NCBI GenBank assembly: GCA_019135865.1
Contig: JAGVVD010000022.1
Location: 108,204 to 172,203, forward strand
From: Elusimicrobiota bacterium
Lineage (GTDB): Bacteria; Elusimicrobiota; Elusimicrobia; Elusimicrobiales; UBA9959
Length of the DNA: 64,000 nucleotides
Direction of reading: 5' to 3'
Shown: positions 1 to 64,000 of the stretch, one piece after another
Layout: every line of letters begins with the position of its first letter
Position numbering within the stretch: the stretch's first letter is position 1
Notes under the pieces: model-generated
Told to the model about the DNA's origin: nothing
What the model saw: the letters and a program-made list of their open reading frames with translations, nothing else
Databases searched by the model: none
Translations under genes and position numbers: made by a program

Positions 1-225
1 ATGGACCCTCACACCGAGCGGCTCATCACCACGGCCATAAAGAACCTCCTCCGCCACAAGACGGTCATAATAATCGCCCACAGGCTTTCCACCGTGCGCA
101 ACGCCGACAGCGTCATGATGATCTCGGGCGGCGAAGTGAAAGAGCTCGGCACGCACGACGAGCTGCTCGCCCGGGGCGGGCTCTACGCGAAATACTATAA
201 ACTGCAGTTCGGGGAGGGGGAATGA
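1..225 (+). CDS. ABC exporter ATP-binding domain, C-terminal fragment (5' end outside window)
   Basis: Translation contains the NBD D-loop/H-loop region (TVIIIAHRLSTVRNAD...GTHDELL...GLYAKYY) typical of MsbA/MdlB-type exporters. The stop overlaps the next start (ATGA). Confidence 0.85.
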   Translation: MDPHTERLITTAIKNLLRHKTVIIIAHRLSTVRNADSVMMISGGEVKELGTHDELLARGGLYAKYYKLQFGEGE

Positions 226-2003
226 TACAGACCCTCCGCTGGCTGCTGCCCTACTGGCGCGAGCACGCTGTCCGCATGACCGTGATAGTGGTCTTCGGCA
301 TGATGAGCGCCGTCCTGCACACCGTCAACCCGGTGCTGATAAAGAACATCGTCAACGGACTCGGCGCCAACCTCAACCCAGAGTACCTGCGCCACAACGT
401 GACGATGATACTGGCGGTCGGGCTGGGCCTGTTCGTGGTCAACCTGGTGGCGCAGCGCAACCGCGCCTGGATGAACGCCCGCCTGGAATGGGAGATACGC
501 CGCAAGGCCTTCGACCACGTCGTCCGGATGGACCGCAACTTCTTCCACCGCTTCACCACGGGCGACCTGGTGGCGCGTCTCTCCGACGACATTTCCGAGA
601 AGATCTCCTGGTTCTCCTGCTCCGGGGTATTCCGGTTCATACAGGCCTGTTTCACGCTGACGGCGGCCGTCTCGATGATGCTCTACCTCAATCCCACGCT
701 CTCGCTCTTCGTCCTGCTGCCGCTGCCCCTGGTCCTGATGACCTCCATCCGCACGGGGCGGCTGCTCAGCGGCAAGTACAAGGAACTGCAGGAATCGATA
801 ACCAACCTCTTCGACTTCCTGGAGACCTGCTTCACCGGCATACGCGTCATAAAGGCCAACGCCAAGGAAAGTTCGCAGATCGGCTTCTTCAGGAGCCGCA
901 CCGCGGCCCAGCGCGACGGCGAAATAGCCACGGCCCGCCTGCAGGTGATACTGTCGTACTTCTGGCACGAGGCCGGCTTCGTCTCCATAGCCCTCCTCTA
1001 CGCCGCGGGAGGCGTCCTCGTGATCAACGGGAGCGCCACGCTCGGCGAACTCATCGCTTTCCAGTTCTACGCCAATATGGTGGTGCACCCTCTGATGGAT
1101 ATCAGCCAGTTCGTGGTGGCCGGCAACCGCGCCGGGGTTTCCATCAAGCGCGTCGACGAGCTTTTAAAGTCCCGCTCGTCCCTCAAGTCCGGACTGGGCG
1201 ACATGACCACCCCCGACCGGATAAGTTCCATGGAATTCCGCGGCGCCGGCCTGAAGAACCCGAAGGGGGACGGCATGCTGGTGCGCGGCATAACCTTCCG
1301 CGCCGAGAGGGGGCAGCGCGTCGCGGTCGTCGGGAAAATAGGCAGCGGCAAGTCCACCCTGCTGGCCCTGGCCCTGCGCCTGAGCGAGCACGACGAAGGG
1401 GAGATGCTGGTCAACGGCGCCGACATAAGGAAGTGGAACCTGCGCGTCTTCCGCGAGCGCGTCGGCTACACCGCCCAGGAGGCCGCCATCTTCACGGGAA
1501 CCCTGCGCGACAATATCCTCATGGACCGCAGGTTCGGCGTCACGGAAGAGATGCTGGAGAAAGCCCTGGAGACCTCGCAGCTCAAGAACGAACTGAAGAA
1601 ATTCCCGAAGGGACTCGACACCGTCGTCGGGACCCGCGGATTCGCTCTCTCCGGCGGGCAGAAGCAGCGCGTGGCCATAGCCCGGGCCCTGCTGATAGCG
1701 CCGGACGTGCTGCTGCTCGACGACGCCACCAGCGCGATGGACGCGCAGACCGAGTACCAGTTCTGGAAGGCCTTCAGGAAGGAGCACCCCGACGCGCTCT
1801 GCCTGGCGGTGACGCACAGGGCGCGCACCATCGAAACTTCCGACCATATCCTTACGCTGGACGGCGGAAAGATAGCGGAGCAGGGCACCCACGCGGAACT
1901 GATGGCGCTGGGCGGGCTGTACAGGCAGATCTACGAGCGGGAGAAACTGCGCGGCGAACTGGGGGCGGACAAAGGGGACGGACATGACGGAAAAGAAGGC
2001 TGA
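222..2003 (+). CDS. ABC exporter, fused permease/ATPase (MdlB/MsbA-like half transporter)
   Basis: 593 aa. The N-terminal part has six hydrophobic segments. It carries Walker A (GKIGSGKST), an ABC signature (LSGGQKQRVAIARAL) and Walker B (LLLDDATSAMD). A GGAGGGGG Shine-Dalgarno sequence lies upstream. Confidence 0.9.
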   Translation: MIQTLRWLLPYWREHAVRMTVIVVFGMMSAVLHTVNPVLIKNIVNGLGANLNPEYLRHNVTMILAVGLGLFVVNLVAQRNRAWMNARLEWEIRRKAFDHVVRMDRNFFHRFTTGDLVARLSDDISEKISWFSCSGVFRFIQACFTLTAAVSMMLYLNPTLSLFVLLPLPLVLMTSIRTGRLLSGKYKELQESITNLFDFLETCFTGIRVIKANAKESSQIGFFRSRTAAQRDGEIATARLQVILSYFWHEAGFVSIALLYAAGGVLVINGSATLGELIAFQFYANMVVHPLMDISQFVVAGNRAGVSIKRVDELLKSRSSLKSGLGDMTTPDRISSMEFRGAGLKNPKGDGMLVRGITFRAERGQRVAVVGKIGSGKSTLLALALRLSEHDEGEMLVNGADIRKWNLRVFRERVGYTAQEAAIFTGTLRDNILMDRRFGVTEEMLEKALETSQLKNELKKFPKGLDTVVGTRGFALSGGQKQRVAIARALLIAPDVLLLDDATSAMDAQTEYQFWKAFRKEHPDALCLAVTHRARTIETSDHILTLDGGKIAEQGTHAELMALGGLYRQIYEREKLRGELGADKGDGHDGKEG

Positions 2004-2919
2004 GGACGGCAGGGCCGACCTGTGCGACTCGGCGGTCCGGCTGGGCCTCTACGCCAATATTTTCCTGGCGCTGCTCAAGACCGTCGCCGGCATACTCGGC
2101 CACAGCTCCGGCCTGCTCGCCGACGGCATCAATTCCACCTCCGACGTCGTCTACTACGTCGCGGTCATGGTCTTCATGCGCCTGGCCCGCAAGCCGCCGG
2201 ACGAGGAGCACCCCTACGGCCACAGCCAGTTCGAGACCATAGGCGCGCTGGTGGTGGGCGCCTTCGTCCTCACCACGGGCGTCGCGATCTTCTGGGACTC
2301 CATCAACAAGGGCTACGACCTCTACGCCCACGGCGCCGCCGCGGCCGAGGTGCGCGCCTTCACGCTCTGGGCCGCCGCGGCCACGGTGGCGCTCAAGGTC
2401 TGGCTGGCGGCCCGCACCCGCGCCATAGGCCGGGAGACCGGGAACCCGGCCGTCAGCGCGCTGGCCGCCGACCACGCCAACGATATCATGGCCGCCGCGG
2501 CGGCTGGCACGGGCATCGTCTTCGCCCGGGCGGGTCACGCCTGGGTGGACCCGCTGGCCGGCGCGGTGGTGGCGGTCTTCATACTGCGCACCGGCTTCGG
2601 CATACTCAAGGACTCGTCGATGGAGCTGATGGACGCGGTCCCGGGCGGCAGGCTGGACGCCGCAATACGCGCCGTACTGGGGGAGGTCAAAGGGGTCACC
2701 GCGGTGGAGGAAATAGCCTCGCACCGCTTCGGCCCCTACTACATGGTCAACGCCACCGTCTGCGTGGACGGGGGGATAAGCGTCAGCGAGGGGGACGCCA
2801 TAGCCACCGCGGCGGAGAGGGCCGTCCTCAAGAGAATGGACTTCGTGAAGAAGATATACATACACTATCATCCCGCGGGCCGGCCCTGCGGGCCGCGCCG
2901 CGGCCGGCGGCGGGTCTGA
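1984..2919 (+). CDS. cation diffusion facilitator (CDF) family metal efflux transporter
   Basis: 311 aa. The CDF hallmark motifs are present: LYANIFLALLKTVAG...SSGLLADGINSTSDV and HPYGHSQFETIGALVVG. A C-terminal cytoplasmic domain follows. Confidence 0.85.
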   Translation: MTEKKAEDGRADLCDSAVRLGLYANIFLALLKTVAGILGHSSGLLADGINSTSDVVYYVAVMVFMRLARKPPDEEHPYGHSQFETIGALVVGAFVLTTGVAIFWDSINKGYDLYAHGAAAAEVRAFTLWAAAATVALKVWLAARTRAIGRETGNPAVSALAADHANDIMAAAAAGTGIVFARAGHAWVDPLAGAVVAVFILRTGFGILKDSSMELMDAVPGGRLDAAIRAVLGEVKGVTAVEEIASHRFGPYYMVNATVCVDGGISVSEGDAIATAAERAVLKRMDFVKKIYIHYHPAGRPCGPRRGRRRV

Positions 2920-2923
2920 GGGA

Positions 2924-3940
2924 ATGAACGCCGGCGATCTCGGGCGCCTGCTCTCCCGGGCGCTGGAAAACCGCGCCCCGCTGCTGGAGAAGCTGCGCGC
3001 CGAGGGAACGGACTGTTACCGCCTCTTCCACGGCATAGCCGAAGGCCTGACGGGCCTGACGGTGGACCGCTACGGCCCCCTGCTGCTGGCGCAGACCTTC
3101 CGCGACCCCCTCTCCCCGTCGGATACGGCCGCGCTGGAAGAGGCCCTGCGCGCCCTCCTGCCCGGCGGCCTCCATTTCGCCTATAATCACCGCGGCAAGA
3201 GGGCGTCCGAACCGTTCGACGAATGGCATAGGCCCGCCCCGGCCGCCCTGGCCGAGTTCACCTGCTCCGAAGGCGGGATAAAATACCTGGTACGGGCCAG
3301 GCACCGCGGCATAGACCCCTGGCTGTTCCTGGACCTGCGCCCCGGCAGGCGCCTCCTGCGCGCCGCCGCGGAAGGCCGCGCCGTCCTCAATCTCTTCGCC
3401 TATACCTGCGGCGCCGGAGTCTGCGCGGCGGCCGGCGGAGCGTCGGAAGTCTGGAACGTGGATTTCGCCGGCTCCAGCCTGGAAGTCGGCCGCCGCAACG
3501 CCGTGCTCAACGGCATACCCGATGAAAAGTTCAGGACCGTGCAGGAGGATTGCCTCACGGTGGTCCGGCAGCTGGCGGGCCTGGACGTAAAGGGCAGGTT
3601 AGGCAAAAAGCGCCGCTACGAGAGGGTGGAACCCCGGCGCTTCGGCCTGGTCTTCCTGGACCCGCCCGCCTGGGCCAAGGGGCCGCTGGCCGCCGTGGAT
3701 ATAGTGAGGGATTACCCCGCCCTTTTCAAGCCGGCCCTGCTGGCCCTGGAGCCCGGCGGACGCGTTATAGCGACCAACCACGCTCCAGGCGTTTCCTGGG
3801 AGGACTGGGAGGCGGCCCTGCGCCGCTGCGCGGACAAGGCCGGTCGCCCGCTGAAGACGGTCCAAAGGGCCGACCCCGACGGGGATTTCCCTTCTTTCGA
3901 CGGGAACCCTCCGCTCAAGATCGCCGTCTGCGGCCTGTAA
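2924..3940 (+). CDS. class I SAM-dependent methyltransferase, RlmI/RlmK-like
   Basis: 338 aa. The SAM-binding motif LNLFAYTCGAGVCAA is followed by NVDFAGSSLEVGRRN and VFLDPPAW (the DPP motif of RNA m5C/m2G methyltransferases). Confidence 0.7.
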   Translation: MNAGDLGRLLSRALENRAPLLEKLRAEGTDCYRLFHGIAEGLTGLTVDRYGPLLLAQTFRDPLSPSDTAALEEALRALLPGGLHFAYNHRGKRASEPFDEWHRPAPAALAEFTCSEGGIKYLVRARHRGIDPWLFLDLRPGRRLLRAAAEGRAVLNLFAYTCGAGVCAAAGGASEVWNVDFAGSSLEVGRRNAVLNGIPDEKFRTVQEDCLTVVRQLAGLDVKGRLGKKRRYERVEPRRFGLVFLDPPAWAKGPLAAVDIVRDYPALFKPALLALEPGGRVIATNHAPGVSWEDWEAALRRCADKAGRPLKTVQRADPDGDFPSFDGNPPLKIAVCGL

Positions 3941-3951
3941 AGCCGGTCCTT

Positions 3952-4854
3952 CTACAGCGCCAGTTCGTAAAGATAAAGCAAAGGGAAGAAAAGCAGCGTG
4001 GAGAGGACTATGGCCTGGGCCGTCAGGTCCGCGTCGAAATCGAATTCCCGCGCCACCACATAGTTGAGCACCGCCGCCGGCATGGCCATCTGCAGGAAGA
4101 CGGCCGAGGAAACCTCTCCCGAAAAGCCCAGCAGCCGCGCCGCGGCCAGGTAAACGGCCGGCAGCAGGAGCAGTTTGACCCCGCTTATGGCCGCGAGGCG
4201 GTGGAAGTTCCCCGCCACTTTCTTTCCGTACAGGCTTATCCCTATCGTGAAGAGCGAGAGCGGCATGGTGGTCCGGCCGATATCCGTCATCACGGTCTCC
4301 GCCAGGGCGGGGAGCCTCCAGCCGGAAGCCGCCAGCCCCAGGCCCGCCAGCGAGGACCAGAGCACTATATTGCGCGCCGCCGTGCGCAGGAGCCGGGAAG
4401 GAGGACAGCCTCCTTCTCCGCATATCGTCGTCATGAGCGCGAAACCGGCGGTGAAAACGACCACATTGTGCAGCGAGGAGATGATGGCGGCGTGGCCTAT
4501 CAGGTGGTCCCCCAGGCGCAGCGAGACGACGGGGAAACCGAGATAGACCGTGTTCCCCATGACCGAGACTATGAGCAGCAGCCGGGCGAAGCGCCAGTCC
4601 AGCCCGAAGAGGCGCCAGGCCGCCCATACCCCGCCCATGCAGGCCAGCAGCGGCAGGAGATTGGCCAGCAGGAAGTCCCAGCCCAGCCCGGAGAGCGGCG
4701 TGGAGGCTATCTTGACGATTATAAGGCAGGGCAGGGCCAGGTAATAGAGGTACTGGTTGAAAGCCTTCTCCGCTCCCTCCCCGACGACGCCGAAGCGCCG
4801 GAAAGCCCAGCCGGCGCCGATTATCAGCAACAGGTTGACTATTATAACGGTCAT
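3952..4854 (-). CDS. AEC (auxin efflux carrier) family transporter
   Basis: 300 aa polytopic membrane protein. The N-terminus IIGAGWAFRRFG...FNQYLYYLALPCLI is typical of the AEC family. Confidence 0.8.
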   Translation of the reverse strand: MTVIIVNLLLIIGAGWAFRRFGVVGEGAEKAFNQYLYYLALPCLIIVKIASTPLSGLGWDFLLANLLPLLACMGGVWAAWRLFGLDWRFARLLLIVSVMGNTVYLGFPVVSLRLGDHLIGHAAIISSLHNVVVFTAGFALMTTICGEGGCPPSRLLRTAARNIVLWSSLAGLGLAASGWRLPALAETVMTDIGRTTMPLSLFTIGISLYGKKVAGNFHRLAAISGVKLLLLPAVYLAAARLLGFSGEVSSAVFLQMAMPAAVLNYVVAREFDFDADLTAQAIVLSTLLFFPLLYLYELAL

Positions 4855-4855
4855 A

Positions 4856-6511
4856 TCAGCCCATGAAATAGAGCACCAGGACCTGGGACGAGATCACGCG
4901 CAGGATCATCACCAGCGGATAGACCGTCGCGTAGGCCATGGCCGAGCGGTTGGAGGGCGCCATAGAATTGGCGAAGGCCAGCGCGGGGGGGTCGGTCATG
5001 GAACCGGCCAGCGCGCCGCAGAGCGAGAGGTAGTTGACCCCCAGCCTCGCCTTGGCGAAGACGCCGACAGCGATGATAGGCAGCACCGTTATGAGGAAGG
5101 CGAAGAGCACGATATAGAGGCCCCCGCCGTGCAGCAGCGTCTCGAAGAAACTGCCGCCGGCCTTGAGGCCCACGCAGGCCAGGAACAGGACTATGCCCAG
5201 CTCGCGCAGCATCAGGTTCCCCGCCGGGGGCAGGTACCAGTTCAGCGGGCCTATGTGCTGCACGTAGCTCAGGATTATCGCCATGATCAGCGGTCCGCCG
5301 GCCAGGCCCAGCTTGACCGGCGCGCTGAGCCCGGGTATCGCTATCGGGATGGAACCCAGGAAGACGCCGGCGGCTATGCCGATGAAGGCGGGGATGAGCT
5401 GCGGATGGTTAAGGTCCTTGACCGAATTGCCCAGGAAGGCCGCGGCTTTGTCGACGGAGCCCTCTTCGCCGACCAGCACCAGGTTGTCGGCGAACTGCAG
5501 GACATAGGAATCCGAGACCAGGAACTCCACGTCCGCGCGCGCCACGCGCGTGGCGGCCACGTCGTACTGCGCCTCCAGGCCCGCCTCCTCCAGGGTCCTG
5601 CCGATGACCTCCTTGCGCGTCACTATCGCGCGCGAGTGGACGATGCGGCTGGGCATCTTCTTGAGATCCAGTTCGCTCTTCGAGCCGACCACCAGCATGA
5701 ACTTGCGGACCGCTTCCTCCCGGCCCACCGCGAGGAGCGTGTCGCCGGCGCGGATCACGGTGTCGTCGTGGGCGACGGACAGCGCGCCGTCATGGCAGAC
5801 GCGCGAGACCACCACGCCTATCTCGTCGATGGCGGGGATGTCCTTTATCTTCAGCCCGTCCAGGTTGCGGTTCTCGACGCGGATACTGAGATTGGCGATC
5901 TCGGAACCGGCCTTATGCTCGTCGGGAGCGCTCATGTCGGCCCCGGCCTGCCGGCGGAAGAGGGCCCGCAGCAGGAGCATGGTCAGTATTATGCCCACTA
6001 TCGCGCCGGGATAGGCCAGCGCGTAGCCCACCGGGACGCTGTTGACGGCTTCCGGCCTTATGGCCTCCAGGGTCTGCTGCGCGGCGGCCAGCGAGGGGGT
6101 ATTGGTGACGGCGCCGGAATACATGCCGACGGCCGTCGGTATGTCGTAGCCGCAAAGCTTCGCGACCGCTATCGTGACGGCGACGCCGCCCAGCACCACG
6201 GCCGCGGCCAGCAGGTTGAGCCTTATGCCTTCCTTCCGGAAAGCCGAGAAGAAGCCGGGGCCGACCTGCGTGCCGATGGAATAGACGAAAAGTATGAGAC
6301 CGAAATCGCGCAGGAACTCGAGCGTGTCGTGGTCGGCCTCGAAACCGAAATGGCCGAAGAGTATGCCGGAGAAGAGGACGCCGGCTATGCCGAGATTGAT
6401 GCCGAAAACCTTTATATTGCCTATGGCCAGACCGGCCGCGGCCACCAGCATCATGACGAAAACGGTATGCGCCGCGGAATGGGGGGAGAAGAGATAGGCG
6501 AGCAGGTCCAT
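4856..6511 (-). CDS. YidE/YbjL-type (AAE family) transporter with central TrkA-C/RCK_C domains
   Basis: Two membrane halves flank two soluble repeats (IRVENRNLDGLKIKDI... and AIVTRKEVIGRTLEE...). The start is placed at MDLLAYLF, where a GGAGA lies 9 nt upstream. The longer ORF-track start would cover a TATAAT box. Confidence 0.8.
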   Translation of the reverse strand: MDLLAYLFSPHSAAHTVFVMMLVAAAGLAIGNIKVFGINLGIAGVLFSGILFGHFGFEADHDTLEFLRDFGLILFVYSIGTQVGPGFFSAFRKEGIRLNLLAAAVVLGGVAVTIAVAKLCGYDIPTAVGMYSGAVTNTPSLAAAQQTLEAIRPEAVNSVPVGYALAYPGAIVGIILTMLLLRALFRRQAGADMSAPDEHKAGSEIANLSIRVENRNLDGLKIKDIPAIDEIGVVVSRVCHDGALSVAHDDTVIRAGDTLLAVGREEAVRKFMLVVGSKSELDLKKMPSRIVHSRAIVTRKEVIGRTLEEAGLEAQYDVAATRVARADVEFLVSDSYVLQFADNLVLVGEEGSVDKAAAFLGNSVKDLNHPQLIPAFIGIAAGVFLGSIPIAIPGLSAPVKLGLAGGPLIMAIILSYVQHIGPLNWYLPPAGNLMLRELGIVLFLACVGLKAGGSFFETLLHGGGLYIVLFAFLITVLPIIAVGVFAKARLGVNYLSLCGALAGSMTDPPALAFANSMAPSNRSAMAYATVYPLVMILRVISSQVLVLYFMG

Positions 6512-6623
6512 AGTCGGCGTCTCCGTCGGGGGATTATACCCAGATTCTAGCAAAATAGCGGGGCGGGCGTTTTATTTTCATATAATGGATGAGCCGAGAG
6601 ACGATCCCGAGAACGGAGCAGAA

Positions 6624-7889
6624 ATGACCGCAAAAGCAGAGAGCCGCACCCCCTGGTCCTACGTACCCACCACTTATTTCGCCGAAGGCCTGCCGTACGT
6701 ACTGGTCAATTCGCTGGCCGTCATCATCTACAAGAAGATGGACGTCTCCAACACGCTCATCGCCTTCTGGACCAGCTGGCTATACCTGCCCTGGGTCATA
6801 AAGATGTTCTGGGGCCCGCTGGTCGACATGTACTCCACCAAGCGCCGCTGGGTCGTCACGACGCAGTTCGTGATGGCGGCCGCCATAGCCGGCTGCGGCT
6901 TCGCCCTGACCACGGGGCATTTCCTGGCCTTCACGATGGTCCTTTTCATGGCCACGGCCTTCCTCTCGGCCACCCACGACATAGCCGTGGACGGCTTCTA
7001 CATGCTCTCGATGAGCGAAGAGAAGCAGGCCTTCTTCGTCGGCATCAGGGCCTTCTTCTACCGCCTGGCCATGCTCTTCAGTTCCGGCGCGCTGGTGGTC
7101 TGGGCCGGCTGGCTGGAGACAAGGACCGGCAGCGTGCCGATGAGCTGGCAGATAACGCTGCTGGCCGCGGCCGGCATACTGGCCCTGCTCGCCCTCTACC
7201 ACAAGCTGTTCCTGCCTTACCCGTCCGTGGACGCCCCGGCCGCGAAAACGTCCGACTGGGGCGAGTTCTTCCGCGTCTTCGCGGCCTATTTCAGGCTCGA
7301 AGGCATAGGGATGGGCATAGCTTTCATCCTGCTCTACCGGTTCGGCGAGGCCATGCTGCTCAAGCTGGCGGCCCCTTTCCTCCTCGACAATGTCGAGGCG
7401 GGCGGCATGGCGCTCACCACGGCCCAGTTCGGCATGGTCTACGGCACCGTGGGGCTCGTCTGCCTGATAGTCGGCAGCGTGCTGGGCGGCGTGATAATCT
7501 CCAGGTACGGCCTGCGGCGCACCATCTGGCCGCTGGCCTTCCTGCTCAACGCGCCCGACCTGTTCTATGTCTACATGTCCTACAACACGGACCTGCCCCT
7601 GTCCTTCGTCTACGGCCTGGTGGCGCTGGAGCAGTTCGGCTTCGGCCTGGGCACCACGGCCTTCATGTTCTTCCTGATACAGCTGACCGGCGAGAAGTAC
7701 AAGACGGCCCATTTCGCCATCTCCACCGGCATCATGGCGCTGGGCATGATGCTGCCGGGCTTCGTGAGCGGCAAGCTGCAGGCCCTGGTCGGCTACCCCA
7801 AGTTCTTCATCATCGTCTGCGCCGCGACGATACCGGGCATGCTGCTGATACCTTTCCTGAACATAAAGGACGGGACGGCGAAGGCCTGA
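6624..7889 (+). CDS. ampG: MFS transporter, AmpG (muropeptide permease)-like
   Basis: The motif YFAEGLPY...WLYLPWVIKMFWGPLVDMYSTKRRW is characteristic of AmpG. The start is moved to ATG 6624, preceded by GGAG, because the ORF-track ATG at 6585 overlaps a TATAAT box. Confidence 0.75.
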   Translation: MTAKAESRTPWSYVPTTYFAEGLPYVLVNSLAVIIYKKMDVSNTLIAFWTSWLYLPWVIKMFWGPLVDMYSTKRRWVVTTQFVMAAAIAGCGFALTTGHFLAFTMVLFMATAFLSATHDIAVDGFYMLSMSEEKQAFFVGIRAFFYRLAMLFSSGALVVWAGWLETRTGSVPMSWQITLLAAAGILALLALYHKLFLPYPSVDAPAAKTSDWGEFFRVFAAYFRLEGIGMGIAFILLYRFGEAMLLKLAAPFLLDNVEAGGMALTTAQFGMVYGTVGLVCLIVGSVLGGVIISRYGLRRTIWPLAFLLNAPDLFYVYMSYNTDLPLSFVYGLVALEQFGFGLGTTAFMFFLIQLTGEKYKTAHFAISTGIMALGMMLPGFVSGKLQALVGYPKFFIIVCAATIPGMLLIPFLNIKDGTAKA

Positions 7890-7904
7890 GGACCGCACCC
7901 CCGC

Positions 7905-7945
7905 AAAAAGAAGGACCCGGCCGCAGGGCCGGGTCCTTTGCTTTT
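7905..7945. terminator. bidirectional intrinsic terminator between convergent ampG and ferredoxin
   Basis: A perfect 10-bp stem (ggacccggcc / ggccgggtcc) has a gcag loop. An A-run lies upstream and tttgctttt downstream. Confidence 0.6.
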
Positions 7946-7960
7946 CGGCCTTTTAAGGGC

Positions 7961-8146
7961 TTATTCGCACTTGATGCAGGAGACGGGGCAGTTGCCGGCG
8001 GTCGCCTTGCAGGCTTCTTCCTTGCCGGCGGGCACGGTCTCGGACTTCACTTTGGCCTTGTCCGCGTCCATCTCGAAGATATCGGGCTGCTCGCTGGCGC
8101 AGAGGCCGCAGCCTATGCACGCTTCTCTGTCTATGCTGACCTTCAT
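7961..8146 (-). CDS. small single-cluster ferredoxin
   Basis: 61 aa starting MKVSIDREACIGCGLCAS and ending ...CPVSCIKCE, giving a CxxCxxC...CP cluster motif. A GGAGGT Shine-Dalgarno lies 6 nt upstream of this ATG. Confidence 0.8.
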   Translation of the reverse strand: MKVSIDREACIGCGLCASEQPDIFEMDADKAKVKSETVPAGKEEACKATAGNCPVSCIKCE

Positions 8147-8228
8147 GTTATACCTCCGCGTTTTTAGCCCCGAAGGGCTTTTACTTGCCGTTAAATTATA
8201 AAAAAATAAGCCGCCCGTTTCCAAATCT

Positions 8229-9329
<1,101 letters not shown>

Positions 9330-9334
9330 GAACT

Positions 9335-10237
9335 TTATCCTTTCACGCTGCCCAGCGTAAGGCCGGAGATCAGCCACTTGGAAGAGTAGAGGAAGACCGC
9401 GAGCACCGGTATCGTGACCAGCATGGAGCCGGCGGCGAACATGCCCCATTGCGTTATGTACTGGCCCTGCAGTTCGAAGAGGCCCAGGGTCCAGGTGTAC
9501 TGTTTGGAGCTGAAGAGCACGACGCGGGCGACGAGGTACTCGTTCCAGGCCGTGGTGAAATTGAACAGGAAGGCGATGCTGAGCGCCGGCGTGGAGAGCG
9601 GGAGGATTATGCGCCAGAAAGCGCCCACCTGGCTGGTGCCGTCGACGAGCGCCGCCTCCTCCAGCGAGCGGGGGATGGTGTCGTAATAGCCCTTGAGTAT
9701 CCAGATGCTGAAAGGCAGGGAGCTCACCGAGTAGGCGATGATCATGCCGAGGTAGGTATTCATCAGCTTGAGCTTCATGATCATCAGGAAGAGGGGCAGT
9801 ATCAGCATGCCCGCCGGTATCATCTGGCTGGAAAGGAGCAGGATGAGGCCCGCCTTCTTGCCGGGGAAGCGGAAGCGGGAGAAGGCGTAGGCCGCGGTGG
9901 AGGCCAGCGAGACGCCGATGAAAGAAGTGGCCAGCGTTATTATCAGCGAATTCCACAGCCAGCGCAGGAACATGGTGTCCTTGAGCAGGCTGGCGTAGGC
10001 GGCCAGCGTCGCGCCGTCGGGGATGAGCGAGAGGTCGGTCGAGAAGAGCCGGTCGCCTGGGCGCATGGAGATCGAGAGGATGCGCAGCAGGGGGTAGACG
10101 CAGATGCCCGCGGCCGTTATGACGACGATATGTATCAGGAGGTACCTGAGCGCTTTGGCGCGGCGCACCGGGCTGTCCATGACCTCCGCGGCGGAGGCCG
10201 CCAGGCCGCTTAAATATCCTTTCCTGGTTCCGGTCAT
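9335..10237 (-). CDS. sugar ABC transporter permease (MalG-like)
   Basis: 300 aa. The EAA loop is present (EEAALVDGTSQVGAFWRIILP), with six TM segments. Confidence 0.9.
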   Translation of the reverse strand: MTGTRKGYLSGLAASAAEVMDSPVRRAKALRYLLIHIVVITAAGICVYPLLRILSISMRPGDRLFSTDLSLIPDGATLAAYASLLKDTMFLRWLWNSLIITLATSFIGVSLASTAAYAFSRFRFPGKKAGLILLLSSQMIPAGMLILPLFLMIMKLKLMNTYLGMIIAYSVSSLPFSIWILKGYYDTIPRSLEEAALVDGTSQVGAFWRIILPLSTPALSIAFLFNFTTAWNEYLVARVVLFSSKQYTWTLGLFELQGQYITQWGMFAAGSMLVTIPVLAVFLYSSKWLISGLTLGSVKG

Positions 10238-10238
10238 A

Positions 10239-11423
10239 TCAGCGCTCGTCCTTGGCCGCGTCGAAGCCGTGCAGGTAGGTCACCGAGATGAAGAAAAGCA
10301 GGGCGAAGACCACTATGGCGAAGGCGGCGGAATAGCTGTAGCGGTTGTAGGTGAAAGCGGCCTTGTAGAGCGCCGAGACCAGGATATCCGCCTGCTCGGT
10401 GCCGCCGGCCTGGCCCGTCACCAGGTAGATGACGTTGATGTTGTTGAAGGTCCAGACGGTGCCCAGCGTGACGGCGGGCATCAGCACCGGCTTGACCAGC
10501 GGGAGCGTTATGTAGCGCAGCTTCTGGAAATAAGAGGCCCCGTCGATATCGGCCGCGTCGTAATAGGAAGTGGAGATGGACTGGAGGCCGCCCAGTATGA
10601 CCACCATCATGAACGGTATGCCGAGCCAGACGTTTATTATCGTGCAGGTCAGGAGGGGGTAGTCGCTGAGCCACTGCACCGGGCCCACGCCGAGCCCGGC
10701 CAGGAGCGGGTAGGCCTCGGCTATCCTGCCGAGTATGATGTTGACGAAACCGTTCTGCGAATGGAACTCGCCGCGCATCGCCAGCACCGCCACCACCTGG
10801 GGCATGGCCCAGGGGATGACCAGCAGCGTGCGGTAGACGCCCTTGAGGCTTATGGCGTTGTTGAGGAGCAGGGCCAGCGCGAAGCCGCCGAGCACGTGGA
10901 AGAAGACGTTGGAGAAGGTCCACAGCAGGGTCCTGCCCAGCAGCGCCCAGAAGGTCACCTCCGAGAGGGGGGAGGTGGTGAAGACCTTGACGTACTGCTC
11001 GAGGCCCACGAACGGGATCTTCCCGGTGTTCTTCCACATCATTATCGTAGTCAGCTTGAGGTCGTGGAAGGAAAGGTAGACCTCGAAGAGGAAAGGGTAG
11101 ACCAGCAGCAGCGCCAGGCCTACGAAGGCGGGGAGCAGGAGGAGATAGGCCAGCGAGTGGCGGCCCTTGACCGCGTAGCGGAAGAAAGCCAGCACCACGG
11201 CCTCGATGGCGAAGAGCCAGGCGAAGAGCCCGGGCTTGGCTATGCCGCCGGCGACGAAGCCCGACCAGACGAGCAGCGGGAAGACGGCCAGGCCCGCCCA
11301 GAAGAACCAGGGGCGGTCGTGGAACTTGAAGTGGTAGTAGAAGTAGCCTTCCAGCGCGGCCACGCCGAGGGCTATGAGCAGTATGAAGCCGGCAACTTCG
11401 TAGACCGAGCGAAGGAGTTCCAT
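10239..11423 (-). CDS. sugar ABC transporter permease (MalF-like)
   Basis: 394 aa. The EAA-type loop is present (YYDAADIDGASYFQKLRYITLP). The start overlaps the stop of the binding-protein gene (ATGA). Confidence 0.9.
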   Translation of the reverse strand: MELLRSVYEVAGFILLIALGVAALEGYFYYHFKFHDRPWFFWAGLAVFPLLVWSGFVAGGIAKPGLFAWLFAIEAVVLAFFRYAVKGRHSLAYLLLLPAFVGLALLLVYPFLFEVYLSFHDLKLTTIMMWKNTGKIPFVGLEQYVKVFTTSPLSEVTFWALLGRTLLWTFSNVFFHVLGGFALALLLNNAISLKGVYRTLLVIPWAMPQVVAVLAMRGEFHSQNGFVNIILGRIAEAYPLLAGLGVGPVQWLSDYPLLTCTIINVWLGIPFMMVVILGGLQSISTSYYDAADIDGASYFQKLRYITLPLVKPVLMPAVTLGTVWTFNNINVIYLVTGQAGGTEQADILVSALYKAAFTYNRYSYSAAFAIVVFALLFFISVTYLHGFDAAKDER

Positions 11424-12652
11424 CAGCGGTTCATCTCCTCTATCTTGCGGTCGGTGTTCTCCTGCATGCGCTTCACGGCGTCCTCCACGCTCAGCTTGCG
11501 CGTCGTGGCCAGCCCCATGTAGTTACGGGCCGAATCCCAGACCGCGCGCATCTCGGTGGCCATGGGCATCGGGCGGCCCTTGAGTATCTGCTCCAGCGAT
11601 ATCCGCGAGACCTCGTCGGAGACTATCTCCTTCGCCGCGCCGGCGGCCTTGAGGGCGGGCAGGCGGGTAAGGACCTGGTACTGCTTCACCTGGTTCTCCC
11701 GGGAGGTGTAGAACTCGAGCAGGCGTTTGACCAGCGCCAGCTTCTCCGGCTTGAGGCCGGAGCTGACCGTGAAGTACTTGCCGCTGACCATGGGGGAGGG
11801 CCAGCGGCCGGTCTTAGAGAGTTTCGGAATGACGGCGAGGCCGAAGTTCTCGCCGAAATGCTTCTGGTAGCCCGAGATGGCCCAGTCGCCGTTGATGATG
11901 AAGGCGGCCTTGCCTTCCTTGAAGAGCGAATCCATGCAGTTATAGTCGCACTCCATCGGGACGTACTTCTTCTCGTACTTAAGATCGAGGTAGAAGTTCA
12001 GGGTGTCGCGCATGGGCTGGGTGTGCAGCGTCGGCTTCTTGCCGTCCATCGGCCAGCCGCCGAAGGCGCCCAGCCAGGGCATCAGCCAGAAAGGCTCGCC
12101 CATGTCGAAGGCGATGCAGCGGTCCAGCTTGTATTTCTTCGCGTCCCGGTCGCAAAATTCAAAAAGTTCGTCTGTGGTCCGCGGGGCCTCTTTCACGAAC
12201 TTCTTGTTGTAGAACATCATCAGGTGGTTGCCGTTGGAGACCGGCACGCCCCAGATATGACCGTCGAGGGAGATGGCCTCCACGACGGGGGCGTTGAACT
12301 TCTTGAAATCGAACATATCCTCGAGCGGGATTATGAAGCCGGATATGGCGTAGATGCCGGCCGTATCCGAAGGGCCCAGCAGCAGGTCGGGGGGGACCCC
12401 GGCGAGGGAAGCGGCCTGGAACTGCTGGCGCAGGTCCTCGGTCTGGTAATGCGCGCGGATTATCTCTATCCCCTCGTTGCCGGGGAGCTTTTTGAAGGCC
12501 TCGAAGACGGAATCGATGTAGGGGGCGACCTGGGCGTCCTCCTGCTCCCAGACCACGATGGTGTTCTCGTCGGACATGGAGGCGGGCCTGGAGCAGGCCT
12601 GCGCCAGGCAGAGAGCGGCGAGCGCCGCCGGAAAGACCAGTATTTTTTTCAA
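11423..12652 (-). CDS. extracellular sugar-binding lipoprotein (family 1 SBP, MalE-like)
   Basis: 409 aa. A lipobox is present (LCLAQAC). The body is typical of SBP_bac_1 proteins (DLLLGPSD..., AFIINGDWA). Confidence 0.85.
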   Translation of the reverse strand: MKKILVFPAALAALCLAQACSRPASMSDENTIVVWEQEDAQVAPYIDSVFEAFKKLPGNEGIEIIRAHYQTEDLRQQFQAASLAGVPPDLLLGPSDTAGIYAISGFIIPLEDMFDFKKFNAPVVEAISLDGHIWGVPVSNGNHLMMFYNKKFVKEAPRTTDELFEFCDRDAKKYKLDRCIAFDMGEPFWLMPWLGAFGGWPMDGKKPTLHTQPMRDTLNFYLDLKYEKKYVPMECDYNCMDSLFKEGKAAFIINGDWAISGYQKHFGENFGLAVIPKLSKTGRWPSPMVSGKYFTVSSGLKPEKLALVKRLLEFYTSRENQVKQYQVLTRLPALKAAGAAKEIVSDEVSRISLEQILKGRPMPMATEMRAVWDSARNYMGLATTRKLSVEDAVKRMQENTDRKIEEMNR

Positions 12653-12677
12653 CCCCGCTCCCCTCGGGCCCGCGGCC

Positions 12678-12917
12678 CTAATTCTTGGAGATGTTGGTAA
12701 TGGCGGCCAGCAGGGCCACCAGCACGGAAAGTTTCAGCGCCGTCCACCAGGAGATATGCTCCGCCACGGCGCCGGAGGCGACCGCGCCGGGGAACAGCTC
12801 CGGTATCGTCCACATCCAGAACCACTTGATCAGGAAGATGCCCAGCACGAAAATAGCGGCGACCAGGAGTATTATGGACGGGATGCCTAAGAACAGCGCG
12901 TTACGCATTCTCATCAC
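12678..12917 (-). CDS. small hypothetical membrane protein, first gene of the sugar ABC operon
   Basis: 79 aa with two to three hydrophobic helices and GC3-rich codons. It lies 25 nt upstream of the binding-protein gene. No recognisable family. Confidence 0.45.
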   Translation of the reverse strand: MMRMRNALFLGIPSIILLVAAIFVLGIFLIKWFWMWTIPELFPGAVASGAVAEHISWWTALKLSVLVALLAAITNISKN

Positions 12918-12979
12918 CGAAAAATTCTAACAAATTATAGGGGGTTAATCACGCGGTATCCGCGGGCGGGGGCCGGAAT

Positions 12980-12987
12980 TGTATAAT
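12980..12987 (+). promoter_or_regulatory. TG + TATAAT (-10) box, 6 nt upstream of ATG 12994
   Basis: The sequence reads ttgTATAATttaggcATG. No Shine-Dalgarno sequence lies between the box and the ATG. Confidence 0.45.
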
Positions 12988-12993
12988 TTAGGC

Positions 12994-13776
12994 ATGAAAC
13001 AGGACCCCAAAGACGCTCGGGCGAGACTGTTCTGGGACCGCAAAGCGGCGGGCTATCCTTCCCCGCTGGCGCCGGCCACGCTGAAAGCCACGCGCAGGAC
13101 CCTCTCGATGATGCGCCGCCTGGGCGCGGAATGGCGGGGGCTCGACGTGCTGGACATAGGCTGCGGCACGGGCCTGTTCGCCCTGGCCATGGCCCCGGCC
13201 GCGCGGCGGGTGGTCGGCACGGACCTGTCCCCCAGGATGCTGGCGCGCATGAAGGCGGAAGCCTCGGCCGCCGGCCTGTGCAACGCGGAGGCGTTCAGGG
13301 CCGACTGGAAAAAATTGCCGGCCTCCGTGCTGAAGGGCCGTTTCGGCCTGGCCGTGGCCTCGATGACCTCGGCCGTCGGGACTCCCGCCGAGGTCCGGAA
13401 GATGGAGGCCTGCGCGGAAAAATGCGCCTACGTGGGCTGGTACGGGGTCAGGAAGAACCCCGTGATGGAAGCCGTCTTCCGTCTGCACGGCCTGCCCTAC
13501 CTCTCCCCGGAAGGCGCGTCGCGCGTCGAGCGCTCCCTTAAGACGCTGGGCCGCCGCTTCCGCAAAAAGGTGTTCGCCGAGGTCCGGCGGCGGGAAGAAC
13601 CCCTCGAAAAGGCCCTGCGCGAGGCGCGGGCCCACATAGAGATAAACGGCGTGAAATTCCGCAGAAAAGAGACCGGGGAACTGCTTAAAAAGCTGTTCCC
13701 CGGCGGTACCGTGCGCCAGCGGACCGAGGCCCGCAAGGCGCTCTTCGTCTGGTCCGGTCCTAAGCGGCGGCCTTGA
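12994..13776 (+). CDS. class I SAM-dependent methyltransferase
   Basis: SAM motif I is present ([16 protein letters not shown]), followed by [11 protein letters not shown]. The start is placed at the first ATG; the ORF-track start at 12979 is a TTG lying inside the -10 box. Confidence 0.75.
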
Positions 13777-15118
13777 TCCCTTTGGCGGGCGCCACCGCTA
13801 TCTCCAGCAGGCCGGGCTTCTTGACGCACTGCTTGGCGAAGGCGTCGTCGCGCAGCTTGTTGCGGTAGTCCTTGTGCTGGAAGGTATATTCGAAGCGGGT
13901 GTGCACGTCGTAGGTCCCGTTCATCAGCCCCACCACGTCCTCCACGAAGACCCTCTCCTCGTCCGTCGGTATCACGAAAACCTTGACCTTCGAATCCTTA
14001 GCGGAGATCTCGGTCTCGGCGTTGCGGGTCTTGGAGAGGCCGTTCCTGGCCGCGTCCAGCTTTATTCCCATGAACTCAAGGCCGGACAGGGCCGCCGCGC
14101 GGGTGATGGGCCCCATCTCGCCGACGCCGGCGGTGAAGACGATCGCGTCCGCCCCGCCGATGGCCGCCGCGTAGGCGCCGATATATTTCCTGATCCGGTT
14201 CGCCTCCATGTCCAGCGCCAGCCGCGCCCGCTTGTCGCCGTTCTCGGCGGCTATCTCGACGTCGCGCGCGTCGCTGTACTGGCCCGTGATGCCCAGCTTG
14301 CCCGACTTCTTGTTGAGGATGGCGTCCATCTCGCCGGGGTTGAGGCTCTCGCGGGCCATCACGTAGAGCGGGATGGCGGGATCGTGGTCGCCGGCGCGGG
14401 TTCCCATGACCAGCCCCTCCAGGGGGGTAAAGCCCATGCTGGTATCGTAGGAGACGCCGTTCTTTACGGCGTTGACCGAGGCGCCGTTGCCGATATGGCA
14501 GATGATGAGGTTCGCCTTGAAGGGGTCCTTCTTGAGCAGCACGGCGGCGCGCTTGGCGTTGTAGAGGAAAGAGGTGCCGTGGAAGCCGTAGCGGCGGATG
14601 CCGTACTTCTCGTACCAACTGCGGGGCAGCGCGTACATGTAGGAGGCCTCGGGCATCGTCTGGTGCCAGGCGGTGTCCATGATGGCCATGTGCGGCACGG
14701 TGGGCATCAGTTCGCGCGCGGCCTCTATGCCCATGATGTTCGGGGGATTGTGCAGCGGGGCCAGCGAGGAGAGCTCGCGGAAGGTCTCCACCACCTTGTC
14801 GTCCACGACGACCGATTTGACGAACTTCTCGCCGCCGTGCACCACGCGGTGGCCGACGGCCGCTATGCCTTTGAGGTTGGGGATGACGCCGTGCTTGCCG
14901 TCGACCAGGGTGTCGATGACCAGCTTTATCGCCTCCTTGTGGGAGGGGCAGGGGCTTTCGATGGCGACCTTTTCCTTGCCGGGCGCCTCGTGGGTTATGA
15001 AAGAGCCCTCTATGCCGACCCGTTCGACCACGCCGGAAGCGAGCGGGAGTTTCTTATTCCAGTCGAAAAGGGTATATTTGACCGACGAACTGCCGCAGTT
15101 CAGCGAAAGTATTTTCAT
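13760..15118 (-). CDS. ackA: acetate kinase with about 50-aa C-terminal extension
   Basis: The protein starts [20 protein letters not shown]. Other conserved acetate kinase segments are present: [17 protein letters not shown] and VIPTDEE. At 452 aa it is longer than the usual roughly 400 aa. Confidence 0.9.
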
Positions 15119-15189
15119 GCGATGGTGTCCCCTTGAAGGAATTTTGACGACTTTCTTATTCTACAAAAAAACCGGCGGCCGCGCATTTT

Positions 15190-15198
15190 TGATATCAT
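15190..15198 (+). promoter_or_regulatory. extended -10 promoter TGATATCAT, 6 nt upstream of ATG 15205
   Basis: The sequence ttTGATATCATttcggcATG recurs almost identically upstream of purB (57703-57720). Confidence 0.45.
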
Positions 15199-15204
15199 TT
15201 CGGC

Positions 15205-15594
15205 ATGAGAGGGAAAAAGGCCATTCTGCTGGCGGCCGCGGGCGCCGCTCTCGGCGCGGCGCTCTTCCGCCTGTACCTCGGGCAGACGCCGCTGCGGACC
15301 GCGGTCAGACGGCTCTCCGGCCTCAGGATAGCCGCCGAACTGTACCGGCAGGAGAAGGGAAGTTTTCCCAGGGACTATTCCGCCGTGCTGTCCGAAGGCA
15401 AACTCGAGGCCGTCCCGCCCCTCAAGCTCAGGGGACGCCTCTCCTGTTCGAGAGTCGTCGGTTATCCGGAGCTGAAACCCGGCGGTACCGGCTGCTGGGG
15501 TTATGTGGCCGACCCGGCCAGCCCGGATTTCGGGACCGTATTCGTGGATTCGGCGGGGAAGGACCCGCAGGGCCGCCACTGGACCTGGTTCTAG
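15205..15594 (+). CDS. hypothetical membrane-anchored protein with pseudopilin-like core
   Basis: 129 aa with one N-terminal hydrophobic helix. The segment that follows (LRIAAELYRQEKGSFPRDYSAVLSEGKLEAVPPLKL) resembles the alpha-beta region of type II/IV pseudopilins. No G/FTLIE prepilin cleavage motif is present. Confidence 0.5.
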   Translation: MRGKKAILLAAAGAALGAALFRLYLGQTPLRTAVRRLSGLRIAAELYRQEKGSFPRDYSAVLSEGKLEAVPPLKLRGRLSCSRVVGYPELKPGGTGCWGYVADPASPDFGTVFVDSAGKDPQGRHWTWF

Positions 15595-15598
15595 GCTC

Positions 15599-16663
15599 TC
15601 AGGCCGCGGACGCCTGCTGGGAGGAGAGGACTTCCTCGTATTGGGCCTCGAGAAGGTTCACCACCACCTCCACGGACATATTGTGATCGACGGCTTCGTA
15701 GGCGGCCTTTGAGAGCGCCTCGGCCGAGGAACGGTCCTCGAAAAGACGCAGTATGGCGGCGGCGTAGGCCTCGGCGTCGCCCGGGGGGACCACCAGACCG
15801 TTCTTTTCGTGTATGGTATAGTCGCTGAGACCGCGAAGCCGGGGGATCACGCAGGCGACCCCGGAAGCCTGGGCCTCCATGAGCGACATCGAGATCTCCT
15901 CTTTCATCGTGGCCTTGACGTAGACGTTCAGCATGGCCATGACCTCGGGCATGTCGGTGCGCTCGCCGAGCATGTCCAGTTTGTGGCTTATCTCCAGGTT
16001 CCTGGCGAGCTTGCGTATCCGCTCGTTCTTCAGGCCGACCAGCGTGAAGGAAAGCGAAGGGTCCCGGTCCAGGACCGCGCGCGCTATGCGCAGGAACAAC
16101 TGCTGGTCCATCAGGCTCTCGTCCATACTGACCGTCCCCACCTGGAACTCCTTCTTCACGGCCATCGTCCTCTTGATGAGCATCGCGCTCTCCCAGCGTC
16201 CGAGGCTGGTGTTTATGCACGGGGGAAGGACCGCCAGCTTGGCCTGGGACAGGCCCGCGGCCAGCATATCCTCCCGCACGGTGGGACAGGAGGGGAGGAA
16301 CTTGGAGACGAGAGGCTCTATCGACTTGAGCTTCATCATCGCGGTCATACCGTCCAGGCGCAGCTGGCTGAACACTATCCGGCCGTGACCCGCGGCCTTC
16401 TTTACGGTCAGCTGCCCCACGCCGTAGGTGTTGTAGAGGTGAATGATGTCGTAGTCCTGCAGCTCGAACAGGCCGAACCTGGCCACGAGAGTGAAGGGCT
16501 TGACCGGCACCTTGTATTTCCGGCACTCGTCGGCCAGGCGGGAATCCTTGGGGCACATCACCACGACGGTATGGCCTTTCTTGACGAGCTGCATCGCCAG
16601 ATGCAGCACCTGGTAAGAACTGATGTCCCAATCGGAGTTGTCCACGATCTTGAGTATCTTCAC
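15599..16663 (-). CDS. glycosyltransferase family 4 (GT-B, GT1/GT4-like)
   Basis: The start is placed at GTG (VKILKIV), preceded by GGAGG. It overlaps the upstream stop (GTGA). The C-terminal E-x7-E-like region is present (MEAQASGVACVIPRLRGLSDYTIHEKNGLVV). Confidence 0.8.
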   Translation of the reverse strand: MKILKIVDNSDWDISSYQVLHLAMQLVKKGHTVVVMCPKDSRLADECRKYKVPVKPFTLVARFGLFELQDYDIIHLYNTYGVGQLTVKKAAGHGRIVFSQLRLDGMTAMMKLKSIEPLVSKFLPSCPTVREDMLAAGLSQAKLAVLPPCINTSLGRWESAMLIKRTMAVKKEFQVGTVSMDESLMDQQLFLRIARAVLDRDPSLSFTLVGLKNERIRKLARNLEISHKLDMLGERTDMPEVMAMLNVYVKATMKEEISMSLMEAQASGVACVIPRLRGLSDYTIHEKNGLVVPPGDAEAYAAAILRLFEDRSSAEALSKAAYEAVDHNMSVEVVVNLLEAQYEEVLSSQQASAA

Positions 16664-17403
16664 CGGGCCTCCGTCTCGAGTTTTTCCAGCTCCCGCCGCG
16701 CGCGCTCGGCGTATTCCTTCTCCGGCGCGTTCTCCGCCATGTCCCGGTAGATCGCGGCGGCCGTGGCGTAGTCGCCGGCGCGCTTGCTCAGGAAAGCGGT
16801 CTGGTTCTTCAGCATCGTCGGGCAGTCGGGCTGGCGCACCACGGGGAGCAGCAGCCTGACTATCTCCGCCGGGTCCGTTTCTCCGCTGTAGCCGACGGCG
16901 GCCAGCAGGGAGTGGTAACGCCATTCCCGCGGAGCGCGTTCTATCGCCAGCTCCAGCACCTCCCTGGCCTCGGCGGGCCTGTCCAGGTTGTAAGCCAGCG
17001 AAGCGGCGGAATAGAGCACCGCGCTGTGAAAATAAGGATCGAGGTGCAGGACGTGGAACGAGAGCGGAACGAACTCGGGGTAGAGCCCCTTCTCCCAGCC
17101 CGCGCCGTGATGACAGACGCTGCCGTCGGCGTGATGATGCGCGTGGTGCTCCCGCACCCGCTCGTCGTGGACCGATTCCCGCGTTCCGTAATACTGCATC
17201 AGGCGTATGAACCAGAGGTCGGCGAAAAGACGGCGGGCCCCGAAACTTACGGCGGCCGCGTCCTCGGCGGCGCCGCGGCGCACTTCCTCTATTTCGCCGA
17301 CGGGCGGCAGGGGCGGCCGGTAGGGGGCGGCCAGCGGGTTCAGCGCCAGGGCCGGGAGAAAGAAGAGGAGGCCCGCGGCCAGGTCCTTCGCCGGGGAAAG
17401 CAA
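16660..17403 (-). CDS. secreted/anchored His-rich helical-repeat (TPR-like) protein
   Basis: 247 aa with an N-terminal hydrophobic segment. A His cluster (HDERVREHHAHHHADGSVCHHG) spans aa 78-99. The C-terminal part has TPR-like helices. Confidence 0.6.
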   Translation of the reverse strand: MLSPAKDLAAGLLFFLPALALNPLAAPYRPPLPPVGEIEEVRRGAAEDAAAVSFGARRLFADLWFIRLMQYYGTRESVHDERVREHHAHHHADGSVCHHGAGWEKGLYPEFVPLSFHVLHLDPYFHSAVLYSAASLAYNLDRPAEAREVLELAIERAPREWRYHSLLAAVGYSGETDPAEIVRLLLPVVRQPDCPTMLKNQTAFLSKRAGDYATAAAIYRDMAENAPEKEYAERARRELEKLETEAR

Positions 17404-17404
17404 G

Positions 17405-18172
17405 TCAGAACTCCTTGCGGCGCAGCAGCGCCCAGGCGAAGCCGTAGGAACCGGCCCACCAGGCGGCGGCGTAGGGCAGGGCCGCGAGGGGCGGGGCGGC
17501 GGCTCCGCGCACGTCGAGCGCGTCCTTGAAATTGAAAAGCTGGAAATTCGGTATCAGCCGGGCGAGCAGCTCCAGGAGAGAGCCCTCGCCGGCCGCCTGC
17601 GCGGCCATCAGGACCGTCTCCGGGGCGAAATGCCCCAGCATCCACAGGATGAAACCTATGACCATGGAGGAAAGGGAGGAGGTGGAGAACATGGAGACGG
17701 CGAAGACCAGCGAGGAGATGATCGTCAGTTTCAGCCAGGAGTAGGCCAGCGCCGCGAAATAGGGCCCGTCTGGAGCGTGCCCGCGGAGCAGGAGCAGGGA
17801 AGAATGCATCAGGGCGGTCGCCGCGAGAAGGACGGCGGCCGCGCCGAAGACCGCCAGCATCTTGCCCAGCAGGTAGGAGTGTCTCGGAACGGGACGCGAA
17901 AATACCAGGTAGATGGTCTTGGTCTCCACCTCGGAAGAAACGGCGGTCGCGGAGGCGTAGACGCAGAAGGCGAGCCCCATCAGTTCCATCAGGGCCAGGC
18001 CGAAATCCACCAGAGCGCGGCGCTCCTGGTAGACGGCCATGACGCCGACCAGCAGCGAGGAATAGATCAGGAGCAGGGAGAAGAGCAGGAAGAGGCCGAA
18101 GAAGCGGTCGCGCAGGTGCAGGCGCAGCGAGTGGGAGGCGACCCTCAGGGCGGGGGAAAAGAACGCCTTCAT
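17405..18172 (-). CDS. ABC-2 type permease (NosY/YhaP-like)
   Basis: 255 aa with six TM segments. The motif EVETKTIYLVFSRPVPRHSYLLGK is typical of ABC-2 family permeases. Confidence 0.75.
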   Translation of the reverse strand: MKAFFSPALRVASHSLRLHLRDRFFGLFLLFSLLLIYSSLLVGVMAVYQERRALVDFGLALMELMGLAFCVYASATAVSSEVETKTIYLVFSRPVPRHSYLLGKMLAVFGAAAVLLAATALMHSSLLLLRGHAPDGPYFAALAYSWLKLTIISSLVFAVSMFSTSSLSSMVIGFILWMLGHFAPETVLMAAQAAGEGSLLELLARLIPNFQLFNFKDALDVRGAAAPPLAALPYAAAWWAGSYGFAWALLRRKEF

Positions 18173-18909
18173 CGCACCGCCTCCATGAAGAGTTTCTCGA
18201 GGCCGCCCTCGGTCCCGCGCCAGGCCCCGCTCTCGACGCAGGAGACCACGCTGCCGCGGGAAAGCATGACGACCCTGTCGGCCACCTTCTCGAGCTCCGA
18301 GATGCTGTGGGAGGAGAGCACCACCGTGCGGCCCTCTTCCCGCAGGCCGGTTATGAGCACCCGCATGTCGTGTATGGCGATAGGGTCCAGGCCGCTGGCC
18401 GGCTCGTCGAGTATGACCAGGTCCGGCCCGTGCACCAGCGCCTGGGCCAGGCCCAGCCGCTGCATCATGCCCTTGGAGAACTCCGAGATGCGCTTGCCCG
18501 CGTGAGGCGCCAGGCCGACCTTTTCCATTACGGAGGAGACGGCCGGGGCCGCGGCGGCGCGGTCCATGCCGCTGAGCGAGGCGTAATAAGCCAGCGCCTC
18601 GGCCGGGCGGTACCGGGGGTAGAAATAAGGCAGCTCCGGCAGGAAGCCGGTGCGGCGGCGGCTCTCCGGGTCGCGCGGGTCGGAGCCCAGGACCCGCACC
18701 GAGCCCGAGGTGGGGGAGAGCAGGCCGGCCATCAGTTTCATCAGGGTCGTCTTGCCGGCGCCGTTGAGGCCGAGGAGGCCCAGGATCTCGCCGCGGCGTA
18801 TCCCGAACGAAACGTCCTTAACGGCCTCCAGAGGCTGCGGGCGGCCCAGCCTGGGGAGGTAATAGATCTTCCCCGTCCCGTCGAACTCCACCGCGGCGGC
18901 CCGGTTCAT
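18169..18909 (-). CDS. ABC transporter ATP-binding protein
   Basis: Walker A (GLNGAGKTT), ABC signature (FSKGMMQRLGLAQAL) and Walker B (LVILDEPASGLD) are present. It has 4-nt overlaps with both neighbours. Confidence 0.9.
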   Translation of the reverse strand: MNRAAAVEFDGTGKIYYLPRLGRPQPLEAVKDVSFGIRRGEILGLLGLNGAGKTTLMKLMAGLLSPTSGSVRVLGSDPRDPESRRRTGFLPELPYFYPRYRPAEALAYYASLSGMDRAAAAPAVSSVMEKVGLAPHAGKRISEFSKGMMQRLGLAQALVHGPDLVILDEPASGLDPIAIHDMRVLITGLREEGRTVVLSSHSISELEKVADRVVMLSRGSVVSCVESGAWRGTEGGLEKLFMEAVR

Positions 18910-20684
18910 CTCACCATCTTCTCCTGTTCCTTCTTCCGGCGCCGCATCTCCTCGCGCGCGGACTCGGCCGTCACGTTGCCGAGCCGCAGGAAATAGGTGT
19001 GAAAATTGCGCAGGTCGAAATGCTTCTGTTCCGTCGTCCTGAAATAATCGCGCATCTCCAGGACATAGTCCATCCCGAGCAGATGGGTCATTCCCTCCGT
19101 GGGGGCGAAAGAGAGGCGCAGTACCTCCTGTTCGGCCTGGCCGCGGCTGAAGCCCAGGTTCTCCTCGAAGAACCGCACGGATTCGGCGTAATCCATCCGG
19201 CCGGTGTGGAAACCCGCGTCGACCACCGACCTGGCGGCGCGCAGGGTCTTGAGATAGATCCTCATGAACCGGGACCAGTAGGAGGAATAGAAACCCATCT
19301 CCTCGGCCAGCAGTTCGGCATAACAGGCCCAGCCGTTGGACAGGATGGGCTGGCTGGAGACGCGGCGGATGCGGGAGGCGTTGTTCACCGCCTCGTAACT
19401 GCGCAGGTGGAGGCCGGGCAGCACCGCGTAGGCCGTGAGCAGTTCTATCTGCACGTAGCTGAAGCCGGTCTTGAGGACGGCGTCCAGCCTGGGCGCCGGC
19501 AGCGACTGGGGGGGAAGGGAGACGTAGAGTTCCGAGACGCGGTTGTCGTCGAGCGGGAAAGGCTCGGCGAAATAGACGTAGGGAAGCACCGGAGCCAGGA
19601 AGCCCGGCATGTCCTTCATGACCAGGCGCTGCTGCGGGTAAGGCACGACCTTGAACTCGTCGAAATGCTGGTGGGCGCGCTCCGACTCCTCCCGGAATAT
19701 CCTGATCACGTCCTTGAGGTCGGGATGCTCGCGGGGAAGCTTCTCCAGCACGCCGCGCCAGCCGCGTTTCTTATAGAGGACGGGGTCGATGTTGAAGGCC
19801 TCTTTCTTGAGTTCGGCGAGGGAGCGCTTGAAGGCCCCTTTGAAGGTCCTGTAGGCCTTGCCCGGCGTCATGGAGAGCCCGTGCCAGCGCTCCAGGTAGA
19901 AACCGTAGGAATACTCGCCGGCGGCGGGATCGCCGTCCGCCGAGGAGAGGACTTCGTTGCGCAGGAAATCGCGGTAGCGGGTCAGGGCGACCTTGAGCTT
20001 CTCGAGAGCGTCGTCCACCTGCGACTTGAGCAGGGGGTCGTAGAGAGTGTAGCCGCGGAACAGGGGAACGAAATCCGGGACCGTCCTTATCGCGTGATCG
20101 CACTGGCGGATGGAATTCTCCACCCAGATCCTCGGCGGGGAGGCCAGATTGCGCTCGGCCTGCAGGAGCACGTCGGGGATCTGCTTCATGCGGGAGAGCG
20201 CCGCGGCCGCCCGCAGGTTATAGTCCTTGTAGTCGCGGCTGACCACGTCGAAGACCGAGCGCAGCGGCTCCAGATAGTAGTGCGGACGCAGCGCCAGGAA
20301 ATTGGTCTTCTCGAGGTTGTAGATGTCCGTCTCGAGCATCCGGTCGAAAAGAGCGTAGTCTATCGCGTCGGAAGGGTAGAGCGGGCCGCTGTCTATCTCG
20401 TGCAGTTTGGAACGGATCTTGCGCAGCGCCTCGAGCTGGATGTTCACGCGCTCCTGGTTCCGCTTGGTCAGCAGCGCGTCCGCCTCGTGTATGCCGAGCT
20501 GCGTGGCGCGCTCGGGGTCGTACATCTGTATCGTGGCCAGGTACTGGCCGAAGACCTCGCCCAGCCTGGTCTTCTCCAGCGCGCCCTCGACCTCGTGCGT
20601 GGCCAGTTCGCCCTCGTAGGCCGGCAGGGCCCGGGGGAGGAGAAGAAGACAGAACGACAGGAACGCCGCTTTTTTCATCAGCAA
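18906..20684 (-). CDS. secreted DUF885 family protein
   Basis: 592 aa with a signal peptide. C-terminal DUF885 blocks are present: NGWACYAELLAEEMGFY, AARSVVDAGFHTGRM and DLRNFHTYFLRLGNV. The usual HExPGHH motif is replaced by YAVLPGLHL. Confidence 0.7.
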   Translation of the reverse strand: MLMKKAAFLSFCLLLLPRALPAYEGELATHEVEGALEKTRLGEVFGQYLATIQMYDPERATQLGIHEADALLTKRNQERVNIQLEALRKIRSKLHEIDSGPLYPSDAIDYALFDRMLETDIYNLEKTNFLALRPHYYLEPLRSVFDVVSRDYKDYNLRAAAALSRMKQIPDVLLQAERNLASPPRIWVENSIRQCDHAIRTVPDFVPLFRGYTLYDPLLKSQVDDALEKLKVALTRYRDFLRNEVLSSADGDPAAGEYSYGFYLERWHGLSMTPGKAYRTFKGAFKRSLAELKKEAFNIDPVLYKKRGWRGVLEKLPREHPDLKDVIRIFREESERAHQHFDEFKVVPYPQQRLVMKDMPGFLAPVLPYVYFAEPFPLDDNRVSELYVSLPPQSLPAPRLDAVLKTGFSYVQIELLTAYAVLPGLHLRSYEAVNNASRIRRVSSQPILSNGWACYAELLAEEMGFYSSYWSRFMRIYLKTLRAARSVVDAGFHTGRMDYAESVRFFEENLGFSRGQAEQEVLRLSFAPTEGMTHLLGMDYVLEMRDYFRTTEQKHFDLRNFHTYFLRLGNVTAESAREEMRRRKKEQEKMVR

Positions 20685-20711
20685 ATGCCCCCTGTGGGAA
20701 CGCCGGCTCTC

Positions 20712-23090
<2,379 letters not shown>

Positions 23091-23113
23091 AGGTCCTTGC
23101 AGCTCCGGCGTCG

Positions 23114-23719
23114 TTATTTTTTCTTGAAGTCCAGCACTCCGTCTATGATGCCGTAATCCTTGGCCTCGGCGGCCGACAGGTAGAAATTGCGCTCCATGTC
23201 GTCGTGGACCTTCTTCTCGCTCTGGCCGGTGTGCTTGGCCAGTATCTCGGTGAGACGCTTCTTGTTCTCCTGCATCTCGCGGCTCTCTATCTCGATGTCG
23301 GTGGCCTGGCCGGAGATCCCGCCTCCCCAGATCAGGGGCTGGTGGATCATGATGCGGGCGTTGGGCAGCGCGTAGCGTTTGCCCTTGGAGCCGGCGGCCA
23401 GCAGGACGGCGCCGAAGCTCATCGCCATGCCCATGCAGATCGTGGAGATCGGGGCCTTGATGAACTGCATCGTGTCGTAGACCGCCAGGCCCGCCGTGAC
23501 CATGCCGCCGGGGGAATTGATGTAGAGGTTGATGTCCTTGTCCGGGTCCTCGGCGTCGAGGTAGAGCAACTGGGCGATGACCGTGTTGGCCGAAGCCGTC
23601 GAGACGGCCCCCTCGGGGTCGCCGAAGAAGATGATGCGGTCCCTGAGCAGGCGGGAGTAGATGTCGTAGCCGACCATCGCCCCCTGGTTCCATTTCTCTA
23701 TGATTGTCGGGATTATCAT
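23114..23719 (-). CDS. clpP: ClpP-family protease subunit, Ser-His-Asn variant
   Basis: 201 aa that aligns along its full length to E. coli ClpP (recalled sequence). The catalytic Ser lies in [10 protein letters not shown] and the His in IMIHQP. The Asp171 position (ERDRF) reads ERNFY. Confidence 0.9.
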
Positions 23720-23747
23720 TGTTTTTCCTCCGCGCGCGGTGCCGCGC

Positions 23748-25010
23748 CTACTTGGACTCTTCCTTTATCTCCGCCTTGGATTTTATGAAATCCATGGTCT
23801 TGTTTTCCACTATCGAGGCCCTGATATAATCCTTCCTGCGGTCGAACAGCTCGCGGGCCTTGTTCTTCTCCTCTTCGCTGGCCAGCCGGGCCAGCGCCTT
23901 CTGCAGCTCGGCGTCGACGTCCGCGTCGGTGGCCTCTATCTTCTCCTTGCGGGCGATGTTATGGAGCAGGTAGGTGAGGCGCAGGTTGCGCTCGGCTATC
24001 GGGGTGACGCGCTCGGCGAAGGCCTCCTCGCTGAAGTTCTCGTCGTTCTGCATGCGGCGCTTGAGCACCTCCATGAGCTCCTTGGACTCCTCCCTGACCA
24101 GAGTGGGGGGGAGCGACATCGGGTTGTGCTTTATCAGGTGGTCCTCCAGCTGCGAGAGCAGGTCCTTCTCGGTGCGCTCGGTCTCGCCGCGCTCGAGCAT
24201 GCCGCGCACGTTGTTCCTGAGTTCCTCCGCCGTCTTGACGCCGGCCTGCGAAAGGAACCCTTCGTCGAGCGCCGGCACCACCTTTTCCTTGACGTCCTGC
24301 ACGCGGGCCTTGAACTTGAGCTTGCGCCCGCCGAACTCCGAATCGAACTCGACGGTGTCGCCCTTCCTGGCGCCGAGGAGTTTCTCGGCCAGGCCGGCCA
24401 CGGTCTGGGGCGCGGACATGTCCACTATCTCGCCCTTCACGTCGCCGTCGGCGACCTTCTCGCCGTTCTCCCAGGTCTCGTAGTCGACCACGACGAAATG
24501 CGCGCCGGCTATCGGGGCGTCCTCGACCGGCTTGAGATAGGCGTTGTACTCGCGCAGCTGGTTCACGTACTTGTCGACATCCTCTTCGGAGACCTTTTTG
24601 ACGCGGCGCACCGCCCGGATCTTCTCGTAGTTCCTGGGCTCCAGTTTCGGGCTGCACTCCAGCTGGACTTCGAAATAGGCGGTCCCGCCGCTCTCGTACT
24701 TGACGTTCATCATCAGCGGCGTGACGACCGGCGCGGTCTTCTCGGCCCTGATGATCTCGGGCAGGGCGGCCTTCGCGAGTATATCGAGCGCCTCGTCGCG
24801 GACCATGGAGGGGAACTGCTCCCTGATCATGGCCAGCGGGACCTTGCCCTGGCGGAAGCCGGGCAGGGTCACCACGGCCTGCAGGCGCACCAGCGCCTGC
24901 TCCTGGACCTCGGCCAGGACTTCCTTGCCGGGATCGACCGCGTAGACATGGACGCAGCCGTCGGCCTTTATCTTCCTGATCTTGTCTCCGTAAGCGAGAG
25001 TGACGGGCAT
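23748..25010 (-). CDS. tig: trigger factor
   Basis: 420 aa starting MPVTLAYGD, preceded by AGGAGGA. The ribosome-binding signature GFRQGKVP is present. The longer ORF would run through tRNA-Leu. Confidence 0.9.
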
Positions 25011-25041
25011 TTTTCCTCCTGGGATAAGTCGAAGAACCTGA

Positions 25042-25059
25042 TGCCAGAGAGAGGACTCG
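25042..25059 (-). repeat. 18-nt duplicate of the tRNA-Leu 3' end
   Basis: The sequence tgccagagagaggactcg at 25042-25059 is identical to 25199-25216, which is the acceptor/T-arm 3' strand of tRNA-Leu. Confidence 0.8.
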
Positions 25060-25198
25060 GCCGCGGGTTCTCTCGTCGCCGCCGCTCCTCGGGCCCCGCG
25101 GCCCTGCCTCGCCGCTGCCGCCTGCCGGCTCGCGGCTCCGGCTTTCGAGTCCTCGCGCGAGCCGAACTTTCGGCTCGCTTCTTGCGCACGATAAATCG

Positions 25199-25279
25199 TG
25201 CCAGAGAGAGGACTCGAACCTCCACGCCTTTCGGCACACGGTCCTAAGCCGTGCGTGTCTGCCATTCCACCACTCTGGC
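25199..25279 (-). tRNA. tRNA-Leu (anticodon TAG)
   Basis: Reverse complement GCCAGAG..CACGG-CTTAGGA-CCGTG..long variable arm..GGAGGTTCGAGTCCTCT-CTCTGGC-A folds as a class II tRNA. CCA is not encoded. Confidence 0.85.
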
Positions 25280-25325
25280 GCCGGATAAAAGGGATAGTCC
25301 GGATTACGCGGCGAAGGCTTCAACT

Positions 25326-25352
25326 AAAAACCCCGTTCAGTAACGGGGTTTT
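25326..25352 (-). terminator. intrinsic terminator downstream of tRNA-Lys
   Basis: A ccccgtt/aacgggg stem with a 4-nt loop is followed by TTTTT on the minus strand. A- and T-runs lie on both sides. Confidence 0.6.
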
Positions 25353-25372
25353 CTCCGGCTGCGCTGTTTTTT

Positions 25373-25444
25373 TGGGCCGTACAGGATTTGAACCTGTAAC
25401 CTTACGCTTAAGAGGCGTCTGCTCTACCGTTGAGCTAACGGCCC
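25373..25444 (-). tRNA. tRNA-Lys (anticodon CTT)
   Basis: Reverse complement GGGCCGT-TA-GCTC-AACGGTA-GAGC-A-GACGC-CTCTTAA-GCGTA-AGGTT-ACAGG-TTCAAAT-CCTGT-ACGGCCC-A gives a cloverleaf with U33 and A37. Confidence 0.9.
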
Positions 25445-25536
25445 GGTGATTTTATTTTACATAAAAAATCCGGACAATGCAAAAACCGGACGGCCGTCCT
25501 TGCCGTCAAAACCCATAATTGCTAAATTAGTCCACG

Positions 25537-27582
25537 ATGAAGACCCTCCCGCTCCTTTCCTTAATATTCGCGCTGGCGGCGCCGGCGGCCGCGGACATGG
25601 AAAGCCCCGGCTCGGTATACCGCGGCGCGCTGCGGTCCTGGCTCGCCGGCCGGCCGGACGACGCTATCGAGGGGTTCAAGTACGCGGCCTTCATGTCTTC
25701 CGGCACGCCGCTCTCGCTGTCGGCCATGCGCGACGCGGCCGTCCTGCTGGCCGAGGCCGGCAAGCCGCAGGAAGCCGTGGCCTGGCTCTCGCGCGCGGAG
25801 ATCGCGTCGGAGGATGACCCTTACATAAACTACGAGAAGGGCTGGGACTTCCTGGCGCTGGAAAAACACGCCGAGGCCCGCAGGACCCTGGAGCGGACGC
25901 TGACGCTGACGGCGGACCCGGACCTTCTGGCCCACACGCGCTTCGCGCTGGCCATGGCGGAGGAAGGGCTCAGGGGACCGTCGGAGGCGATAGAGCGCTA
26001 CCGCGGGGTATACCAGTCGTATCCTTACCTGCTGGTGCCGGCCGCCGTGCGCATCAGCCGCAACTTCGAACTTCTCAAGAAAAGGCAGCATTCCGTGACC
26101 TTTCTGAAGGAAGCGCTGCTTTACGACCCGCGCAACCTGCAGGCCGCCATCGACCTGGCGCGCGTCTACGAAAAAGCGGAGTATTTCGTCCCCGCCTGGC
26201 AGACCTATTACACTCTCTCCGAAATAGACCCGGAGGAGCGTTTTTTCTCCGCCAGGAAGGAGAAGCTGGCCCGGCACACGAAGGGGAACCACCAGAACCT
26301 CCTTTACTGGACGCGCCTGGCCTGGCCCGTGCATACCGTGCCCGTGAAGCTCGACAAGGGCGAAGAGGCGGACATAGCGCTCTTCGCCGATAAGAAAGGC
26401 GTCCCTTCCACGGTCCGTTCGTTCAGCTTCATCTGCAATACCCCCTTCACGATAGAGGATTCGCGGCTGGGAAGGACGGCCGAGGGCCCCGGCGGGGCGC
26501 AATGGAGCGCCGCCTATAATCCCTTCAACCGCATCTACGAGGTCAAGGACACGGCGGCGAACCCGGTCTACTCCACCCGCAACACTTTCCGGATAGTCCC
26601 CAGGACCCCGGGCGGAGTGATCCTGCTGAAGAGCGCCGACCTGGCGGCCGCGGGCGGGGTGAACCGCGGCGACCGGGAGATCACGGGCGAACTGCTCGTC
26701 AACCTCCGCGAGGACGGTTTCGTGCTGATCGACCGCGCGCCGCTGGAGAACGTATTGCCGGCCATGACGGCCCGCGCGTCGGCCGGGGACCGCAATCCGG
26801 AATCCCTCAAGGCGCTGTCCGTCGTCTTCAGGACCCGGCTCCGCGGGCTTAAGGCCTCCATGCGCCACTCCCGCGACGGCTTCCACCTCTGCGACTCCGA
26901 CCACTGCCAGCCCTTCGACGGGATAAACACCGAGACCGCCGAAGCGGCGGACGCGGCCGCCGCCACGCGCGGCGAGATCCTCTCCGGGGCGGGCCTCCTG
27001 GCCGCCGGGGAGTACACGCCGTCCTGCGGCGGCTCCACCGAGAGCGGCATCAGCGACCTCAACCCTCTTCCCGCGGAACTGACCCCGTTCTCGCTTTCGC
27101 GCCATATGCACAAGGGCCCCCCGGACGCCATGCACTGCCTGCCGCCGGACAAGGCCTACGCTTCGGAGGCCAGCTGGACGCTCATACTGGAACCGCGCTG
27201 GATAGAGGACAGGGCCAACCGCGAACACAGGATAGGCAGGCTGCGCAACATACGCACGCTCGCGCGGACCCCGACGGGAAAGGTCGAGGCCATAAGACTG
27301 GAGGGCACCGCCGGGTCGGCGGAGATAAAAGGTTTCGGGGCGATCTCGGAGATCCTGGCCGCGGGCACCCTTCGCTCCCCGCTGTTCACGCTGCGCCCGC
27401 TCTTCGACGGCAGGTTCCCGTCCGCTTTCTTCGTCAAGGGGCTCGGCACCGGCGAGGGACGGGGCTACTGCGTCGCGGGGGGGAAAGGCCTGGCCGGCGG
27501 CCTGGGCTGGAAATACCGGGCGATACTCCGCCATTATTTCCCGTCGCTGACGGTCACCGGCGGCTCCGCGGAAAAGAGATAA
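25537..27582 (+). CDS. SpoIID/LytB-domain protein with N-terminal TPR-like region
   Basis: 681 aa with a signal peptide. The C-terminal part has the SpoIID-type blocks CDSDHCQPFDG, ATRGEILS and YTPSCGGSTES. The terminal GHGVGMSQ-like block is degenerate (GEGRGYCV). Confidence 0.75.
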   Translation: MKTLPLLSLIFALAAPAAADMESPGSVYRGALRSWLAGRPDDAIEGFKYAAFMSSGTPLSLSAMRDAAVLLAEAGKPQEAVAWLSRAEIASEDDPYINYEKGWDFLALEKHAEARRTLERTLTLTADPDLLAHTRFALAMAEEGLRGPSEAIERYRGVYQSYPYLLVPAAVRISRNFELLKKRQHSVTFLKEALLYDPRNLQAAIDLARVYEKAEYFVPAWQTYYTLSEIDPEERFFSARKEKLARHTKGNHQNLLYWTRLAWPVHTVPVKLDKGEEADIALFADKKGVPSTVRSFSFICNTPFTIEDSRLGRTAEGPGGAQWSAAYNPFNRIYEVKDTAANPVYSTRNTFRIVPRTPGGVILLKSADLAAAGGVNRGDREITGELLVNLREDGFVLIDRAPLENVLPAMTARASAGDRNPESLKALSVVFRTRLRGLKASMRHSRDGFHLCDSDHCQPFDGINTETAEAADAAAATRGEILSGAGLLAAGEYTPSCGGSTESGISDLNPLPAELTPFSLSRHMHKGPPDAMHCLPPDKAYASEASWTLILEPRWIEDRANREHRIGRLRNIRTLARTPTGKVEAIRLEGTAGSAEIKGFGAISEILAAGTLRSPLFTLRPLFDGRFPSAFFVKGLGTGEGRGYCVAGGKGLAGGLGWKYRAILRHYFPSLTVTGGSAEKR

Positions 27583-27587
27583 AGCCG

Positions 27588-28730
27588 ATGGCATTCACAC
27601 GGGTACTTCACGTAATAACCCGTCTCGACCTGGGCGGCGCCCAGGCCAACACGCTCTACACGGTAAAGCACCTCGACAAGGAGCGCTTCTCCCCTTTCCT
27701 GACCTGCGGCCTGGGCGGGGAACTGCAGAAGGACGCTCCCGACGGGATCACCCTTCCGCTGCGGCATCTGGTGCGCGAGATACGCCCGCTCGAGGACCTG
27801 CGCGCCTTCTTCGAGCTGCGCCGGACCATAAAGCGCCTTAAACCGGACATCGTGCACACCCATTCCTCCAAGGCGGGCGTGCTCGGCCGCCTGGCCGCGT
27901 TCTTCTCCGACGTGCCGGCCGTGGTCCACACCTTCCACGGCTTCGGCTTCAACGACAGGCAGCCGGCCCCGGTGCGCCTCTTCTACGTCCTGCTGGAGAA
28001 GTTCTGCGCCCGCCTTTCCGACGCGCTCCTCTTCGTCTCTTCCGCCAACATGGCCGAGGCCGAGGCGCGCGGCATCGGGGACAAGGCCCGCTACGCGCTG
28101 GTACGCAGCGGGATAAAATTATCCGAGTACCCAGCGCCCGACCGGCGGATCGAACTGCGGACCGAACTCGGCATACCGTACGGTGCGCCGATGGTCGTCT
28201 CCATAGGCAATCTCAAGCCCCAGAAGAACCCGGGGGATTTCTTCATCGCCGCCCGCCTGGCCGCCGAACGCCATCCCGACGCCGTCTTCGTCTTCGTCGG
28301 CGGCGGAGAGATGTCGGCGGCCGACTGGCGGCTGGCCGAACATCCCTCGCTCAAGAACCGGCTCTTCCTGCCGGGCTGGCGCAGGGACTCGGCGGAGATA
28401 CTCGCCGCCGCCGACATTTTCGCCATGACCTCCCTGTGGGAGGGACTGCCGCGCAGCCTGGTCGAGGCGCTGGCGACCGGCCTGCCCGCCGTCTGCTACG
28501 ACGCCGACGGGGTCCGGGACATACTGCGCGACGGCGTGAACGGCTTCCTGGTCAGGCGCGGTGACACGACCGCCATGTCGGACAGGCTTTCACGGCTCAT
28601 CCAGGACCGCGAACTGCGCCGCCGTCTCTCGGACGGGGCGCGCGCGACCGACCTTTCCGAATTCGACATCGACGCCATGGTGCGGGCGCAGGAGCGCCTC
28701 TACACGGCGCTGCTGGGGGGAAAACAATGA
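27588..28730 (+). CDS. glycosyltransferase family 4
   Basis: 380 aa. The N-terminal motif is GGAQANTL...VHTHSSKAG. The C-terminal motif is SLWEGLPRSLVEALATGLPAVCYDADGVRDIL. Confidence 0.85.
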   Translation: MAFTRVLHVITRLDLGGAQANTLYTVKHLDKERFSPFLTCGLGGELQKDAPDGITLPLRHLVREIRPLEDLRAFFELRRTIKRLKPDIVHTHSSKAGVLGRLAAFFSDVPAVVHTFHGFGFNDRQPAPVRLFYVLLEKFCARLSDALLFVSSANMAEAEARGIGDKARYALVRSGIKLSEYPAPDRRIELRTELGIPYGAPMVVSIGNLKPQKNPGDFFIAARLAAERHPDAVFVFVGGGEMSAADWRLAEHPSLKNRLFLPGWRRDSAEILAAADIFAMTSLWEGLPRSLVEALATGLPAVCYDADGVRDILRDGVNGFLVRRGDTTAMSDRLSRLIQDRELRRRLSDGARATDLSEFDIDAMVRAQERLYTALLGGKQ

Positions 28731-29674
28731 GTCCCGAGCTCTCCGTGGTGATCCCCGTTCTCAACGAGCGGGACAATGTCCTGGACCTCTGGGACTCGCT
28801 CAAGGCCGCGCTGAAACCCCTGGACGGGGACTGGGAATGCGTCTGGGTGGACGACGGGTCCTCCGACGGCACCTGGGAACTGCTCTCCGGCCTGGCCGAC
28901 GCGGAGCCGGAATGCCGGGCGGTATCCCTGGCGCGCAATTTCGGCCAGACGGCCGCGCTCAGCGCCGGCATAGCCGCGGCGCGGGGGGAATACATCGCGG
29001 CCCTCGACGGCGACCTGCAGAACGACCCGGCCGATATCCCGGCGATGCTCGCGGCGGCGAGGGACGGCGCCGACGTGGTCAGCGGCTGGCGCAGGGACCG
29101 CAGGGACCCGTTCCTCTCGCGGGTGCTGCCGTCCCGGGCGGCGAACTGGCTGATCTCGGCCGTGACCGGGGTGCGGCTGCGCGACTACGGCTGCACGCTC
29201 AAGGTTTACCGCGCCTCGTTCCTGAAAGAACTGGAACTTTACGGCGAGATGCACCGTTTCCTGCCGGCGCTGGCCGGTTACCGCGGGGCCTCGATAAAGG
29301 AAGTGCCGGTCTCGCACCGGCCCCGTACGCGCGGGAATTCCAAGTACGGGCTCTGGCGCATCTTCAAAGTGACGCTGGACCTGCTGACCGTGAAGTTCAT
29401 GGGCGATTACCTTACCAAGCCGATCTACGTTTTCGGCGGCACCGGGCTCCTGCTCGGCCTCTCCTCCGCGATAATGGCCGGCTGGACGCTCTACAATAAA
29501 CTGGCCGACGGCGTCTTCGTGAAGGACCAGCCGCTCTTCCTGGTCGCCATCTTCTTCGCCCTCGTCGGCACTCAGTTCATACTCCTCGGCCTCATCGCCG
29601 AGATGCTGATGCGCACCTACTACGGGGCGTCCGGAAAGCCGCCCTACCGCGTCCGCCGCAAAGCCGGCTTCTGA
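28727..29674 (+). CDS. glycosyltransferase family 2, polyprenyl-phosphate sugar transferase-like (ArnC/DPM1-like)
   Basis: 315 aa. The GT-A fold motifs are present (LSVVIPVLNE, VDDGSSDGT, ALDGDLQNDP). Two C-terminal TM helices follow. Confidence 0.85.
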   Translation: MSPELSVVIPVLNERDNVLDLWDSLKAALKPLDGDWECVWVDDGSSDGTWELLSGLADAEPECRAVSLARNFGQTAALSAGIAAARGEYIAALDGDLQNDPADIPAMLAAARDGADVVSGWRRDRRDPFLSRVLPSRAANWLISAVTGVRLRDYGCTLKVYRASFLKELELYGEMHRFLPALAGYRGASIKEVPVSHRPRTRGNSKYGLWRIFKVTLDLLTVKFMGDYLTKPIYVFGGTGLLLGLSSAIMAGWTLYNKLADGVFVKDQPLFLVAIFFALVGTQFILLGLIAEMLMRTYYGASGKPPYRVRRKAGF

Positions 29675-29735
29675 TCCCGGCTCCGGCCGCCGTCCCCGGC
29701 CTCCCCCCGGGATTCCTGGGCCGACGCATCCAATC

Positions 29736-29932
29736 GGTTCCCCGAAGGCTCCCGCGCTCGTCACGGTTCGGGTTTTCCGGGCCCACCCTTCGCTCGTTCG
29801 GCCTCGCAAGAACTCGGCCGTCGCGCATAGCGCTAGGCCTCAAACATTCTTGCTCGTCCGCAGAGCGGTACCCTCTCTCGCTCGGGGGAAAACCCTCCTC
29901 ATGTGACTCGCTGCGGGAGCCTCCGGGGAACC
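29736..29932 (-). repeat. intergenic structured repeat, module 1, copy A
   Basis: The reverse complement aligns end to end with 36561-36759. The termini 29736-29755 and 29913-29932 are complementary at 19 of 20 positions. Confidence 0.8.
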
Positions 29933-29954
29933 GACCTGTTAAACGTCCCATCTA

Positions 29955-30105
29955 AGGAGACAGCCGGGGGAGGCGTACCCTCACCGGAGCAAAACCCTTC
30001 GGAGCCGCGAGCTTGCATAAGCGCGAGCGGCGAGAACGGGAAGGGCGCGCACGGTGTGCGCGACCCTGTTTTTGCGAGGTGAGGGCACGCCATGCCCCCG
30101 GCATA
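29955..30105 (+). repeat. intergenic structured repeat, module 2, copy A
   Basis: It shares aggagacagccgggggaggcg and catgcccccggcat with 53621-53770 (reverse complement). It shares aaacccttcggagccgcgagctt and ggcgagaacggga..ggcgcgcacggtgtgcgcgacc with 52299-52512 (reverse complement). Confidence 0.8.
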
Positions 30106-30186
30106 GTTCTTCGTATTGCCTGCGGATGGGACGGGGGGGGCGGATTGACTTGCGGGCCGATAGTTAATATCTTATACGCTCTTATC

Positions 30187-30684
30187 ATGGAAGACGGCGA
30201 AAAGCACGCGCATAAGAACAGCCCCTTCGTCTTCCGCCAGTCCGAGATCCGGGCCGGCGGCGGACTGCACCGCGTAATAGAGTGCGACACGGCCCTTTTC
30301 GCGGACGCCCTGGAGGGCAAAGGCGCGCTCCTGTCCCTCACCGCCGAGGCCGATTTCTCCGTCGGCAGCGGGGACCTGCTGCTGGAAGGGGGGATAAAGG
30401 CCGCCGCGGCCCTCCCGTGCGACCGCTGCAACGCCGATTTCAGGGCCTCCCTCGCCGAGTCTTTTGACGAGGTTTACGAATATTCAGTAGAATCAATAGA
30501 CATCGAGGACCTGGTCCGCCAGGCCCTGGTGCTCGCGGTCCCGGCTAAGATTTTATGCTCGGACGGCTGCAAAGGTCTTTGTACCCGCTGCGGGGCCGAC
30601 CTGAACGCCGGGCCCTGCAAATGCGGTCCGGGGCGGGACGGCCCTTTCGGCGCCCTGCGCGATTTGAAGAACAAGGAGCCATGA
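30187..30684 (+). CDS. yceD: YceD/DUF177 family protein (large-subunit rRNA accumulation protein)
   Basis: 165 aa from MEDGEKH. The C-terminal motif CSDGCKGLCTRCGADLN..CKC is present. The gene sits immediately upstream of rpmF, as is usual. Confidence 0.8.
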   Translation: MEDGEKHAHKNSPFVFRQSEIRAGGGLHRVIECDTALFADALEGKGALLSLTAEADFSVGSGDLLLEGGIKAAAALPCDRCNADFRASLAESFDEVYEYSVESIDIEDLVRQALVLAVPAKILCSDGCKGLCTRCGADLNAGPCKCGPGRDGPFGALRDLKNKEP

Positions 30685-30685
30685 G

Positions 30686-30898
30686 ATGCCTAATCCTAAA
30701 CGCAAACACACAGCCTCCAGGCGGGATTCCCGCCGGGCGCAGAACTGGAAGCTCGAGCTGAAGTCGCTCGCCAGCTGCCCCCAGTGCGGCGCCATGCGCC
30801 TGCCTCACAGGGTCTGCGCCTCCTGCGGGACCTACAACGGCAAACTGGAAGTCCCCCGCAAGGAAAAAAAGAAGGACGAAGAACAGCAGGGTAAATAA
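30686..30898 (+). CDS. rpmF: 50S ribosomal protein L32
   Basis: The protein starts MPNPKRKHTASRRDSRRA and contains CPQCG...HRVCASCG. Confidence 0.9.
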   Translation: MPNPKRKHTASRRDSRRAQNWKLELKSLASCPQCGAMRLPHRVCASCGTYNGKLEVPRKEKKKDEEQQGK

Positions 30899-30907
30899 GC
30901 CCCCGCC

Positions 30908-31951
30908 ATGAGAATAGCCATCGACGCTCACGGCGGCGATTTCGGCCTGCGGCCGAACATCGAAGGCGCGATCGAGGCCCTCAAGCGCCTCGACCACGAT
31001 GTCATCCTCGTCGGCAGGGATCCCGAGATACGGGAGGAACTGCGCCGGCGCGGCCTGGAGAACCCGCCCAGGCTGACCATCGTCCACGCCCCGCAGGTGG
31101 TGGAGATGGGCAGCGAGCCCGTCGAGGAGTGCCGCACCAAGCCCGACTCCTCGCTGATGGTCGCCGCCGAACTGGTGCGCGACGGCAAGGCCGACGGCAT
31201 GATCTCCGCCGGCAACTCCGGCGCAGTCATGGTGGCCGCGCTGCTCAAGATGAAGCGCATCAGAGGCATACTGCGCCCGGCGCTGGCCGTGCCGTACCCG
31301 ACCTACAAAGGCGTCAGCGTACTGATGGACGCCGGCGCCAATACCGACAACAAGCCCTGGCACCTTACCCAGTTCGCCATGATGGGCGCCGTCTATTCCT
31401 CCGTCCTGCTCAGGAAGGAGAACCCCTCCGTCGGCCTGCTCTCCGTAGGGGAGGAGGAGAGCAAAGGCAACGCGCTGGTACAGGAGACGCTGCCGCTGCT
31501 CAAGAACGTCGGCCTCAATTTCTACGGCCCCGTCGAGGGCAGGGACCTGCCCGCCGGCCTCACCGACGTCGTCGTCACCGACGGATTCACGGGCAATATC
31601 GTACTCAAGCTCTCCGAGGGGCTGGCCAAGGTCATCTTCAAGCTCATCAAGGACCAGATCCACCGCAAGTTCACCTACAAGATAGGCGCGATGCTGATGC
31701 GGAAGCTCTTCAGCGACCTCAAGGTCCGCCTCAGCGACGACGAGTACGGCGGCGCGCCGCTGCTGGGCGTCAACGGCGTGGCCATCATCTGCCACGGCAA
31801 GTCCACGCCCAAGGCCATCTTCAGCGCCATACGCCTGGCCGGCGACCTGGCCGCCTCGGGCCTGGCCGAACAGATAGCCAAGCGCATGGACGCCGTAAAG
31901 GCCTCCATGGAGAAACACCCGGAGCGGGAAGAGGAAGAACAGAAGGCATGA
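30908..31951 (+). CDS. plsX: phosphate acyltransferase PlsX
   Basis: The protein starts MRIAIDAHGGDFG. Later blocks are SAGNSGA and DGFTGNIVLK. Confidence 0.95.
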   Translation: MRIAIDAHGGDFGLRPNIEGAIEALKRLDHDVILVGRDPEIREELRRRGLENPPRLTIVHAPQVVEMGSEPVEECRTKPDSSLMVAAELVRDGKADGMISAGNSGAVMVAALLKMKRIRGILRPALAVPYPTYKGVSVLMDAGANTDNKPWHLTQFAMMGAVYSSVLLRKENPSVGLLSVGEEESKGNALVQETLPLLKNVGLNFYGPVEGRDLPAGLTDVVVTDGFTGNIVLKLSEGLAKVIFKLIKDQIHRKFTYKIGAMLMRKLFSDLKVRLSDDEYGGAPLLGVNGVAIICHGKSTPKAIFSAIRLAGDLAASGLAEQIAKRMDAVKASMEKHPEREEEEQKA

Positions 31952-32694
31952 AGCAGCTCGAAGGACTTTCGGCGCTGGTCACCGGCGGCGCGCGCGGCAT
32001 AGGCCTGGAGATAGCCGCCGCCTTCGCCCGCGAAGGCGCCTCCGTGCTGCTCGGCGACGTTTCCGCCGACGAGGCCGCGGCCGCGGCGGCCGGCCTGGCC
32101 TCCGCCCACGGCGTCAGGGCCTCCGGCATCCGCCTCGACGTCACCGACCCCGCCTCCTGCGAGGCCGCGGTGGAAGAGGCGGTCAAGGCCTTCGGCAAGC
32201 TGGACATCCTGGTCAACAACGCCGGGATAACGAAGGACAACCTGGTCCTGCGCATGAAACCCGAGGATTTCGACGCGGTCGTCTCCGTCAACCTGAAAGG
32301 CTCGTTCCTGATGTCCAAGGCCGCGGCCAAAGCGATGCTGCGCGCCAGGACCGGGCGCATAATAAACATCTCGTCCGTGGTCGGCCAGGCCGGGCAGGCC
32401 GGCCAGGCCAACTATTCGGCCTCCAAGGCCGGCCTCATAGGCCTGACCAAGTCGCTGGCCAAGGAATTCGCCCCGCGCGGCGTGCTGGTCAACGCCATCG
32501 CCCCCGGCTTCATCGAGACGCGGATGACCGACGCGCTCAAGGAAGAGGCCAGGGCCGCCGTCACGGCGCTGATACCGCTGGAGCGCTTCGGCAAGCCGGC
32601 CGACGTGGCCGGCGCCGCGCTGTTCCTGGCGGGACCGCACTCGTCGTACATCACCGGCCAGGTGCTGGCCGTCAACGGCGGCATGTACATCTGA
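31948..32694 (+). CDS. fabG: 3-oxoacyl-ACP reductase
   Basis: 248 aa. The SDR motifs are present: TGGARGIG, NNAG and YSASKAG. The start overlaps the plsX stop (ATGA). Confidence 0.9.
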   Translation: MKQLEGLSALVTGGARGIGLEIAAAFAREGASVLLGDVSADEAAAAAAGLASAHGVRASGIRLDVTDPASCEAAVEEAVKAFGKLDILVNNAGITKDNLVLRMKPEDFDAVVSVNLKGSFLMSKAAAKAMLRARTGRIINISSVVGQAGQAGQANYSASKAGLIGLTKSLAKEFAPRGVLVNAIAPGFIETRMTDALKEEARAAVTALIPLERFGKPADVAGAALFLAGPHSSYITGQVLAVNGGMYI

Positions 32695-32781
32695 TCTGAC
32701 TAGTCTAGGCTATGCCTGTGCCGTAACAGACGCTATGCGTTTCAGACGGCCTAGCGACTTAAGAGACCGTAAGGAGATACA

Positions 32782-33027
32782 ATGGCGGAAAACATAGAAG
32801 AGAAGGTGAAAAAGATAATCGTCGAGCAGCTCGCGGTGGACGCCGCCGACGTCACGCTCCAGGCCCAGTTCGTCCAGGACCTCGGCGCGGACTCGCTCGA
32901 CACGGTGGAGCTCGTCATGGCCCTCGAAGAGGCCTTCGACATAGAGATCCCCGACGAGGACGCCGAGAAGATCAAGACCGTGGGCGAGGCCGTCAACTAC
33001 ATCAACGCGAAGGCCGCCAAGAGCTGA
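32782..33027 (+). CDS. acpP: acyl carrier protein
   Basis: 81 aa. The phosphopantetheine attachment site [17 protein letters not shown] is present. Confidence 0.95.
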
Positions 33028-33046
33028 CGACCCGGGAGCGCCGAGG

Positions 33047-33733
33047 ATGCCTCCCATCGAGGAAGTCATCGGTTATTCCTTCAGGGATAAGGATCTCCTG
33101 AGGACGGCGCTCACTCACAAGTCCTACGCCGCCGAAAAACATTCGGCGGAATGCAACGAAAGACTGGAATTCCTGGGCGACAGCGTGCTCGGTCTCGCTG
33201 TCGCCCGGTATCTTTACGGGGAGCACCCCGGCAGGGACGAGGGGCATCTCTCCAAGCTCAAATCCTTCCTCGTCTCGCGCCAGAACCTCGCGTCCTGGGC
33301 GCGCGCCATAAACCTCGGCGAGCACCTGCTGCTCGGCGTGGGCGAAGCCCAGACCGGCGGGAAGAAACGCACCAGCATACTGGCCAACTCGCTCGAAGCC
33401 CTGCTGGCGGCCGTCTATCTGGACGGCGGCATAGCCGAAGCCGAGCGGCTGGTGCTGGGCTGGGTCTCCGCCTCCGAACCCGAAGACCCCGAAGCCGACC
33501 ATAAGAGCCGTCTCCAGGAACTCATCCAGAAGAAGCATCACCGCACCCCGGAATACGAGATCGTCCGCTCGGAGGGGCCGGAACACGACAAGAGTTTCAC
33601 CGTCAACGTGCGTCTCGGGCGCAAGGTCCTGGGCATGGGCGCCGGCAAGAACAAGAAAGAGGCGCAGCAGGCCGCGGCCCGCAACGCACTCGACTACCTG
33701 GAGCACAATGAGCTCGGCAGGGACGAGATCTAG
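33047..33733 (+). CDS. rnc: ribonuclease III
   Basis: The signature NERLEFLGDSVL is present. A C-terminal dsRBD follows (GPEHDKSFTV...GAGKNKKEAQQAAA). Confidence 0.95.
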   Translation: MPPIEEVIGYSFRDKDLLRTALTHKSYAAEKHSAECNERLEFLGDSVLGLAVARYLYGEHPGRDEGHLSKLKSFLVSRQNLASWARAINLGEHLLLGVGEAQTGGKKRTSILANSLEALLAAVYLDGGIAEAERLVLGWVSASEPEDPEADHKSRLQELIQKKHHRTPEYEIVRSEGPEHDKSFTVNVRLGRKVLGMGAGKNKKEAQQAAARNALDYLEHNELGRDEI

Positions 33734-34328
33734 CCTCGTCCTCCCGGCGCTGTTCCTCCTCTGCTCCTGCTCCGGCGGGGGAAAAACTCCCGCCTTCGCC
33801 CCCGGCGACTACGCCGTTTACCGCTATTCCGGCTCCTACCGCCAGGAACCCGTAACGCTCGCGCGCTCCGTCGAAGCCGCCCCGCCGGGCGGCGACATCG
33901 TTTTCCTCAACGAATGGCGGAGCGGAGAAGAGGGGCGGGCCTGGCGCGAGCATATCGCCCCGCGTCCCTACGATCTGTCCCATAACATCGCTTCCCGCCT
34001 CGAACTGCCCGCCGGCGAAGGCTGGAAAGAACTCCCCGATCCGGAGAATCTGGAACTTTTACGCCTGAGGGAGGGGACCCTCTTCAATCCCCAGGGACTG
34101 CCGCGGCTTCGCAAAGAGGAGCCCGGGGAATTTTCGGCCGGCGGAAAAAAATACCCCTGCGTCGTAAAGACCTACCGGACGATGGTCGGCGGGAAAAGGG
34201 CGCTGCTCGTGCGCCGCGAGGCGGAAGGCTTCAAGTGGGGAATACTGTCGGAAGAATACAAGGAACAGCAGTCCGGCGGGACCCTCTTCCTCGCGGAGCT
34301 TATCGAAGAGGGGAACCGAAAGCCCTGA
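33708..34328 (+). CDS. hypothetical lipoprotein
   Basis: 206 aa with a signal/lipobox-like N-terminus (LFLLCSCSG). It overlaps the rnc 3' end by 26 nt. No family recognised. Confidence 0.5.
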   Translation: MSSAGTRSSLVLPALFLLCSCSGGGKTPAFAPGDYAVYRYSGSYRQEPVTLARSVEAAPPGGDIVFLNEWRSGEEGRAWREHIAPRPYDLSHNIASRLELPAGEGWKELPDPENLELLRLREGTLFNPQGLPRLRKEEPGEFSAGGKKYPCVVKTYRTMVGGKRALLVRREAEGFKWGILSEEYKEQQSGGTLFLAELIEEGNRKP

Positions 34329-35163
34329 CCGGCGGGCGCCCCAGCAGGTCCTCGACTCCCCTGTACTTCCCGGAGAAAACATTGTCGGCGGCCGTCATGC
34401 GGTACTGGTCCCGCGTCATGGGCGGAACGGGCAGCAGCGCCAGCAGCGGCAGCGCCGGCGCGAAGAAGGACCGCGGCAGACCCAGCACCGGCCGTTTTAT
34501 CCCCAGTTCCCGCAGCGAAGCCCGGAAGAACTCCGCGTAACTCATCGCCTGCGGCCCGCAGAGCTCAAAAACCTCCCCTTTGATATCCGACTCCAGCGCC
34601 CTCACCACGCATTCCGCCGCGTCGGCGAGCGCCACCGGCTGCAGCCGCCTGTCAGACGGCGCGGCCAGCGCCGGAGCGAAGCGGGCCAGTCCGCGCAGGT
34701 CTTCGTAGAACTTCTGGCCCGGCCCGGTTATCACCGACGGGCGCAGCACGGCCCAGTCCAGGCGGGAGGCGGCCAGCGCGTCCTCGGCCAGGCCTTTCGT
34801 GCGCAGGTAACGGCTGCGCGAAGAAGCGTCGGCCCCCAGCGCCGAGACCTGCACGAAGCGGCGCGTGCCGGCGGCCGCCGCTCCCTCCAGCAGTCTGTGC
34901 GTGTAATCGAGGTTGACCCGCTCGAAAGTGACGCCTTCCTGCGGGCATTCCCTGAGTATGCCCAGGAAATTGACGACGGCCTCGGGGCGATGCTCTTCGA
35001 CCAGCGCGGCCAGGTCCTCCATGAAGCGCGCGCCGTCGGGGCGCAGGTCCGGGGGAAGGGAGGACGGCGCCCGGGAAGGAATGACCAGCTTATGGCGCCC
35101 GGCCAGCAGGCGCGCGACGGCTCCGCCGAAAAAACCCCCGCCGCCGGCCAGAAGGACTTTCAT
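34300..35163 (-). CDS. NAD(P)-binding atypical SDR, complex I NDUFA9-like family
   Basis: 287 aa. A Rossmann motif is present (LLAGGGGFFGGAV). The blocks FVQVSALGAD...RYLRTKGLAED...LRPSVITGPGQKF match the NDUFA9/NmrA-like pattern. The gene is divergent from nuoA. Confidence 0.65.
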   Translation of the reverse strand: MKVLLAGGGGFFGGAVARLLAGRHKLVIPSRAPSSLPPDLRPDGARFMEDLAALVEEHRPEAVVNFLGILRECPQEGVTFERVNLDYTHRLLEGAAAAGTRRFVQVSALGADASSRSRYLRTKGLAEDALAASRLDWAVLRPSVITGPGQKFYEDLRGLARFAPALAAPSDRRLQPVALADAAECVVRALESDIKGEVFELCGPQAMSYAEFFRASLRELGIKRPVLGLPRSFFAPALPLLALLPVPPMTRDQYRMTAADNVFSGKYRGVEDLLGRPPVRAFGSPLR

Positions 35164-35232
35164 ACCATCGATTCTACAACATTGCGGCGGCCGCTTAAAA
35201 ACCGCCTTATTTTGATAAAATTAAATATCTCT

Positions 35233-35586
35233 ATGGACAACTACGCGGCGACGCTTATAGCGGCCGGCTTCGGCCTGGCGGTAGCGGGGGGGATGACGAT
35301 ACTCGCCGTCCTGCTGGGCCCGCGCAGCCGCGGCGCGGTCAAGGATCTGCCCTTCGAATGCGGCATGCCGACGGCGCAGAAGTCCGCCACCGCCATCCCC
35401 GTCAATTTCTACCTGGTCGCCATACTCTTCGTCATGTTCGACATAGAGATAGTCTTCCTCTATCCCTGGGCCGTCTCCTTCCGCCAGCTCGGCCCCGGCG
35501 CGCTGGCGGCCATGGCGGCCTTCATACTGGTGCTCGGCGCGGGCCTGCTCTACGCCGTAAAGAGGGGGGCGCTCGAATGGGACTAG
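35233..35586 (+). CDS. nuoA: NADH-quinone oxidoreductase subunit A
   Basis: 117 aa. Conserved NuoA blocks are FECGMP and FDIEIVFLYPWA. Confidence 0.9.
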   Translation: MDNYAATLIAAGFGLAVAGGMTILAVLLGPRSRGAVKDLPFECGMPTAQKSATAIPVNFYLVAILFVMFDIEIVFLYPWAVSFRQLGPGALAAMAAFILVLGAGLLYAVKRGALEWD

Positions 35587-36065
35587 AGACGCTCTTCGGC
35601 AATTCCTTCCTGACCACCCGCCTCGACGAGGCGATCAACTGGGGGCGCAAGTATTCCTTCTTCCAGTACCCCTTCGTCACGGCCTGCTGCGGCATGGAGT
35701 TCATGAGCGCCTGGGCCTCCACCTACGACATCGCCCGCTTCGGCGCGGAATACCCGCGCTTCTCGCCGCGCCAGGCCGACGTGCTGTTCGTCGTCGGCAC
35801 GGTCAACGAGAAACTGGCCCCGGTCCTGCGCCGCGTCTACGACCAGATGTGCGACCCCAAGTGGGTCGTCTCTTTCGGCGTCTGCGCCACCTCCGGCGGC
35901 TTCTACGACAATTACGCCACCGTGCAGGGGATAGACAAGATCATCCCCGTCGACATCTATATCCCCGGCTGCCCGCCCCGCCCCGAGGCCGTGCTCGACG
36001 CGCTGGTGAAGCTCCAGAAAAAAGTCTCCAAAGAATCCGTGCTGGACAGGGAACATGACCGCTGA
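35577..36065 (+). CDS. nuoB: NADH-quinone oxidoreductase subunit B
   Basis: 162 aa. The N2 cluster ligands are present in CCGMEFM, GVCATSGG and PGCPPRPE. Confidence 0.95.
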   Translation: MGLETLFGNSFLTTRLDEAINWGRKYSFFQYPFVTACCGMEFMSAWASTYDIARFGAEYPRFSPRQADVLFVVGTVNEKLAPVLRRVYDQMCDPKWVVSFGVCATSGGFYDNYATVQGIDKIIPVDIYIPGCPPRPEAVLDALVKLQKKVSKESVLDREHDR

Positions 36066-36531
36066 AAACGCGCTCGAAGCCCTCAAGGCCAGGCTCGGCG
36101 GCAAGGTCGTCGAAACCTCCTCCTTCCGCGGCGACGATACCGCCGTAGTAACGCCCGAAGCCTGGCTGGAGGCCGCCTCCGCGCTGAAGAACGGACTCGG
36201 CTTCGATTTCCTCATGGACCTCTGCGGCGCCGACTACCTGCCGCGCGAGCCCCGCTTCGAGGTCGTCTGCCATTTCTACAGTTCGAAGACCGGCGCCCGC
36301 CTGCGCCTCAAGACCCGCCTGCCCGGAGGCAAACCGGCCGTGGATTCGCTGGCCGGCCTCTGGCTCTCCGCCGACTGGTTCGAGCGCGAGGCCTGGGACA
36401 TGTACGGCATAGATTTCAAGGGCCATCCCGACCTGCGCCGCCTGCTGATGTACGATTCCTTCGAGGGCCATCCCCTGCGCAAGGATTACCCGCTCAAAGG
36501 CCGCCAGCCGAGGATAGACCATGCGGATTAA
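36055..36531 (+). CDS. nuoC: NADH-quinone oxidoreductase subunit C
   Basis: 158 aa. The conserved NuoC block ADWFEREAWDMYGIDFKGHPDLRRLL is present. Confidence 0.95.
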   Translation: MTAENALEALKARLGGKVVETSSFRGDDTAVVTPEAWLEAASALKNGLGFDFLMDLCGADYLPREPRFEVVCHFYSSKTGARLRLKTRLPGGKPAVDSLAGLWLSADWFEREAWDMYGIDFKGHPDLRRLLMYDSFEGHPLRKDYPLKGRQPRIDHAD

Positions 36532-36560
36532 GGGAACAACGGGGATGCCGAGAAAGGCGG

Positions 36561-36759
36561 GGTTGACGGACGGACTTGCGGCGAGTCACATGCGGAGGTT
36601 TTTCCTCGAGCGAACGAGGGGACCGGCACTGCCGGACGGGCATGATTGTTCGAGGCCCGAGGCGCTATGCGCCCGGGCCGAGTTCGTGCCCGGCCGAGTG
36701 AGCGAAGAGCGGGCCCGGAAAAACCGGACCATGACGAGCGCGAGGCCGTCCGGCAAACC
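36561..36759 (+). repeat. intergenic structured repeat, module 1, copy B (between nuoC and nuoD)
   Basis: It aligns with the reverse complement of 29736-29932. Shared blocks are gcgagtcacatg.ggagg, cgagcga, gcgctatgcgc, ggccgagttc, gagcgaag, gggcccggaaaa and gacgagcgcg. Its own termini are complementary. Confidence 0.8.
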
Positions 36760-36812
36760 GACGCACTTCGTGGTGAGCCGGCGGCAGCACCACAAAGTTC
36801 TCCACTAATAAC

Positions 36813-38026
<1,214 letters not shown>

Positions 38027-38030
<4 letters not shown>

Positions 38031-38524
38031 AGAAGTTCAAGTTCTCCGAGGAATTCAACCGCAAGGTGGCCGCAACGGTCGCCAGGTACCCGAAAGCGGA
38101 CGCCGCGCTGATCCCGCTGATGCAGGAAGTGCAGCGCGAGCTGGGGCATTTCCCAGAAGAGGCGGCGCAGGCGCTGGCCAATCTCCTGGGCATATCCTAC
38201 GCCCGCGTGAAGGGCGTACTGACCTTCTACACCATGTTCCGCCGCGAGCCCGGGGGAAAATACCTGCTGCAGGTCTGCCGCAACCTCTCCTGCCACATGG
38301 CCGGCTCGGTAAAACTTCTGGAATACCTCAAGGCCCGGCTCGGCATGGAGGAAGGCGGCACCACCCATGACGGCCTCTTCACGCTGATGACCGTCGAATG
38401 CCTGGGCTCCTGCGGCACGGCGCCGGTCATGATGGTCAACGACGATCACCACGAGAACCTGACGGTGGAAAAACTGGATAAGCTCATCTCCGGCCTGCGG
38501 GCGGAGGCGAAGGCGCGGAAATAA
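38027..38524 (+). CDS. nuoE: NADH-quinone oxidoreductase subunit E
   Basis: 165 aa. The 2Fe-2S ligands lie in VCRNLSCHMAG and ECLGSCGTAP. The start overlaps the nuoD stop (ATGA). Confidence 0.95.
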
Positions 38525-39783
38525 TGGCGGAGCAGATACTTTTAAAGCACAAAGTGGTGTCGCTGGACGGCTACAAGGCCTCCGGCGGCTGGACCGCGCT
38601 CGAGAAGGCCACGCGCATGGAACCGGCCGCCATCATAGACGAGGTGAAGAAGTCCGGCCTGCGCGGCCGCGGCGGTGCCGGCTTCCCGGCCGGCCTGAAA
38701 TGGTCGTTCATCCCCAAGGACAGCGCCAAAGAGCGTTACGTCGTCTGCAACGCCGACGAGGGCGAACCCGGCACTTTCAAGGACCGCGAACTGATCCGCA
38801 TGAACCCCTACCTGCTCATCGAGGGGATGGCCATAGCCGGCCGCGCGATAGGGGCGAAGACCGGCTACATATACGTGCGCGGCGAATTCGCCCGCGAAGC
38901 CGCCCTGCTGGAGAAATGCATAGGCGAGGCGAAAGTAGCAGGTTTCCTGGGCGAGAAGCTCTTCGGCTCCGGTTTCAGTTTCGACCTGCACGTCCACAAG
39001 GGCGCCGGCGCCTATATCTGCGGAGAAGAGACGGCCCTGCTGGAATCGATCGAAGGCCGGCGCGGCCAGCCGCGCCTCAAGCCCCCGTTCCCCGCCGTCG
39101 AAGGACTTTTCGCCTGCCCGACGGTCATCAACAATGTCGAAACGCTGGCCGCCGTGCCCGCGATAATAGAGAAGGGCGGGGCATGGTACGCCGGCATCGG
39201 CGCGGGCAAGAGCACCGGCACCAAGCTTTTCTCGATAAGCGGCCCCGTGAAAAAGCCCGGCGTCTACGAAGCCGAGCTGGGCATACCCTTTAAAACCTTC
39301 CTGGAAGAATACGCCGGCGGCATGGCCGACGGCAAAAAGCTCAAGGCCGTCATCCCCGGCGGCTCGTCCACGCCCGTGCTTACCGCCGAAGAGGCGATGA
39401 ACGCCAGGCTCGACTACGAGTCGCTGGCCGCCGCCGGCTCCATGCTGGGCTCGGGGGGGATAATAGTCATAGCCGAAGACACCTGCATGGTGGACGCCCT
39501 GCTGGTCCTGGCCAGATTCTACCATCACGAATCCTGCGGCCAGTGCACGCCCTGCCGCGAAGGCACCGGCTGGACCGAGAAAGTCCTGCGCCGCTTCGAG
39601 GAAGGCGGGGCCGGGCCCGGCGACGCCGACCTGCTGCTCTCCATCTCCAACAACATGGTGGGCCGCACCATCTGCCCCCTGGCCGACGCCCTCGCCATGC
39701 CCGTCATCAGCTTTATAACCAAGTTCCGCGAAGAGTTCGACGCCCACGCCGCCGGCAACACCTGCAGGATGGGCCGAAAATGA
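38524..39783 (+). CDS. nuoF: NADH-quinone oxidoreductase subunit F
   Basis: 419 aa. It has the FMN/NADH site GRGGAGFPAG, plus CNADEGEPGTFKDR. The N3 cluster motif is ESCGQCTPCREG. Confidence 0.95.
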   Translation: MAEQILLKHKVVSLDGYKASGGWTALEKATRMEPAAIIDEVKKSGLRGRGGAGFPAGLKWSFIPKDSAKERYVVCNADEGEPGTFKDRELIRMNPYLLIEGMAIAGRAIGAKTGYIYVRGEFAREAALLEKCIGEAKVAGFLGEKLFGSGFSFDLHVHKGAGAYICGEETALLESIEGRRGQPRLKPPFPAVEGLFACPTVINNVETLAAVPAIIEKGGAWYAGIGAGKSTGTKLFSISGPVKKPGVYEAELGIPFKTFLEEYAGGMADGKKLKAVIPGGSSTPVLTAEEAMNARLDYESLAAAGSMLGSGGIIVIAEDTCMVDALLVLARFYHHESCGQCTPCREGTGWTEKVLRRFEEGGAGPGDADLLLSISNNMVGRTICPLADALAMPVISFITKFREEFDAHAAGNTCRMGRK

Positions 39784-41303
39784 AACTGAAGATAGACGGA
39801 AAAGAGACGCAAGTGCAGCCGGGGACCTCGATACTCGGGGCCGCCCAGGCCATGGGCGTCCTCATACCCCGCTACTGCTATCACCCGTCGCTCTCCGTCG
39901 CCGGCAACTGCCGCATCTGCCTGGTCGAGATAGAGGGCGCGCCCAAACTGGTCACCGCCTGCTCCACCCCCTGCGCCGAAGGCATGTCCGTCCTCACCAC
40001 CAGCGAAAAGGTACGCGCCGCCCGCCGCGACGTGCTGGAATTCCTGCTCATCAACCATCCCCTCGACTGCCCCATCTGCGACCAGGCCGGCGAATGCGGT
40101 CTCCAGGACTATTACATGGAGCACGGACTCCATAAAAGCCGCTTCCCCCAGGCCGACAAAGTCCGCCGCCACAAGCGCCGCGACGTCGGCAAGTACCTGG
40201 TGCTGGACAATGAGCGCTGCATACTCTGCACCAGGTGCGTGCGCTTCTGCGAGGAAGTGACGAAGACCGGAGAGCTCTGCGTCAGGGAGCGCGGCGACCG
40301 TTCCTATATCGACCTCAAGCCCGGCTCGCGCCTGGACAATGATTATTCGCTCAATATCGCCGACATCTGCCCCGTAGGCGCCTTCACCTCGGCCGATTTC
40401 AGGTTCAAGAAGCGCGTCTGGTTCCTTGAGCGCACGGCCTCGGTCTGCGCGGGCTGCGCCACCGGCTGCCCGATAGAGGTGCATCACAGGGACAATATAG
40501 TCTACCGCCTGATGCCGCGCCCCGAGGAAGGGTTCCCGGCCTGGCTCTGCGACGAGGGACGCATGACCTGCAAGTCGCTGCGCGCCCCCGGACGACCGGC
40601 CGCGGCCTTCTGCGAGGAGGGGAACCTCAAGCCCGCCGCCGGCCTGCGTTTCGCCGCCTCGCGCCTGGGCAAGCTGAAGCCCGAACAGGTGGCGATCTTC
40701 GGCTCGCCGTTCATGTCGCTCGAGGACAACCTGGCCCTGGCCGAGCTGGCCGCCGCCATAGGGACGAAGAATTTCTGCCTCCACTTTAGCACCGAACCGG
40801 GCATAAAGGACGGCATACTCAAGAACACCGACCATTCGCCCAATTCGCGCGGCCTGGCGCTCATCCACGCGGTGTACGGCGGCTATACCCGCGAGCAGTT
40901 CAGCGAGCGTCTGGCTTCCGGCGAGGTCAGGTTCGTACTGGGCCGCAACGAGGAAGTCAAAGCCGCCCTGGCAGCGGCGAAAACCGACATACCTTCGTCC
41001 GTCTTCTCCTTCTCCGACGAGCCGGCCCCCGGCCGCGCCTGCGTGCTGCCGGCCGCCTCCCATTTCGAATCCGACTGCCTCTTCATCAACTACGCCGGCC
41101 GCCTGCGCCGGGCCCGGGCCGCGGTCAAGGCGCCCGAGGGCGTGCTGCCGGTCTGGCAGGCCGCCGACAGGATAGCCTCCATGCTGGGCGCGCCGATACG
41201 GCTGGAGACCCGCGCGGCGGTGCTGGAGCGGCTGAAGGCGAAGATACCGGAGCTGGCGGCCGCGCCGCTCTCCGACGACAAAGCGGAGTTCGAGCTCAAA
41301 TGA
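39780..41303 (+). CDS. nuoG: NADH-quinone oxidoreductase subunit G (short form, 507 aa)
   Basis: The N-terminal 2Fe-2S motif is CYHPSLSVAGNCRICLVE. The His-ligated cluster motif is HPLDCPICDQAGEC. A CILCTRCVRFC motif follows. Confidence 0.9.
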   Translation: MKLKIDGKETQVQPGTSILGAAQAMGVLIPRYCYHPSLSVAGNCRICLVEIEGAPKLVTACSTPCAEGMSVLTTSEKVRAARRDVLEFLLINHPLDCPICDQAGECGLQDYYMEHGLHKSRFPQADKVRRHKRRDVGKYLVLDNERCILCTRCVRFCEEVTKTGELCVRERGDRSYIDLKPGSRLDNDYSLNIADICPVGAFTSADFRFKKRVWFLERTASVCAGCATGCPIEVHHRDNIVYRLMPRPEEGFPAWLCDEGRMTCKSLRAPGRPAAAFCEEGNLKPAAGLRFAASRLGKLKPEQVAIFGSPFMSLEDNLALAELAAAIGTKNFCLHFSTEPGIKDGILKNTDHSPNSRGLALIHAVYGGYTREQFSERLASGEVRFVLGRNEEVKAALAAAKTDIPSSVFSFSDEPAPGRACVLPAASHFESDCLFINYAGRLRRARAAVKAPEGVLPVWQAADRIASMLGAPIRLETRAAVLERLKAKIPELAAAPLSDDKAEFELK

Positions 41304-42424
41304 CGCCGCCCGTACCCGATTTCATACTCGCGCACAGGGACCTCCTGGTCTTCCTGGGGGTCTCTTTCCTCAAGGCCTGCGTGGTCTTCGGCGCGGTGAT
41401 GGGCTTCGCGGCCCTGCTGACGCTGGCCGAGCGCAAGGTCAGCGCCCTCATGCAGGACCGGATCGGGCCCAACCGGGCTTCCGTATTCGGCTTCGCGCTG
41501 GGCGGGCTGTTCCACCCCGCCGCCGACGGCCTGAAGCTGATGTTCAAGGAAGACTTCGTGCCGAAGTGGGGGGACAGGGTCCTGTTCACGCTGGCGCCGC
41601 TCTTCGCCCTGTTCCCCGTGCTGCTGCTCTTCGCCGCCCTGCCCTTCGGCAATTACATCGACATAGCCGGCCTGCGTATAGATCTTCAGATAGCCGACTT
41701 CAACCTGGGCATACTCTTCATACTGGCCGTCTCGTCGCTGGCCATCTACGGGGCTTTCCTCTCGGGCTGGGCCTCGCGCAACAACTTCGCGCTGCTCGGC
41801 TCGCTGCGCGCGGCCGCGCAGATGATCTCCTACGAGGTGGCGCTGGGCCTCACTCTCGTCGGCGTCCTGATGGTCTACGGTTCGGCCAGCCTGCAGGACA
41901 TAGCGCGGGCGCAGGGGGAACTGCTCTTCGGCTGGCTGCCGGCCTGGGGCATAGTCTGCCAGCCTTTCGCCTTCCTGCTCTTCCTGGCCGCGGCGCAGGC
42001 CGAGAACAAGCGCACTCCTTTCGACGTAGTGGAGGGCGAAAGCGAGATCATCGGCTATTTCCTCGAGTACAGCTCGATGCGTTTCGCCTCTTTCATGTTC
42101 TCCGAGTTCGTCGAGATGATAGTGATCTCGATGCTGGCCGCCACGCTTTTCTTCGGCGGCTGGCAGGTGCCTTATCTCCAGCAATCCGGCTTCGTCTTCC
42201 CCTGGGGGACGGAGATCCCGCTCAACCATTACCTCGTGGTGCTGCTGCAGGTCGGCAGCATAACGGTCAAGACCGTCTTCTTCAGCTGGCTGCTGCTGGT
42301 CATACGCTGGACGCTGCCGCGCTTCCGCTTCGACCAGGTCATGACGCTGTGCTGGAAGGGGCTGCTGCCGCTGGCCCTGCTCAATATCCTCGCGACGGGA
42401 GTCGCCATATGGTGGCTCGGATGA
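41300..42424 (+). CDS. nuoH: NADH-quinone oxidoreductase subunit H
   Basis: 374 aa. Conserved NuoH blocks are AERKVSALMQDRIGPNR and EGESEIIGYFLEYS. Confidence 0.95.
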   Translation: MTPPVPDFILAHRDLLVFLGVSFLKACVVFGAVMGFAALLTLAERKVSALMQDRIGPNRASVFGFALGGLFHPAADGLKLMFKEDFVPKWGDRVLFTLAPLFALFPVLLLFAALPFGNYIDIAGLRIDLQIADFNLGILFILAVSSLAIYGAFLSGWASRNNFALLGSLRAAAQMISYEVALGLTLVGVLMVYGSASLQDIARAQGELLFGWLPAWGIVCQPFAFLLFLAAAQAENKRTPFDVVEGESEIIGYFLEYSSMRFASFMFSEFVEMIVISMLAATLFFGGWQVPYLQQSGFVFPWGTEIPLNHYLVVLLQVGSITVKTVFFSWLLLVIRWTLPRFRFDQVMTLCWKGLLPLALLNILATGVAIWWLG

Positions 42425-42987
42425 TAAAGACAAAGAAAGTCGACAACCGTCCGCTGACCCTGCTCGAGCGCCTCTATTTCACCGAAATAGCCGCCGGGAT
42501 GCTGGTCACGCTGAAGCATTTCTTCCGCAATCTCTTTAAACCTTCGAATATAGTCACGGTCAACTATCCCGAGGACCGCATCCCGCTGCCGGGCAACGCG
42601 CGGCTGCGCACGCGCCACCGCCTCAAACTGCGCGCCGACGGCACGCCCAAGTGCGTGGCCTGCTACATGTGCCAGACCGCCTGCCCGGCCTACTGCATAG
42701 ATATAACCGCGGGCGAGTATTCCGACGGGAACCCGGTCGAGAAATACCCGGTCGGCTTCGACATAGATCTCTCCCGGTGCGTCATGTGCGGCATGTGCGT
42801 AGAGGCCTGCCCGGAGGACGCCATAGCGATGGACACCGGGGAAATACCCGGCGGCGCGCTGACCCGCGACGAGATGTTCATGACCAAGCGGGACCTGCTG
42901 CGCAACCTGCCGGGCGAGCCTTCACTGCTCGGCGCCTCCAACCGGCTGCACAACGAATGGGACGGGACAAGGGTGAAGAAGAAATGA
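42421..42987 (+). CDS. nuoI: NADH-quinone oxidoreductase subunit I
   Basis: 188 aa with two CxxCxxCxxxCP ferredoxin motifs (CVACYMCQTACP, CVMCGMCVEACP). Confidence 0.95.
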   Translation: MIKTKKVDNRPLTLLERLYFTEIAAGMLVTLKHFFRNLFKPSNIVTVNYPEDRIPLPGNARLRTRHRLKLRADGTPKCVACYMCQTACPAYCIDITAGEYSDGNPVEKYPVGFDIDLSRCVMCGMCVEACPEDAIAMDTGEIPGGALTRDEMFMTKRDLLRNLPGEPSLLGASNRLHNEWDGTRVKKK

Positions 42988-43487
42988 AGCCCCTACTGCT
43001 CAACGCCGCTTTCTACCTGATTTCCGGCGCCGTGCTCGCCGGGGCCGCGGGCGTCGTCCTCCTGCGCCGGCCCCTCTACTGCGCCCTGTCGCTGCTCTTC
43101 ACGCTGCTGGCCACCTCGGGCCTCTATATACTGCTGGGAGCCGAACTGGCGGGCTATCTGCAGATCATAGTGTACGCCGGCGCCGTTATGGCGCTGTTCA
43201 TCCTGGCCATACATATGACAGGCCAGGATGCGCCGCTCAAAGTCCCGCCGCTGCCGCGGCTGCTGCTCATGGCGGCCGGCGCGGGCGCGGCCGGCCTCTT
43301 CGCCCTGCTGATGCTGGCCTCGGCCCGCTTCTTCATCGCTTTCGTAAAGCTGGCGCCCGAACCCTGGTCCGTCGCGGAGCAGGCCGGGCTTATCTTCGGA
43401 CGCTACGCGCCCCAGTTCGAGCTCCTCTCGCTGCTGGTGCTGGCGGGCATAGCGGGGACCGTGGTAACGGCGAAGAAGAAGCTATGA
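42984..43487 (+). CDS. nuoJ: NADH-quinone oxidoreductase subunit J
   Basis: 167 aa membrane protein in the conserved position. The block YLQIIVYAGAVMALF is present. Confidence 0.85.
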   Translation: MKPLLLNAAFYLISGAVLAGAAGVVLLRRPLYCALSLLFTLLATSGLYILLGAELAGYLQIIVYAGAVMALFILAIHMTGQDAPLKVPPLPRLLLMAAGAGAAGLFALLMLASARFFIAFVKLAPEPWSVAEQAGLIFGRYAPQFELLSLLVLAGIAGTVVTAKKKL

Positions 43488-43813
43488 TGAACTTCCTGCC
43501 ACTCACCGATTCCGTGCCGCTGGCCCATATAGTCGGCCTGGGCGTGGCCGTCTTCGCCGCCGGGACCTTCGGCTTCCTGGTGCGGCGCAACCTCATCGTC
43601 CTGCTGATGTGCGTGGAGCTCATGCTCAACGGCGCCAATATCGTCCTGGTCGCCTTCTCGCGCGCGCCCGGCGCCGCCGACCCGCAGGTCTGGGTCATTT
43701 TCATGTTCGCCGTGGCCGCCGCCGAAGCCGGCGTGGGCCTGGCGCTGGCCGTCCTTATCTGGCGCCGGCTGAGGGCCCTGGACATAGACGCTTTAAAGGA
43801 GCTTAAAGGATAA
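43484..43813 (+). CDS. nuoK: NADH-quinone oxidoreductase subunit K
   Basis: 109 aa. Conserved NuoK blocks are MCVELMLNGANI and VAAAEAGVGLA. Confidence 0.9.
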   Translation: MMNFLPLTDSVPLAHIVGLGVAVFAAGTFGFLVRRNLIVLLMCVELMLNGANIVLVAFSRAPGAADPQVWVIFMFAVAAAEAGVGLALAVLIWRRLRALDIDALKELKG

Positions 43814-45705
43814 TGGAAGGGAACTTCTACCCGCTCCTCAAATGGATGATACTGCCGCCGCTGGCGGGCTTCGTCCTCAACGGCCTCCTGGGAAAACGCC
43901 TGCTTTCCGAGAGGACCGGGGGGATACTGGGCTCGCTGGCGATATTCCTTTCCTTCATCTTCGCCCTGCTCTCGGTCTCCGACCTGCTGAACCTGCCGGC
44001 CGCCGACCGCCTGCTGCGCGACACGCTGTTCGCCTGGATCTCCGCCGGCCCTTTCACGGTCGACTTCGCCCTGCGGCTGGACCCGCTCTCGTCCGTGATG
44101 GCGCTGGTCGTCGCCGGCGTCAGCTTCCTTATCCATGTCTATTCTATCGGCTACATGCGCGGAGACAGGTGCTTCCATAAGTATTTCTCCTACCTCAATC
44201 TCTTCGTCTTCTTCATGCTGGTGCTGGTGCTGGCCGACAATCCCGTGCTGATGTTCGTCGGCTGGGAGGGCGTGGGCCTGGCCTCTTACCTGCTCATCGG
44301 CTTCTGGTACGAGGACACGGAGAAGGCCTCGGCCGGCAAGAAAGCCTTCGTCACCAACCGCATAGGCGACGCCGGCTTCCTGGCGGGGCTCATGCTGCTG
44401 GCGGCCGTCATGCACGCCGGCGGCGTATACGGCCTCGACTTCTCCACGCTCTCGGCCAACGCGCGGCTCGCGGCCGGCGCCTCTTTCGCCGGCGTGAACG
44501 CGGCCTTCCTCATAGGGGTCCTGCTCTTCGTCGGCGCCACGGGCAAGTCCGCGCAGTTCCCTCTCTATGTCTGGCTGCCCGACGCCATGGCCGGCCCGAC
44601 GCCGGTCAGCGCGCTCATACACGCCGCCACCATGGTCACCGCCGGCGTATACATGCTCAGCCGCATGTTCTTCCTCTACGAGGCCGCCCCGGCCGCGCTG
44701 AACGTGGTGCTGATCACCGGCTGCTTCACGGCCTTCCTGGCCGCGGTCATCGCCGTCGCCCAGCGCGACATAAAGAAAGTGCTGGCCTATTCCACGGTCA
44801 GCCAGCTGGGCTACATGTTCATGGCCGTCGGCGCGGGCGCCTGGGCCGCGGGCGTCTTCCACCTTACCACCCACGCCTTCTTCAAGGCCCTGCTGTTCCT
44901 CGCGGCCGGCTCGGTCATACACGGCCTCGGCGGCGAGCAGGACCTGTTCAAAATGGGCGGCCTGCGCAGGCATATGCGGACGACCTTCATACTCACCGCG
45001 ACGGGCTGGCTGGCCATCTCGGGCGTGCCGCCGCTGGCCGGCTTCTATTCCAAGGACCTGATACTCGAGAAGGTCTTCGCCTCGGGGGCCGGCTTCGTCT
45101 GGCTGACCGGCCTGCTGACCGCCGCGCTTACCGCCTACTACATCTCGCGCCTGCTCATACTGGCCTTCATGGACAAGTACCGCGGCACGCAGCACGTCCA
45201 TGGATCGCCGGCCGTCATGACCGCGCCGATGGGACTGCTGGCCGTCCTCTCCGTCGCAGGCGGCATGGCCGGCGCGGCCTGGCTGCTGCCCTTCCTGCAG
45301 CCCGGCGCGGCGCCGGAGCATCACTCGGCGCTGATGATCGCCGTCTCGGTCTCGGCGGCCGCCGCGGGCATCATAGCGGCCTTCCTGCTGGTGGGCCGCA
45401 GGGCCGAGGACCTGGCGGCCGCCTGGCCCCGGCTGCACCGGCTGGTCTATAACAAGTTCTATGTCGACGAGATCTACGCGGCACTCGTACTCAGGCCGCT
45501 GGAACGCTTCGCCGGCTGGACATTCCGCGTGCCCGACTCGAAAGTGATCGACGGCGCCTTCGTAAACGGCACGGCGGCGCTGTTCATGTCCATGGGCCGG
45601 GGCCTGCGCGCCGTCCAGACCGGCAACGCGCAGTTCTACGCGATAGTCTTCCTGGCGGGACTCTGCGTCCTGCTGGCGGCCGTACTGGCGGGGTATTACC
45701 TATGA
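43813..45705 (+). CDS. nuoL: NADH-quinone oxidoreductase subunit L
   Basis: 630 aa antiporter-like subunit. Conserved blocks are GWEGVGLASYLLIGFW and KSAQFPLYVWLPDAMAGPTPVSALIHAATMV. Confidence 0.95.
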   Translation: MEGNFYPLLKWMILPPLAGFVLNGLLGKRLLSERTGGILGSLAIFLSFIFALLSVSDLLNLPAADRLLRDTLFAWISAGPFTVDFALRLDPLSSVMALVVAGVSFLIHVYSIGYMRGDRCFHKYFSYLNLFVFFMLVLVLADNPVLMFVGWEGVGLASYLLIGFWYEDTEKASAGKKAFVTNRIGDAGFLAGLMLLAAVMHAGGVYGLDFSTLSANARLAAGASFAGVNAAFLIGVLLFVGATGKSAQFPLYVWLPDAMAGPTPVSALIHAATMVTAGVYMLSRMFFLYEAAPAALNVVLITGCFTAFLAAVIAVAQRDIKKVLAYSTVSQLGYMFMAVGAGAWAAGVFHLTTHAFFKALLFLAAGSVIHGLGGEQDLFKMGGLRRHMRTTFILTATGWLAISGVPPLAGFYSKDLILEKVFASGAGFVWLTGLLTAALTAYYISRLLILAFMDKYRGTQHVHGSPAVMTAPMGLLAVLSVAGGMAGAAWLLPFLQPGAAPEHHSALMIAVSVSAAAAGIIAAFLLVGRRAEDLAAAWPRLHRLVYNKFYVDEIYAALVLRPLERFAGWTFRVPDSKVIDGAFVNGTAALFMSMGRGLRAVQTGNAQFYAIVFLAGLCVLLAAVLAGYYL

Positions 45706-47222
45706 TGATAGGCCCCGACCTGCTCAATATCGCCATCTACCTGCCGCTGGCGGCGGCCATAGGCGTCGCCCTGCTGCCGCGCGATAAGGAACATTTAGCC
45801 GGTCCGCTGGCGCTGGCGGCCTTGCTGCTGGCCTTCGTCCCCGCGCTGGCGCTTTACCTCGGCTTCGACCCCGCCCTGCCCGGCATGCAGTTCGCGCAGG
45901 ACCTGCCCTGGCTCTCCGCCCTGGGCGCGCGCTACGCCATCGGCCTCGACGGCATAAGCCTGCTGATGTTCATGCTGACCGCCTTCCTGGGGCCGATAGC
46001 CGTGCTGTCCTCGTTCGAGGCGGTCAAAGAACACCGCCGCTTCTACTACGCCTCGCTGCTGGCGCTGCAGACCGGCATGCTGGGCGTCTTCGCCGCGCTG
46101 GACCTGCTGCTCTTCTACGTCTTCTGGGAGGCGATGCTCATACCGATGTACTTCCTCATCGGCATCTGGGGCGGAAAGCGCCGGATCTACGCCTCGGTCA
46201 AGTTCTTCATCTATACGATGGCCGGCAGCCTGCTGATGCTGGCCGCCATACTCTGGCTTTACTTCGACCATCAGTCGCGCACCGGCATCTACACCTTCGC
46301 GCTGAGCGCGTACGGCAACGCGGCGACGGGGGGAACCGGGATGCTGCTGTTCCTGGCCTTCGCGCTGGCCTTCGCCATCAAGGTGCCGCTCTGGCCTTTC
46401 CACACCTGGCTGCCCGACGCGCATGTCGAAGCCCCGACGGCGGGGTCCATCATACTGGCCGGCGTCCTGCTGAAGATGGGCGTCTACGGCTTCATCCGGA
46501 TAGCCGTGCCTTTCTTCCCCGAAGCGGCCATGACGGCCGGCTGGCCGATAGCGGCTCTCGGCGCCTTCGGCGTGATATACGGCTCGCTGACCGCCTGGGC
46601 GCAGGACGATATCAAGAAGCTGGTCGCCTATTCTTCAGTGGCGCATCTCGGCATAGTCATGGTCGGCGCGCTGGTCCTGGAGCCGGCGGCGGTAAGCGGC
46701 GCGGTGCTGCAGATGGTCAATCACGGCCTGAGCACCGGCGCGCTGTTCCTCTGCGTGGGGATGCTCTATGAGCGCCGCCACACGCGGCTGATGGCCGATT
46801 ACGGAGGCATCGCGAAAGTCATGCCGGCCTTCGCCGCGGTCTTCATGATAGTCACGCTCTCGTCCATCGGCCTGCCCGGGCTCAACGGTTTCATCGGCGA
46901 GTTCCTCATACTCTTCGGCTCGTTCAAAGTATGGCCCTGCCTGGCGCTGATCTCGCTGGGCGGCGTGATACTGTCGGCCGTCTATATGCTGGGGATGTAC
47001 CAGAAAGTGTTCTTCGGACCCGTCACTAACCCCGCCAATAAGGAGCTCCCTGACCTCAAGGTCCGCGAATGGCTCTGCGTCCTGCCCCTGCTGGCGCTGA
47101 TAGTCTGGATAGGCGTCTATCCCAACTTCTTCCTCAAACGCCTCGACACGGCCGTCAACGACTATATACGCCTGGCCGGCGGCCAGCGCCCCCCGTTCTC
47201 GCTCACCCAGGAGGGTAAGTAA
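45702..47222 (+). CDS. nuoM: NADH-quinone oxidoreductase subunit M
   Basis: 506 aa. Conserved blocks are FWEAMLIPMYFLIGIWGG and PFHTWLPDAHVEAPTAGS. Confidence 0.95.
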   Translation: MMIGPDLLNIAIYLPLAAAIGVALLPRDKEHLAGPLALAALLLAFVPALALYLGFDPALPGMQFAQDLPWLSALGARYAIGLDGISLLMFMLTAFLGPIAVLSSFEAVKEHRRFYYASLLALQTGMLGVFAALDLLLFYVFWEAMLIPMYFLIGIWGGKRRIYASVKFFIYTMAGSLLMLAAILWLYFDHQSRTGIYTFALSAYGNAATGGTGMLLFLAFALAFAIKVPLWPFHTWLPDAHVEAPTAGSIILAGVLLKMGVYGFIRIAVPFFPEAAMTAGWPIAALGAFGVIYGSLTAWAQDDIKKLVAYSSVAHLGIVMVGALVLEPAAVSGAVLQMVNHGLSTGALFLCVGMLYERRHTRLMADYGGIAKVMPAFAAVFMIVTLSSIGLPGLNGFIGEFLILFGSFKVWPCLALISLGGVILSAVYMLGMYQKVFFGPVTNPANKELPDLKVREWLCVLPLLALIVWIGVYPNFFLKRLDTAVNDYIRLAGGQRPPFSLTQEGK

Positions 47223-48610
47223 TGGAAAAGAACCTCCTGGACCTGACCGCCCCGCTGCTGCTCGTCGCGGTACCGGCGATCATCGCCCTGCTGGTGCGCC
47301 CCGCCTGGGCGGCCCGGGCGGCCGGCATCGGCCTGTTAGCCGCGTTCCTCAATGTCTCCTTCGGCGGCCCGGCCAATATAATGCCCTTCGGCCAGTCGCT
47401 GGTCTATGACCCGCTGACGAAGCTCCTGTGGCTGCTCATACTCGGCGCCGCCTTCGCCGTCGTCGACCTGACCCCGCGCGCCGACTGCGCCGCCAGTCTG
47501 CCGGCCAATGAATACTATTTCCTGCTCCCCATTTCCGCCGTCGGCCTCATGGCAATGCTGGCCACCGGCGACCTCATCGGCGTCTTCATCGCGCTGGAAG
47601 TGGTCTCCCTGCCGCTCTACGCCCTGGCCGCCGCCCGCCGCACCGCCGCCGGCGCCGAAGCGGGATATAAGTATTTCCTGCTCGGCTCTTTCGGCGCCGC
47701 GCTGACCGTGCTGGGTATCGCCTTCTTTTACGGTTCCGTCGGTTCGGCCCTTATACAGTCGGCCGCCGCCATCTCCGGGCTGAAAGTGAACCAGGCCGCC
47801 GCCTCGGCCGGCTTCCTGCTCATCATGTCCGGCTTCGCCTTCAAGGCCGCGCTGGTGCCGTTCCACATGTGGGTACCCGACGTCTACGAGGGCGCGCCGT
47901 CGCCCGTCTCCGCCTTCATGGCCTCGGCCGTCAAAGCCGGCGCCGTCCTGATACTTTTCCGCCTTTTCGTGGCCGCCGACCTGCCGCTCTACTACAAGGT
48001 CTTCTGGTGGGTGGCCGCGCTGACCATGGCCGCCGGCAATATCGCCGCCCTGCCGCAGACGGGAGTGAAGCGCATGCTGGCCTATTCCAGCGTGGCGCAC
48101 GCCGGCTACCTGCTGACGGGCTTCATGGGCGGCAAGGCCGCTTTCCCGGCCGTCTATTTCTACCTCGCCGTCTACGCCGCCGCCACCATCGGCGCCTTCT
48201 CGCTGGTCGCTATACTCGAGAAGGACGAGAAAGGCGTCACGCTCGACGGGCTGCGCGGACTGGCCGCCGCGGACCCCGCCAAGGCCGCCCTGATGACCGT
48301 TTTCGTCCTCTCGCTGGCCGGCATACCGCCGCTGGCCGGCTTCTTCGGCAAGTTCTGGCTCTTCGCGCAGGCCGTGCGCGGCGGAAGCCCCGGGCTCGTC
48401 GTCATCGCGGTGCTGGCCAGCGCCGTCTCGCTCTACTATTACCTCTCGATCATCACCGCCATGTACGCCGGCAAGGCCGACGTGCCGGCGGCCCCGCGGT
48501 CGGCCACCCCGCTGACGCTGTGGCTGATCGGCGCCTTCGTCCTGCTCGGGGGACTGGCGGCGGACTTCTTCCTGCTCCCCGCGGCCAACGCCCTTCCTTT
48601 CCTTCCTTAA
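47222..48610 (+). CDS. nuoN: NADH-quinone oxidoreductase subunit N
   Basis: 462 aa. Conserved blocks are FKAALVPFHMWVPDVYEGAPSPVSAF and KRMLAYSSVAHAGY. Confidence 0.95.
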   Translation: MEKNLLDLTAPLLLVAVPAIIALLVRPAWAARAAGIGLLAAFLNVSFGGPANIMPFGQSLVYDPLTKLLWLLILGAAFAVVDLTPRADCAASLPANEYYFLLPISAVGLMAMLATGDLIGVFIALEVVSLPLYALAAARRTAAGAEAGYKYFLLGSFGAALTVLGIAFFYGSVGSALIQSAAAISGLKVNQAAASAGFLLIMSGFAFKAALVPFHMWVPDVYEGAPSPVSAFMASAVKAGAVLILFRLFVAADLPLYYKVFWWVAALTMAAGNIAALPQTGVKRMLAYSSVAHAGYLLTGFMGGKAAFPAVYFYLAVYAAATIGAFSLVAILEKDEKGVTLDGLRGLAAADPAKAALMTVFVLSLAGIPPLAGFFGKFWLFAQAVRGGSPGLVVIAVLASAVSLYYYLSIITAMYAGKADVPAAPRSATPLTLWLIGAFVLLGGLAADFFLLPAANALPFLP

Positions 48611-48614
48611 GCCG

Positions 48615-49040
48615 ATGAAGACCTGGTTCTACGTCCTGTCCGCTCTCTATTTATTGAGCCCGATAGACCTGCTGCCCGAGCGGGGGCTGGGACGCTTCGG
48701 CCTCATAGACGATATACTTGTCATAGCGTCGCTCTACTGGTACCTGGTGCGGCGGCCGGCACTGCTCAGGGCGGGCCGGGGCGGGGAAAAGGCCGGCCCG
48801 GCGGAAGAAGGGCCCGGAGCGGAGACCGGCGGCCCGGGACCGGAGGAAGACCCTTACAAGGTCCTGGGCGTCGCGCCGGACGCCTCAGCCGACGAGATCC
48901 GGCAGGCCTACCTGAAGCTGGCCAATAAATACCACCCGGACAAGGTGGACCACCTCGGGGATGAGTTCAAGACGCTGGCGCACCGCCGCTTCAAGGAAAT
49001 ACAGGCCGCCTACGAGCGGCTCACGCCCAAAGGGAACTGA
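48615..49040 (+). CDS. DUF1232 (YkvA-like) membrane domain fused to a J domain
   Basis: 141 aa. The N-terminus YLLSPIDLLPE...GLIDDILV is the DUF1232 motif. The C-terminus DPYKVLGV...YLKLANKYHPDK is a J domain with an HPD motif. The gene starts 4 nt after nuoN. Confidence 0.75.
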   Translation: MKTWFYVLSALYLLSPIDLLPERGLGRFGLIDDILVIASLYWYLVRRPALLRAGRGGEKAGPAEEGPGAETGGPGPEEDPYKVLGVAPDASADEIRQAYLKLANKYHPDKVDHLGDEFKTLAHRRFKEIQAAYERLTPKGN

Positions 49041-49052
49041 ATTTCAGGCGCT

Positions 49053-49095
49053 AAAAAGAAAGGGCCGGGAGACGTCTCCCGGCCCTTTCCTTTTA
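49053..49095. terminator. bidirectional intrinsic terminator
   Basis: A perfect 12-bp palindrome (gggccgggagac/gtctcccggccc) is flanked by aaaaagaaa and tttcctttt. It lies between convergent genes. Confidence 0.7.
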
Positions 49096-49233
49096 ATGGT
49101 CGGCGAACCTATTTATAGCTGGAATACAGCCGGCGGATGAAGGGTCCCCAGCCGGTCTCGACGGCGAAAGGCAGCGACCAGTAATCGGTCTCCTGCAGGG
49201 CCATGAAACCCTCCAGCGAACCGCCGACCAGTC

Positions 49234-50202
49234 TCACCGGCGGCCCAGCTCGTCGAGCGCCGAAGTATCGAGCACCGAAGCGTGGGCGCCCGGCCTTTCG
49301 AAGGCCTTGGCGCGTTCGACATATCCGGCGGCGAGGAACTTCCCGAGCTCGGCGGAGGGAACGGCGGGGTCGGAATTGAGCAGGCCCAGCATGCCTCCCA
49401 TATCGTAGCCTAGCGCGTACATCAGCTCGCTCGAGCCGACCACCACGTCGGCGTAGTCCTTGACCTGCCAGGCCACCTCGGCCATCTGCATGATGCAGGA
49501 GGTCATGACGAAAGCGTCCACATGCCCGGTGGCGCGCATCAGCTCGCGCAGTTCCGGCAGCGTCACGTAATTGCCGGTCTCGGTGTCCATCAGCGTGCCT
49601 TTCTGGGCCGGCTGTTTTTTCGCGTCGAAAAAGCCGTTGCCGTGGCCGTAGATGACGAGGGCGCGGCGCGAAGAGGGGTAGGCGGCGGAGGCCCAGCGGG
49701 TAAAATCGGCTGCGGCCCGCCAGTCGCCGGTGTCGCCGGCGGGGTCCCGCCGGATTATGTCGGCGCCGAAGGCCTCGAGCGCGCTCTCGTCTATCTGCCC
49801 GCCCGAGAAGACCTTCTCCAGGGCGGCGTCCACCGCGCCCTCCGCGGCGGGTCCGCCGAGGGCTATGCGCACGGTGTCGGTAGAGACGGAACCGTCGGCT
49901 TTCAGGAAAGGAAGAGTGGCCTGCGCCACGACCCGGACCTTTTCCGAAGCGCCGACGCGCTTCATCTCCAGCAGCTGCCAGAGCAGGGCGTAGCGCAGCT
50001 GGTCGCGGGTGGTGGAATAGACCATCACGGTCCACTCGGCGGGGACGGTAGCGCCGGCATCAGGGACGACGGCCTCCGGGGCCGGCGCCGGCGCGGCGCC
50101 GATATCCGCGGCGTTCATGGAATCGAGGGCGAAGGGCGCCGCGGCGGCGGGGGCCGAGGGTATCAGAAAGGCGAGAAAGAGGACTTTGATGAAATTGGTC
50201 AT
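49234..50202 (-). CDS. clostripain-like cysteine peptidase (family C11), 3' end apparently frameshifted
   Basis: 322 aa with a signal peptide. C11 blocks are WTVMVYSTT, LVIYGHGNG (His) and FVMTSCIMQ (Cys). Coding-like sequence continues in another frame down to a TAG at 49109. Confidence 0.8.
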   Translation of the reverse strand: MTNFIKVLFLAFLIPSAPAAAAPFALDSMNAADIGAAPAPAPEAVVPDAGATVPAEWTVMVYSTTRDQLRYALLWQLLEMKRVGASEKVRVVAQATLPFLKADGSVSTDTVRIALGGPAAEGAVDAALEKVFSGGQIDESALEAFGADIIRRDPAGDTGDWRAAADFTRWASAAYPSSRRALVIYGHGNGFFDAKKQPAQKGTLMDTETGNYVTLPELRELMRATGHVDAFVMTSCIMQMAEVAWQVKDYADVVVGSSELMYALGYDMGGMLGLLNSDPAVPSAELGKFLAAGYVERAKAFERPGAHASVLDTSALDELGRR

Positions 50203-50208
50203 ATGGAT

Positions 50209-50217
50209 ATCGTATCA
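50209..50217 (-). promoter_or_regulatory. extended -10 promoter TGATACGAT, 6 nt upstream of the C11 peptidase ATG
   Basis: The minus strand reads tTGATACGATatccatATG. No Shine-Dalgarno sequence is present. Confidence 0.4.
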
Positions 50218-50265
50218 GAAAGGAAGACCACAGGCTAAGGTCTTTGGTCCCACCACGCATATAGG

Positions 50266-50300
50266 CCCAAAAAGAAAGGCCCGGGGTAGCCCCGGGCCTT
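50266..50300 (-). terminator. intrinsic terminator after the M14 carboxypeptidase gene
   Basis: A ggcccgggg/ccccgggcc stem with a 3-nt loop is followed on the minus strand by TTTCTTTTT. Confidence 0.65.
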
Positions 50301-50323
50301 CTTCGGCGGGCGCGCGGTATATC

Positions 50324-51643
50324 TCAGCGCGCCAGTTTGTACGGGTCGTCGGTGACGCTGAGCATGTACATCGCGGCCTTGATATTGTCGCCCACGACCT
50401 TCTCTATCACTCCGGCGCCGGGATAAAAACCTCCGCCGCCCCAGCGCTTGGGGGTCATTTCGAAAGTAAAAGCGAAGATGCGGCGCTGCATGTAGGCCCA
50501 GTCCGTCGTATCGCCGGTGGCGACATAGAGGTCGCTGGACTGCTGGGGGACATATCCGGTGAAGCCCGCGAAAGCCTTCGCCATGGTCTCGAAGACCTTG
50601 AGGTCGGTCTTGTTCTCCAGCGGCTCGGCCGAGCCGGCCCAGGGGTAGAGAATGAGCTCGGAGTAGGTATGGTAGGTGAGCAGCGTCTTTATATTCGGCC
50701 GGGCCAGGACGAAATCGCGGATGGCGCGGGTCTCGGGCTCGGAGAAGGCGTAAGGTCCGCAATAGGTGTCGGCCGACGGGTTGGTTGAAGAACCGGCCTC
50801 GCACCAGCGCGCATCGTAGTTGCGGTTGAGGTCCACGCCGTAACTGCCGCCGGCGTTCACGGAGCGGTTCTTGCGCCACCAGCGGTACTTGCCGGTGGCG
50901 ATATCGTACTCGGCTCCGTCGGGATTCACCGTCGGGATGATATGTATGTCGAGGGTGTCGATGTATTTGCGCGCCTCGGGGGCGTTCTTGTTCTCGAGCA
51001 GCCAGACGGCGAAGAGCAGCGCGACCTCGTTGGTCAAATGTTCCCGGGCGTGATGATTGGCCATGAAGACGGCGCCCGGCCTGGCGCTGGGAGCCGTGCC
51101 TTTCTCCGCGGGATTTATGCGCAGCGCCCAGATCTCGCGGCCCTCCACCGTCCTGCCTATGGAGAACAGCGAGGTCTCGTCGGGATGGGCGGCGGCCAGC
51201 TGCTTCAGGACCTCGACGGTCTCCCCGAAGTTATGATAAGCGGCGTCGGCGAGGGGGAAATCCTTGTCGAAATTGTAGATCGAGACCTTGTCGTCTATCC
51301 TGAAGCCCCCGGCGGAGATCTCCCGCACGGCGGACTCGCGGGCGAAACCGCGCACGACCCCTTTCTCTATCTCGACTATGTCCAGGCCCAGTTCCAGCAG
51401 GCGGGTGCGCTGATACTTGTCGGAGGCGGCCACGGTGAGCCACGAGCGGTCGTCGGCCAGCAGGGACAGGTCGTCCTTCACGACCGCCGCCTCCGGCTCG
51501 GGAAGAGCGAGCGAGGAATTGGAGACGGCCACCCGGGAGAGCAACTGCCGGAAAGACAGGCCGCTCTCCGGGTTCCTCTCACCCTCGGCGAAGACGGGGG
51601 AAATGAGGGCGCAGGCCAGGAGGAAGAAAAGGGTCTTTTTCAT
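50324..51643 (-). CDS. M14 family zinc carboxypeptidase
   Basis: 439 aa from MKKTLFFLLACAL (signal peptide). The Zn ligands lie in HHAREHLT and LTYHTYSE. The NRNYD substrate-anchoring motif is present. Confidence 0.85.
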   Translation of the reverse strand: MKKTLFFLLACALISPVFAEGERNPESGLSFRQLLSRVAVSNSSLALPEPEAAVVKDDLSLLADDRSWLTVAASDKYQRTRLLELGLDIVEIEKGVVRGFARESAVREISAGGFRIDDKVSIYNFDKDFPLADAAYHNFGETVEVLKQLAAAHPDETSLFSIGRTVEGREIWALRINPAEKGTAPSARPGAVFMANHHAREHLTNEVALLFAVWLLENKNAPEARKYIDTLDIHIIPTVNPDGAEYDIATGKYRWWRKNRSVNAGGSYGVDLNRNYDARWCEAGSSTNPSADTYCGPYAFSEPETRAIRDFVLARPNIKTLLTYHTYSELILYPWAGSAEPLENKTDLKVFETMAKAFAGFTGYVPQQSSDLYVATGDTTDWAYMQRRIFAFTFEMTPKRWGGGGFYPGAGVIEKVVGDNIKAAMYMLSVTDDPYKLAR

Positions 51644-51653
51644 AGGTACGGAC

Positions 51654-51682
51654 AATATACGATTTAAGTTGACCGCGGTCAA
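51654..51682 (-). promoter_or_regulatory. sigma70-like promoter TTGACC-17-TATATT for the M14 gene
   Basis: The minus strand reads TTGACCgcggtcaacttaaatcgTATATTgtccgtacctATG. This leaves a leader of at most a few nt. Confidence 0.5.
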
Positions 51683-51689
51683 TGACGGA

Positions 51690-52298
51690 TCATAAAAAGC
51701 CGTTCTTCCCGAGCGCCTCGCGCAGGGCGGAGTCGCCCGCGGCGCCGGCGCGCGCGTATTTGCCCAGGATGTCGTATTCGATGTTGACGGCGGAGCCGGG
51801 CCTGAGGGCGCCGAGCGCGGTATTGGCCCAGGTGTGGGGGATAATGGCGGTCCTGAAGGAGCGCGGGGTGACGGCGAAGACGGTCAGGCTGACGCCGTCG
51901 AGCGCGACGGAGCCCTTCTCGACCATGACCGCGCCGGCGCCGGTCTCCAGTACGAGGGTGAAGCTGTTGGCTTCTTTATGGACGGCGAGCAGTTTCACCG
52001 TCCCGTCTATGTGGCCGGTGACGAAATGGCCGCCGAGGCGGGCGCCGATCTTGAGCGCGCGTTCCAGGTTGAGCGGCGCGCCGGGGCCCAGCAGGCCCAG
52101 CGCGGTACGCGAGCGGGTCTCGGGGCTGAGGTCGAAGAGGGCCGCGCGGCCCTTTGCCGAGATATAAGTGAGGCAGGCGCCGTTGACGGCCACGCTCTCG
52201 CCGGTCTCCAGCTTCCAGCCGGCCGGCACTTCCACGGCCAGTCTCCCGCCGCCATATGACTTCAGCTTTCCCACCGCTTCGATTATTCCCGTGAACAT
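51690..52298 (-). CDS. ribE: riboflavin synthase alpha chain
   Basis: 202 aa starting MFTGIIE. The duplicated lumazine-binding halves are present (GESVAVNGACLT and GSVALDGVSLTV). Confidence 0.9.
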   Translation of the reverse strand: MFTGIIEAVGKLKSYGGGRLAVEVPAGWKLETGESVAVNGACLTYISAKGRAALFDLSPETRSRTALGLLGPGAPLNLERALKIGARLGGHFVTGHIDGTVKLLAVHKEANSFTLVLETGAGAVMVEKGSVALDGVSLTVFAVTPRSFRTAIIPHTWANTALGALRPGSAVNIEYDILGKYARAGAAGDSALREALGKNGFL

Positions 52299-52512
52299 AA
52301 GTGAAAATTATCGGGGGTCCTGTCGGCGGTTCGCTGCGAAAAAACGCGGTCGCGCACACCGTGCGCGCCGCTCCCGTTCTCGCCGCGAGCGCTCGCCCTG
52401 CGCCTCCGTTCCGCGAGAAGCGACGCGGTGTAGTACTTCGGCGCGGGCTCCGTAAGCTCGCGGCTCCGAAGGGTTTTTCTCCGCGAATCCGCCGCCACCC
52501 CCCATTGCCTCC
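52299..52512 (-). repeat. intergenic structured repeat, module 2, copy C (between ribD and ribE)
   Basis: The reverse complement shares the core of 29955-30105 and carries a roughly 45-nt internal insertion. It fills the whole 214-bp ribD-ribE gap. Confidence 0.8.
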
Positions 52513-53604
52513 TCATTTAAAAATAACCTCCAGCATCAGGTCGGGGCCGAGGCGCCGAATATCCTTCACTTCGGCCTGCACGCCCAGCGTCTTGCGGGCG
52601 GCGTTGAGCCTGTCGGGCCAGACGACGGAACTTTTAGAGTCCGTGCCGCCGATGACCATGGGCGCGATGATGCAGCAATAGCGGTCCACCAGGCCCTGGC
52701 TGATGAAGGAACCGGCGACTTTTCCGCCGCCCTCCACTAGTATGTGGCTTATCCCTATGGAGCCCAGCGCCTTGAGCAGCGCCGGCAGCGAAGGCCGCCC
52801 GTCGCGGTCCTTGGGAAGTTCCAGCACTTCGGCGTGGGCGGGGAGGCGCTTTACGGCGGCGGCCGGGGCCTTGCCGACGACGGCGACGATGACGCGGTCG
52901 TTCTTGAAGACCCGCGCTTTGGGCGGTATGCGCAGCCGGGAATCGAGTATGACCACCCAGGGCTGGCGCGGGACTTTGAAACCGCGGACATTAAGCAACG
53001 GGTCGTCCGCCAGCACCGTACCGACGCCGGCGATCACGGCGTCGGCTTCGGCGCGCAGCTTATGGGCGAAGCGGCGCGACTGCGGCGACGAGATCCAGCG
53101 CGAACGGCCGGCCGCGTCGGCTATCCTGCCGTCCAGGCTCTGGGCCGTCTTGAGCGTGACATAAGGCAGGCGGGTGCGCATATACTTGGCGAAGGCCGGA
53201 TTGAGCGCCTCGCATTCGCGGCGCAGCAGCCCCGTCTTAACCTGTATGCCCGCGGCGCGGAGTATCTCGCCGCCGCGGCAGCTGTGGCAGGGATTGGGGT
53301 CGGACGCGCCGATGAAGACGCGCGCTGCGCCGGCCGCCTTTATCGCTTCGGTGCAGGGCGGGGTCTTGCCGTGGGTGGAACAGGGCTCCAGCGTGACATA
53401 GAGGTCGGCGCCGCGGGCGCGGCCCCCGGCCTTCCTCAGCGCGGCCGCCTCGGCGTGCGGGCCGCCGAAGCAGGCGTGCCAGGCCTCGGCGATGATCCGG
53501 CCCTTTTTGGCCAGTACCGCGCCGACGATGGGATTGGGGTGGGCGCCGCAGCTGCCGCGCCGCGCCAGCGCTATCGCCCGCCGCATCAGTTCTTTATCGG
53601 TCAT
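52513..53604 (-). CDS. ribD: bifunctional riboflavin biosynthesis deaminase/reductase
   Basis: 363 aa from MTDKELMRRAI. The deaminase Zn motifs are HAEAAAL and PCSTHGKTPPC. A C-terminal reductase domain follows. Confidence 0.9.
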   Translation of the reverse strand: MTDKELMRRAIALARRGSCGAHPNPIVGAVLAKKGRIIAEAWHACFGGPHAEAAALRKAGGRARGADLYVTLEPCSTHGKTPPCTEAIKAAGAARVFIGASDPNPCHSCRGGEILRAAGIQVKTGLLRRECEALNPAFAKYMRTRLPYVTLKTAQSLDGRIADAAGRSRWISSPQSRRFAHKLRAEADAVIAGVGTVLADDPLLNVRGFKVPRQPWVVILDSRLRIPPKARVFKNDRVIVAVVGKAPAAAVKRLPAHAEVLELPKDRDGRPSLPALLKALGSIGISHILVEGGGKVAGSFISQGLVDRYCCIIAPMVIGGTDSKSSVVWPDRLNAARKTLGVQAEVKDIRRLGPDLMLEVIFK

Positions 53605-53620
53605 AGCAACAAGGAATATC

Positions 53621-53770
53621 CATGCCGGGGGCATGTCGGGGCGGCAGCGCGCGAAACACGGGCTCTCGCGCATAGCGCTCGGCCCTCCTCACTCGGCCTC
53701 CGCGCTTGCGATGCTCCGGCCTCCGTGAAGGTTTCGCTAAGCTGCCGCCCCGCCTCCCCCGGTTGTCTCC
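53621..53770 (-). repeat. intergenic structured repeat, module 2, copy E (between ribH and ribD)
   Basis: The reverse complement starts aggagacaaccgggggaggcg directly after the ribH TGA and ends catgcccccggcat, as in copy A. An internal perfect 10-bp stem pairs 53638-53647 with 53742-53751. Confidence 0.75.
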
Positions 53771-54229
53771 TCACAAATGCCGGAACAGGTCGGCCATTTC
53801 GATGGCGGCCATGGCGGCCTCGGCGCCCTTGTTGCCCTGCTTGGTGCCGCAGCGCTCGATGGCCTGCTCCAGGTTGTCCGCGGCGACGACGCCGAAAATG
53901 ACCGGTTTCTTATGGCGCATGGAGACTTCGGCCACGCCCTTGGCCGTCTCGGCCGCGACCAGGTCGAAGTGCGGGGTGTCTCCGCGGATGATGACGCCCA
54001 GGCAGATGACGGCGTCATAATTGCCGGCGGCGGCCTTGTCGGCGGCCAGCGCCAGTTCGTAGGCGCCCGGCACTTTTACCAGGGTTATGTCCTTCTCGTC
54101 GGCGCCGTGCCTCTTCAGCGTGTCGACGGCCCCGTCGGCCAGCTTGCCGGTCAGGAAGTCGTTGAACCGGGACACGGCCAGAGCGAACTTGAGTTTATCC
54201 GCTTTGAGTTTTCCTTCTATTATCTTCAT
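53771..54229 (-). CDS. ribH: 6,7-dimethyl-8-ribityllumazine synthase
   Basis: 152 aa. Conserved blocks are FALAVSRFN, VPGAYELA and VICLGVIIRGDTPHFD. Confidence 0.95.
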   Translation of the reverse strand: MKIIEGKLKADKLKFALAVSRFNDFLTGKLADGAVDTLKRHGADEKDITLVKVPGAYELALAADKAAAGNYDAVICLGVIIRGDTPHFDLVAAETAKGVAEVSMRHKKPVIFGVVAADNLEQAIERCGTKQGNKGAEAAMAAIEMADLFRHL

Positions 54230-54237
54230 TCGTCCTC

Positions 54238-55428
54238 CTAAATGAACATATGCCCGAGCTTGCGGGCCTTCGTCGCCAGATATTTCCTGTTGTGCGCGTT
54301 GGACTTCATCACCAGCGGAACGCGCTCCGCTATTTTAAGGCCGTAGCCGCCCAGACCGGCCAGCTTGCGCGGGTTGTTCGTCAGCAGCCGCAGGCGGCGG
54401 ACGCCGAGGTCGGAGAGTATCTGCGCGCCGGTGCCGTAGTCGCGCAGGTCGGCGGGAAAGCCCAGCGCCAGGTTGGCCTCGACGGTGTCGTAGCCCTTGT
54501 CCTGGAGCGCGTAGGCTTTTATCTTGTTGCCCAGTCCTATGCCCCGGCCCTCCTGGCGCATATAGAGCAGGATGCCCGAACCCTCCTTCGCTATGGCGGC
54601 CAGGGCGGCGTCGAGCTGCTCGCCGCAATCGCAGCGCCGCGAACCGAAGACATCGCCGGTCAGGCACTCGGAGTGCACCCGCACCAGCGCCGCGGGGCCG
54701 GGCTCGCCCTTCACCAGCGCGATATGCTCCAGGCCGGTGAGCTTTTCGCGGTAAACGTGCATCGTAAAAACGCCGTGGGAGGTGGGGAGCGCGGCCGTGG
54801 CGTGCTTCTCGACCAGGGTCTCGCGGCCGCGCCGGTACTTTATGAGGTCGGCGATGGTGGCCAGCTTGAGGCGGTGGCGGCGGGCGAAGGCCCTGAGCTG
54901 CGGCATGCGGGCCATGCTGCCGTCGGAGCGCATGATCTCGCAGATGACGCCGGCGGGGCGCAGGCCGGCGAGGTTAAGGAGATCGACGCAGGCCTCGGTA
55001 TGGCCGGCGCGGACCAGCACGCCGCCGGGCTTGGCGCGCAGCGGAAAAATATGTCCGGGACGGGTGAAATCGGCGGGGACGGAAGAGGGGGAAGCGAGGG
55101 CCTTCAAGGTGCGTGACCTGTCGGCGGCCGAGATCCCGGTCGTGACCCCCTTTTTGGCGTCGACGGAGATGGTCCAGGCCGTCTTGTACGGGTCGGAGTT
55201 GTCGCGCTCCATCGGGAAAAGGTCCAGGCGGCAGGCCAGGTCCGCCGAGAGCGGGCAACAGAGCAGGCCGCGCGCTTCCCTGACGATGAAATTGACCTTC
55301 TCCGGCGCGGCGAACTGCGCCGCCATGACTATATCGCCCTCGTTCTCGCGGCTCTCGTCGTCGGCCAGGACGACCATGCGGCCGTTCCTCACGTCCTTTA
55401 TTATCTCCGCTATCGGGGCGAAATCCAT
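54238..55428 (-). CDS. ribBA: bifunctional DHBP synthase / GTP cyclohydrolase II
   Basis: 396 aa. The DHBP synthase motif is [10 protein letters not shown]. The GTP cyclohydrolase II motif is [22 protein letters not shown] lies upstream. Confidence 0.95.
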
Positions 55429-55440
55429 GGTCTCTCCAAT

Positions 55441-55470
55441 AAAAAAGCCCTGAAGTGATCTTCAGGGCTG
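55441..55470 (-). terminator. FMN riboswitch expression-platform terminator
   Basis: The minus strand reads AGCCCTGAAG-atca-CTTCAGGGCT followed by TTTTTT, 12 nt before the ribBA Shine-Dalgarno sequence. Confidence 0.8.
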
Positions 55471-55511
55471 GGAAAAGCCGCACAAAAACCGCGCGCGGCC
55501 TTTACATCGGT

Positions 55512-55643
55512 CCTTCTCTCATCCGGACTTTACCGTCGGCCCCGGGATCTCACCGGGTCCTGCCTCGGGCTGCCGCCCTCGGCTCGCGGGCTCGCCGCTT
55601 TCGCGGACCACCGCCGGTGGGGAATCTCGCCCCGCCCTGAAGA
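55512..55643 (-). promoter_or_regulatory. FMN riboswitch (RFN element) aptamer
   Basis: The minus strand contains the conserved RFN blocks AGGGCGGGGCGAGATTCCCCACCGGCGGT, CCCGCGAGC, GGACCCGGTGAGATCCCGGGGCCGACGGTAAAGTCCGGATGAGAGAAGG. It lies in the 5' leader of ribBA. Confidence 0.9.
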
Positions 55644-55652
55644 ACCGCTTTA

Positions 55653-55661
55653 ATTATAGCA
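55653..55661 (-). promoter_or_regulatory. extended -10 promoter TGCTATAAT for the rib operon
   Basis: The minus strand reads gtGCTATAATtaaagcg, placing a start about 7 nt downstream, just before riboswitch P1. Confidence 0.45.
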
Positions 55662-55826
55662 CTTTCCCGCGGGACCATGAACAGTTAACCGGCGCGAAAC
55701 AACTTTGTAACCGGCGTCCATTATCATTTACAATGTAGGGAAGACGCGCTCTTCCCGCCTTATGAACATGCCAGTTATCATATTCCACGTGTCCCGCCGC
55801 TTCGCGCCGCCGGCGGGGAGGCCCCT

Positions 55827-57653
55827 GTGAGCGCCGCGGAACCCCGGTCCGGGCCCGAGATCGGTTTCCTCTGGGACGCCATGTCCAGCGCCCAGGAGGA
55901 AGCCGAACGGCTTTCCGGCGACTACTCGAAGATCGTCAAGCGGACCGAGGAGCTCGATTCCCGCCTGGCCCATCTGGACCGCCTGCTGCTGGAAGCCGCC
56001 GCTCGTGAAACGGCGCTGAAGGCCGAGATCGAGGCCCTGCACGCCGCCGCCGCGGACAAGGACGAACTCGTCAAGAAGGCCGCGGGCCTGCTGCAGGCCC
56101 ACGCGGCCATGGCGGAGCGGGCGGAAAAACTCGCGGCCCTTCTCGATTCGGAAAAGGAGCGCGTGGCGCTCATGGAAGCGGAGCGCGCCGGCCTGGAAAA
56201 TTTCGCGAAAGGGGAGGAGGCCCGGGCGGCGGCGCTGGAGGAACGTTTCCGGGCCATAGCGGCCATCGAACCGCTGGCGAAAGTGCTGGACGCCGCCGCG
56301 CGGGGAGCGGAGAGCCGCGTTTCACCCGAGGAGATACTGACCAGGCTGACCTCGGCCGACGCGGAGACCGCGAAGCTTTCCGCCGCCCTGGAGGCGCGTT
56401 CCAAAGAGGCCTCCGAACTGGCGGAGAAAATAGCCGCCCTCGCGGCGGGAAAAGAAGCGGTGGAAAAGCAGCTGAAACTGACCGCGGAACGGGCGGCGGA
56501 ACTGGAAAGCGAACTGACCGCCCTCAAAGCTTCCGCCGGACGCGCGCAACTGGCGACGCGGGAAGCCGCGGACGCAGCGGACCGGGTGGACCGCGCCGCC
56601 CACGACAAACTCCTCGACAGGCTGGCCGCGGCCGAAACCGAGACCGGCAGGCTGTCCGCCCAGCTGGAGGCGCGCCTGACGGAAGCCTCCTCGCTGGCCG
56701 CCGAAATAACCGGTCTCAAGGCGGGCAAAGAGGCGCTGGAAAAAGAACTTTCGCTTGCCCGGGAACGGGCGCAGGTACTGGAGCGCGAACTGACCGCTCT
56801 TAAAGCCTCCGCAGCTGGCCCGGCCCGGGAGACGCCGGAGGCCGTGTACGACGCGGGAGGGGTGGACCGCGCTTCGCACGATAAGCTCCTCGCCAGGCTG
56901 ACCGCGGCCGAAGCCGAGACCCGCAGACTCTCCGCCGACCTGGAAACCAACATTAGAGAGGCCTCTTCCCTGGCCGGCGAGATCGTCGGACTGAAGGCGG
57001 CCAAAGAGGCGCTGGAAAAGCAGCTGACCCTGGCGGCGGAACAGACGGCGGCGCTGCAGCGCGAACTGGCCGTCGCCAAAGCCGGCGGCGGCGCGGAACA
57101 GGGACCGGGAAAAGCGCCGGCCGGTCTGGACGACGCTGAGAAGAAGCTGGCGGCGGTGCAGGCCGAACTGCTGGAGTTGCGCGGACGGGAAGAGGAACTG
57201 AGGAAAAAGGACTTCGGGCGCGAAGCCGAGCTGACCGCCCTGCGGAACCAGCTCGCGGAGGCGCAGGTCCAGATAGAACAGGAGAAGCACGACTTCGAGG
57301 AAGCCGCCAATACCGTTTTCGACCTGCAGGGCGAGACCGCCTCGCTGAGTTCCAGCCTGGAAGAAGCGCTGGCGCGGGAGAAGGCCCTCGCCGCCAGGCT
57401 CGGCGAAGGCGGCGCCCCGGCGGACACACGGGGACAGGCCGCGCTCGCCGAAAAGCTCGGCGGGGAACTGAACAGGATCTCGGAGAAACTCTCTCTTTTC
57501 AGCGGACGTCTGGCGGACCCGGAGCGCGCGGAACTGGCCGCCCTGCTCAAGGAGCTGGCCGCCGCGGCCGCGCTGCTCAAGACCTGGCGGGCCGGCGGCG
57601 GCGGGTCCGGGGCCGGAGAACCGCCGCCGACCCCGCCGACGGAACCCCGTTGA
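55827..57653 (+). CDS. Ala/Glu/Leu-rich coiled-coil protein with three about 92-aa tandem repeats
   Basis: 608 aa with a GTG start preceded by GGGGAGG. Heptad-like A/E/L composition runs throughout, with strong GC3 bias. The C-terminus is Gly/Pro-rich. Confidence 0.7.
   Translation: MSAAEPRSGPEIGFLWDAMSSAQEEAERLSGDYSKIVKRTEELDSRLAHLDRLLLEAAARETALKAEIEALHAAAADKDELVKKAAGLLQAHAAMAERAEKLAALLDSEKERVALMEAERAGLENFAKGEEARAAALEERFRAIAAIEPLAKVLDAAARGAESRVSPEEILTRLTSADAETAKLSAALEARSKEASELAEKIAALAAGKEAVEKQLKLTAERAAELESELTALKASAGRAQLATREAADAADRVDRAAHDKLLDRLAAAETETGRLSAQLEARLTEASSLAAEITGLKAGKEALEKELSLARERAQVLERELTALKASAAGPARETPEAVYDAGGVDRASHDKLLARLTAAEAETRRLSADLETNIREASSLAGEIVGLKAAKEALEKQLTLAAEQTAALQRELAVAKAGGGAEQGPGKAPAGLDDAEKKLAAVQAELLELRGREEELRKKDFGREAELTALRNQLAEAQVQIEQEKHDFEEAANTVFDLQGETASLSSSLEEALAREKALAARLGEGGAPADTRGQAALAEKLGGELNRISEKLSLFSGRLADPERAELAALLKELAAAAALLKTWRAGGGGSGAGEPPPTPPTEPR
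56313..57090 (+). repeat. intragenic tandem triplication, 276-nt period
   Basis: Units starting near 56313, 56589 and 56865 encode (H)DKLL.RL.AAE.ET.RLSA.LE....EASSLA.EI.GLKA.KEALEK.L.LA.E....L.RELTALKAS. DNA identity is about 75% by eye. Confidence 0.7.
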
Positions 57654-57702
57654 TCGCGGGCGACGGGGCTTCCCGCCCCGCTCGCCGCCCTTCCCGGCCT
57701 TT

Positions 57703-57711
57703 TGATATCAT
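57703..57711 (+). promoter_or_regulatory. extended -10 promoter TGATATCAT, 6 nt upstream of the purB ATG
   Basis: The sequence ttTGATATCATatcggcATG is a near copy of 15188-15207. Confidence 0.45.
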
Positions 57712-57717
57712 ATCGGC

Positions 57718-59088
57718 ATGACCGAACTGGATTCCGTAAGCCCGGTCGACGGACGCTACGCGGCGGTCGCCCGGCCATTCTCCCGTTATTTCAGCGAAGC
57801 GGCCCTCATACGCCACCGTCTCGAGGTCGAGGCGCTTTACCTGGAACTGCTCTGCGGCCTGCCCGGGACCGGCATACCGCGGCTGCCCGCGAAGGGGAAA
57901 GAACTGCTCGCCGGGCTGAAGAACGCCTCTCCCGCCGACGCGGCGCGCGTCAAGACGATAGAGAAAAAGACCCGCCACGACGTAAAGGCCTGCGAACGCT
58001 TCATCCGCGAGCGCCTGGAGCGCGCCGGCCTGGCCAAATACAGGGAATACGTCCATTTCGCGCTCACCTCGGAAGACGTCAACAGTTTTTCATACGCGCT
58101 GATGCTGGCGCGGGGACTGGAGCGCGTCCTCCTTCCCGCGCTCGACGGGATAATAGCCGAATTGCGCCGGCTTGCCCGCCGCCACGCGGCCGACCCGCTG
58201 CTGGCGCGCACGCACGGCCAGCCGGCCGTCGGCACCACTTTCGGCAAGGAGTTCGCCGTCTTCGCTTCGCGCCTCGAGCGCCAGCGCGCTCAACTGCTCG
58301 GCCTGCGCCTCCAGGCGAAGCTGTCCGGTGCGGTCGGGAATTACAACGCGCACCTCGCCGCCTTCCCGCGCGCCGACTGGCCGGCCTTCGCCCGCCGCTT
58401 CGCCGCCGCCGCGTCCAAAGGGCTGAAGATAAGGATAGAGGCCGCGCCGCTTACCACCCAGATAGAACCGCACGACGCCGTAGCGGAACTTTTCGACGCG
58501 CTGCGCAGGACCAACACCATACTCATCGGGCTCTGCCAGGATATCTGGCGTTATATCAGCGACGGGCTGATAGTTCAGCGGGCGGTGACGGGGGAAGTCG
58601 GCTCGTCCACGATGCCGCAGAAGGTGAACCCCATACATTTCGAGAACGCCGAGGGCAATCTTGGCGCGGCCAACGCGCTCTGCGGTTTCTTCGCGGCCAA
58701 GCTGCCGGTCTCGCGCCTGCAGCGCGACCTGTCCGATTCCACCGTCGAACGGAATTACGGGACCGCCTTCGCCCATTCGCTCATCGCCTATAAGTCGATG
58801 ATGGAAGGCTTCTCGCGCATAAGCGTCGACCGCGCCGCCGCCGCCCTTTCTCTTTCGGAGCATCCGGAAGTCTACGCCGAGGCGATACAGACCGTCCTGC
58901 GGCGCGAGGGGGTAAAAGACCCTTATTCGCTGCTCAAGGAACTTACCCGCGGCCGCGCCGTAACCCTGCCGGACCTGCGGGACTTCGTAGAAGGCCTGCC
59001 CGTGCGCCCGGCGGTCAAAACCGAGCTGAAAGTTCTGCTGTCCAAACCCTACACCGGCCTCGCCGCGCGCCTGGCCCGGGGAAAATGA
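57718..59088 (+). CDS. purB: adenylosuccinate lyase
   Basis: 456 aa. The N-terminal block is SPVDGRYA. The fumarate-lyase signature GSSTMPQKVNP is present. Confidence 0.95.
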   Translation: MTELDSVSPVDGRYAAVARPFSRYFSEAALIRHRLEVEALYLELLCGLPGTGIPRLPAKGKELLAGLKNASPADAARVKTIEKKTRHDVKACERFIRERLERAGLAKYREYVHFALTSEDVNSFSYALMLARGLERVLLPALDGIIAELRRLARRHAADPLLARTHGQPAVGTTFGKEFAVFASRLERQRAQLLGLRLQAKLSGAVGNYNAHLAAFPRADWPAFARRFAAAASKGLKIRIEAAPLTTQIEPHDAVAELFDALRRTNTILIGLCQDIWRYISDGLIVQRAVTGEVGSSTMPQKVNPIHFENAEGNLGAANALCGFFAAKLPVSRLQRDLSDSTVERNYGTAFAHSLIAYKSMMEGFSRISVDRAAAALSLSEHPEVYAEAIQTVLRREGVKDPYSLLKELTRGRAVTLPDLRDFVEGLPVRPAVKTELKVLLSKPYTGLAARLARGK

Positions 59089-59098
59089 AGGAGACCTC

Positions 59099-60118
59099 AT
59101 GCCGGTAGACATAGTAGCGGGCGGTCAGGGCGGCGACGAAGGAAAAGGAAAGATCTGCGCCTACCTGGCGCACGAGGGAGATTACCGCTACGCGGTGAAG
59201 GTCGGCGGGCCCAATGCCGGGCATACGGTCTTCCACAAGGGCAAAATTTACGCGCTGAAATCCATACCGGCCGGCTTCGTGAACCCGCGCACCAGACTGG
59301 TGCTCGGCGCCGGCACCTATATCATCACCGACTGGCTCCTCAAGGAGATCACCCTTACGGGAACGGCCGGGCGCATGATCATCGACCCCAACGCCGTAGT
59401 GATAGAGCCGCGCCAGACGGCGGCCGAGCGCGGCGACGCGCGCATGATGAAGTCCATCGGCAGCGTCGGGACCGGCCTGGGCACCGCCGTGCGCGAACGC
59501 ATAGACCGCAAAAAGATAAAGTTCGCCAAGGACGAGCCGCGGCTGCGGCGCTGGATAAAACCCGTGCCGGAACTGCTCAACAAGGCGCTCTCCGCCGGCG
59601 ACGGAGTCATCGTAGAGGGCACGCAGGGCATGAAGCTCTCGCTGCTGCACGGCGAATATCCCTACGTCACTTCGCGCGACACCACGGCCTCCACCTTCCT
59701 CGCCGAGGCCGGCCTGGGGCCCAAATACGTGCGCGACGTCTACGCCATCTTCAAGCCCTATGTCAGCCGCGTCGGCCCCGGCCCGCTGGCCGCCGAGATA
59801 AAGGACAAGTCCAAACTCAATGTCCATCACACCAAGGGCCGCGAGGTCGGCTCCGTCAGCGGCCGCCTGCGCCGCATAGGGGCTTTCGAGTTCGACCTGG
59901 CCCGCCGCGCCGTCGCGATAAATTCCGCGACCCGGCTGGCGATAACGCATATCGACCTCTACAAGGGCGCCGAAAACCCGCGCCGCCTCTCGGACATAAA
60001 AGGCGAAGCGGCCGCTTTCCTCAAAAAGATAGGCGCGCTTTCGAAAGTCTATCCTTACCCGAAGCTCTCCATAGTCTCATACGGCCCCGGCCTGATGGAC
60101 GTACTCGACCTGCGGTAG
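59099..60118 (+). CDS. purA: adenylosuccinate synthetase, short (archaeal-size) form
   Basis: 339 aa. The P-loop is GGQGGDEGKGK, followed by GPNAGHTV and a TKGREVGSVSGRLRR block. It lacks about 90 aa relative to typical bacterial PurA. Confidence 0.9.
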   Translation: MPVDIVAGGQGGDEGKGKICAYLAHEGDYRYAVKVGGPNAGHTVFHKGKIYALKSIPAGFVNPRTRLVLGAGTYIITDWLLKEITLTGTAGRMIIDPNAVVIEPRQTAAERGDARMMKSIGSVGTGLGTAVRERIDRKKIKFAKDEPRLRRWIKPVPELLNKALSAGDGVIVEGTQGMKLSLLHGEYPYVTSRDTTASTFLAEAGLGPKYVRDVYAIFKPYVSRVGPGPLAAEIKDKSKLNVHHTKGREVGSVSGRLRRIGAFEFDLARRAVAINSATRLAITHIDLYKGAENPRRLSDIKGEAAAFLKKIGALSKVYPYPKLSIVSYGPGLMDVLDLR

Positions 60119-60136
60119 CGCGGAACGGCCCGGCAA

Positions 60137-61198
60137 ATGACCGACGAGGCCCCGAAGCCGCACAAGCGCCGCGTCCGCTACAGCGGCACTCACCCGCGCC
60201 GCTTCGACCAGAAATACAAGGAGCTCGACCCCGCGAAATACGCGGACCAGATCGAGCACATAATCGCGAAAGGGCTGACTCCGGCCGGCACCCACCGCCC
60301 CATCTGCGTCGAAGAGATACTCGCCATACTCGATCCCAAGCCCGGCGAGACCGCCTTCGACGCCACGCTGGGCTACGGCGGTCACGCCCGCCGCATACTG
60401 CCGCGGCTGCTGCCCGGCGGCCGCCTTTTCGCGGTCGACGTGGACCCGGTGGAACTGCCCAAGACGGAGGCCCGGCTGAGGGCCGAAGGTTTCAGCCCGG
60501 ACGCGATTATCATACGCAAGATGAACTACGCCGGGATCATGGGCCTGCTCGGCGAGACGGGGGGAGGTTTCGACTGCGTCCTGGCGGACCTGGGCGTCTC
60601 TTCTATGCAATTGGACAACCCCGAGCGGGGCTTCACCTACAAGGCCGACGGCCCGCTGGACCTGCGGCTCAATCCCGGCCGCGGCAAGCCCGCCTCCGAA
60701 TTCCTGCGGCAGGTCCCGCTCAAGCGCCTTGAGACGCTCCTCGCGGAGAACGCCGACGAGCCTCACGCAGCTCCGATAGCCCGCGCCATAAAAGCGGCGG
60801 CGCCGCCCGCGGCCACCACCGCGGCGCTGGCAGCCGCCGTGCGGGCCGGGCTGAAGGCCGCGGTCCCAGGGCTGGGGGAGGAAGACATGAGGAAATCGCT
60901 GCAGCGCGTCTTCATGGCGCTGCGCATAGAGGTCAACGAGGAATTCAGCGCGCTGGACCGCTTCCTTTCCGTCCTTCCCTGGTGCATGAAGCCGGGGGGG
61001 CGGGCCGCGATATTATCCTTCCACTCCGGCGAGGACCGCCGGGTCAAGAAAGCTTTCTTCAAAGGCGAGGAGGAGGGGGTCTATTCGTCGGTCTCACAGA
61101 CCCCCGCCAGGCCGTCGTCGGCCGAGCGCCGCTCCAATCCCCGCTCCGCCTGCGCCAAGCTGCGCTGGGCGGTGCGCTCCTCCCTGCCGGCCAGGTAG
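60137..61198 (+). CDS. rsmH: 16S rRNA (cytosine1402-N4)-methyltransferase RsmH/MraW-like
   Basis: 353 aa. Conserved RsmH blocks are DATLGYGGHA, ADLGVSSMQLD, FHSGEDRRVK and NPRSACAKLR. An N-terminal extension of about 50 aa is present. Confidence 0.85.
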   Translation: MTDEAPKPHKRRVRYSGTHPRRFDQKYKELDPAKYADQIEHIIAKGLTPAGTHRPICVEEILAILDPKPGETAFDATLGYGGHARRILPRLLPGGRLFAVDVDPVELPKTEARLRAEGFSPDAIIIRKMNYAGIMGLLGETGGGFDCVLADLGVSSMQLDNPERGFTYKADGPLDLRLNPGRGKPASEFLRQVPLKRLETLLAENADEPHAAPIARAIKAAAPPAATTAALAAAVRAGLKAAVPGLGEEDMRKSLQRVFMALRIEVNEEFSALDRFLSVLPWCMKPGGRAAILSFHSGEDRRVKKAFFKGEEEGVYSSVSQTPARPSSAERRSNPRSACAKLRWAVRSSLPAR

Positions 61199-61208
61199 CC
61201 TCCCGGCC

Positions 61209-61892
61209 ATGAACAGGAAAGAGGTGCTCGCCGCGATAGCCGCCGCCGGACTGCCTCCGGAACTGGCCGCATATCTCGAGAAATTCATCGCGCAGGGAAC
61301 AGCGTCAGAACTCAGAAAAGTCCTTAAAACCGATCCCGGGCGGCTGCTCGGGAACATAAAGGCCCTGCTGGACTCGTCCGCCGCGGCCCTGGCCCTGCCA
61401 GCCGGCGAAATACTTGCCATAACCGGCTTCGACTACAACAATTTCGCGCCCGACAGGCTGGAAGCGGCGCTGGCCGAACTGAGGGCGGTGAATATACTCG
61501 CGCGCCGCGGCTTCACGGAGATACGCTTTCTGCCGGACGGGCAGAGAAAGGAAGCCGATATCTCGGCGATACTGGCCGGCGAAAAATACTTCTTCGAAGT
61601 ACGCTGCATCAAGGACCGGGACGCCTTTTCCGGCGCGGACGAAAGGAAAGCGCGTCGCCTCAAGGAAGTGTGCCGCAAAAAACTGGCCCAAGCCCGCGCT
61701 AGCGGGCGGCGTGAAGCCTCCGCGCGCGCCGGCGTGTTCCTAGTCTCCAATCCGGCAGGCTCCGCCCCGCCGCCGAGGAAAAAAGATTTGCAAGTCCTGG
61801 CCTCCCGGCTGCATGCCGCGCTGGGCGCCCCGGAAAGGGAGCATATCTGCCTCTCGGCCGGCGGCGCGGCCGCCGTTTTCCCGCCTTTTTAA
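61209..61892 (+). CDS. hypothetical protein (possible PD-(D/E)xK-like core)
   Basis: 227 aa with GC3-rich codons and no recognised family. The central segment reads ELRAV...KEADISAILAGEKYFFEVRCIK. Confidence 0.5.
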   Translation: MNRKEVLAAIAAAGLPPELAAYLEKFIAQGTASELRKVLKTDPGRLLGNIKALLDSSAAALALPAGEILAITGFDYNNFAPDRLEAALAELRAVNILARRGFTEIRFLPDGQRKEADISAILAGEKYFFEVRCIKDRDAFSGADERKARRLKEVCRKKLAQARASGRREASARAGVFLVSNPAGSAPPPRKKDLQVLASRLHAALGAPEREHICLSAGGAAAVFPPF

Positions 61893-61975
61893 CGCCAAAG
61901 ACTCCCATCCTCCGGCATTAACATGATTGGTATATTGATAAATGTCCGTCTGTTTTGTGTAAAATTCTTGAATAG

Positions 61976-62164
61976 TCCGGGATATGGGGTTTAAGGGACC
62001 TGCCGGACAGTGCCACGCTTACAGACGACCACCTGCCCGACGCGACCACGGTCTACGCGGGCATGGAGGGGTTCTCGGTGACGCCGTCGAGCGCGGACGG
62101 GCGCGTCACGGTCAGGTACGCGGTGCCGTCGGACCGCTTGCTGGCACTTGGTATGCATACTTGA
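61976..62164 (+). pseudogene. start-less coding remnant at the GC-content junction
   Basis: An open frame encodes ...LPDSATLTDDHLPDATTVYAGMEGFSVTPSSADGRVTVRYAVPSDRLLALGMHT*. It has core-like GC3 bias but no start codon or RBS at its 5' end. AT-rich sequence lies on both sides. Confidence 0.35.
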
Positions 62165-62306
62165 CAACGCGGCGGCAGTCTGTAAGAATATGGCGGTCGG
62201 CGCAGGACAGGGGAAAAGGGGCGGGCCGATGTTTTCAAAATTCAATTCTAACGGGAGCCGCGCGCTTCGGGCGTGCGGCTTTGTCTATTGCCATGGAGGA
62301 AAAACT

Positions 62307-63368
62307 ATGAACCGCATCATTGCAGGAGTTCTCATCATGCTGTCGCCTTGCGCCGCCTTGGCGCAGGAAGCGTCCACCGCCGCGGACCAGGTGCCGATAG
62401 AGGAATACGTGCCCAAGGTCATCATTGAGGGCAAATGGGGCACGGGGCCGGGCGAGTTCGGCCGGCAGGGCGATTTTGATTATGACCTGGAACCCGGAAG
62501 CCTTGCCGTTGATTCCAAAGGGAACATCTATATCCTTGATTTTGTCAATAACCGGATACAGAAGTATTCCTCCGAAGGCAAGCATTTAATGGACATCTCG
62601 GTAGATGGCTTGAAAGGCCCCGTGCAATGTTGGGCCGTCAGGCGTTACGATGAATCAGAGAAGCGACATATCTGGTCCGTAGGTGCCACGGCGGAAAAAC
62701 CGTCTGGCGTCCCCGACAGCGATTTACAGGCTTATATCTGGCCTCCCGAAGTCCAGGGCATCAACATCGTGATAGACAGCAAAGACACGCTGTATTACTA
62801 CCTCAAGCGCAACAAAGAAGGCAAAGAAACCGGCGAGGTGTGGGAGTTCAAGAACGATAAGCTGGTGAAGAAGACGGTGGTGCCGAGCGTTCCCGGCGGA
62901 CTTAGCTGTCATGACGGGGATTTATGGATAACGGAATATCCATACGAATTCGTGAAAACCGATATCGGGTCTGATTTTAATGTGTTCGAGGGCAAAAAGT
63001 ATCTCAGAAAAGATGTTAATGAATTAAAAAAGCAAAAGGTGGCGGCATCTGTTCAAGCCTCCAGAAATAATAAAGAGCGCCATGTTTTACGGCCGGGCTC
63101 AAAAGAAGGAGTAAGGCTGGAGCCTGTTCCCGGCGAAGAATTCGTAAGTCCTGGAGCGATACGCGATTCGAAGGCGCTAGTCACCAGTCTTAGAGGAAAG
63201 GAGAAAATCCTGAACGAATATAACCTTTCCGGAAAACTGCTGCGCCGCCTGCGAGCAGATAGCAGGCCTCGGAACGGTTTCCGCGACTCGCGAGAGAATT
63301 TTTACATTATTTCGGCCGACAACACTGGCATTAAAGTGACACGACATAGCCGAGAAGCCATGAGGTGA
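62307..63368 (+). CDS. secreted NHL-repeat / beta-propeller protein
   Basis: 353 aa from MNRIIAGVLIMLSPCAALA, preceded by GGAGGA. An NHL-like unit is present (GTGPGEFGRQGDFDYDLEPGSLAVDSKGNIYILDFVNNRIQKY). GC content is low. Confidence 0.7.
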   Translation: MNRIIAGVLIMLSPCAALAQEASTAADQVPIEEYVPKVIIEGKWGTGPGEFGRQGDFDYDLEPGSLAVDSKGNIYILDFVNNRIQKYSSEGKHLMDISVDGLKGPVQCWAVRRYDESEKRHIWSVGATAEKPSGVPDSDLQAYIWPPEVQGINIVIDSKDTLYYYLKRNKEGKETGEVWEFKNDKLVKKTVVPSVPGGLSCHDGDLWITEYPYEFVKTDIGSDFNVFEGKKYLRKDVNELKKQKVAASVQASRNNKERHVLRPGSKEGVRLEPVPGEEFVSPGAIRDSKALVTSLRGKEKILNEYNLSGKLLRRLRADSRPRNGFRDSRENFYIISADNTGIKVTRHSREAMR

Positions 63369-63373
63369 TCGAT

Positions 63374-64000
63374 ATGAAGCGCCTGACTTGTCTTGCGGCT
63401 TTGATTCTGTGTTTGCCAGGACTGCTTTTTTCACGCACCCGGCAGGAGGTTCTTGATTCGGCAGCTGTATATGCGACCCATCCATGGACGCCTGCGGCTA
63501 AAAATCTTCTTGACGTTTACACGTTTGAGTATGACAGCGATTCGGATCAATGGACCGCGATTGTAAGCACGGATGGGATTGATGACCGCGCGCAGGCGCG
63601 GTATATAGCTAGAAAATGGGAATATTCTGAAACCGGAAATAGTTCGTGGTGGCCCTTTGTAGCCGGTAAAGAGGAGACCGGCGAGGCGTATGCGTTCGGG
63701 CATTGGGATACGACGGGGACGTTCAAGACGAGGCTGGCGTTGAAAGACCCCAAATGGATAGCCGGCAGAAGAAGCGGAGACTCTCTGCCCCCAAATTATG
63801 CTGGATTTACGGGGCTTGATTGCTCCGGATATATTTCGAGATTGCTGGGGCTGGGAAGGCACTACTCAACGGTGGAGCTTCCCGAATATGGGCTCAAAAT
63901 AAGCACCAGTGTGCTGAAGCGAGGCGATTTTCTTGATAGATACGTCATAGGCGCGGATGGGAACCTGGAGGGCAGGCATGCGATGGTAGTGAAGGATGTC
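63374..64000 (+). CDS. NlpC/P60 (C40) family cysteine peptidase, 3' end outside window
   Basis: This was translated by hand and is not in the ORF track because it has no stop. It reads MKRLTCLAALILCLPGLLFS...GFTGLDCSGYISRLLGL...GDFLDRY...GRHAMVV. The catalytic Cys lies in a GLDCSG context, with a downstream His. Confidence 0.7.
   Translation, partial: MKRLTCLAALILCLPGLLFSRTRQEVLDSAAVYATHPWTPAAKNLLDVYTFEYDSDSDQWTAIVSTDGIDDRAQARYIARKWEYSETGNSSWWPFVAGKEETGEAYAFGHWDTTGTFKTRLALKDPKWIAGRRSGDSLPPNYAGFTGLDCSGYISRLLGLGRHYSTVELPEYGLKISTSVLKRGDFLDRYVIGADGNLEGRHAMVVKDV

Follow-up and report, generated by a model that had tools for sequence, protein, structure and literature searches.

The gap between the GT2 gene and yceD in this Elusimicrobiota genome probably holds, joined to each other, two members of a lineage-specific family of mobile hairpin repeats, non-coding, non-autonomous and mosaic, of the ERIC/Correia/REPIN type and carried by a GC-rich clade of Elusimicrobiales. 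The family is previously undescribed, its kind is already known, and the element does not serve specifically to regulate yceD, nuo or rib. The window, i.e. the whole stretch of DNA analysed, comprises 64,000 nt of contig JAGVVD010000022.1 (GCA_019135865.1, Elusimicrobiota bacterium, UBA9959; forward strand, 108,204 to 172,203). A first-pass annotation had proposed either a structured RNA or mobile DNA of the REP/Correia/MITE type, and our results support the latter. Indeed, tens of copies were found in six related MAGs and none elsewhere, orthologous sites are empty or hold differing mosaics, copies lie in mixed orientation, their helices are Watson-Crick only on both strands, and Rfam gave no match.

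The two-module repeat that the first-pass annotation had placed at 29675-30186 is present as stated and far above chance. Module 1 (29734-29934) matched 36578-36761 in inverted orientation, with 79% identity over 185 nt (blastn E 5e-37). Module 2 matched 52314-52483 in the repeat search (88% over 57 nt plus 97% over 30 nt) and 53614-53771 (69% over 160 nt, E 3e-8). Profile HMMs built from the copies of other genomes (nhmmer) recovered exactly these five copies of the window (E 1e-53 to 2e-6), corresponding to a density of 5 in 64 kb. According to Pfam, the main gap is flanked by GT2 and YceD, and the other copies by NuoC/NuoD and RibH/RibD/RibE. A weaker copy claimed at 25060-25198 was not retained: it gave only a 35-nt, 80% blast match (E 0.027), and neither profile detected it at E <= 10. 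This segment is a separate 140-nt insert, with a tRNA-Leu on one side and, on the other, 17 nt that directly repeat the 3' end of this tRNA. Both modules are real, but describing the family by two modules understated it, since at least three types of module, together with outer frames, make up its mosaic. Similarly, modules 1 and 2 do lie inside the 512-bp gap, but its last ~42 nt belong to yceD (Table 1).

Table 1. Repeat modules and adjoining features of the window.
Feature	Position	Strand	Description
Left part of inserted block	29675..29733	.	Directly 3' of the GT2 stop; GC-rich spacer or degenerate remnant, without a full module
Module 1, copy A	29734..29934	-	Inverted relative to copy B; nhmmer 29732-29938, E 3e-47
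Linker between modules 1 and 2	29935..29951	+	CCTGTTAAACGTCCCAT, conserved; belongs to the recurrent composite "module 1 inverted + module 2 forward"
Module 2, copy A	29952..30118	+	5' end TAAGGAGACAGCCGGGGGAGGCG, 3' end CATGCCCCCGGCATAGTTCTTC; nhmmer 29953-30118, E 1e-34
Tail of inserted block	30119..30144	.	From module 2 to the yceD promoter; common to the filled site L050 (…GGGAGCGGA running directly into TTGACT), missing from L051-L053
yceD promoter-like site and short leader	30145..30186	+	TTGACT-17-TATCTT, without Shine-Dalgarno; outside the element
nuoC-nuoD left outer frame	36529..36550	+	TAAGGGAACAACGGGGATGCCG; opens with the nuoC stop codon; identical in L043
Module 1, copy B	36554..36761	+	Between nuoC and nuoD; nhmmer E 1e-53; fold z -5.3
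Right outer frame, "module 3"	36767..36812	+	TTCGTGGTGAGCCGGCGGCAGCACCACAAAGTTCTCCACTAATAAC; ends at the nuoD ATG; 46/46 identical to L043
Module 2, copy C	52296..52515	-	Long form, with an insert of ~55 nt in one branch; nhmmer two segments, E 5e-8 and 2e-6
Module 2, copy E	53608..53773	-	From the ribH TGA to 18 nt upstream of the ribD ATG; nhmmer E 1.5e-43

The left part of the inserted block is missing from the empty sites L051-L053 and can be partly aligned to L040, where an extra inverted module 2 sits. Module 1 copy A folds into a long, branched hairpin, closed by a stem paired at 19/20 positions and capped by an apical GCGC-TAT-GCGC (predicted fold -122 kcal/mol, z -8.7), and an orthologous copy is found in L040. 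Module 2 copy A combines a variable closing stem with a three-way-junction core (predicted fold -95.4 kcal/mol, z -7.7). The linker junction (…GCCCGTCAAGCGYCCCATAAGGAGAC) was found upstream of module 2 in ~14 of the 29 loci from other MAGs. The promoter scan of the gap returned one site against 0.1 expected, and its sequence is kept in both filled and empty relatives. Between nuoC and nuoD, the left outer frame is missing from L044-L047, where the two genes overlap (TGATG); modules related to module 3 follow module 2 on its 3' side in L005, L009, L012 and L023. Finally, module 2 copy C occupies the entire ribD-ribE gap, from the ribD TGA to 15 nt upstream of the ribE ATG.

The distribution of the family was assayed with one pattern scan, using a degenerate 21-mer of the module-2 end. 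It matched 39 loci, 10 of them bare chance matches and 29 carrying the full element. All 29 belong to six Elusimicrobia/Elusimicrobiales MAGs, and the scan found none in other lineages. Module 1 was present in 16 of the 29, mostly adjoining module 2 and inverted relative to it, just as in the window. Convergent or divergent gene pairs flank many copies; between co-directional genes, module 2 is sense at 5 and antisense at ~8 independent sites, and the neighbouring genes are unrelated from locus to locus. The replication-strand bias expected for IS200/IS605-like single-stranded DNA transposition gave no signal, module 2 being on the G-rich strand in 17/32 copies. Metagenome contigs end within elements, as is expected of dispersed repeats. 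An assembly artefact was excluded in practice, as independent ENA, JGI, NCBI and Logan assemblies agree.

Terminal inverted repeats (TAAGGAGAC.../...GTTCTCCTTA) are present at the 29 loci and in the window. The left end reads (CA)TAAGGAGAC..CCGGGGG and the right end CCCCCGG.ATAGTTCTCCTTA(TG) in this same set, and the outer ends take the form (CA)TA-AGGAGAC…CCGGGGG on the left, with the inverse CCCCCGG…GTTCTCCT-TA(TG) on the right. TA stands at the left end in 27/32 copies and at the right end in ~14 of 20 terminal copies; this flanking TA is palindromic, hence inseparable from the inverted repeat, and could be part of it. At the foot of the terminal hairpins no GTAG/CGTC head is conserved, the hairpins beginning with CCGGGGG or GGTTCCCC. 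CGTC and GTAG occur in some module 3 copies and are not conserved in that of the window. Operon-internal copies begin at the upstream stop codon (T[AG]A followed by GG[AG]G) and end 10-18 nt upstream of the next ATG.

The stems quoted in the first-pass annotation could all be confirmed as written. ggttccccgaaggctcccgc and gcgggagcctccggggaacc pair at 19/20 positions, the local hairpin of module 1 changes from ccgc-tct-gcgg in copy A to ccggc-act-gccgg in copy B, and the CCGGGGG...CCCCCGG frame measures exactly 138 nt in copies A and E. The predicted fold of each copy is far better than that of shuffled sequence (z -5.3 to -8.7). The unit is an imperfect palindrome of 140-220 nt, in which a closing stem whose sequence drifts through paired changes encloses a conserved branched core. 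This core is a three-way junction in module 2, module 1 being a multi-branched hairpin; the apical GCGC-TAT-GCGC is common to both. The architecture is retained across widely diverged subfamilies (copies A and E, 69% identity).

Selection on secondary structure, as suggested earlier, was borne out by the alignments. Among 16 module-2 copies from 7 genomes, 99% of cells pair. Compensatory double changes affect 24/45 pairs of module 2, compared with 10.1 +/- 1.8 in shuffled and 1-7 in slid controls, and none of 500 shuffles matched the 24. Double changes account for 74 cells and single-sided changes for 3. Covariation in module 1 (14 copies) is like that of module 2. The helices common to both strands are 98-99% Watson-Crick, and G·U pairs (3-5 cells) are as rare as A·C mismatches (2-5 cells). 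Forward strands fold 4-9 kcal/mol better, which was considered as a sign of RNA function. However, each strand merely adds its own G·U pairs; modules 1 and 2 are mutually inverted in the common composite and the common helices are almost entirely Watson-Crick. Therefore this strand bias was dismissed. Covariation is not confined to the terminal repeats; in the branched interior it is as clean as in a functional RNA, even though the constraint is the same on both strands.

Orthologous sites show gain and loss of copies. Relatives at 83-92% protein identity lack an element at three of the four sites occupied in the window. The GT2-yceD spacer measures 52 nt in L051-L053, versus ~512 nt in the window, and only 10 nt separate the GT2 TGA from the yceD -35 box in these empty relatives. 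At the same site, L050 carries a different mosaic of ~410 nt, and L040, with a GT2 gene 97% identical, has one extra inverted module 2. nuoC and nuoD overlap in L044-L047, are 37 nt apart in the outgroup L049, and are separated by 281-311 nt in the window and in L043, where a module-2-like core lies within the frame that otherwise holds module 1 copy B. For the rib genes, a metagenome scan with RibD yielded a single relative, L042, decisive for two sites: ribD and ribE overlap as TAATG, i.e. an empty site, and the ribH-ribD gap is occupied by a copy of another subfamily, with a closing stem resembling that of copy C. Three different mosaics were found at one orthologous site in three genomes. 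The empty-site junctions are TGATG, TAATG and, for GT2/yceD, TGAACCGCCC; only one of them contains TA.

Full and short forms were found at one site in L015 and L041. As the short forms resembled empty targets, we considered that the closing stems might be split target hairpins, resulting from insertion into hairpin loops. However, the deletion end points of the short forms vary and that of L038 fits slippage between TGCCC repeats, indicating that these forms are deletion derivatives. The closing-stem arms are also unlike the empty-site sequences, which further opposes the idea. Resident copies were better conserved than their surroundings. The nuoC-nuoD frames are identical at 68/68 positions between the window and L043, for 87% identity at nuoC third positions; module 2 is 98% identical between L006 and L025 (flanks 87%), and a module-1 core of ~100 nt is identical in L022 and L035 (flanks 89%). 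Such conservation above neutral requires that the copies be selected in situ for a host function, undergo frequent gene conversion or have been re-inserted.

Known classes and possible partners were also searched for. With Rfam 15 at gathering thresholds, the window gave only an FMN riboswitch and two tRNAs, in agreement with the earlier statement that no known RNA class matches; at E <= 10 the gap gave only a 14-bit COG2908 chance match. The first-pass annotation had named as counter-evidence a lack of further copies together with a lack of covariation, or a match to a known IS or MITE. Both were looked at: further copies and covariation were found, and no such match appeared. The viral contigs, phages and plasmids searched gave no match to the element, and an origin from any of these was rejected on this basis. 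blastn of the gap was likewise negative in E. coli, a host of ERIC and BIME (5,426 genomes), and the Correia terminal repeat is absent from the window. In ~350 kb of locus sequence, neither a transposase nor another autonomous partner was detected, nor any gene bracketed by terminal inverted repeats at a distance of 0.4-3.5 kb. For ten low-GC3 ORFs of the loci, the products are HEAT repeats, a glycosyltransferase, GcpE and other ordinary proteins, with no transposase among them. A 406-aa ORF (62148-63368) considered as a partner is an NHL-repeat protein. Coding potential was rejected: the 95-aa ORF at 36521-36808, over module 1 copy B, has no Pfam match, and copies differ by 1-2-nt indels. An intrinsic terminator was rejected as well, the terminator scan showing only two short internal hairpins with poor T runs; copies also lie within the nuo and rib operons, and ending transcription there would be costly or even lethal. 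The literature searched contains no description of Elusimicrobia repeats.

In the reading that we prefer, units insert between genes in either orientation, very often right after a stop codon and beside or inside older copies. They afterwards recombine, exchange cores and lose interiors through slippage, giving the mosaics observed. By analogy with REPIN-RAYT, ERIC and Correia, copying may be carried out by an enzyme acting in trans, whose probable target is either the terminal repeats or the single strand in its folded form. The fold could then be retained because it is required for copying, because it renders the insert harmless when transcribed within operons, or both. Several findings count against this reading. 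A target-site duplication is not demonstrable, TA being palindromic and two of three empty sites lacking TA at the junction; the ~350 kb contained no transposase; resident copies are better conserved than neutral DNA; and the internal covariation exceeds the needs of a classical transposase binding terminal inverted repeats.

Two other readings also treat the repeats as DNA. They might be a classical MITE, i.e. an internally deleted TA-targeting DDE transposon (IS630/Tc1-mariner) moved via AGGAGAC…/…GTCTCCT with TA duplication, the fold being a by-product. TA lies beside the terminal inverted repeats in most copies, and the flanks at L039 read GTTCCA-TA…TA-TGGAAC. In a 65% GC genome TA is found largely in stop codons and spacers, which would explain the frequent TAA starts, and the design is in common with ERIC, Correia and RUP (PMC2229807). 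We nevertheless consider this origin rather unlikely: the empty junctions of nuoC/D and GT2/yceD contain no TA, covariation spans the whole interior, which a transposase binding the ends does not account for, no autonomous copy was detected in the locus sequence, and orthologous changes are replacements and core swaps, not clean insertions. The palindromes might also be neutral, with paired changes arising from arm-to-arm correction (mismatch repair, or templated repair in hairpins and cruciforms) and from gene conversion between copies, without selection on the fold. The large excess of double over single-sided changes would fit this, as would the strand symmetry of the constraint and the mosaic segments that are identical in otherwise diverged orthologous copies. 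However, the elements are branched, with conserved bulges, junction nucleotides and loops; covariation extends to internal helices of just 4-5 bp, too short for arm-to-arm repair to be likely; and the architecture is unchanged across widely differing subfamilies. A purely neutral origin would thus be surprising.

Two further readings give the transcript a role. A structured RNA dedicated to the yceD-rpmF-plsX, nuo and rib operons, whether cis-regulatory or catalytic (riboswitch, leader, ribozyme), would be in keeping with the very stable predicted folds, the strong covariation and the sense orientation of all three module-2 copies of the window. This reading is contradicted by close relatives, which have the same operons without the element at 3/4 sites. 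Moreover, antisense copies are at least as frequent as sense copies elsewhere, the conserved yceD promoter follows the element in the main gap and leaves it outside the yceD transcript, neighbouring genes are unrelated, Rfam gives no match at E <= 10, and the helices are Watson-Crick only on both strands. We hold it to be highly improbable. Alternatively, the family could have spread as DNA and resident copies been kept since the transcribed hairpin is useful to the host; it might serve as a processing site for RNase III or RNase E, as a 3'-end stabiliser, or as a stop-start bridge preserving coupling over a 200-300-nt insertion. Conservation of resident copies above flanking third-codon positions speaks for such domestication, as does the span of operon-internal copies, which run from the stop codon of one gene to 10-18 nt short of the next ATG. 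None of ribD, ribE and nuoD has its own Shine-Dalgarno, and their ancestral state is a stop/start overlap; in MFE folds for the window, L042 and L043, the stop codon and the AUG meet at the foot of a single helix; and Correia/RNase III and ERIC/RNase E offer precedents (PMC2229807). Against it stand the mixed orientation relative to transcription and the many copies between convergent or divergent genes. Wobble pairs as rare as A·C mismatches give no sign of one selected RNA strand, most other downstream genes retain their own Shine-Dalgarno, and survival bias alone would leave just harmless insertions at coupled junctions. Domestication is therefore unlikely in our view.

A more specific and quite speculative proposal, to which we give little weight, is that the ends of the element evolved to colonise translationally coupled junctions without breaking the coupling, which would become "structure-bridged". 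In either orientation, the transcript would open with a stop codon and a Shine-Dalgarno-like GGAG (UAAGGAG). In the predicted folds, closure of a hairpin of 140-280 nt would then bring the stop codon of the first gene and the AUG of the next together at one helix base. On termination, the ribosome would open this helix, be retained by the GGAG and re-initiate across the hairpin. If true, such coupling would explain why nuoD, ribD and ribE lack their own Shine-Dalgarno and why TGATG/TAATG overlaps are ancestral. It would also explain the conservation of resident copies above synonymous sites, and selection on the whole fold instead of the ends alone.

Altogether, these results add an abundant and strongly structured repeat family for a poorly studied phylum. 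Because contigs end inside elements, the repeats explain the fragmented assemblies of the Elusimicrobia genomes that carry them. They also call for caution in annotation, as spurious ORFs lie over elements (the 95-aa one, for example), and they should not be reported as novel riboswitch-like RNAs. At nuoC/nuoD and ribD/ribE, which are essential operon genes, copies have become fixed at the very point where stop and start codons overlapped. The family thus offers a natural setting in which to ask how large hairpins in polycistronic mRNAs are tolerated, or even exploited, by bacteria.

Among known repeats, ERIC/IRU (enterobacterial repetitive intergenic consensus, 127 bp) offers many points of comparison; some of its features were reportedly described by De Gregorio et al. 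2005. Like the Elusimicrobia repeats, ERIC elements are imperfect palindromes of 100-200 nt, intergenic, mostly transcribed and found in either orientation; their terminal inverted repeats bear a terminal TA and often abut stop codons; and they form long RNA hairpins and have size variants arising from internal indels at fixed points (PMC2229807). There is no sequence similarity between them, and the Elusimicrobia family is GC-rich, belongs to another phylum and is heavily nested and mosaic. It also has a three-way-junction core with extensive covariation, and no TA duplication could be demonstrated for it. YPAL/RU-2 of Yersinia (168 bp) is likewise not A+T-rich, ~170 nt long and of strong dyad symmetry; like those of the Elusimicrobia repeats, its targets lie at or beside dyad symmetry, and both families were recognised through filled versus empty sites among relatives (PMC2229807). 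In contrast, YPAL makes target duplications of 3-26 bp, of which none was detected here, and is without terminal TA; the two have no sequence relationship.

Like the Elusimicrobia repeats, Correia/NEMIS elements of Neisseria are hairpin repeats of 100-155 nt with high copy number and TA termini, are co-transcribed with neighbouring genes and occur in full-length and internally deleted forms. The Correia hairpin is a substrate of RNase III, and by analogy this would be a plausible fate for the Elusimicrobia repeats. Unlike in Neisseria, the window lacks the Correia terminal repeat, no IHF site or outward promoter is evident, and the cores are larger and branched. More generally, bacterial MITE-like repeats combine terminal inverted repeats, terminal TA and long RNA stem-loops (PMC2229807). 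REP/BIME and REPIN-RAYT differ in that the Elusimicrobia units are 5-10 times the length of a REP, branched and without a conserved GTAG/CGTC head; no RAYT gene was identified with them. They share GC-rich extragenic palindromes arranged as mosaics of several motif types, as well as persistence and conservation across related species, and hairpin remnants of 20-30 nt resemble single REPs. REPIN hairpins are maintained through compensatory changes (PMC3116915), as are those of the Elusimicrobia family.

The 512-nt gap separating the GT2 (family-2 glycosyltransferase) gene at 28727-29674 from yceD at 30187-30684, which is followed by rpmF, is bounded by two Pfam-confirmed genes. The first-pass annotation had described two repeated modules in this gap. 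Module 1 copy A indeed matches 36578-36761 in inverted orientation (79% identity over 185 nt, blastn E 5e-37), and module 2 copy A matches copies C and E, each inverted. Profile HMMs, derived mostly from copies in other genomes, recovered exactly five copies in the window, those outside the gap sitting at the nuoC-nuoD, ribH-ribD and ribD-ribE junctions; the rib genes form an operon led by an FMN riboswitch. A weaker copy claimed at 25060-25198 did not match these profiles and is the one part of the description that was not confirmed. The stems quoted in the annotation are all present as written, and the predicted fold of each copy is much stronger than after shuffling (z -5.3 to -8.7). The GC content of the window is 64.5%. 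The 95-aa ORF over module 1 copy B, which has no Pfam match, is spurious; gene callers may annotate it.

Coordinates of the elements and associated features in the window
Feature	Position	Strand	Remarks
Module 1, copy A	29734-29934	-	GT2-yceD gap
Module 1, copy B	36554-36761	+	nuoC-nuoD
Module 2, copy A	29952-30118	+	GT2-yceD gap
Module 2, copy C	52296-52515	-	ribD-ribE
Module 2, copy E	53608-53773	-	ribH-ribD
GCGC-TAT-GCGC hairpin (11 nt, flanked GGCC…GGCC)	29823-29833, 36662-36672, 53668-53678		Apical tip, module 1 and module-2 subfamily E
Promoter-like TTGACT-17-TATCTT	30145-30186		About 14 nt upstream of yceD ATG; no Shine-Dalgarno; kept in all relatives, filled or empty
95-aa ORF	36521-36808	+	Covers module 1 copy B and frames, nuoC-nuoD; codon-position GC atypical
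ribBA-ribH-ribD-ribE operon	51690-55428	-	Module-2 copies in two of three intercistronic junctions
FMN riboswitch	55507-55648	-	98.9 bits; leads ribBA-ribH-ribD-ribE operon

Other features of the window were also recorded. The last 17 nt of a minus-strand tRNA-Leu(tag) gene ending at 25199, GAGTCCTCTCTCTGGCA (25215-25199), are directly repeated at 25058-25042. The two repeats flank a GC-rich, strongly folding (-76 kcal/mol) insert of 140 nt (window 25042-25215), which is 98% conserved in contig L040 and of which a 46-nt piece recurs in L034. It resembles an att-type scar left by integrase action, or else a small element that inserted into the tRNA 3' end. Three tandem 276-nt repeats (56303-57091, 64-74% identical) lie in a 608-aa ORF (55827-57653, +) that probably encodes a repetitive, coiled-coil-like protein. 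Finally, third-position GC at 61893-64000 is much below that of the rest of the window; this segment codes for a 406-aa NHL/beta-propeller repeat protein (62148-63368) and could be of foreign origin.

At their 5' ends the three module-2 copies have the motif AGGAGRCARYSGGGGGWGGCG in common, found three times in the window versus 0.06 expected. When this pattern was searched in one genome of each prokaryotic species, 39 loci were obtained. A complete element was present in 29, all in six Elusimicrobia/Elusimicrobiales/Elusimicrobiaceae MAGs (12, 5, 4, 3, 3 and 2 loci), so that the search of related genomes proposed in the first-pass annotation did reveal further copies. The remaining ten, from unrelated phyla, matched the 21-mer only, at about the number expected by chance. 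Module 1 was found in 16 of the loci, usually directly upstream of module 2, in the inverted arrangement seen in the window and with a conserved linker between them. A third module (…GCAGCACCCGGAATKGTTCTCCTTA) often lies 3' of module 2; in the window it likewise closes the element at nuoC-nuoD. Nothing similar was found in Rfam 15, where a scan had likewise been proposed and gave no family membership, nor in IMG/VR viral contigs, GenBank phages, PLSDB plasmids or 5,426 E. coli genomes. In the literature searched, Elusimicrobia repeats were not described.

Module 2 is built in layers. An outer inverted repeat (left (CA)TAAGGAGAC…, right …GTTCTCCTTA(TG)) encloses a conserved helix, CCGGGGG/CCCCCGG plus GGCG/CGCC, then an 8-10-bp closing stem that varies among copies, and finally a three-way junction. 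The span from CCGGGGG to CCCCCGG is exactly 138 nt in copies A and E. Covariation was assayed with RNAalifold on 16 copies from seven genomes. The 45 predicted pairs show standard pairing in 99% of cells, and 24 of them carry two-sided changes, versus 10.1 +/- 1.8 in shuffled alignments (none of 500 reached 24) and 1-7 in slid controls, in line with the selection on structure suggested by the first-pass annotation. Single-sided changes are nearly missing (3 cells, against 74 double changes). Module 1 (14 copies, two subfamilies) folds into a multi-branched hairpin in which 13 pairs are compensatory. It shares the apical GCGC-TAT-GCGC hairpin with module-2 subfamily E, which may be a common protein-recognition hairpin or a sign that both modules have common descent. 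In long forms of module 2, of which window copy C is one, the tip of one branch is extended by about 55 nt; in short forms the terminal hairpin alone is left. The deletion end points vary (GGAGGCG|CGCCATG in L041, GGAGGCGTGCC|CCCGG in L038 and L017), and those of L038 and L017 fit slippage between TGCCC repeats. For these two reasons the short forms are taken to be deletion derivatives, and a reading as empty targets was rejected.

Comparison of orthologous sites revealed both empty and filled states. The window genome is closely related to MAG binchicken_co20_337, and L040 is 96% identical to window 23791-29676 (GT2 genes 97% identical). At the GT2-yceD site L040 carries module 1 at the same position and, immediately behind the GT2 stop codon, an extra inverted module 2 with linker that the window does not have. 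The spacer is just 52 nt in three Logan contigs (L051-L053, YceD 90% identical), consisting of TGA, ten bases, the conserved promoter-like site and a short leader; therefore about 467 nt are inserted in the window (29678-30144), upstream of the promoter-like site. The sequence suggests that the yceD-rpmF-plsX transcript is very short-leadered or leaderless. In MAG co37_74 (L050) this position is taken by another mosaic, about 410 nt long. The nuoC and nuoD genes overlap as TGATG in four contigs (L044-L047, NuoC 86-88% identical) and are 37 nt apart in an outgroup (L049, 67% identical); the spacing is 281-311 nt in the window and L043 (92% identical). The last nuoC codons can be aligned (H-K-D-stop when empty, H-A-D-stop when filled), thus the insert lies exactly between stop codon and ATG. 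Similarly, ribD and ribE overlap as TAATG in L042 (RibD 92% identical), versus the 214-nt copy C in the window. The ribH-ribD site is filled in both genomes, but not by the same subfamily. In L042 the closing stem of this copy is that of window copy C, suggesting that copying or conversion took place locally.

Other sites were rearranged. One orthologous site holds three mosaics in three genomes, one of them a coreless module-1 closing stem; L015 and L041 have the full and short form at one site; and at nuoC-nuoD, within an unchanged frame, the place of module 1 in the window is taken in L043 by a module-2-like core. As orthologous sites are empty, differently filled or mosaic, elements are gained, lost, replaced and recombined over the time of species divergence. 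Metagenome contigs repeatedly terminate inside elements, and in several independent assemblies contigs end in or adjoining them (L002, L010, L012, L031, L035, L040, L045): the repeats break up short-read assemblies of the genomes. In L048 (JAVVFK010000074.1, MAG TamC13-45, 1614-1800), nuoC is followed by unrelated sequence, an N run and minus-strand genes, with no nuoD; the junction is a scaffolding join or rearrangement, exactly where other genomes carry an element.

The first-pass annotation had proposed selection on secondary structure, in either a structured RNA or mobile DNA. Selection on structure is upheld, and mobile DNA is preferred. All three module-2 copies of the window are sense-oriented; between co-directional genes of other genomes, module 2 has the sense orientation at 5 sites and the antisense orientation at about 8 independent ones, and many copies are flanked by convergent or divergent genes. 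Orientation shows no preference with respect to local GC skew (17/32). Helices predicted on both strands are Watson-Crick in 98-99% of cells, G·U cells are as rare as A·C cells (3 vs 5 in module 2, 5 vs 2 in module 1), and each strand separately adds private G·U pairs. Forward strands fold better by 4-9 kcal/mol; the modules being mutually inverted in the common composite, any one transcript can contain only one of them in its better orientation. Together, orientation, wobble, single-sided changes and position show that the constraint is strand-symmetric. This is expected of a DNA element folding on either strand, or of copies transcribed both ways, and is not as expected for a dedicated RNA gene, which was rejected.

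The units are non-coding (1-2-nt indels between copies), repeated, polymorphic in presence, orientation-independent and strongly constrained in fold, and would be copied by an enzyme acting in trans. Their bounding inverted repeats carry TA on the left in 27/32 copies, and on the right in about 14/20. A TA-targeting DDE transposase of IS630/Tc1 type, as proposed for ERIC, Correia and RUP (PMC2229807), fits in part: in a 65% GC genome it accounts for the frequent start of elements at the TA of a TAA stop, the first A of the element restoring the codon. However, TA is missing from two of three empty sites, and covariation throughout the interior is left unaccounted for. Fold and strand symmetry would be explained by an enzyme recognizing folded single-stranded DNA, by analogy with REPIN-RAYT, compensatory changes being common in REPIN hairpins (PMC3116915); this model also fits only in part, as the REP-defining GTAG/CGTC head is missing and no Y1 transposase was seen. 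No transposase or autonomous partner was found in the approximately 350 kb of sequence examined.

Resident copies are better conserved than their surroundings. Between the window and L043, the outer frames at nuoC-nuoD agree at every position (68/68, calculated neutral chance about 8e-5), with nuoC third-codon positions 87% identical. The L006 and L025 copies of module 2 share 98% identity (flanks 87%), and a module-1 core of about 100 nt is identical in L022 and L035 (flanks 89%). This excess could stem from gene conversion between copies, from elements inserting again and again into old copies, or from purifying selection acting on every copy. The last reading is linked to the geometry of operon-internal copies, which start at the upstream stop codon followed by GGAG (UGA|GGAGA, UGA|GGAGG, UAA|GGGAA) and stop 10-18 nt short of an ATG without its own Shine-Dalgarno. 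Minimum-energy folds place stop codon and AUG at the base of one helix in the window and the independent relatives L042 and L043. Because the ancestral junctions are overlapping stop and start codons, such a hairpin might preserve translational coupling across the insert, a structure-bridged coupling that we consider improbable: most other downstream genes keep their own Shine-Dalgarno, and survival bias alone, leaving only harmless insertions at coupled junctions, would also give this pattern.

Altogether, the family is new and lineage-specific, and of a kind already known. A strict MITE label would call for a target duplication or a cognate transposase. Its branched interior with covariation, the heavy degree of nesting and the fixation of copies within overlapping gene junctions are unusual. 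In behavior it is closest to ERIC/IRU, Correia/NEMIS, YPAL and REP/BIME/REPIN; it is a sequence member of none of these, and differs from REP in its head.

Follow-up and report, generated by a model that had tools for sequence, protein, structure and literature searches.

The nuo operon in the 64,000-nt stretch of Elusimicrobiota bacterium DNA analysed here (the window) is interrupted at one junction, that of nuoC and nuoD, where exactly 281 bp (36532-36812) separate the two genes, as had been noted in the initial annotation. This junction is normally tightly coupled and in some bacteria closed altogether, as stated at the outset and borne out by the fused NuoCD proteins found among the more distant NuoD homologues. 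The locus therefore raises the questions of what the intervening DNA is, whether it was inserted, and how nuoD and the genes behind it are expressed. We consider it about 75% probable that the spacer is a 275-bp non-autonomous MITE, belonging to a modular family found only in Elusimicrobia, that is transcribed through and followed by independent initiation of nuoD.

Gene order and the insert between nuoC and nuoD

The genes nuoA to nuoH were identified by Pfam in consecutive order on the positive strand, and the nuo ORFs downstream of the gap are all intact. All other junctions overlap, leaving no spacer: A/B by 10 nt, B/C by 11, D/E by 4, E/F by 1, F/G by 4, G/H by 4, H/I by 16, I/J by 4 or 31, J/K by 4, K/L by 1, L/M by 4 and M/N by 1. 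The overlaps had initially been given as 1-11 nt, a range that is exceeded at nuoH/nuoI and is ambiguous at nuoI/nuoJ, where the start of nuoJ can be placed in two ways. Look-ups of the exact NuoC and NuoD sequences of the window returned no entry. The window NuoD shares 97% amino-acid identity with P0001, its homologues come in all cases from Elusimicrobia metagenome-assembled genomes, and its N-terminus, MERPAHELPKNW, is unchanged relative to relatives that lack the insert.

Within the gap a module-1 copy and a GTGGTG/CACCAC hairpin had been recognised, and both are present. They are not separate units, however, and the module is not bounded at 36561 and 36759 as first proposed; a single element spans 36531-36805, with imperfect terminal inverted repeats of ~30 nt, and the hairpin lies inside the right one (Table 1). 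The interior of ~200 nt has a multi-helix architecture in which nested stems P1-P3 surround a junction with two hairpins (P4 and P5/P6), and purine-rich junction strands connect the helices of the core. The left inverted repeat is predicted to pair with 36798-36803. The TAA stop codon of nuoC (36529-36531) consists of the flanking TA and the first A of the element. The description of the gap as highly structured holds on each strand, with a folding z-score of -4.5 against shuffled sequence.

Table 1. Features of the nuoC-nuoD gap and of the second module-1 copy in the window.
Feature	Position	Strand	Basis or remark
nuoC	36055-36531	+	Pfam Complex1_30kDa, E 3e-45; C-terminus ...RIDHAD*
nuoD	36813-38030	+	Pfam Complex1_49kDa, E 2e-99; intact
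Complete MITE-like element, 275 bp	36531-36805	+	nhmmer match 36531-36802; absent in five close relatives; this site is occupied by orthologous elements in L060/61 and L064/65
Left-flank TA	36529-36530	.	Presumed copy of the target-site duplication, from the family ends
Left terminal inverted repeat, degenerate T1 type, AGGGAACAACGGGGATGCCG...	36531-36565	+	Homologous to family end AGGAATAACTATGCCGGGGGCATGGCG and to the L060 left end
Module-1	36566-36772	+	84-89% identical to paralogues; covarying outer stems
Module-1 outer stems P1/P2	~36566-36592 with 36730-36768	+	Surround the core
Module-1 core	36593-36731	+	Full-length covariance-model match, 149 bits, E 3e-34
Core helix P3	36597-36605/36717-36725	+	
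Core helix P4	36623-36627/36631-36635	+	
Core helix P5	36637-36646/36683-36692	+	
Core helix P6	36654-36665/36669-36679	+	
Right terminal inverted repeat, T1 type	36773-36805	+	Homologous to T1 ends of the '...GGGGGCTGCCGGGGGCTCACCACGAA' subtype and to the L060 and L064 right ends
Hairpin GTGGTG/CACCAC	36770-36775/36788-36793	+	Local, in the right inverted repeat
Right-flank TA (presumed second duplication copy) and ATAAC	36806-36807 and to 36812	+	Same flank in L060; AU-rich nuoD leader, no Shine-Dalgarno sequence
Second module-1 copy	29732-29938 (core 29764-29899)	-	In a three-element cluster, 29675-30140

An earlier placement of the boundary, with insertion after GACCA (36521) and the 9-nt ACCACAAAG (36789-36797) taken as a displaced nuoC tail, is ruled out by the orthologous elements. 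This stretch reads ACCCGAATGG in L060 and TCCCGAACAG in L064 and aligns to the right inverted repeat of the family, and the 9-nt identity arose late in the lineage of the window. The right inverted repeat of the window (around 36778-36797) has changed much more quickly than its orthologue in L060, the two differing at 12 of 46 positions although 4-fold degenerate sites differ by only 10%, and these changes produced both the GTGGTG/CACCAC hairpin and the 9-nt match to the nuoC tail of the empty allele.

Open reading frames of 95-100 aa span the element on both strands of the window (36521-36808, positive; 36528-36830, negative), and a 96-aa 'gene' has been called on the orthologous L064 copy (2211-2501). 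A Pfam search with the element-spanning frames gave zero matches, and they are almost certainly artefacts. Module-1 copies vary by indels of 1-2 nt in alignment.

Empty and filled junctions in related genomes

The claim that a dispersed repeat was inserted between nuoC and nuoD is upheld by the related genomes, in which both empty and filled junctions were found. The empty junction, ...GACCACAAAGACTGATGG, with a 1-nt stop/start overlap (TGATG), occurs in the five close relatives L001, L063, L066, L067 and L068, which all belong to the cluster with at least 90% NuoD identity. The tight junction CACAAAGACTGATGG is present in these five and in the more distant L002-L008 (81-83% NuoD identity), whose nuoC/nuoD gaps measure 1-7 nt and whose NuoC ends in an H-K/R-D* tail like that of the empty alleles. 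These outgroup junctions polarise the change as a gain. Loci L009-L059 contained no nuo genes.

The filled junctions are of two sizes. In L060, L061 and L062, which represent the closest relative of the window (96.9% nuoD nucleotide identity), the junction holds a 128-nt element with the same ends and flanks as that of the window and a different interior, which matches the 'B-type' elements of the family described below. The shorter spacer is thus not an unrelated sequence that happens to occupy the junction, which would have spoken against insertion, but a member of the same repeat superfamily. In the window and in L064/L065 the element is ~280 nt long and contains module-1. The L064 and window modules are 90.8% identical over 206 nt, each being the best match of the other anywhere, which indicates that the two copies are orthologous. 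All filled alleles share the nuoC tail CATGCGGATTAA (HAD*) and all empty alleles the tail CACAAAGACTGA (HKD*).

Measured at nuoD 4-fold sites, the lineages of window/L060, L064 and L001/L063 lie at similar distances from one another (0.235-0.262), so a single insertion in the common ancestor of the filled lineages is possible. On these sequence comparisons, the nuoC-nuoD spacer is a true insertion of a dispersed repeat, and the insertion is old and common to at least three lineages rather than a recent disruption.

A modular repeat family of Elusimicrobia

A second module-1 copy lies on the opposite strand at 29.7 kb, with 79% identity to the copy in the gap over 185 nt (E ~1e-36), a similarity far beyond chance in a 64-kb window. 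It stands in a cluster composed of a partial end, the reversed module-1 and a 162-nt B-type MITE (29955-30116), flanked by yceD and by a gene for a GT2 glycosyltransferase; this cluster is missing from L001, which has only 52 nt at the GT2/yceD site. In a species-representative genome collection that does not include the window's own genome, a search pattern drawn from module-1's right half matched only nine loci, all of them in the genomes of five species of Elusimicrobiales or Elusimicrobiaceae. A central pattern returned 42 metagenome loci or contigs. The fetched loci contain at least 52 copies by nhmmer and 54 matches to the covariance model, all with the same relative strand. All module-1 copies are intergenic, none lying inside a credible gene. 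Among copies between co-directional genes, 10 are co-oriented and 8 anti-oriented with respect to transcription; a further 11 copies are located between convergent genes and only 2 between divergent ones. The earlier remark that the gap copy is reversed relative to the 29.7-kb copy, and that both orientations are tolerated, is therefore well founded. Contigs often end at a module-1 copy, as expected of a multi-copy repeat.

The termini of the superfamily are of two kinds, T1 (TA/AGGAATAACTATGCCGGGGGCATGGCG) and T2 (TA/AGGAGACAGCCGGGGGAGGCG), the slash marking the element boundary. The complete B-type elements, which measure 162 or 211-219 nt, combine a T1 with a T2 terminus. A TAA, TGA or TAG stands immediately before 19 of 23 T2 ends, and most T1 ends follow a TA, which fits duplication of a TA target and inverted repeats starting with A. 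The nuoC/nuoD copy is flanked by TA at 36529-30 and again at 36806-07, a dinucleotide that the junction of the empty alleles lacks. Duplication of a TA target is likely at this copy as judged from the family ends, but it cannot be read off the locus itself, where the final 10 nt of nuoC are not the same in filled (HAD*) and empty (HKD*) alleles and the L064 flanks have drifted. A stop codon made of T(A/G) and the first A of an element is also seen at the L001 nuoF/nuoG and window ribH/ribD insertions.

Filled and empty sites are available at nuoC/nuoD, nuoF/nuoG and GT2/yceD. In L001, a 162-nt B-type MITE (12975-13135) separates nuoF from nuoG, two genes that in the window overlap by ATGA (39780-39783), and a spurious 59-aa gene was called on this MITE by JGI. 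Together with the nuoC/nuoD insertion, this means that the nuo operon has been struck at least twice in the group. The rib operon of the window (ribBA, ribH, ribD and ribE), on the negative strand downstream of an FMN riboswitch (55507-55648), carries a complete 163-nt B-type MITE between ribH and ribD (53609-53771), the first A of which completes the TGA stop of ribH, and repeat modules fill the 214-nt gap between ribD and ribE (52299-52512). A repeat-flanked ORF of 386 aa at 52.5-53.7 kb was considered as a transposase and proved to be RibD. Three tandem 276-nt units (64-74% identical) at 56303-57091 of the window lie within a 608-aa ORF (55827-57653), which looks like a repeat-containing protein. 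In L026 (1810-2065) and L035 (10107-10362), module-1 is split near model position 125 by an extra segment of ~100 nt that may be a nested insertion.

The size of these elements (below ~600 bp), their non-coding nature, terminal inverted repeats, dispersed copies and filled and empty sites are those of MITEs. The fetched loci, ~650 kb in all, yielded neither an autonomous insertion sequence with the same ends nor a transposase between distant T1 and T2 ends; the ORFs in such positions are housekeeping genes. Derivation from IS200/IS605 as a palindrome-associated element was rejected, terminal inverted repeats being present. MITEs derived from IS630/Tc1-mariner elements have TA target duplications and inverted-repeat ends, and the TA flanks seen here may point to a link with that group; the fetched loci contain neither a transposase of IS630 type nor a full-length partner. 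No Rfam family matches the element at the gathering threshold, and the matches at a permissive threshold are at chance level (E >1). Lacking a sequence or Rfam match to any named family, the elements constitute a new modular MITE family.

Several known repeats resemble this family. The Correia elements of Neisseria (CREE/NEMIS) are likewise non-coding MITEs, of ~100-200 bp with terminal inverted repeats of ~26 nt, and have TA at the insertion site. Their many intergenic copies are often co-transcribed, their stems are cut by RNase III, and they can alter the expression of adjacent genes (PMC10969869). Correia elements nevertheless come from a different phylum, have no sequence similarity to the Elusimicrobia element and form a simple long hairpin rather than a multi-helix covarying core, and their IHF sites and promoters are not seen here. 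ERIC and REP/BIME sequences are also intergenic, transcribed palindromic repeats in operons, arranged as mosaics of modules and affecting mRNA stability. REP units, however, are only 20-40 nt long, are mobilised by RAYT and have neither inverted-repeat ends nor a TA signature, whereas the Elusimicrobia unit is larger and TA-flanked; ERIC sequences are ~127 bp and confined to gamma-proteobacteria. The pneumococcal BOX, RUP and SPRITE repeats are small, modular and interspersed, and they cluster and nest (PMC3049150, PMC10969869). The three-element cluster at 29.7 kb behaves in the same way, but the pneumococcal sequences are unrelated, belong to AT-rich Firmicutes and, for BOX, consist of different modules. 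For Elusimicrobia metagenome assemblies, the practical consequences of the family are spurious small ORF calls, contig breaks and inflated counts of hypothetical proteins.

The module-1 core and expression of nuoD

Alignment of 29 module-1 copies reveals nested stems with many compensatory changes. In the long-range helix P3, G(C/G)TTTTTCC is paired to GGAAAAA(G/C)C ~120 nt away; the helix is perfect in 28 of the 29 copies and has six variants that covary, among them variants in which the T-run and the A-run change length in step. This helix was overlooked by RNAalifold on the MAFFT alignment; it was found by eye, checked copy by copy and then confirmed with a covariance model. With hand-drawn P3-P6 on the MAFFT alignment, 93.9% of cells are paired, compared with 30-48% when the partners are slid, and the covariation score is 0.165 versus 0.081 in shuffled alignments, none of 500 shuffles reaching the observed value. 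On the covariance-model alignment of 54 copies, which is fitted to the model and so leans towards the structure, 95.1% of cells are paired, 17 of the 36 pairs have changed on both sides, and the covariation is 0.188 versus 0.071, again with 0/500 shuffles.

The divergence between the orthologous window and L064 copies is unevenly distributed. Module-1 differs at 19 of 205 positions (9.3%) and its 139-nt core at 11 (7.9%), compared with ~52 of 219 nuoD 4-fold sites (23.7%) and 27 of 78 positions in the rest of the element (35%). By Fisher's test, module-1 differs from 4-fold sites with p = 8e-5 and from the rest of the element with p = 1e-6, its divergence between the two orthologues being ~2.5 times slower than that of synonymous sites. 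The core is therefore under constraint at its present site, and the inverted-repeat ends are decaying; this constraint may stem from a role in the nuo transcript or from a property of the element itself, as RNA or as single-stranded DNA. A passive MITE interior would be expected to be much less well conserved, and this conservation, together with the multi-helix covariation, hints at some function.

It is a tentative proposal, and one we regard as rather doubtful, that module-1 is a previously undescribed structured nucleic-acid element, with a ~140-nt core of five helices and conserved purine-rich junction strands, which spread on TA-targeting MITEs, may have been kept for a task in the nuo transcript, for instance as a signal for processing or stability by which nuoA-C and nuoD-N are uncoupled, and is a specific landing site for an IS110-family (bridge-RNA-guided) element. 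Slightly less probable still is the narrower alternative to a tolerated insertion, in which the core or the whole element acts in cis as a functional structured RNA in the nuo transcript, setting the nuoA-C:nuoD-N ratio through processing, stability or decoupling, and is kept by selection. The slow divergence of module-1 and the covariation of its helices, P3 above all, speak for such a role; since the orthologues share derived features, such as the CCTCGAGCGAACGAGG hairpin, and are mutual best matches, gene conversion from paralogues offers no obvious explanation for their similarity. The strand that is sense in nuo, in both lineages, is also the better-folding one, by ~11 kcal/mol over its complement in 28 of 29 copies, although this asymmetry is partly due to the G and A richness of the forward strand. 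Against this role, L060, the closest relative, lacks module-1 at nuoC/nuoD and its nuoD is equally constrained; the family tolerates both orientations and sits mostly at the 3' ends of genes; hairpin-templated repair or a requirement of transposition can likewise produce covariation in nested inverted repeats; and the missing Rfam match counts on the same side. The best reading remains that the element is a tolerated MITE and the insertion a fairly ordinary event apart from the well-conserved folded core, which is a candidate new structured RNA, covarying and conserved in place.

Whatever the role of the core, nuoD has been maintained behind it. Amino-acid divergence of nuoD is 0.5% where 4-fold divergence is 10% (window-L060) and 4.2% where it is 23.7% (window-L064), and such strong purifying selection in the insert-bearing lineages indicates that nuoD is still expressed. 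As noted initially, nuoD has no Shine-Dalgarno sequence, the 21 nt before its ATG (aaagttctccactaataac) being without GGAG, GAGG or AGGA. This is not exceptional in these genomes; a Shine-Dalgarno-like motif precedes only ~40-55% of the genes of L001 and L002, and nuoA and yceD have AU-rich leaders without one. Positions -9 to -1 of nuoD have a predicted unpaired probability of ~0.9, and the mean predicted accessibility of the start region, 0.54-0.55, comes close to the 0.59-0.60 of the native L001 junction. A search of the positive strand from 36400 to 36900 for an intrinsic terminator (a GC-rich hairpin followed by a T run) and a consensus scan of 35000-38000 for sigma-70-like promoters both found none, with consensus sequences that may not fit Elusimicrobia.

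Three routes had been put forward for expression of nuoD-N, namely read-through of the insert, re-initiation without a Shine-Dalgarno sequence, and a new start point next to the element. The first two, in combination, are favoured here, and we infer this mode of expression from the sequence and the modelled leader structure. A new promoter in or beside the element, which would drive nuoD-N and split the operon into two transcription units, is improbable: other MITEs such as Correia do have outward-facing promoters (PMC10969869) and a weak TTGACG-17-TCACAT match can be discerned by eye at 36562-36590, but the sigma-70-like scan was empty and the TTGAC motif is conserved neither in other copies nor in the L060 element at the same junction. 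Least credible of all is that the spacer is ancestral and was deleted in the tight-junction relatives, for although the near-equal distances of the three lineages mean that the tree alone does not polarise the change, L002-L008 all have the tight gaps and H-K/R-D* tail, no homologous spacer was seen at nuoC/nuoD in outgroup Elusimicrobia, and the insert belongs to a dispersed family with inverted-repeat ends.

Under the preferred reading of a tolerated MITE, the element would have entered the nuoC/nuoD stop/start junction in an ancestor that the window has in common with two or more of the other lineages sampled. The TA and the element's A would have supplied the nuoC TAA and the nuoD ATG would have been kept, leaving the length of both proteins unaltered, and the interior would later have been swapped in the L060 lineage, probably by recombination with another family member. 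RNA polymerase would transcribe straight through the element, the TGATG translational coupling of nuoC to nuoD would be lost, and nuoD would have its own initiation at a short AU-rich leader that is predicted to be unpaired and, like those of nuoA and yceD, lacks a Shine-Dalgarno sequence. Correia and ERIC sequences located inside transcripts are associated with RNase III cleavage and promoter effects (PMC10969869), and by analogy with Correia the long stems of the present element may be RNase III substrates, splitting nuoABC from nuoD-N. An RNase III gene is present in the window at 33047-33733, as identified from the Pfam families of its L001 orthologue.

A structured insert of 128-283 nt has thus been tolerated at the nuoC-nuoD junction over long evolutionary time, with the constraint on nuoD kept, in a phylum in which many genes lack Shine-Dalgarno starts. 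The locus provides a natural series of three states, namely empty, short element and module-1 element, that can be used to test the effects of operon-internal repeats on transcription, processing and translational coupling.

Module-1 also appears to be a target for other mobile DNA. An IS110-family transposase gene (L028 1089-2051; Pfam DEDD_Tnp_IS110 and Transposase_20) adjoins a 5'-truncated module-1 core (L028 700-2266), and the same arrangement is found at the 5' edge of module-1 copies in L026, L030, L035, L036, L037, L046, L049, L056 and L059. The breakpoint is constant, ...GGTTATACAA/GCTTTTTCC, and the target site within module-1 reads ...GGAG/CTTTTTCC. From locus to locus the insertion-sequence flank keeps 97-100% identity, whereas the adjoining cores differ by ~15%. 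IS110-family elements insert specifically at REP sequences (PMC1525189, PMC11208160), and the use of one fixed module-1 site parallels that targeting; from the one junction seen, this looks like site-specific insertion into module-1, similar to that of IS621 and ISPpu9 at REP.

Follow-up and report, generated by a model that had tools for sequence, protein, structure and literature searches.

The riboflavin operon lies on the minus strand of the window, the whole 64-kb stretch of DNA analysed here, in the order riboswitch, ribBA, ribH, ribD, ribE, and Rfam and Pfam confirm this order as it had been predicted from the sequence (Table 1). The predicted gap sizes also hold. The ribBA-ribH junction is 8 nt (GAGGACGA) with an AGGAGG overlapping the TAG stop, the ribH-ribD gap is 166 nt and the ribD-ribE gap is 214 nt. 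Each of the two longer gaps consists of one sense copy of a repeat termed module-2, copies A and C respectively, an assignment that nhmmer relatedness and like folds bear out. A third copy, B, is located between a copy of a second repeat, module-1, and the promoter of the yceD-rpmF-plsX genes (ORF calls). The ribD start was placed at the ATG at 53604, backed by 363-aa homologues of 88-92% identity, and the ribE ATG immediately adjoins the 3' end of copy C, which reads UUUUCACUU up to the AUG. As predicted, ribD and ribE lack a Shine-Dalgarno (SD) sequence, with GGAG absent from the 20 nt upstream of either ATG. This is unremarkable because SD-less starts are frequent among the window genes: an SD-like motif precedes 18-22 of the 49 (~37-45%), against a background of 12%.

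Table 1. Features of the window, with positions counted from its first nucleotide
Feature	Position	Strand	Annotation and evidence
FMN riboswitch	55507..55648	-	Head of rib operon; Rfam RF00050, 98.9 bits
Terminator-like hairpin and T-run of FMN riboswitch	55469-55446	-	Terminator scan
ribBA	54238..55428	-	Pfam PF00926 + PF00925 (DHBP_synthase + GTP_cyclohydro2)
ribH	53771..54229	-	Pfam PF00885 (DMRL_synthase); TGA stop 53773-53771 is first triplet of copy A
Module-2 copy A	53607..53774	-	ribH-ribD junction; short form, A-type P2 stem; nhmmer 53774-53611, E = 7e-19; fold -95.6 kcal/mol, z = -4.8
ribD	52513..53604	-	Pfam PF00383 + PF01872 (deaminase + RibD_C); TGA stop 52515-52513 is first triplet of copy C
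Module-2 copy C	52299..52516	-	ribD-ribE junction; long form with an extended P4 and a C-type P2 stem; nhmmer E = 5e-56; fold -116.8 kcal/mol, z = -5.7
P5 hairpin of copy C	52339..52371	-	GCGG-CGCGCAC-GGU-GUGCGCG-A-CCGC, then G, then U6; sequence and MFE structure
ribE	51690..52298	-	Pfam PF00677 (Lum_binding)
Module-1-type element	36529..36812	+	Fills nuoC-nuoD junction; motif scan, alignment with five other module-1 copies; fold z = -5.0
Promoter-like TTGACT-17-TATCTT	30145-30173		Ahead of yceD-rpmF-plsX, downstream of copy B
Module-2 copy B	29952..30119	+	Short form, B-type P2 stem; nhmmer E = 3e-36; fold -100.3 kcal/mol, z = -6.1
Second module-1 copy	29720..29935	+	Adjoins copy B; reversed relative to 36.5 kb copy; inverted repeats I1 and I12, alignment A4

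A dispersed and structurally conserved repeat family

Module-2 is a dispersed family, conserved in structure and polymorphic among species. Besides the three copies in the 64-kb window, nhmmer brings the total to ~24 distinct full copies of ~160-220 nt, plus fragments, from at least six Elusimicrobiaceae MAGs and metagenomes, a biased sample in that the copies were collected via two exact 21-mers. The inner 21-mer matches 13 loci in six Elusimicrobia MAGs, with one to four exact loci per MAG, and the second matches metagenome contigs. Gene contexts in the fetched loci (~470 kb) come from a crude ORF caller of our own. The assemblies of L012 and L007 have N-gaps at copies.

The RNA is predicted to form a long stem composed of P1 (GGGGG/CCCCC), a variable P2 and P3 (A-run/U-run), capped by a three-way junction from which two arms emerge: P4, which some copies extend by ~55 nt, and the GC hairpin P5. 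Of 860 cells, 98% are paired, compared with 85.5% in shuffles and 38-52% when the partners are slid; 21 of the 36 pairs show changes on both sides, and none of 500 shuffles reached the observed values. The sense RNA folds more stably than the antisense in all 24 copies. This asymmetry was considered as a sign of selection on host mRNA and rejected, since it is equal in copies antisense to host genes; it is therefore intrinsic to the element and uninformative on host selection.

Several class assignments were weighed. Rfam 15 yields only the FMN riboswitch and tRNAs in the window, and a permissive search of the element-bearing stretches gives nothing better than E = 1.1, so a known RNA family was rejected at gathering and permissive thresholds alike. 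An element-encoded small protein was also rejected. C-type copies carry TAAGGAGACAATG and an open frame, but A-type and B-type copies lack the ATG in CAATGGGGG, and the family as a whole has no conserved ATG; the frame of copy C itself is shifted by one G, and open frames occur in C-type copies because they are GC-rich. The elements are short, well within the ~300-500 bp limit for MITEs, and non-coding; they bear terminal inverted repeats, occur in dispersed copies and vary in presence between species, which identifies module-2 as a non-autonomous, palindromic and mobile MITE/ERIC/Correia-type repeat. An unsystematic look through the ~470 kb of fetched loci revealed no transposase or autonomous element with matching ends adjoining any copy.

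Module-2 is also part of a mosaic repeat system of an Elusimicrobiaceae clade. The module-1-type element between nuoC and nuoD, whose flanks match Pfam Complex1_30kDa and Complex1_49kDa, differs from module-2 in its interior but shares its termini: TAA followed by GGGAACAAC at the nuoC stop, and an end in AAAGUUCUCCACUAAUAAC shortly before the nuoD ATG.

Element ends, stop codons and the history of the junctions

The 5' termini of copies A, C and B read TGAGGAGACAA, TGAGGAGGCAA and TAAGGAGACAG as originally given, and TRAGGAGRCA has exactly three sites in the 64-kb window, those of the three module-2 copies, where shuffles expect 0.35. As the true terminus of the element, this motif needs revision. 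The purine-rich 5' end is indeed part of the element's own sequence and is conserved in the 24 distinct copies (consensus A-T-[A/C/G]-[A/G/T]-G-G-R-R-A-C-A; T3, G6 and A12 invariant, G7, A10 and C11 nearly so), but the stop codon said to be included in it is present in only 16 of them, the other eight having TCG, TCA or TCT. Among copies with a stop triplet, only the rib copies use it as a gene stop; the leading TAA of copy B belongs to no gene's stop codon.

The SD-like GGAG does sit at the 5' edge, though as one half of the element's terminal inverted repeat and not as a displaced host SD. A leftover host SD was rejected because nested copies keep the motif, as do copies that run antisense to the genes of the host (L043b, L053a, L001). 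The terminal inverted repeat is imperfect, 5' (TA)AGGRRACA ... 3' RTTYYCC(N)(TA), with (G/C)ATAGTTRTTCC as the conserved 3' terminus. In the MFE and alifold structures, 5' AAGGAGACAAT pairs with 3' ATAGTTATTCCTT, imperfectly and with a 2-nt indel; within the MFE folds 5' GAGGA pairs with 3' UUCCU, and GGAG is predicted to pair with UUCC/CUCC at the 3' end. At least nine elements have TA at both ends (L037, L057, L017, L011, L007b, L003, L030, copy B and the nuoC-nuoD element). The 3' junction of copy C with ribE reads TTATG versus an expected TTAATG, and filled/empty pairs fall short of single-base resolution on TA duplication.

Insertion at stop/SD junctions, one of the two readings first offered, is borne out insofar as copies recur at tight operon junctions, where 0-13 nt separate the stop from the 5' end of the element and 0-7 nt separate its 3' end from the next ATG. 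Such junctions are ribH-ribD (five species), ribD-ribE, nrdD-nrdG and an NTP-transferase/methyltransferase pair, together with nuoC-nuoD for the module-1 relative, and all tight-junction copies are in the sense orientation (both rib copies, nrdD-nrdG, L011 and nuoC-nuoD). Other copies, however, occur in either orientation, between convergent genes or nested in other repeats. Low TA content of coding DNA was rejected as the cause of this junction targeting: the difference is slight (2.4% versus 3.0%), and purifying selection therefore explains the bias better.

The comparison of rib junctions among relatives separates the two operon copies. The ribD-ribE junction is filled only in the window and is empty, with a TAATG or TGATG overlap, in six relatives (L014, L016, L019, L005, L054 and L055). 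Copy C is thus a recent, lineage-specific insertion, and the ancestral site that it entered was a TAATG overlap of stop and start. The ribH-ribD junction carries a copy in every close relative, and copy A is an old insertion, its structure kept through compensatory changes: relative to the L016 orthologue, seven pairs have changed on both sides yet remain paired and 4 of 54 are broken. Such long retention with compensatory changes hints at selection beyond mere tolerance. RibH finishes at the corresponding residue (..LF[KR]xL*) in the relatives and in outgroups without the element, and copy A therefore sits at the ancestral stop.

Elsewhere, nrdD-nrdG is empty in L058, holds a full copy in L037 and retains a 68-nt remnant in L057. 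The L011 junction has no clean empty counterpart, the orthologous L060 junction being filled by a module-1 chimera. Sister species can carry different subtypes at one and the same junction, which calls for gene conversion or else for site-specific insertion on more than one occasion.

Proposed mode of insertion and its probable consequences for rib expression

The best overall explanation, and one we consider likely, is that of a MITE-like mobile repeat family that would rebuild the stop codon on insertion and would probably damp expression mildly, if it affects it. The TA at both ends would represent a duplicated TA target or, alternatively, a terminus that itself ends in TA. With A as the first inner base, the 5' end would begin as TAA, later mutating to TGA in some copies. 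An element landing on the TA of a native TAA or TAG stop in a tight junction would then rebuild the stop codon, and the downstream ATG would end up a few bases past the 3' end. Both rib copies are presumably transcribed together with the rest of the operon. In the transcript, GGAG would base-pair with UUCC/CUCC beside the downstream AUG, as in the predicted fold, and since it is paired it should not act as a conventional SD. Most likely, ribD and ribE initiate SD-less on the AU-rich 3' tail, where a ribosome terminating at the stop inside the outer helix could melt that helix and so help initiation. If expression is affected at all, the distal genes are probably damped mildly.

One alternative assigns the elements a regulatory role in the rib mRNA, and it draws on P5. 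The hairpin described in copy C, CGCGCAC-GGT-GTGCGCG followed 6 nt later by T6, is present in the sequence, and its 7 bp lengthen to an 11-bp stem (GCGG-CGCGCAC...GUGCGCG-A-CCGC) with a single G before U6. In the MFE structure this U-run doubles as the 3' strand of P3, with GAAAAA as its partner. The terminator-like core (11-bp stem, G, U5-6) is intact in copies C and B, and the antisense P4' is followed by U5, so that the core looks terminator-like in both directions. The elements may have been exapted as a regulatory device that steps expression down from ribBA-ribH to ribD-ribE, whether through partial intrinsic termination, by blocking 3'-exonucleases or as RNase III/E processing sites. 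Correia, ERIC and SPRITE elements offer precedents, the ~30 bp of near-perfect stem are a plausible RNase III substrate, and several copies directly follow a stop codon or separate convergent genes; the ribH-ribD copy with its compensatory changes is kept in all close relatives. Yet it is in this old, conserved copy that the U-run is degenerate (GUGUUUCG), and the derivatives in L005 and L057 have lost P4, P5 and with them the terminator-like core while remaining in place. Although the scan marks a terminator-like site at P5 of copy C, such sites are no commoner than in shuffles. Orientation to host genes is mixed, with one locus inverted between species, and copy C is missing from all relatives, so the operon functions without it. 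We therefore regard exaptation as possible but unlikely.

A second alternative gives the termini a role in translation. The fold would bring the stop and the 5' GGAG beside the downstream AUG. Translation could then be coupled across the hairpin, the ribosome-binding site could be a split one, or a prokaryotic 'shunt' could operate, with re-initiation across an insert of 160-215 nt. The uniform sense orientation and close stop and AUG spacing of the tight-junction copies agree with this, as do AUGs without an adjoining SD; the ancestral empty sites are overlapping stop/starts and hence translationally coupled, and the deletion derivatives in L005 and L057 retain precisely the outer stems. The same geometry would, however, arise trivially from insertion into junctions of 0-25 nt, GGAG is paired with UUCC in every fold and never free, and SD-less genes are frequent in the genome. 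The hairpins at T4 gene 38/25 are ~20 nt, and we know of no bacterial precedent for bridged inserts of this length. Such coupling is quite improbable. Generalized as a model, the element would be no mere tolerated parasite but a portable 'junction cassette' whose ends rebuild the stop and hold stop, SD-like GGAG and AUG together where a hairpin of 55-80 bp has its base, re-initiation being a bacterial analogue of ribosome shunting. This too is improbable, but if true it would account for the repeated colonising of overlapping stop/start junctions in essential operons (rib, nrd, nuo), as well as for retention with compensatory changes and decay to the outer stems only.

The third alternative, that the AT-rich 3' ends are -10 boxes from which ribD and ribE are expressed on their own short-leader or leaderless transcripts, is very hard to credit and was rejected for want of a -35 box or scan match: the -10-like hexamers reported previously are present (GATATT 10 nt before the ribD ATG, GATAAT 8 nt before the ribE ATG), and a number of window genes carry an AT-rich stretch resembling a -10 box right before the ATG, but the hexamers are variants of the family's conserved 3' terminus, found also where no gene follows, and the sequence at a distance of 16-18 nt upstream belongs to the GC-rich stem, with neither a -35 box nor a TG extension. 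The sigma-70 scan (-35/-10, 16-18-nt spacing) has no match in copies A or C; its matches elsewhere, TTGACC-17-TATATT and TTGACT-17-TATCTT, indicate that the sigma-70 consensus holds in this host.

Relation to known repeats and significance

The module-2 family is previously undescribed and belongs to Elusimicrobia, although the class of bacterial repeat is well known. Correia elements target TA, and the REP/BIME sequences at malE-malF and hisJ-hisQ are structured intra-operon repeats that stabilise the upstream mRNA and reduce expression of distal genes. Assignment to the REP/REPIN class was rejected: REP units are hairpins of only 20-40 nt that bear a GTAG motif and are mobilised by RAYTs, whereas the module-2 unit is a three-way-junction hairpin of 160-220 nt with terminal inverted repeats and TAAGGRRACA ends, and has no GTAG-headed short unit. 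Chunjie, a MITE found in Geobacter uraniireducens, is among the closest known systems.

Reviews supply precedents for MITEs that target TA, are transcribed along with their neighbours, undergo RNase processing or resemble terminators (PMC2229807, PMC10969869). Like module-2, the ERIC/IRU repeats of Enterobacteriaceae and Vibrionaceae are imperfect palindromes (~130 nt) that fold end-to-end, occupy transcribed intergenic regions in either orientation, including inside operons, and vary in size through internal insertions and deletions; where they have inserted at a gene's 3' end, mRNA fate is affected (PMC10969869). Module-2 is longer, with a three-way junction, a terminator-like core and termini that read like a stop codon and SD-like motif, and it occurs in another phylum; kinship in sequence would not be expected. 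The Correia elements (CREE/NEMIS) of Neisseria are likewise MITEs with terminal inverted repeats, ~100-155 nt long, co-transcribed with their neighbours as hairpin RNA that RNase III cuts at the inverted repeats (PMC2229807, PMC10969869). Similar cleavage of module-2 would be conjecture, and the promoter elements and IHF site at Correia ends were not seen in it. In Streptococcus pneumoniae, RUP carries IS630-like inverted repeats and uses TA as its insertion site, BOX has a modular build and SPRITE resembles a rho-independent terminator; these repeats cluster and insert into each other (PMC2229807, PMC10969869), as do module-1, module-2 and an outer inverted repeat, although the sequences and host phylum differ.

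The elements thus add a mosaic repeat family, structurally well supported, to the uncultured phylum Elusimicrobia, and provide a simple sequence-level account of why they seem to 'start at stop codons'. For annotation, 160-280-nt 'gaps' and the spurious ORFs within them should be masked as repeats, and copies break assemblies. Tight, translationally coupled junctions (rib, nrd, nuo) emerge as recurrent landing sites that survive selection. If coupling or attenuation were to prove true, the family would provide a natural model of how an operon copes with large structured inserts that part its cistrons.

The riboflavin operon and its filled junctions

The riboflavin operon occupies the minus strand between 51.6 and 55.7 kb of the window, in the order FMN riboswitch, ribBA, ribH, ribD and ribE. 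The ribBA-ribH gap is 8 nt (GAGGACGA), with an AGGAGG that overlaps the TAG stop codon. The ribH-ribD (166 nt) and ribD-ribE (214 nt) gaps hold copies A and C, respectively, of module-2, a palindromic repeat with one further copy, B, in the window. These lengths, read from the sequence, agree with the original prediction, and all its motifs were found at the distances it gave: three 5′ termini, GATATT, GATAAT, the CGCGCAC-GGT-GTGCGCG hairpin and T6. With gene order, gaps and termini checked, the observation at the rib junctions is real. The ribD start is backed by six close homologues of 363 aa (87-92% identity), and more distant RibD homologues are 355-366 aa long; a longer ORF from 53673, starting within the element, is without homologue support. 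Beside the riboswitch, an ORF of 608 aa (55827-57653) carries three tandem 276-nt repeats (56303-57091, plus strand; 64-74% identity) and probably encodes a repetitive coiled-coil-type protein.

Features of the riboflavin operon, element subtypes (A-, C-type, by P2 stem) at ribH-ribD, and module-1-type loci; L-numbers are loci from other Elusimicrobia assemblies or metagenome contigs
Feature	Position	Strand	Detail
FMN riboswitch	55648-55507	minus	Rfam RF00050, 98.9 bits
ribBA	55428-54238	minus	
ribH	54229-53771	minus	
ribD	53604-52513	minus	start ATG 53604
ribE	52298-51690	minus	
ribH-ribD element, window and L016			A-type
ribH-ribD element, L014			C-type
ribH-ribD element, L005			C-type, internal deletion to 117 nt
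ribH-ribD element, L017			module-1 interior within module-2 termini
Module-1-type element, nuoC-nuoD	36529-36812	plus	terminus scan
Module-1, window	29720-29935	plus	
Module-1	L017:3738-4000		
Module-1	L019:3790-4000		
Module-1	L060:1270-1500		
Module-1	L043:1130-1390		

Five related operons were found via RibD homologues at 88-92% identity. All four with ribH before ribD carry an element between them, as in the window, and GGRGA always directly follows the ribH stop. Copy A is 78% identical to its L016 orthologue; 41 of 54 pairs are unchanged, two have one-sided changes and still pair, seven are compensated and four are broken. No element is found at ribH-ribD in the outgroups L054 and L055 (RibD identity 65-66%), where the RibH C terminus falls at the same residue (..LFKxL*, TAA) and the ribD ATG lies 8-25 nt on. 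Thus, the element sits at the ancestral stop and RibH has not been truncated. Stop and start codons overlap as TAATG or TGATG between ribD and ribE in L014, L016, L019, L005, L054 and L055, and among the compared operons copy C is confined to the window; it therefore inserted recently, in this lineage alone, at a junction that was translationally coupled. At ribD-ribE, L017 has a different 78-nt palindrome (L017:5093-5170), and in L056, the third outgroup, both rib junctions contain unrelated palindromes (L056:2876-3000, 4069-4300). Insertions appear to have landed repeatedly at the rib junctions. The L017 and L056 palindromes are unrelated or distant, two having similar starts (TAGGGGGACACAAT in the L017 palindrome, and TAATACGGGAAAC).

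Fold, family and termini of module-2

Copies A, B and C align with 68% mean column identity and share one predicted architecture (fold z of -4.8 to -6.1 against dinucleotide shuffles). The outer helix pairs a 3′ UUCCUU-like sequence with 5′ GAGGAG, followed by P1 (GGGGG/CCCCC), P2 (12-14 bp, its complementarity kept although its sequence is wholly different among the three copies), P3 (a U-run paired with an A-run) and a three-way junction with P4, short or with a ~55-nt extension, and P5, a GC hairpin.

An Rfam search that included permissive thresholds returned no family matching module-2. An inner 21-mer, chosen to leave out the disputed terminus, hit 13 loci in six Elusimicrobia/Elusimicrobiaceae MAGs; a second matched more metagenome contigs, and an nhmmer profile yielded ~24 distinct copies of full length, along with fragments and deletion derivatives. 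In their alignment, 98.0% of consensus-structure cells are paired, compared with 85.5% in shuffles and 38-52% for slid partners, and 21 of 36 consensus pairs show double-sided changes, values reached by none of 500 shuffles. Accordingly, the hairpin is under constraint, at the level of RNA or single-stranded DNA. The antisense RNA is less stable than the sense by 5-25 kcal/mol in 24 of 24 copies; since this includes copies antisense to host genes, the asymmetry is a property of the element and not evidence of local selection on host mRNA.

Two derivatives, L005:4542-4659 (117 nt) and L057:1138-1200 (~68 nt), have internal deletions leaving only outer stems and termini, and are still placed exactly between stop and start codons. 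The orthologous loci L004:458-675 and L009:7585-7803 share a convergent downstream gene ending ..YSHFPK* and differ in P2 subtype (C- and B-type), implying gene conversion or re-insertion. N runs and a duplicated element fragment occur at L012:1093-1371 and L007:1065-1269, where MAG assemblies were apparently broken or collapsed by these repeats.

The 64 kb contain exactly three TRAGGAGRCA sites, one at each module-2 copy (0.35 expected from shuffles). Across 24 copies the start is A-T-[A/C/G]-[A/G/T]-G-G-R-R-A-C-A, with T3, G6 and A12 invariant and G7, A10 and C11 at least 90% conserved, so the predicted TRAGGAG terminus was essentially right. The 3′ end is (G/C)ATAGTTRTTCC(T)(T)(A/G); the two ends form an imperfect inverted repeat and pair with each other in the predicted folds. 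A stop triplet within the terminus holds for 16 of the 24 copies (TAA 11, TGA 4, TAG 1), but eight have TCG, TCA or TCT, most of these nested within an outer CCCCCGC...GCGGGGG inverted repeat. This outer repeat surrounds many C-type copies (flanks of L001, L002, L004, L006, L008, L010, L013 and L024), and points to either a third module or a composite element of greater length. The GGAG-bearing 5′ motif persists in the antisense-lying copies L043b, L053a, L001/L002 and L010; GGAG is therefore part of the element, which rules out a stranded host Shine-Dalgarno.

TA stands at both extremities of at least nine elements (L037, L057, L017, L011, L007b, L003, L030, copy B and the nuoC-nuoD element), which suggests the form 5′ TA|AGGAG...CTCC(N)|TA 3′, in which TA and the initial A of the inverted repeat would together make up the stop-like triplet. 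Taking out the element with one TA leaves plausible short native junctions, inferred as GAT-TAA-TAAC-ATG at nuoC-nuoD and TTA-TAG-CTT-ATG at ribH-ribD of L017. As to a target-site duplication, filled/empty comparisons are not clean to the base: the ribD-ribE 3′ junction in the window (CACTTATG) has one A fewer than expected.

Other junctions and module-1

Gene neighbourhoods of the fetched loci come from our codon-usage ORF caller and are approximate. Between co-directional genes the element is sense at seven loci and antisense at five, and several copies lie between convergent genes. Where the junction is tight, with 0-13 nt between the stop and the element's 5′ end and 0-7 nt between its 3′ end and the ATG, every copy is sense; such junctions are ribH-ribD, ribD-ribE, nrdD-nrdG and an NTP-transferase/methyltransferase pair. 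The nrdD-nrdG site is full in L037, a 68-nt outer-stem remnant in L057 and empty (TGATG overlap) in L058; the NTP-transferase/methyltransferase site holds module-2 in L011 and a module-1 chimera in L060. In antisense copies L043b, L012 and L053a, the gene that reads into the element has its stop directly against the 3′ terminus. L008:2152-2367 and L013:5862-6078, from two species, lie in opposite orientation by the same neighbour gene (MNKDEILYWLDP...), as inversion between flanking inverted repeats could produce.

Module-1, a second palindromic repeat, is ~210-280 nt long, and at several loci its interior lies between module-2-like termini. A module-1-type element (fold z = -5.0) fills the 281-nt nuoC-nuoD junction, beginning at the nuoC TAA (TAAGGGAACAAC) and ending AAAGTTCTCCACTAATAAC right before the nuoD ATG. 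Because these termini match, module-1 and module-2 share ends and swap interiors; together they form a system of mosaic repeats, much as BOX, RUP and SPRITE clusters do.

Possible effects on expression and the nature of the element

Module-2 may have regulatory roles. In the predicted folds the stop codon and 5′ GGAG pair with sequence just upstream of the next AUG. A ribosome terminating at the stop would melt this outer helix and expose the AU-rich tail and AUG, and such coupling by unmasking is the candidate mechanism we prefer at the rib junctions. SD-like motifs precede 18-22 of 49 window genes, compared with 12% at internal start-like codons, and many genes have SD-less, AT-rich leaders, so their lack at ribD and ribE is unexceptional. 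Over half of the window genes are without the motif; SD-less starts such as 57718, 50202, 36813 and 25537 are AT-rich, at times -10-like, directly before the ATG. Many genes of this organism may initiate from short leaders or independently of an SD.

In copies B and C, the P5 stem reaches 11 bp, after which come G and U5-6, with P4′ and U5 on the reverse strand, making a bidirectional terminator core plausible. A required terminator role is disfavoured, since terminator-like sites show no enrichment over shuffles, the old copy A has GUGUUUCG where the U-run is expected, and P4 and P5 are gone from the L005 and L057 derivatives. Internal starts for ribD and ribE are unsupported: a sigma-70 scan of copies A and C returned zero promoters, although it did pick up good promoters behind both ribE and copy B, which shows that the consensus is valid in this organism. 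GATATT and GATAAT are 3′-terminus variants of the family, with a GC-rich stem at the -35 position.

By review descriptions, the nearest kinds are ERIC (an end-to-end hairpin in operons, with size variants and effects on mRNA fate), Correia/NEMIS (co-transcribed, cut by RNase III at the inverted repeats), RUP (IS630-like inverted repeats, TA target), the terminator-like SPRITE, the modular BOX and Chunjie, a MITE within an operon (PMC2229807, PMC10969869). Module-2 has the size, lack of coding capacity, terminal inverted repeats, dispersed copies and insertion polymorphism of a MITE; it lacks REP/REPIN features. A full-text literature search turned up no account of repeats like these in Elusimicrobia. 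The simplest explanation for the appearance of starting at the stop codon is landing plus selection: the TA-A terminus would fall on or next to native stop codons of very short operon junctions, and selection would purge insertions at other positions. Module-2 is a new addition to the small palindromic mobile repeats, a class already well known.
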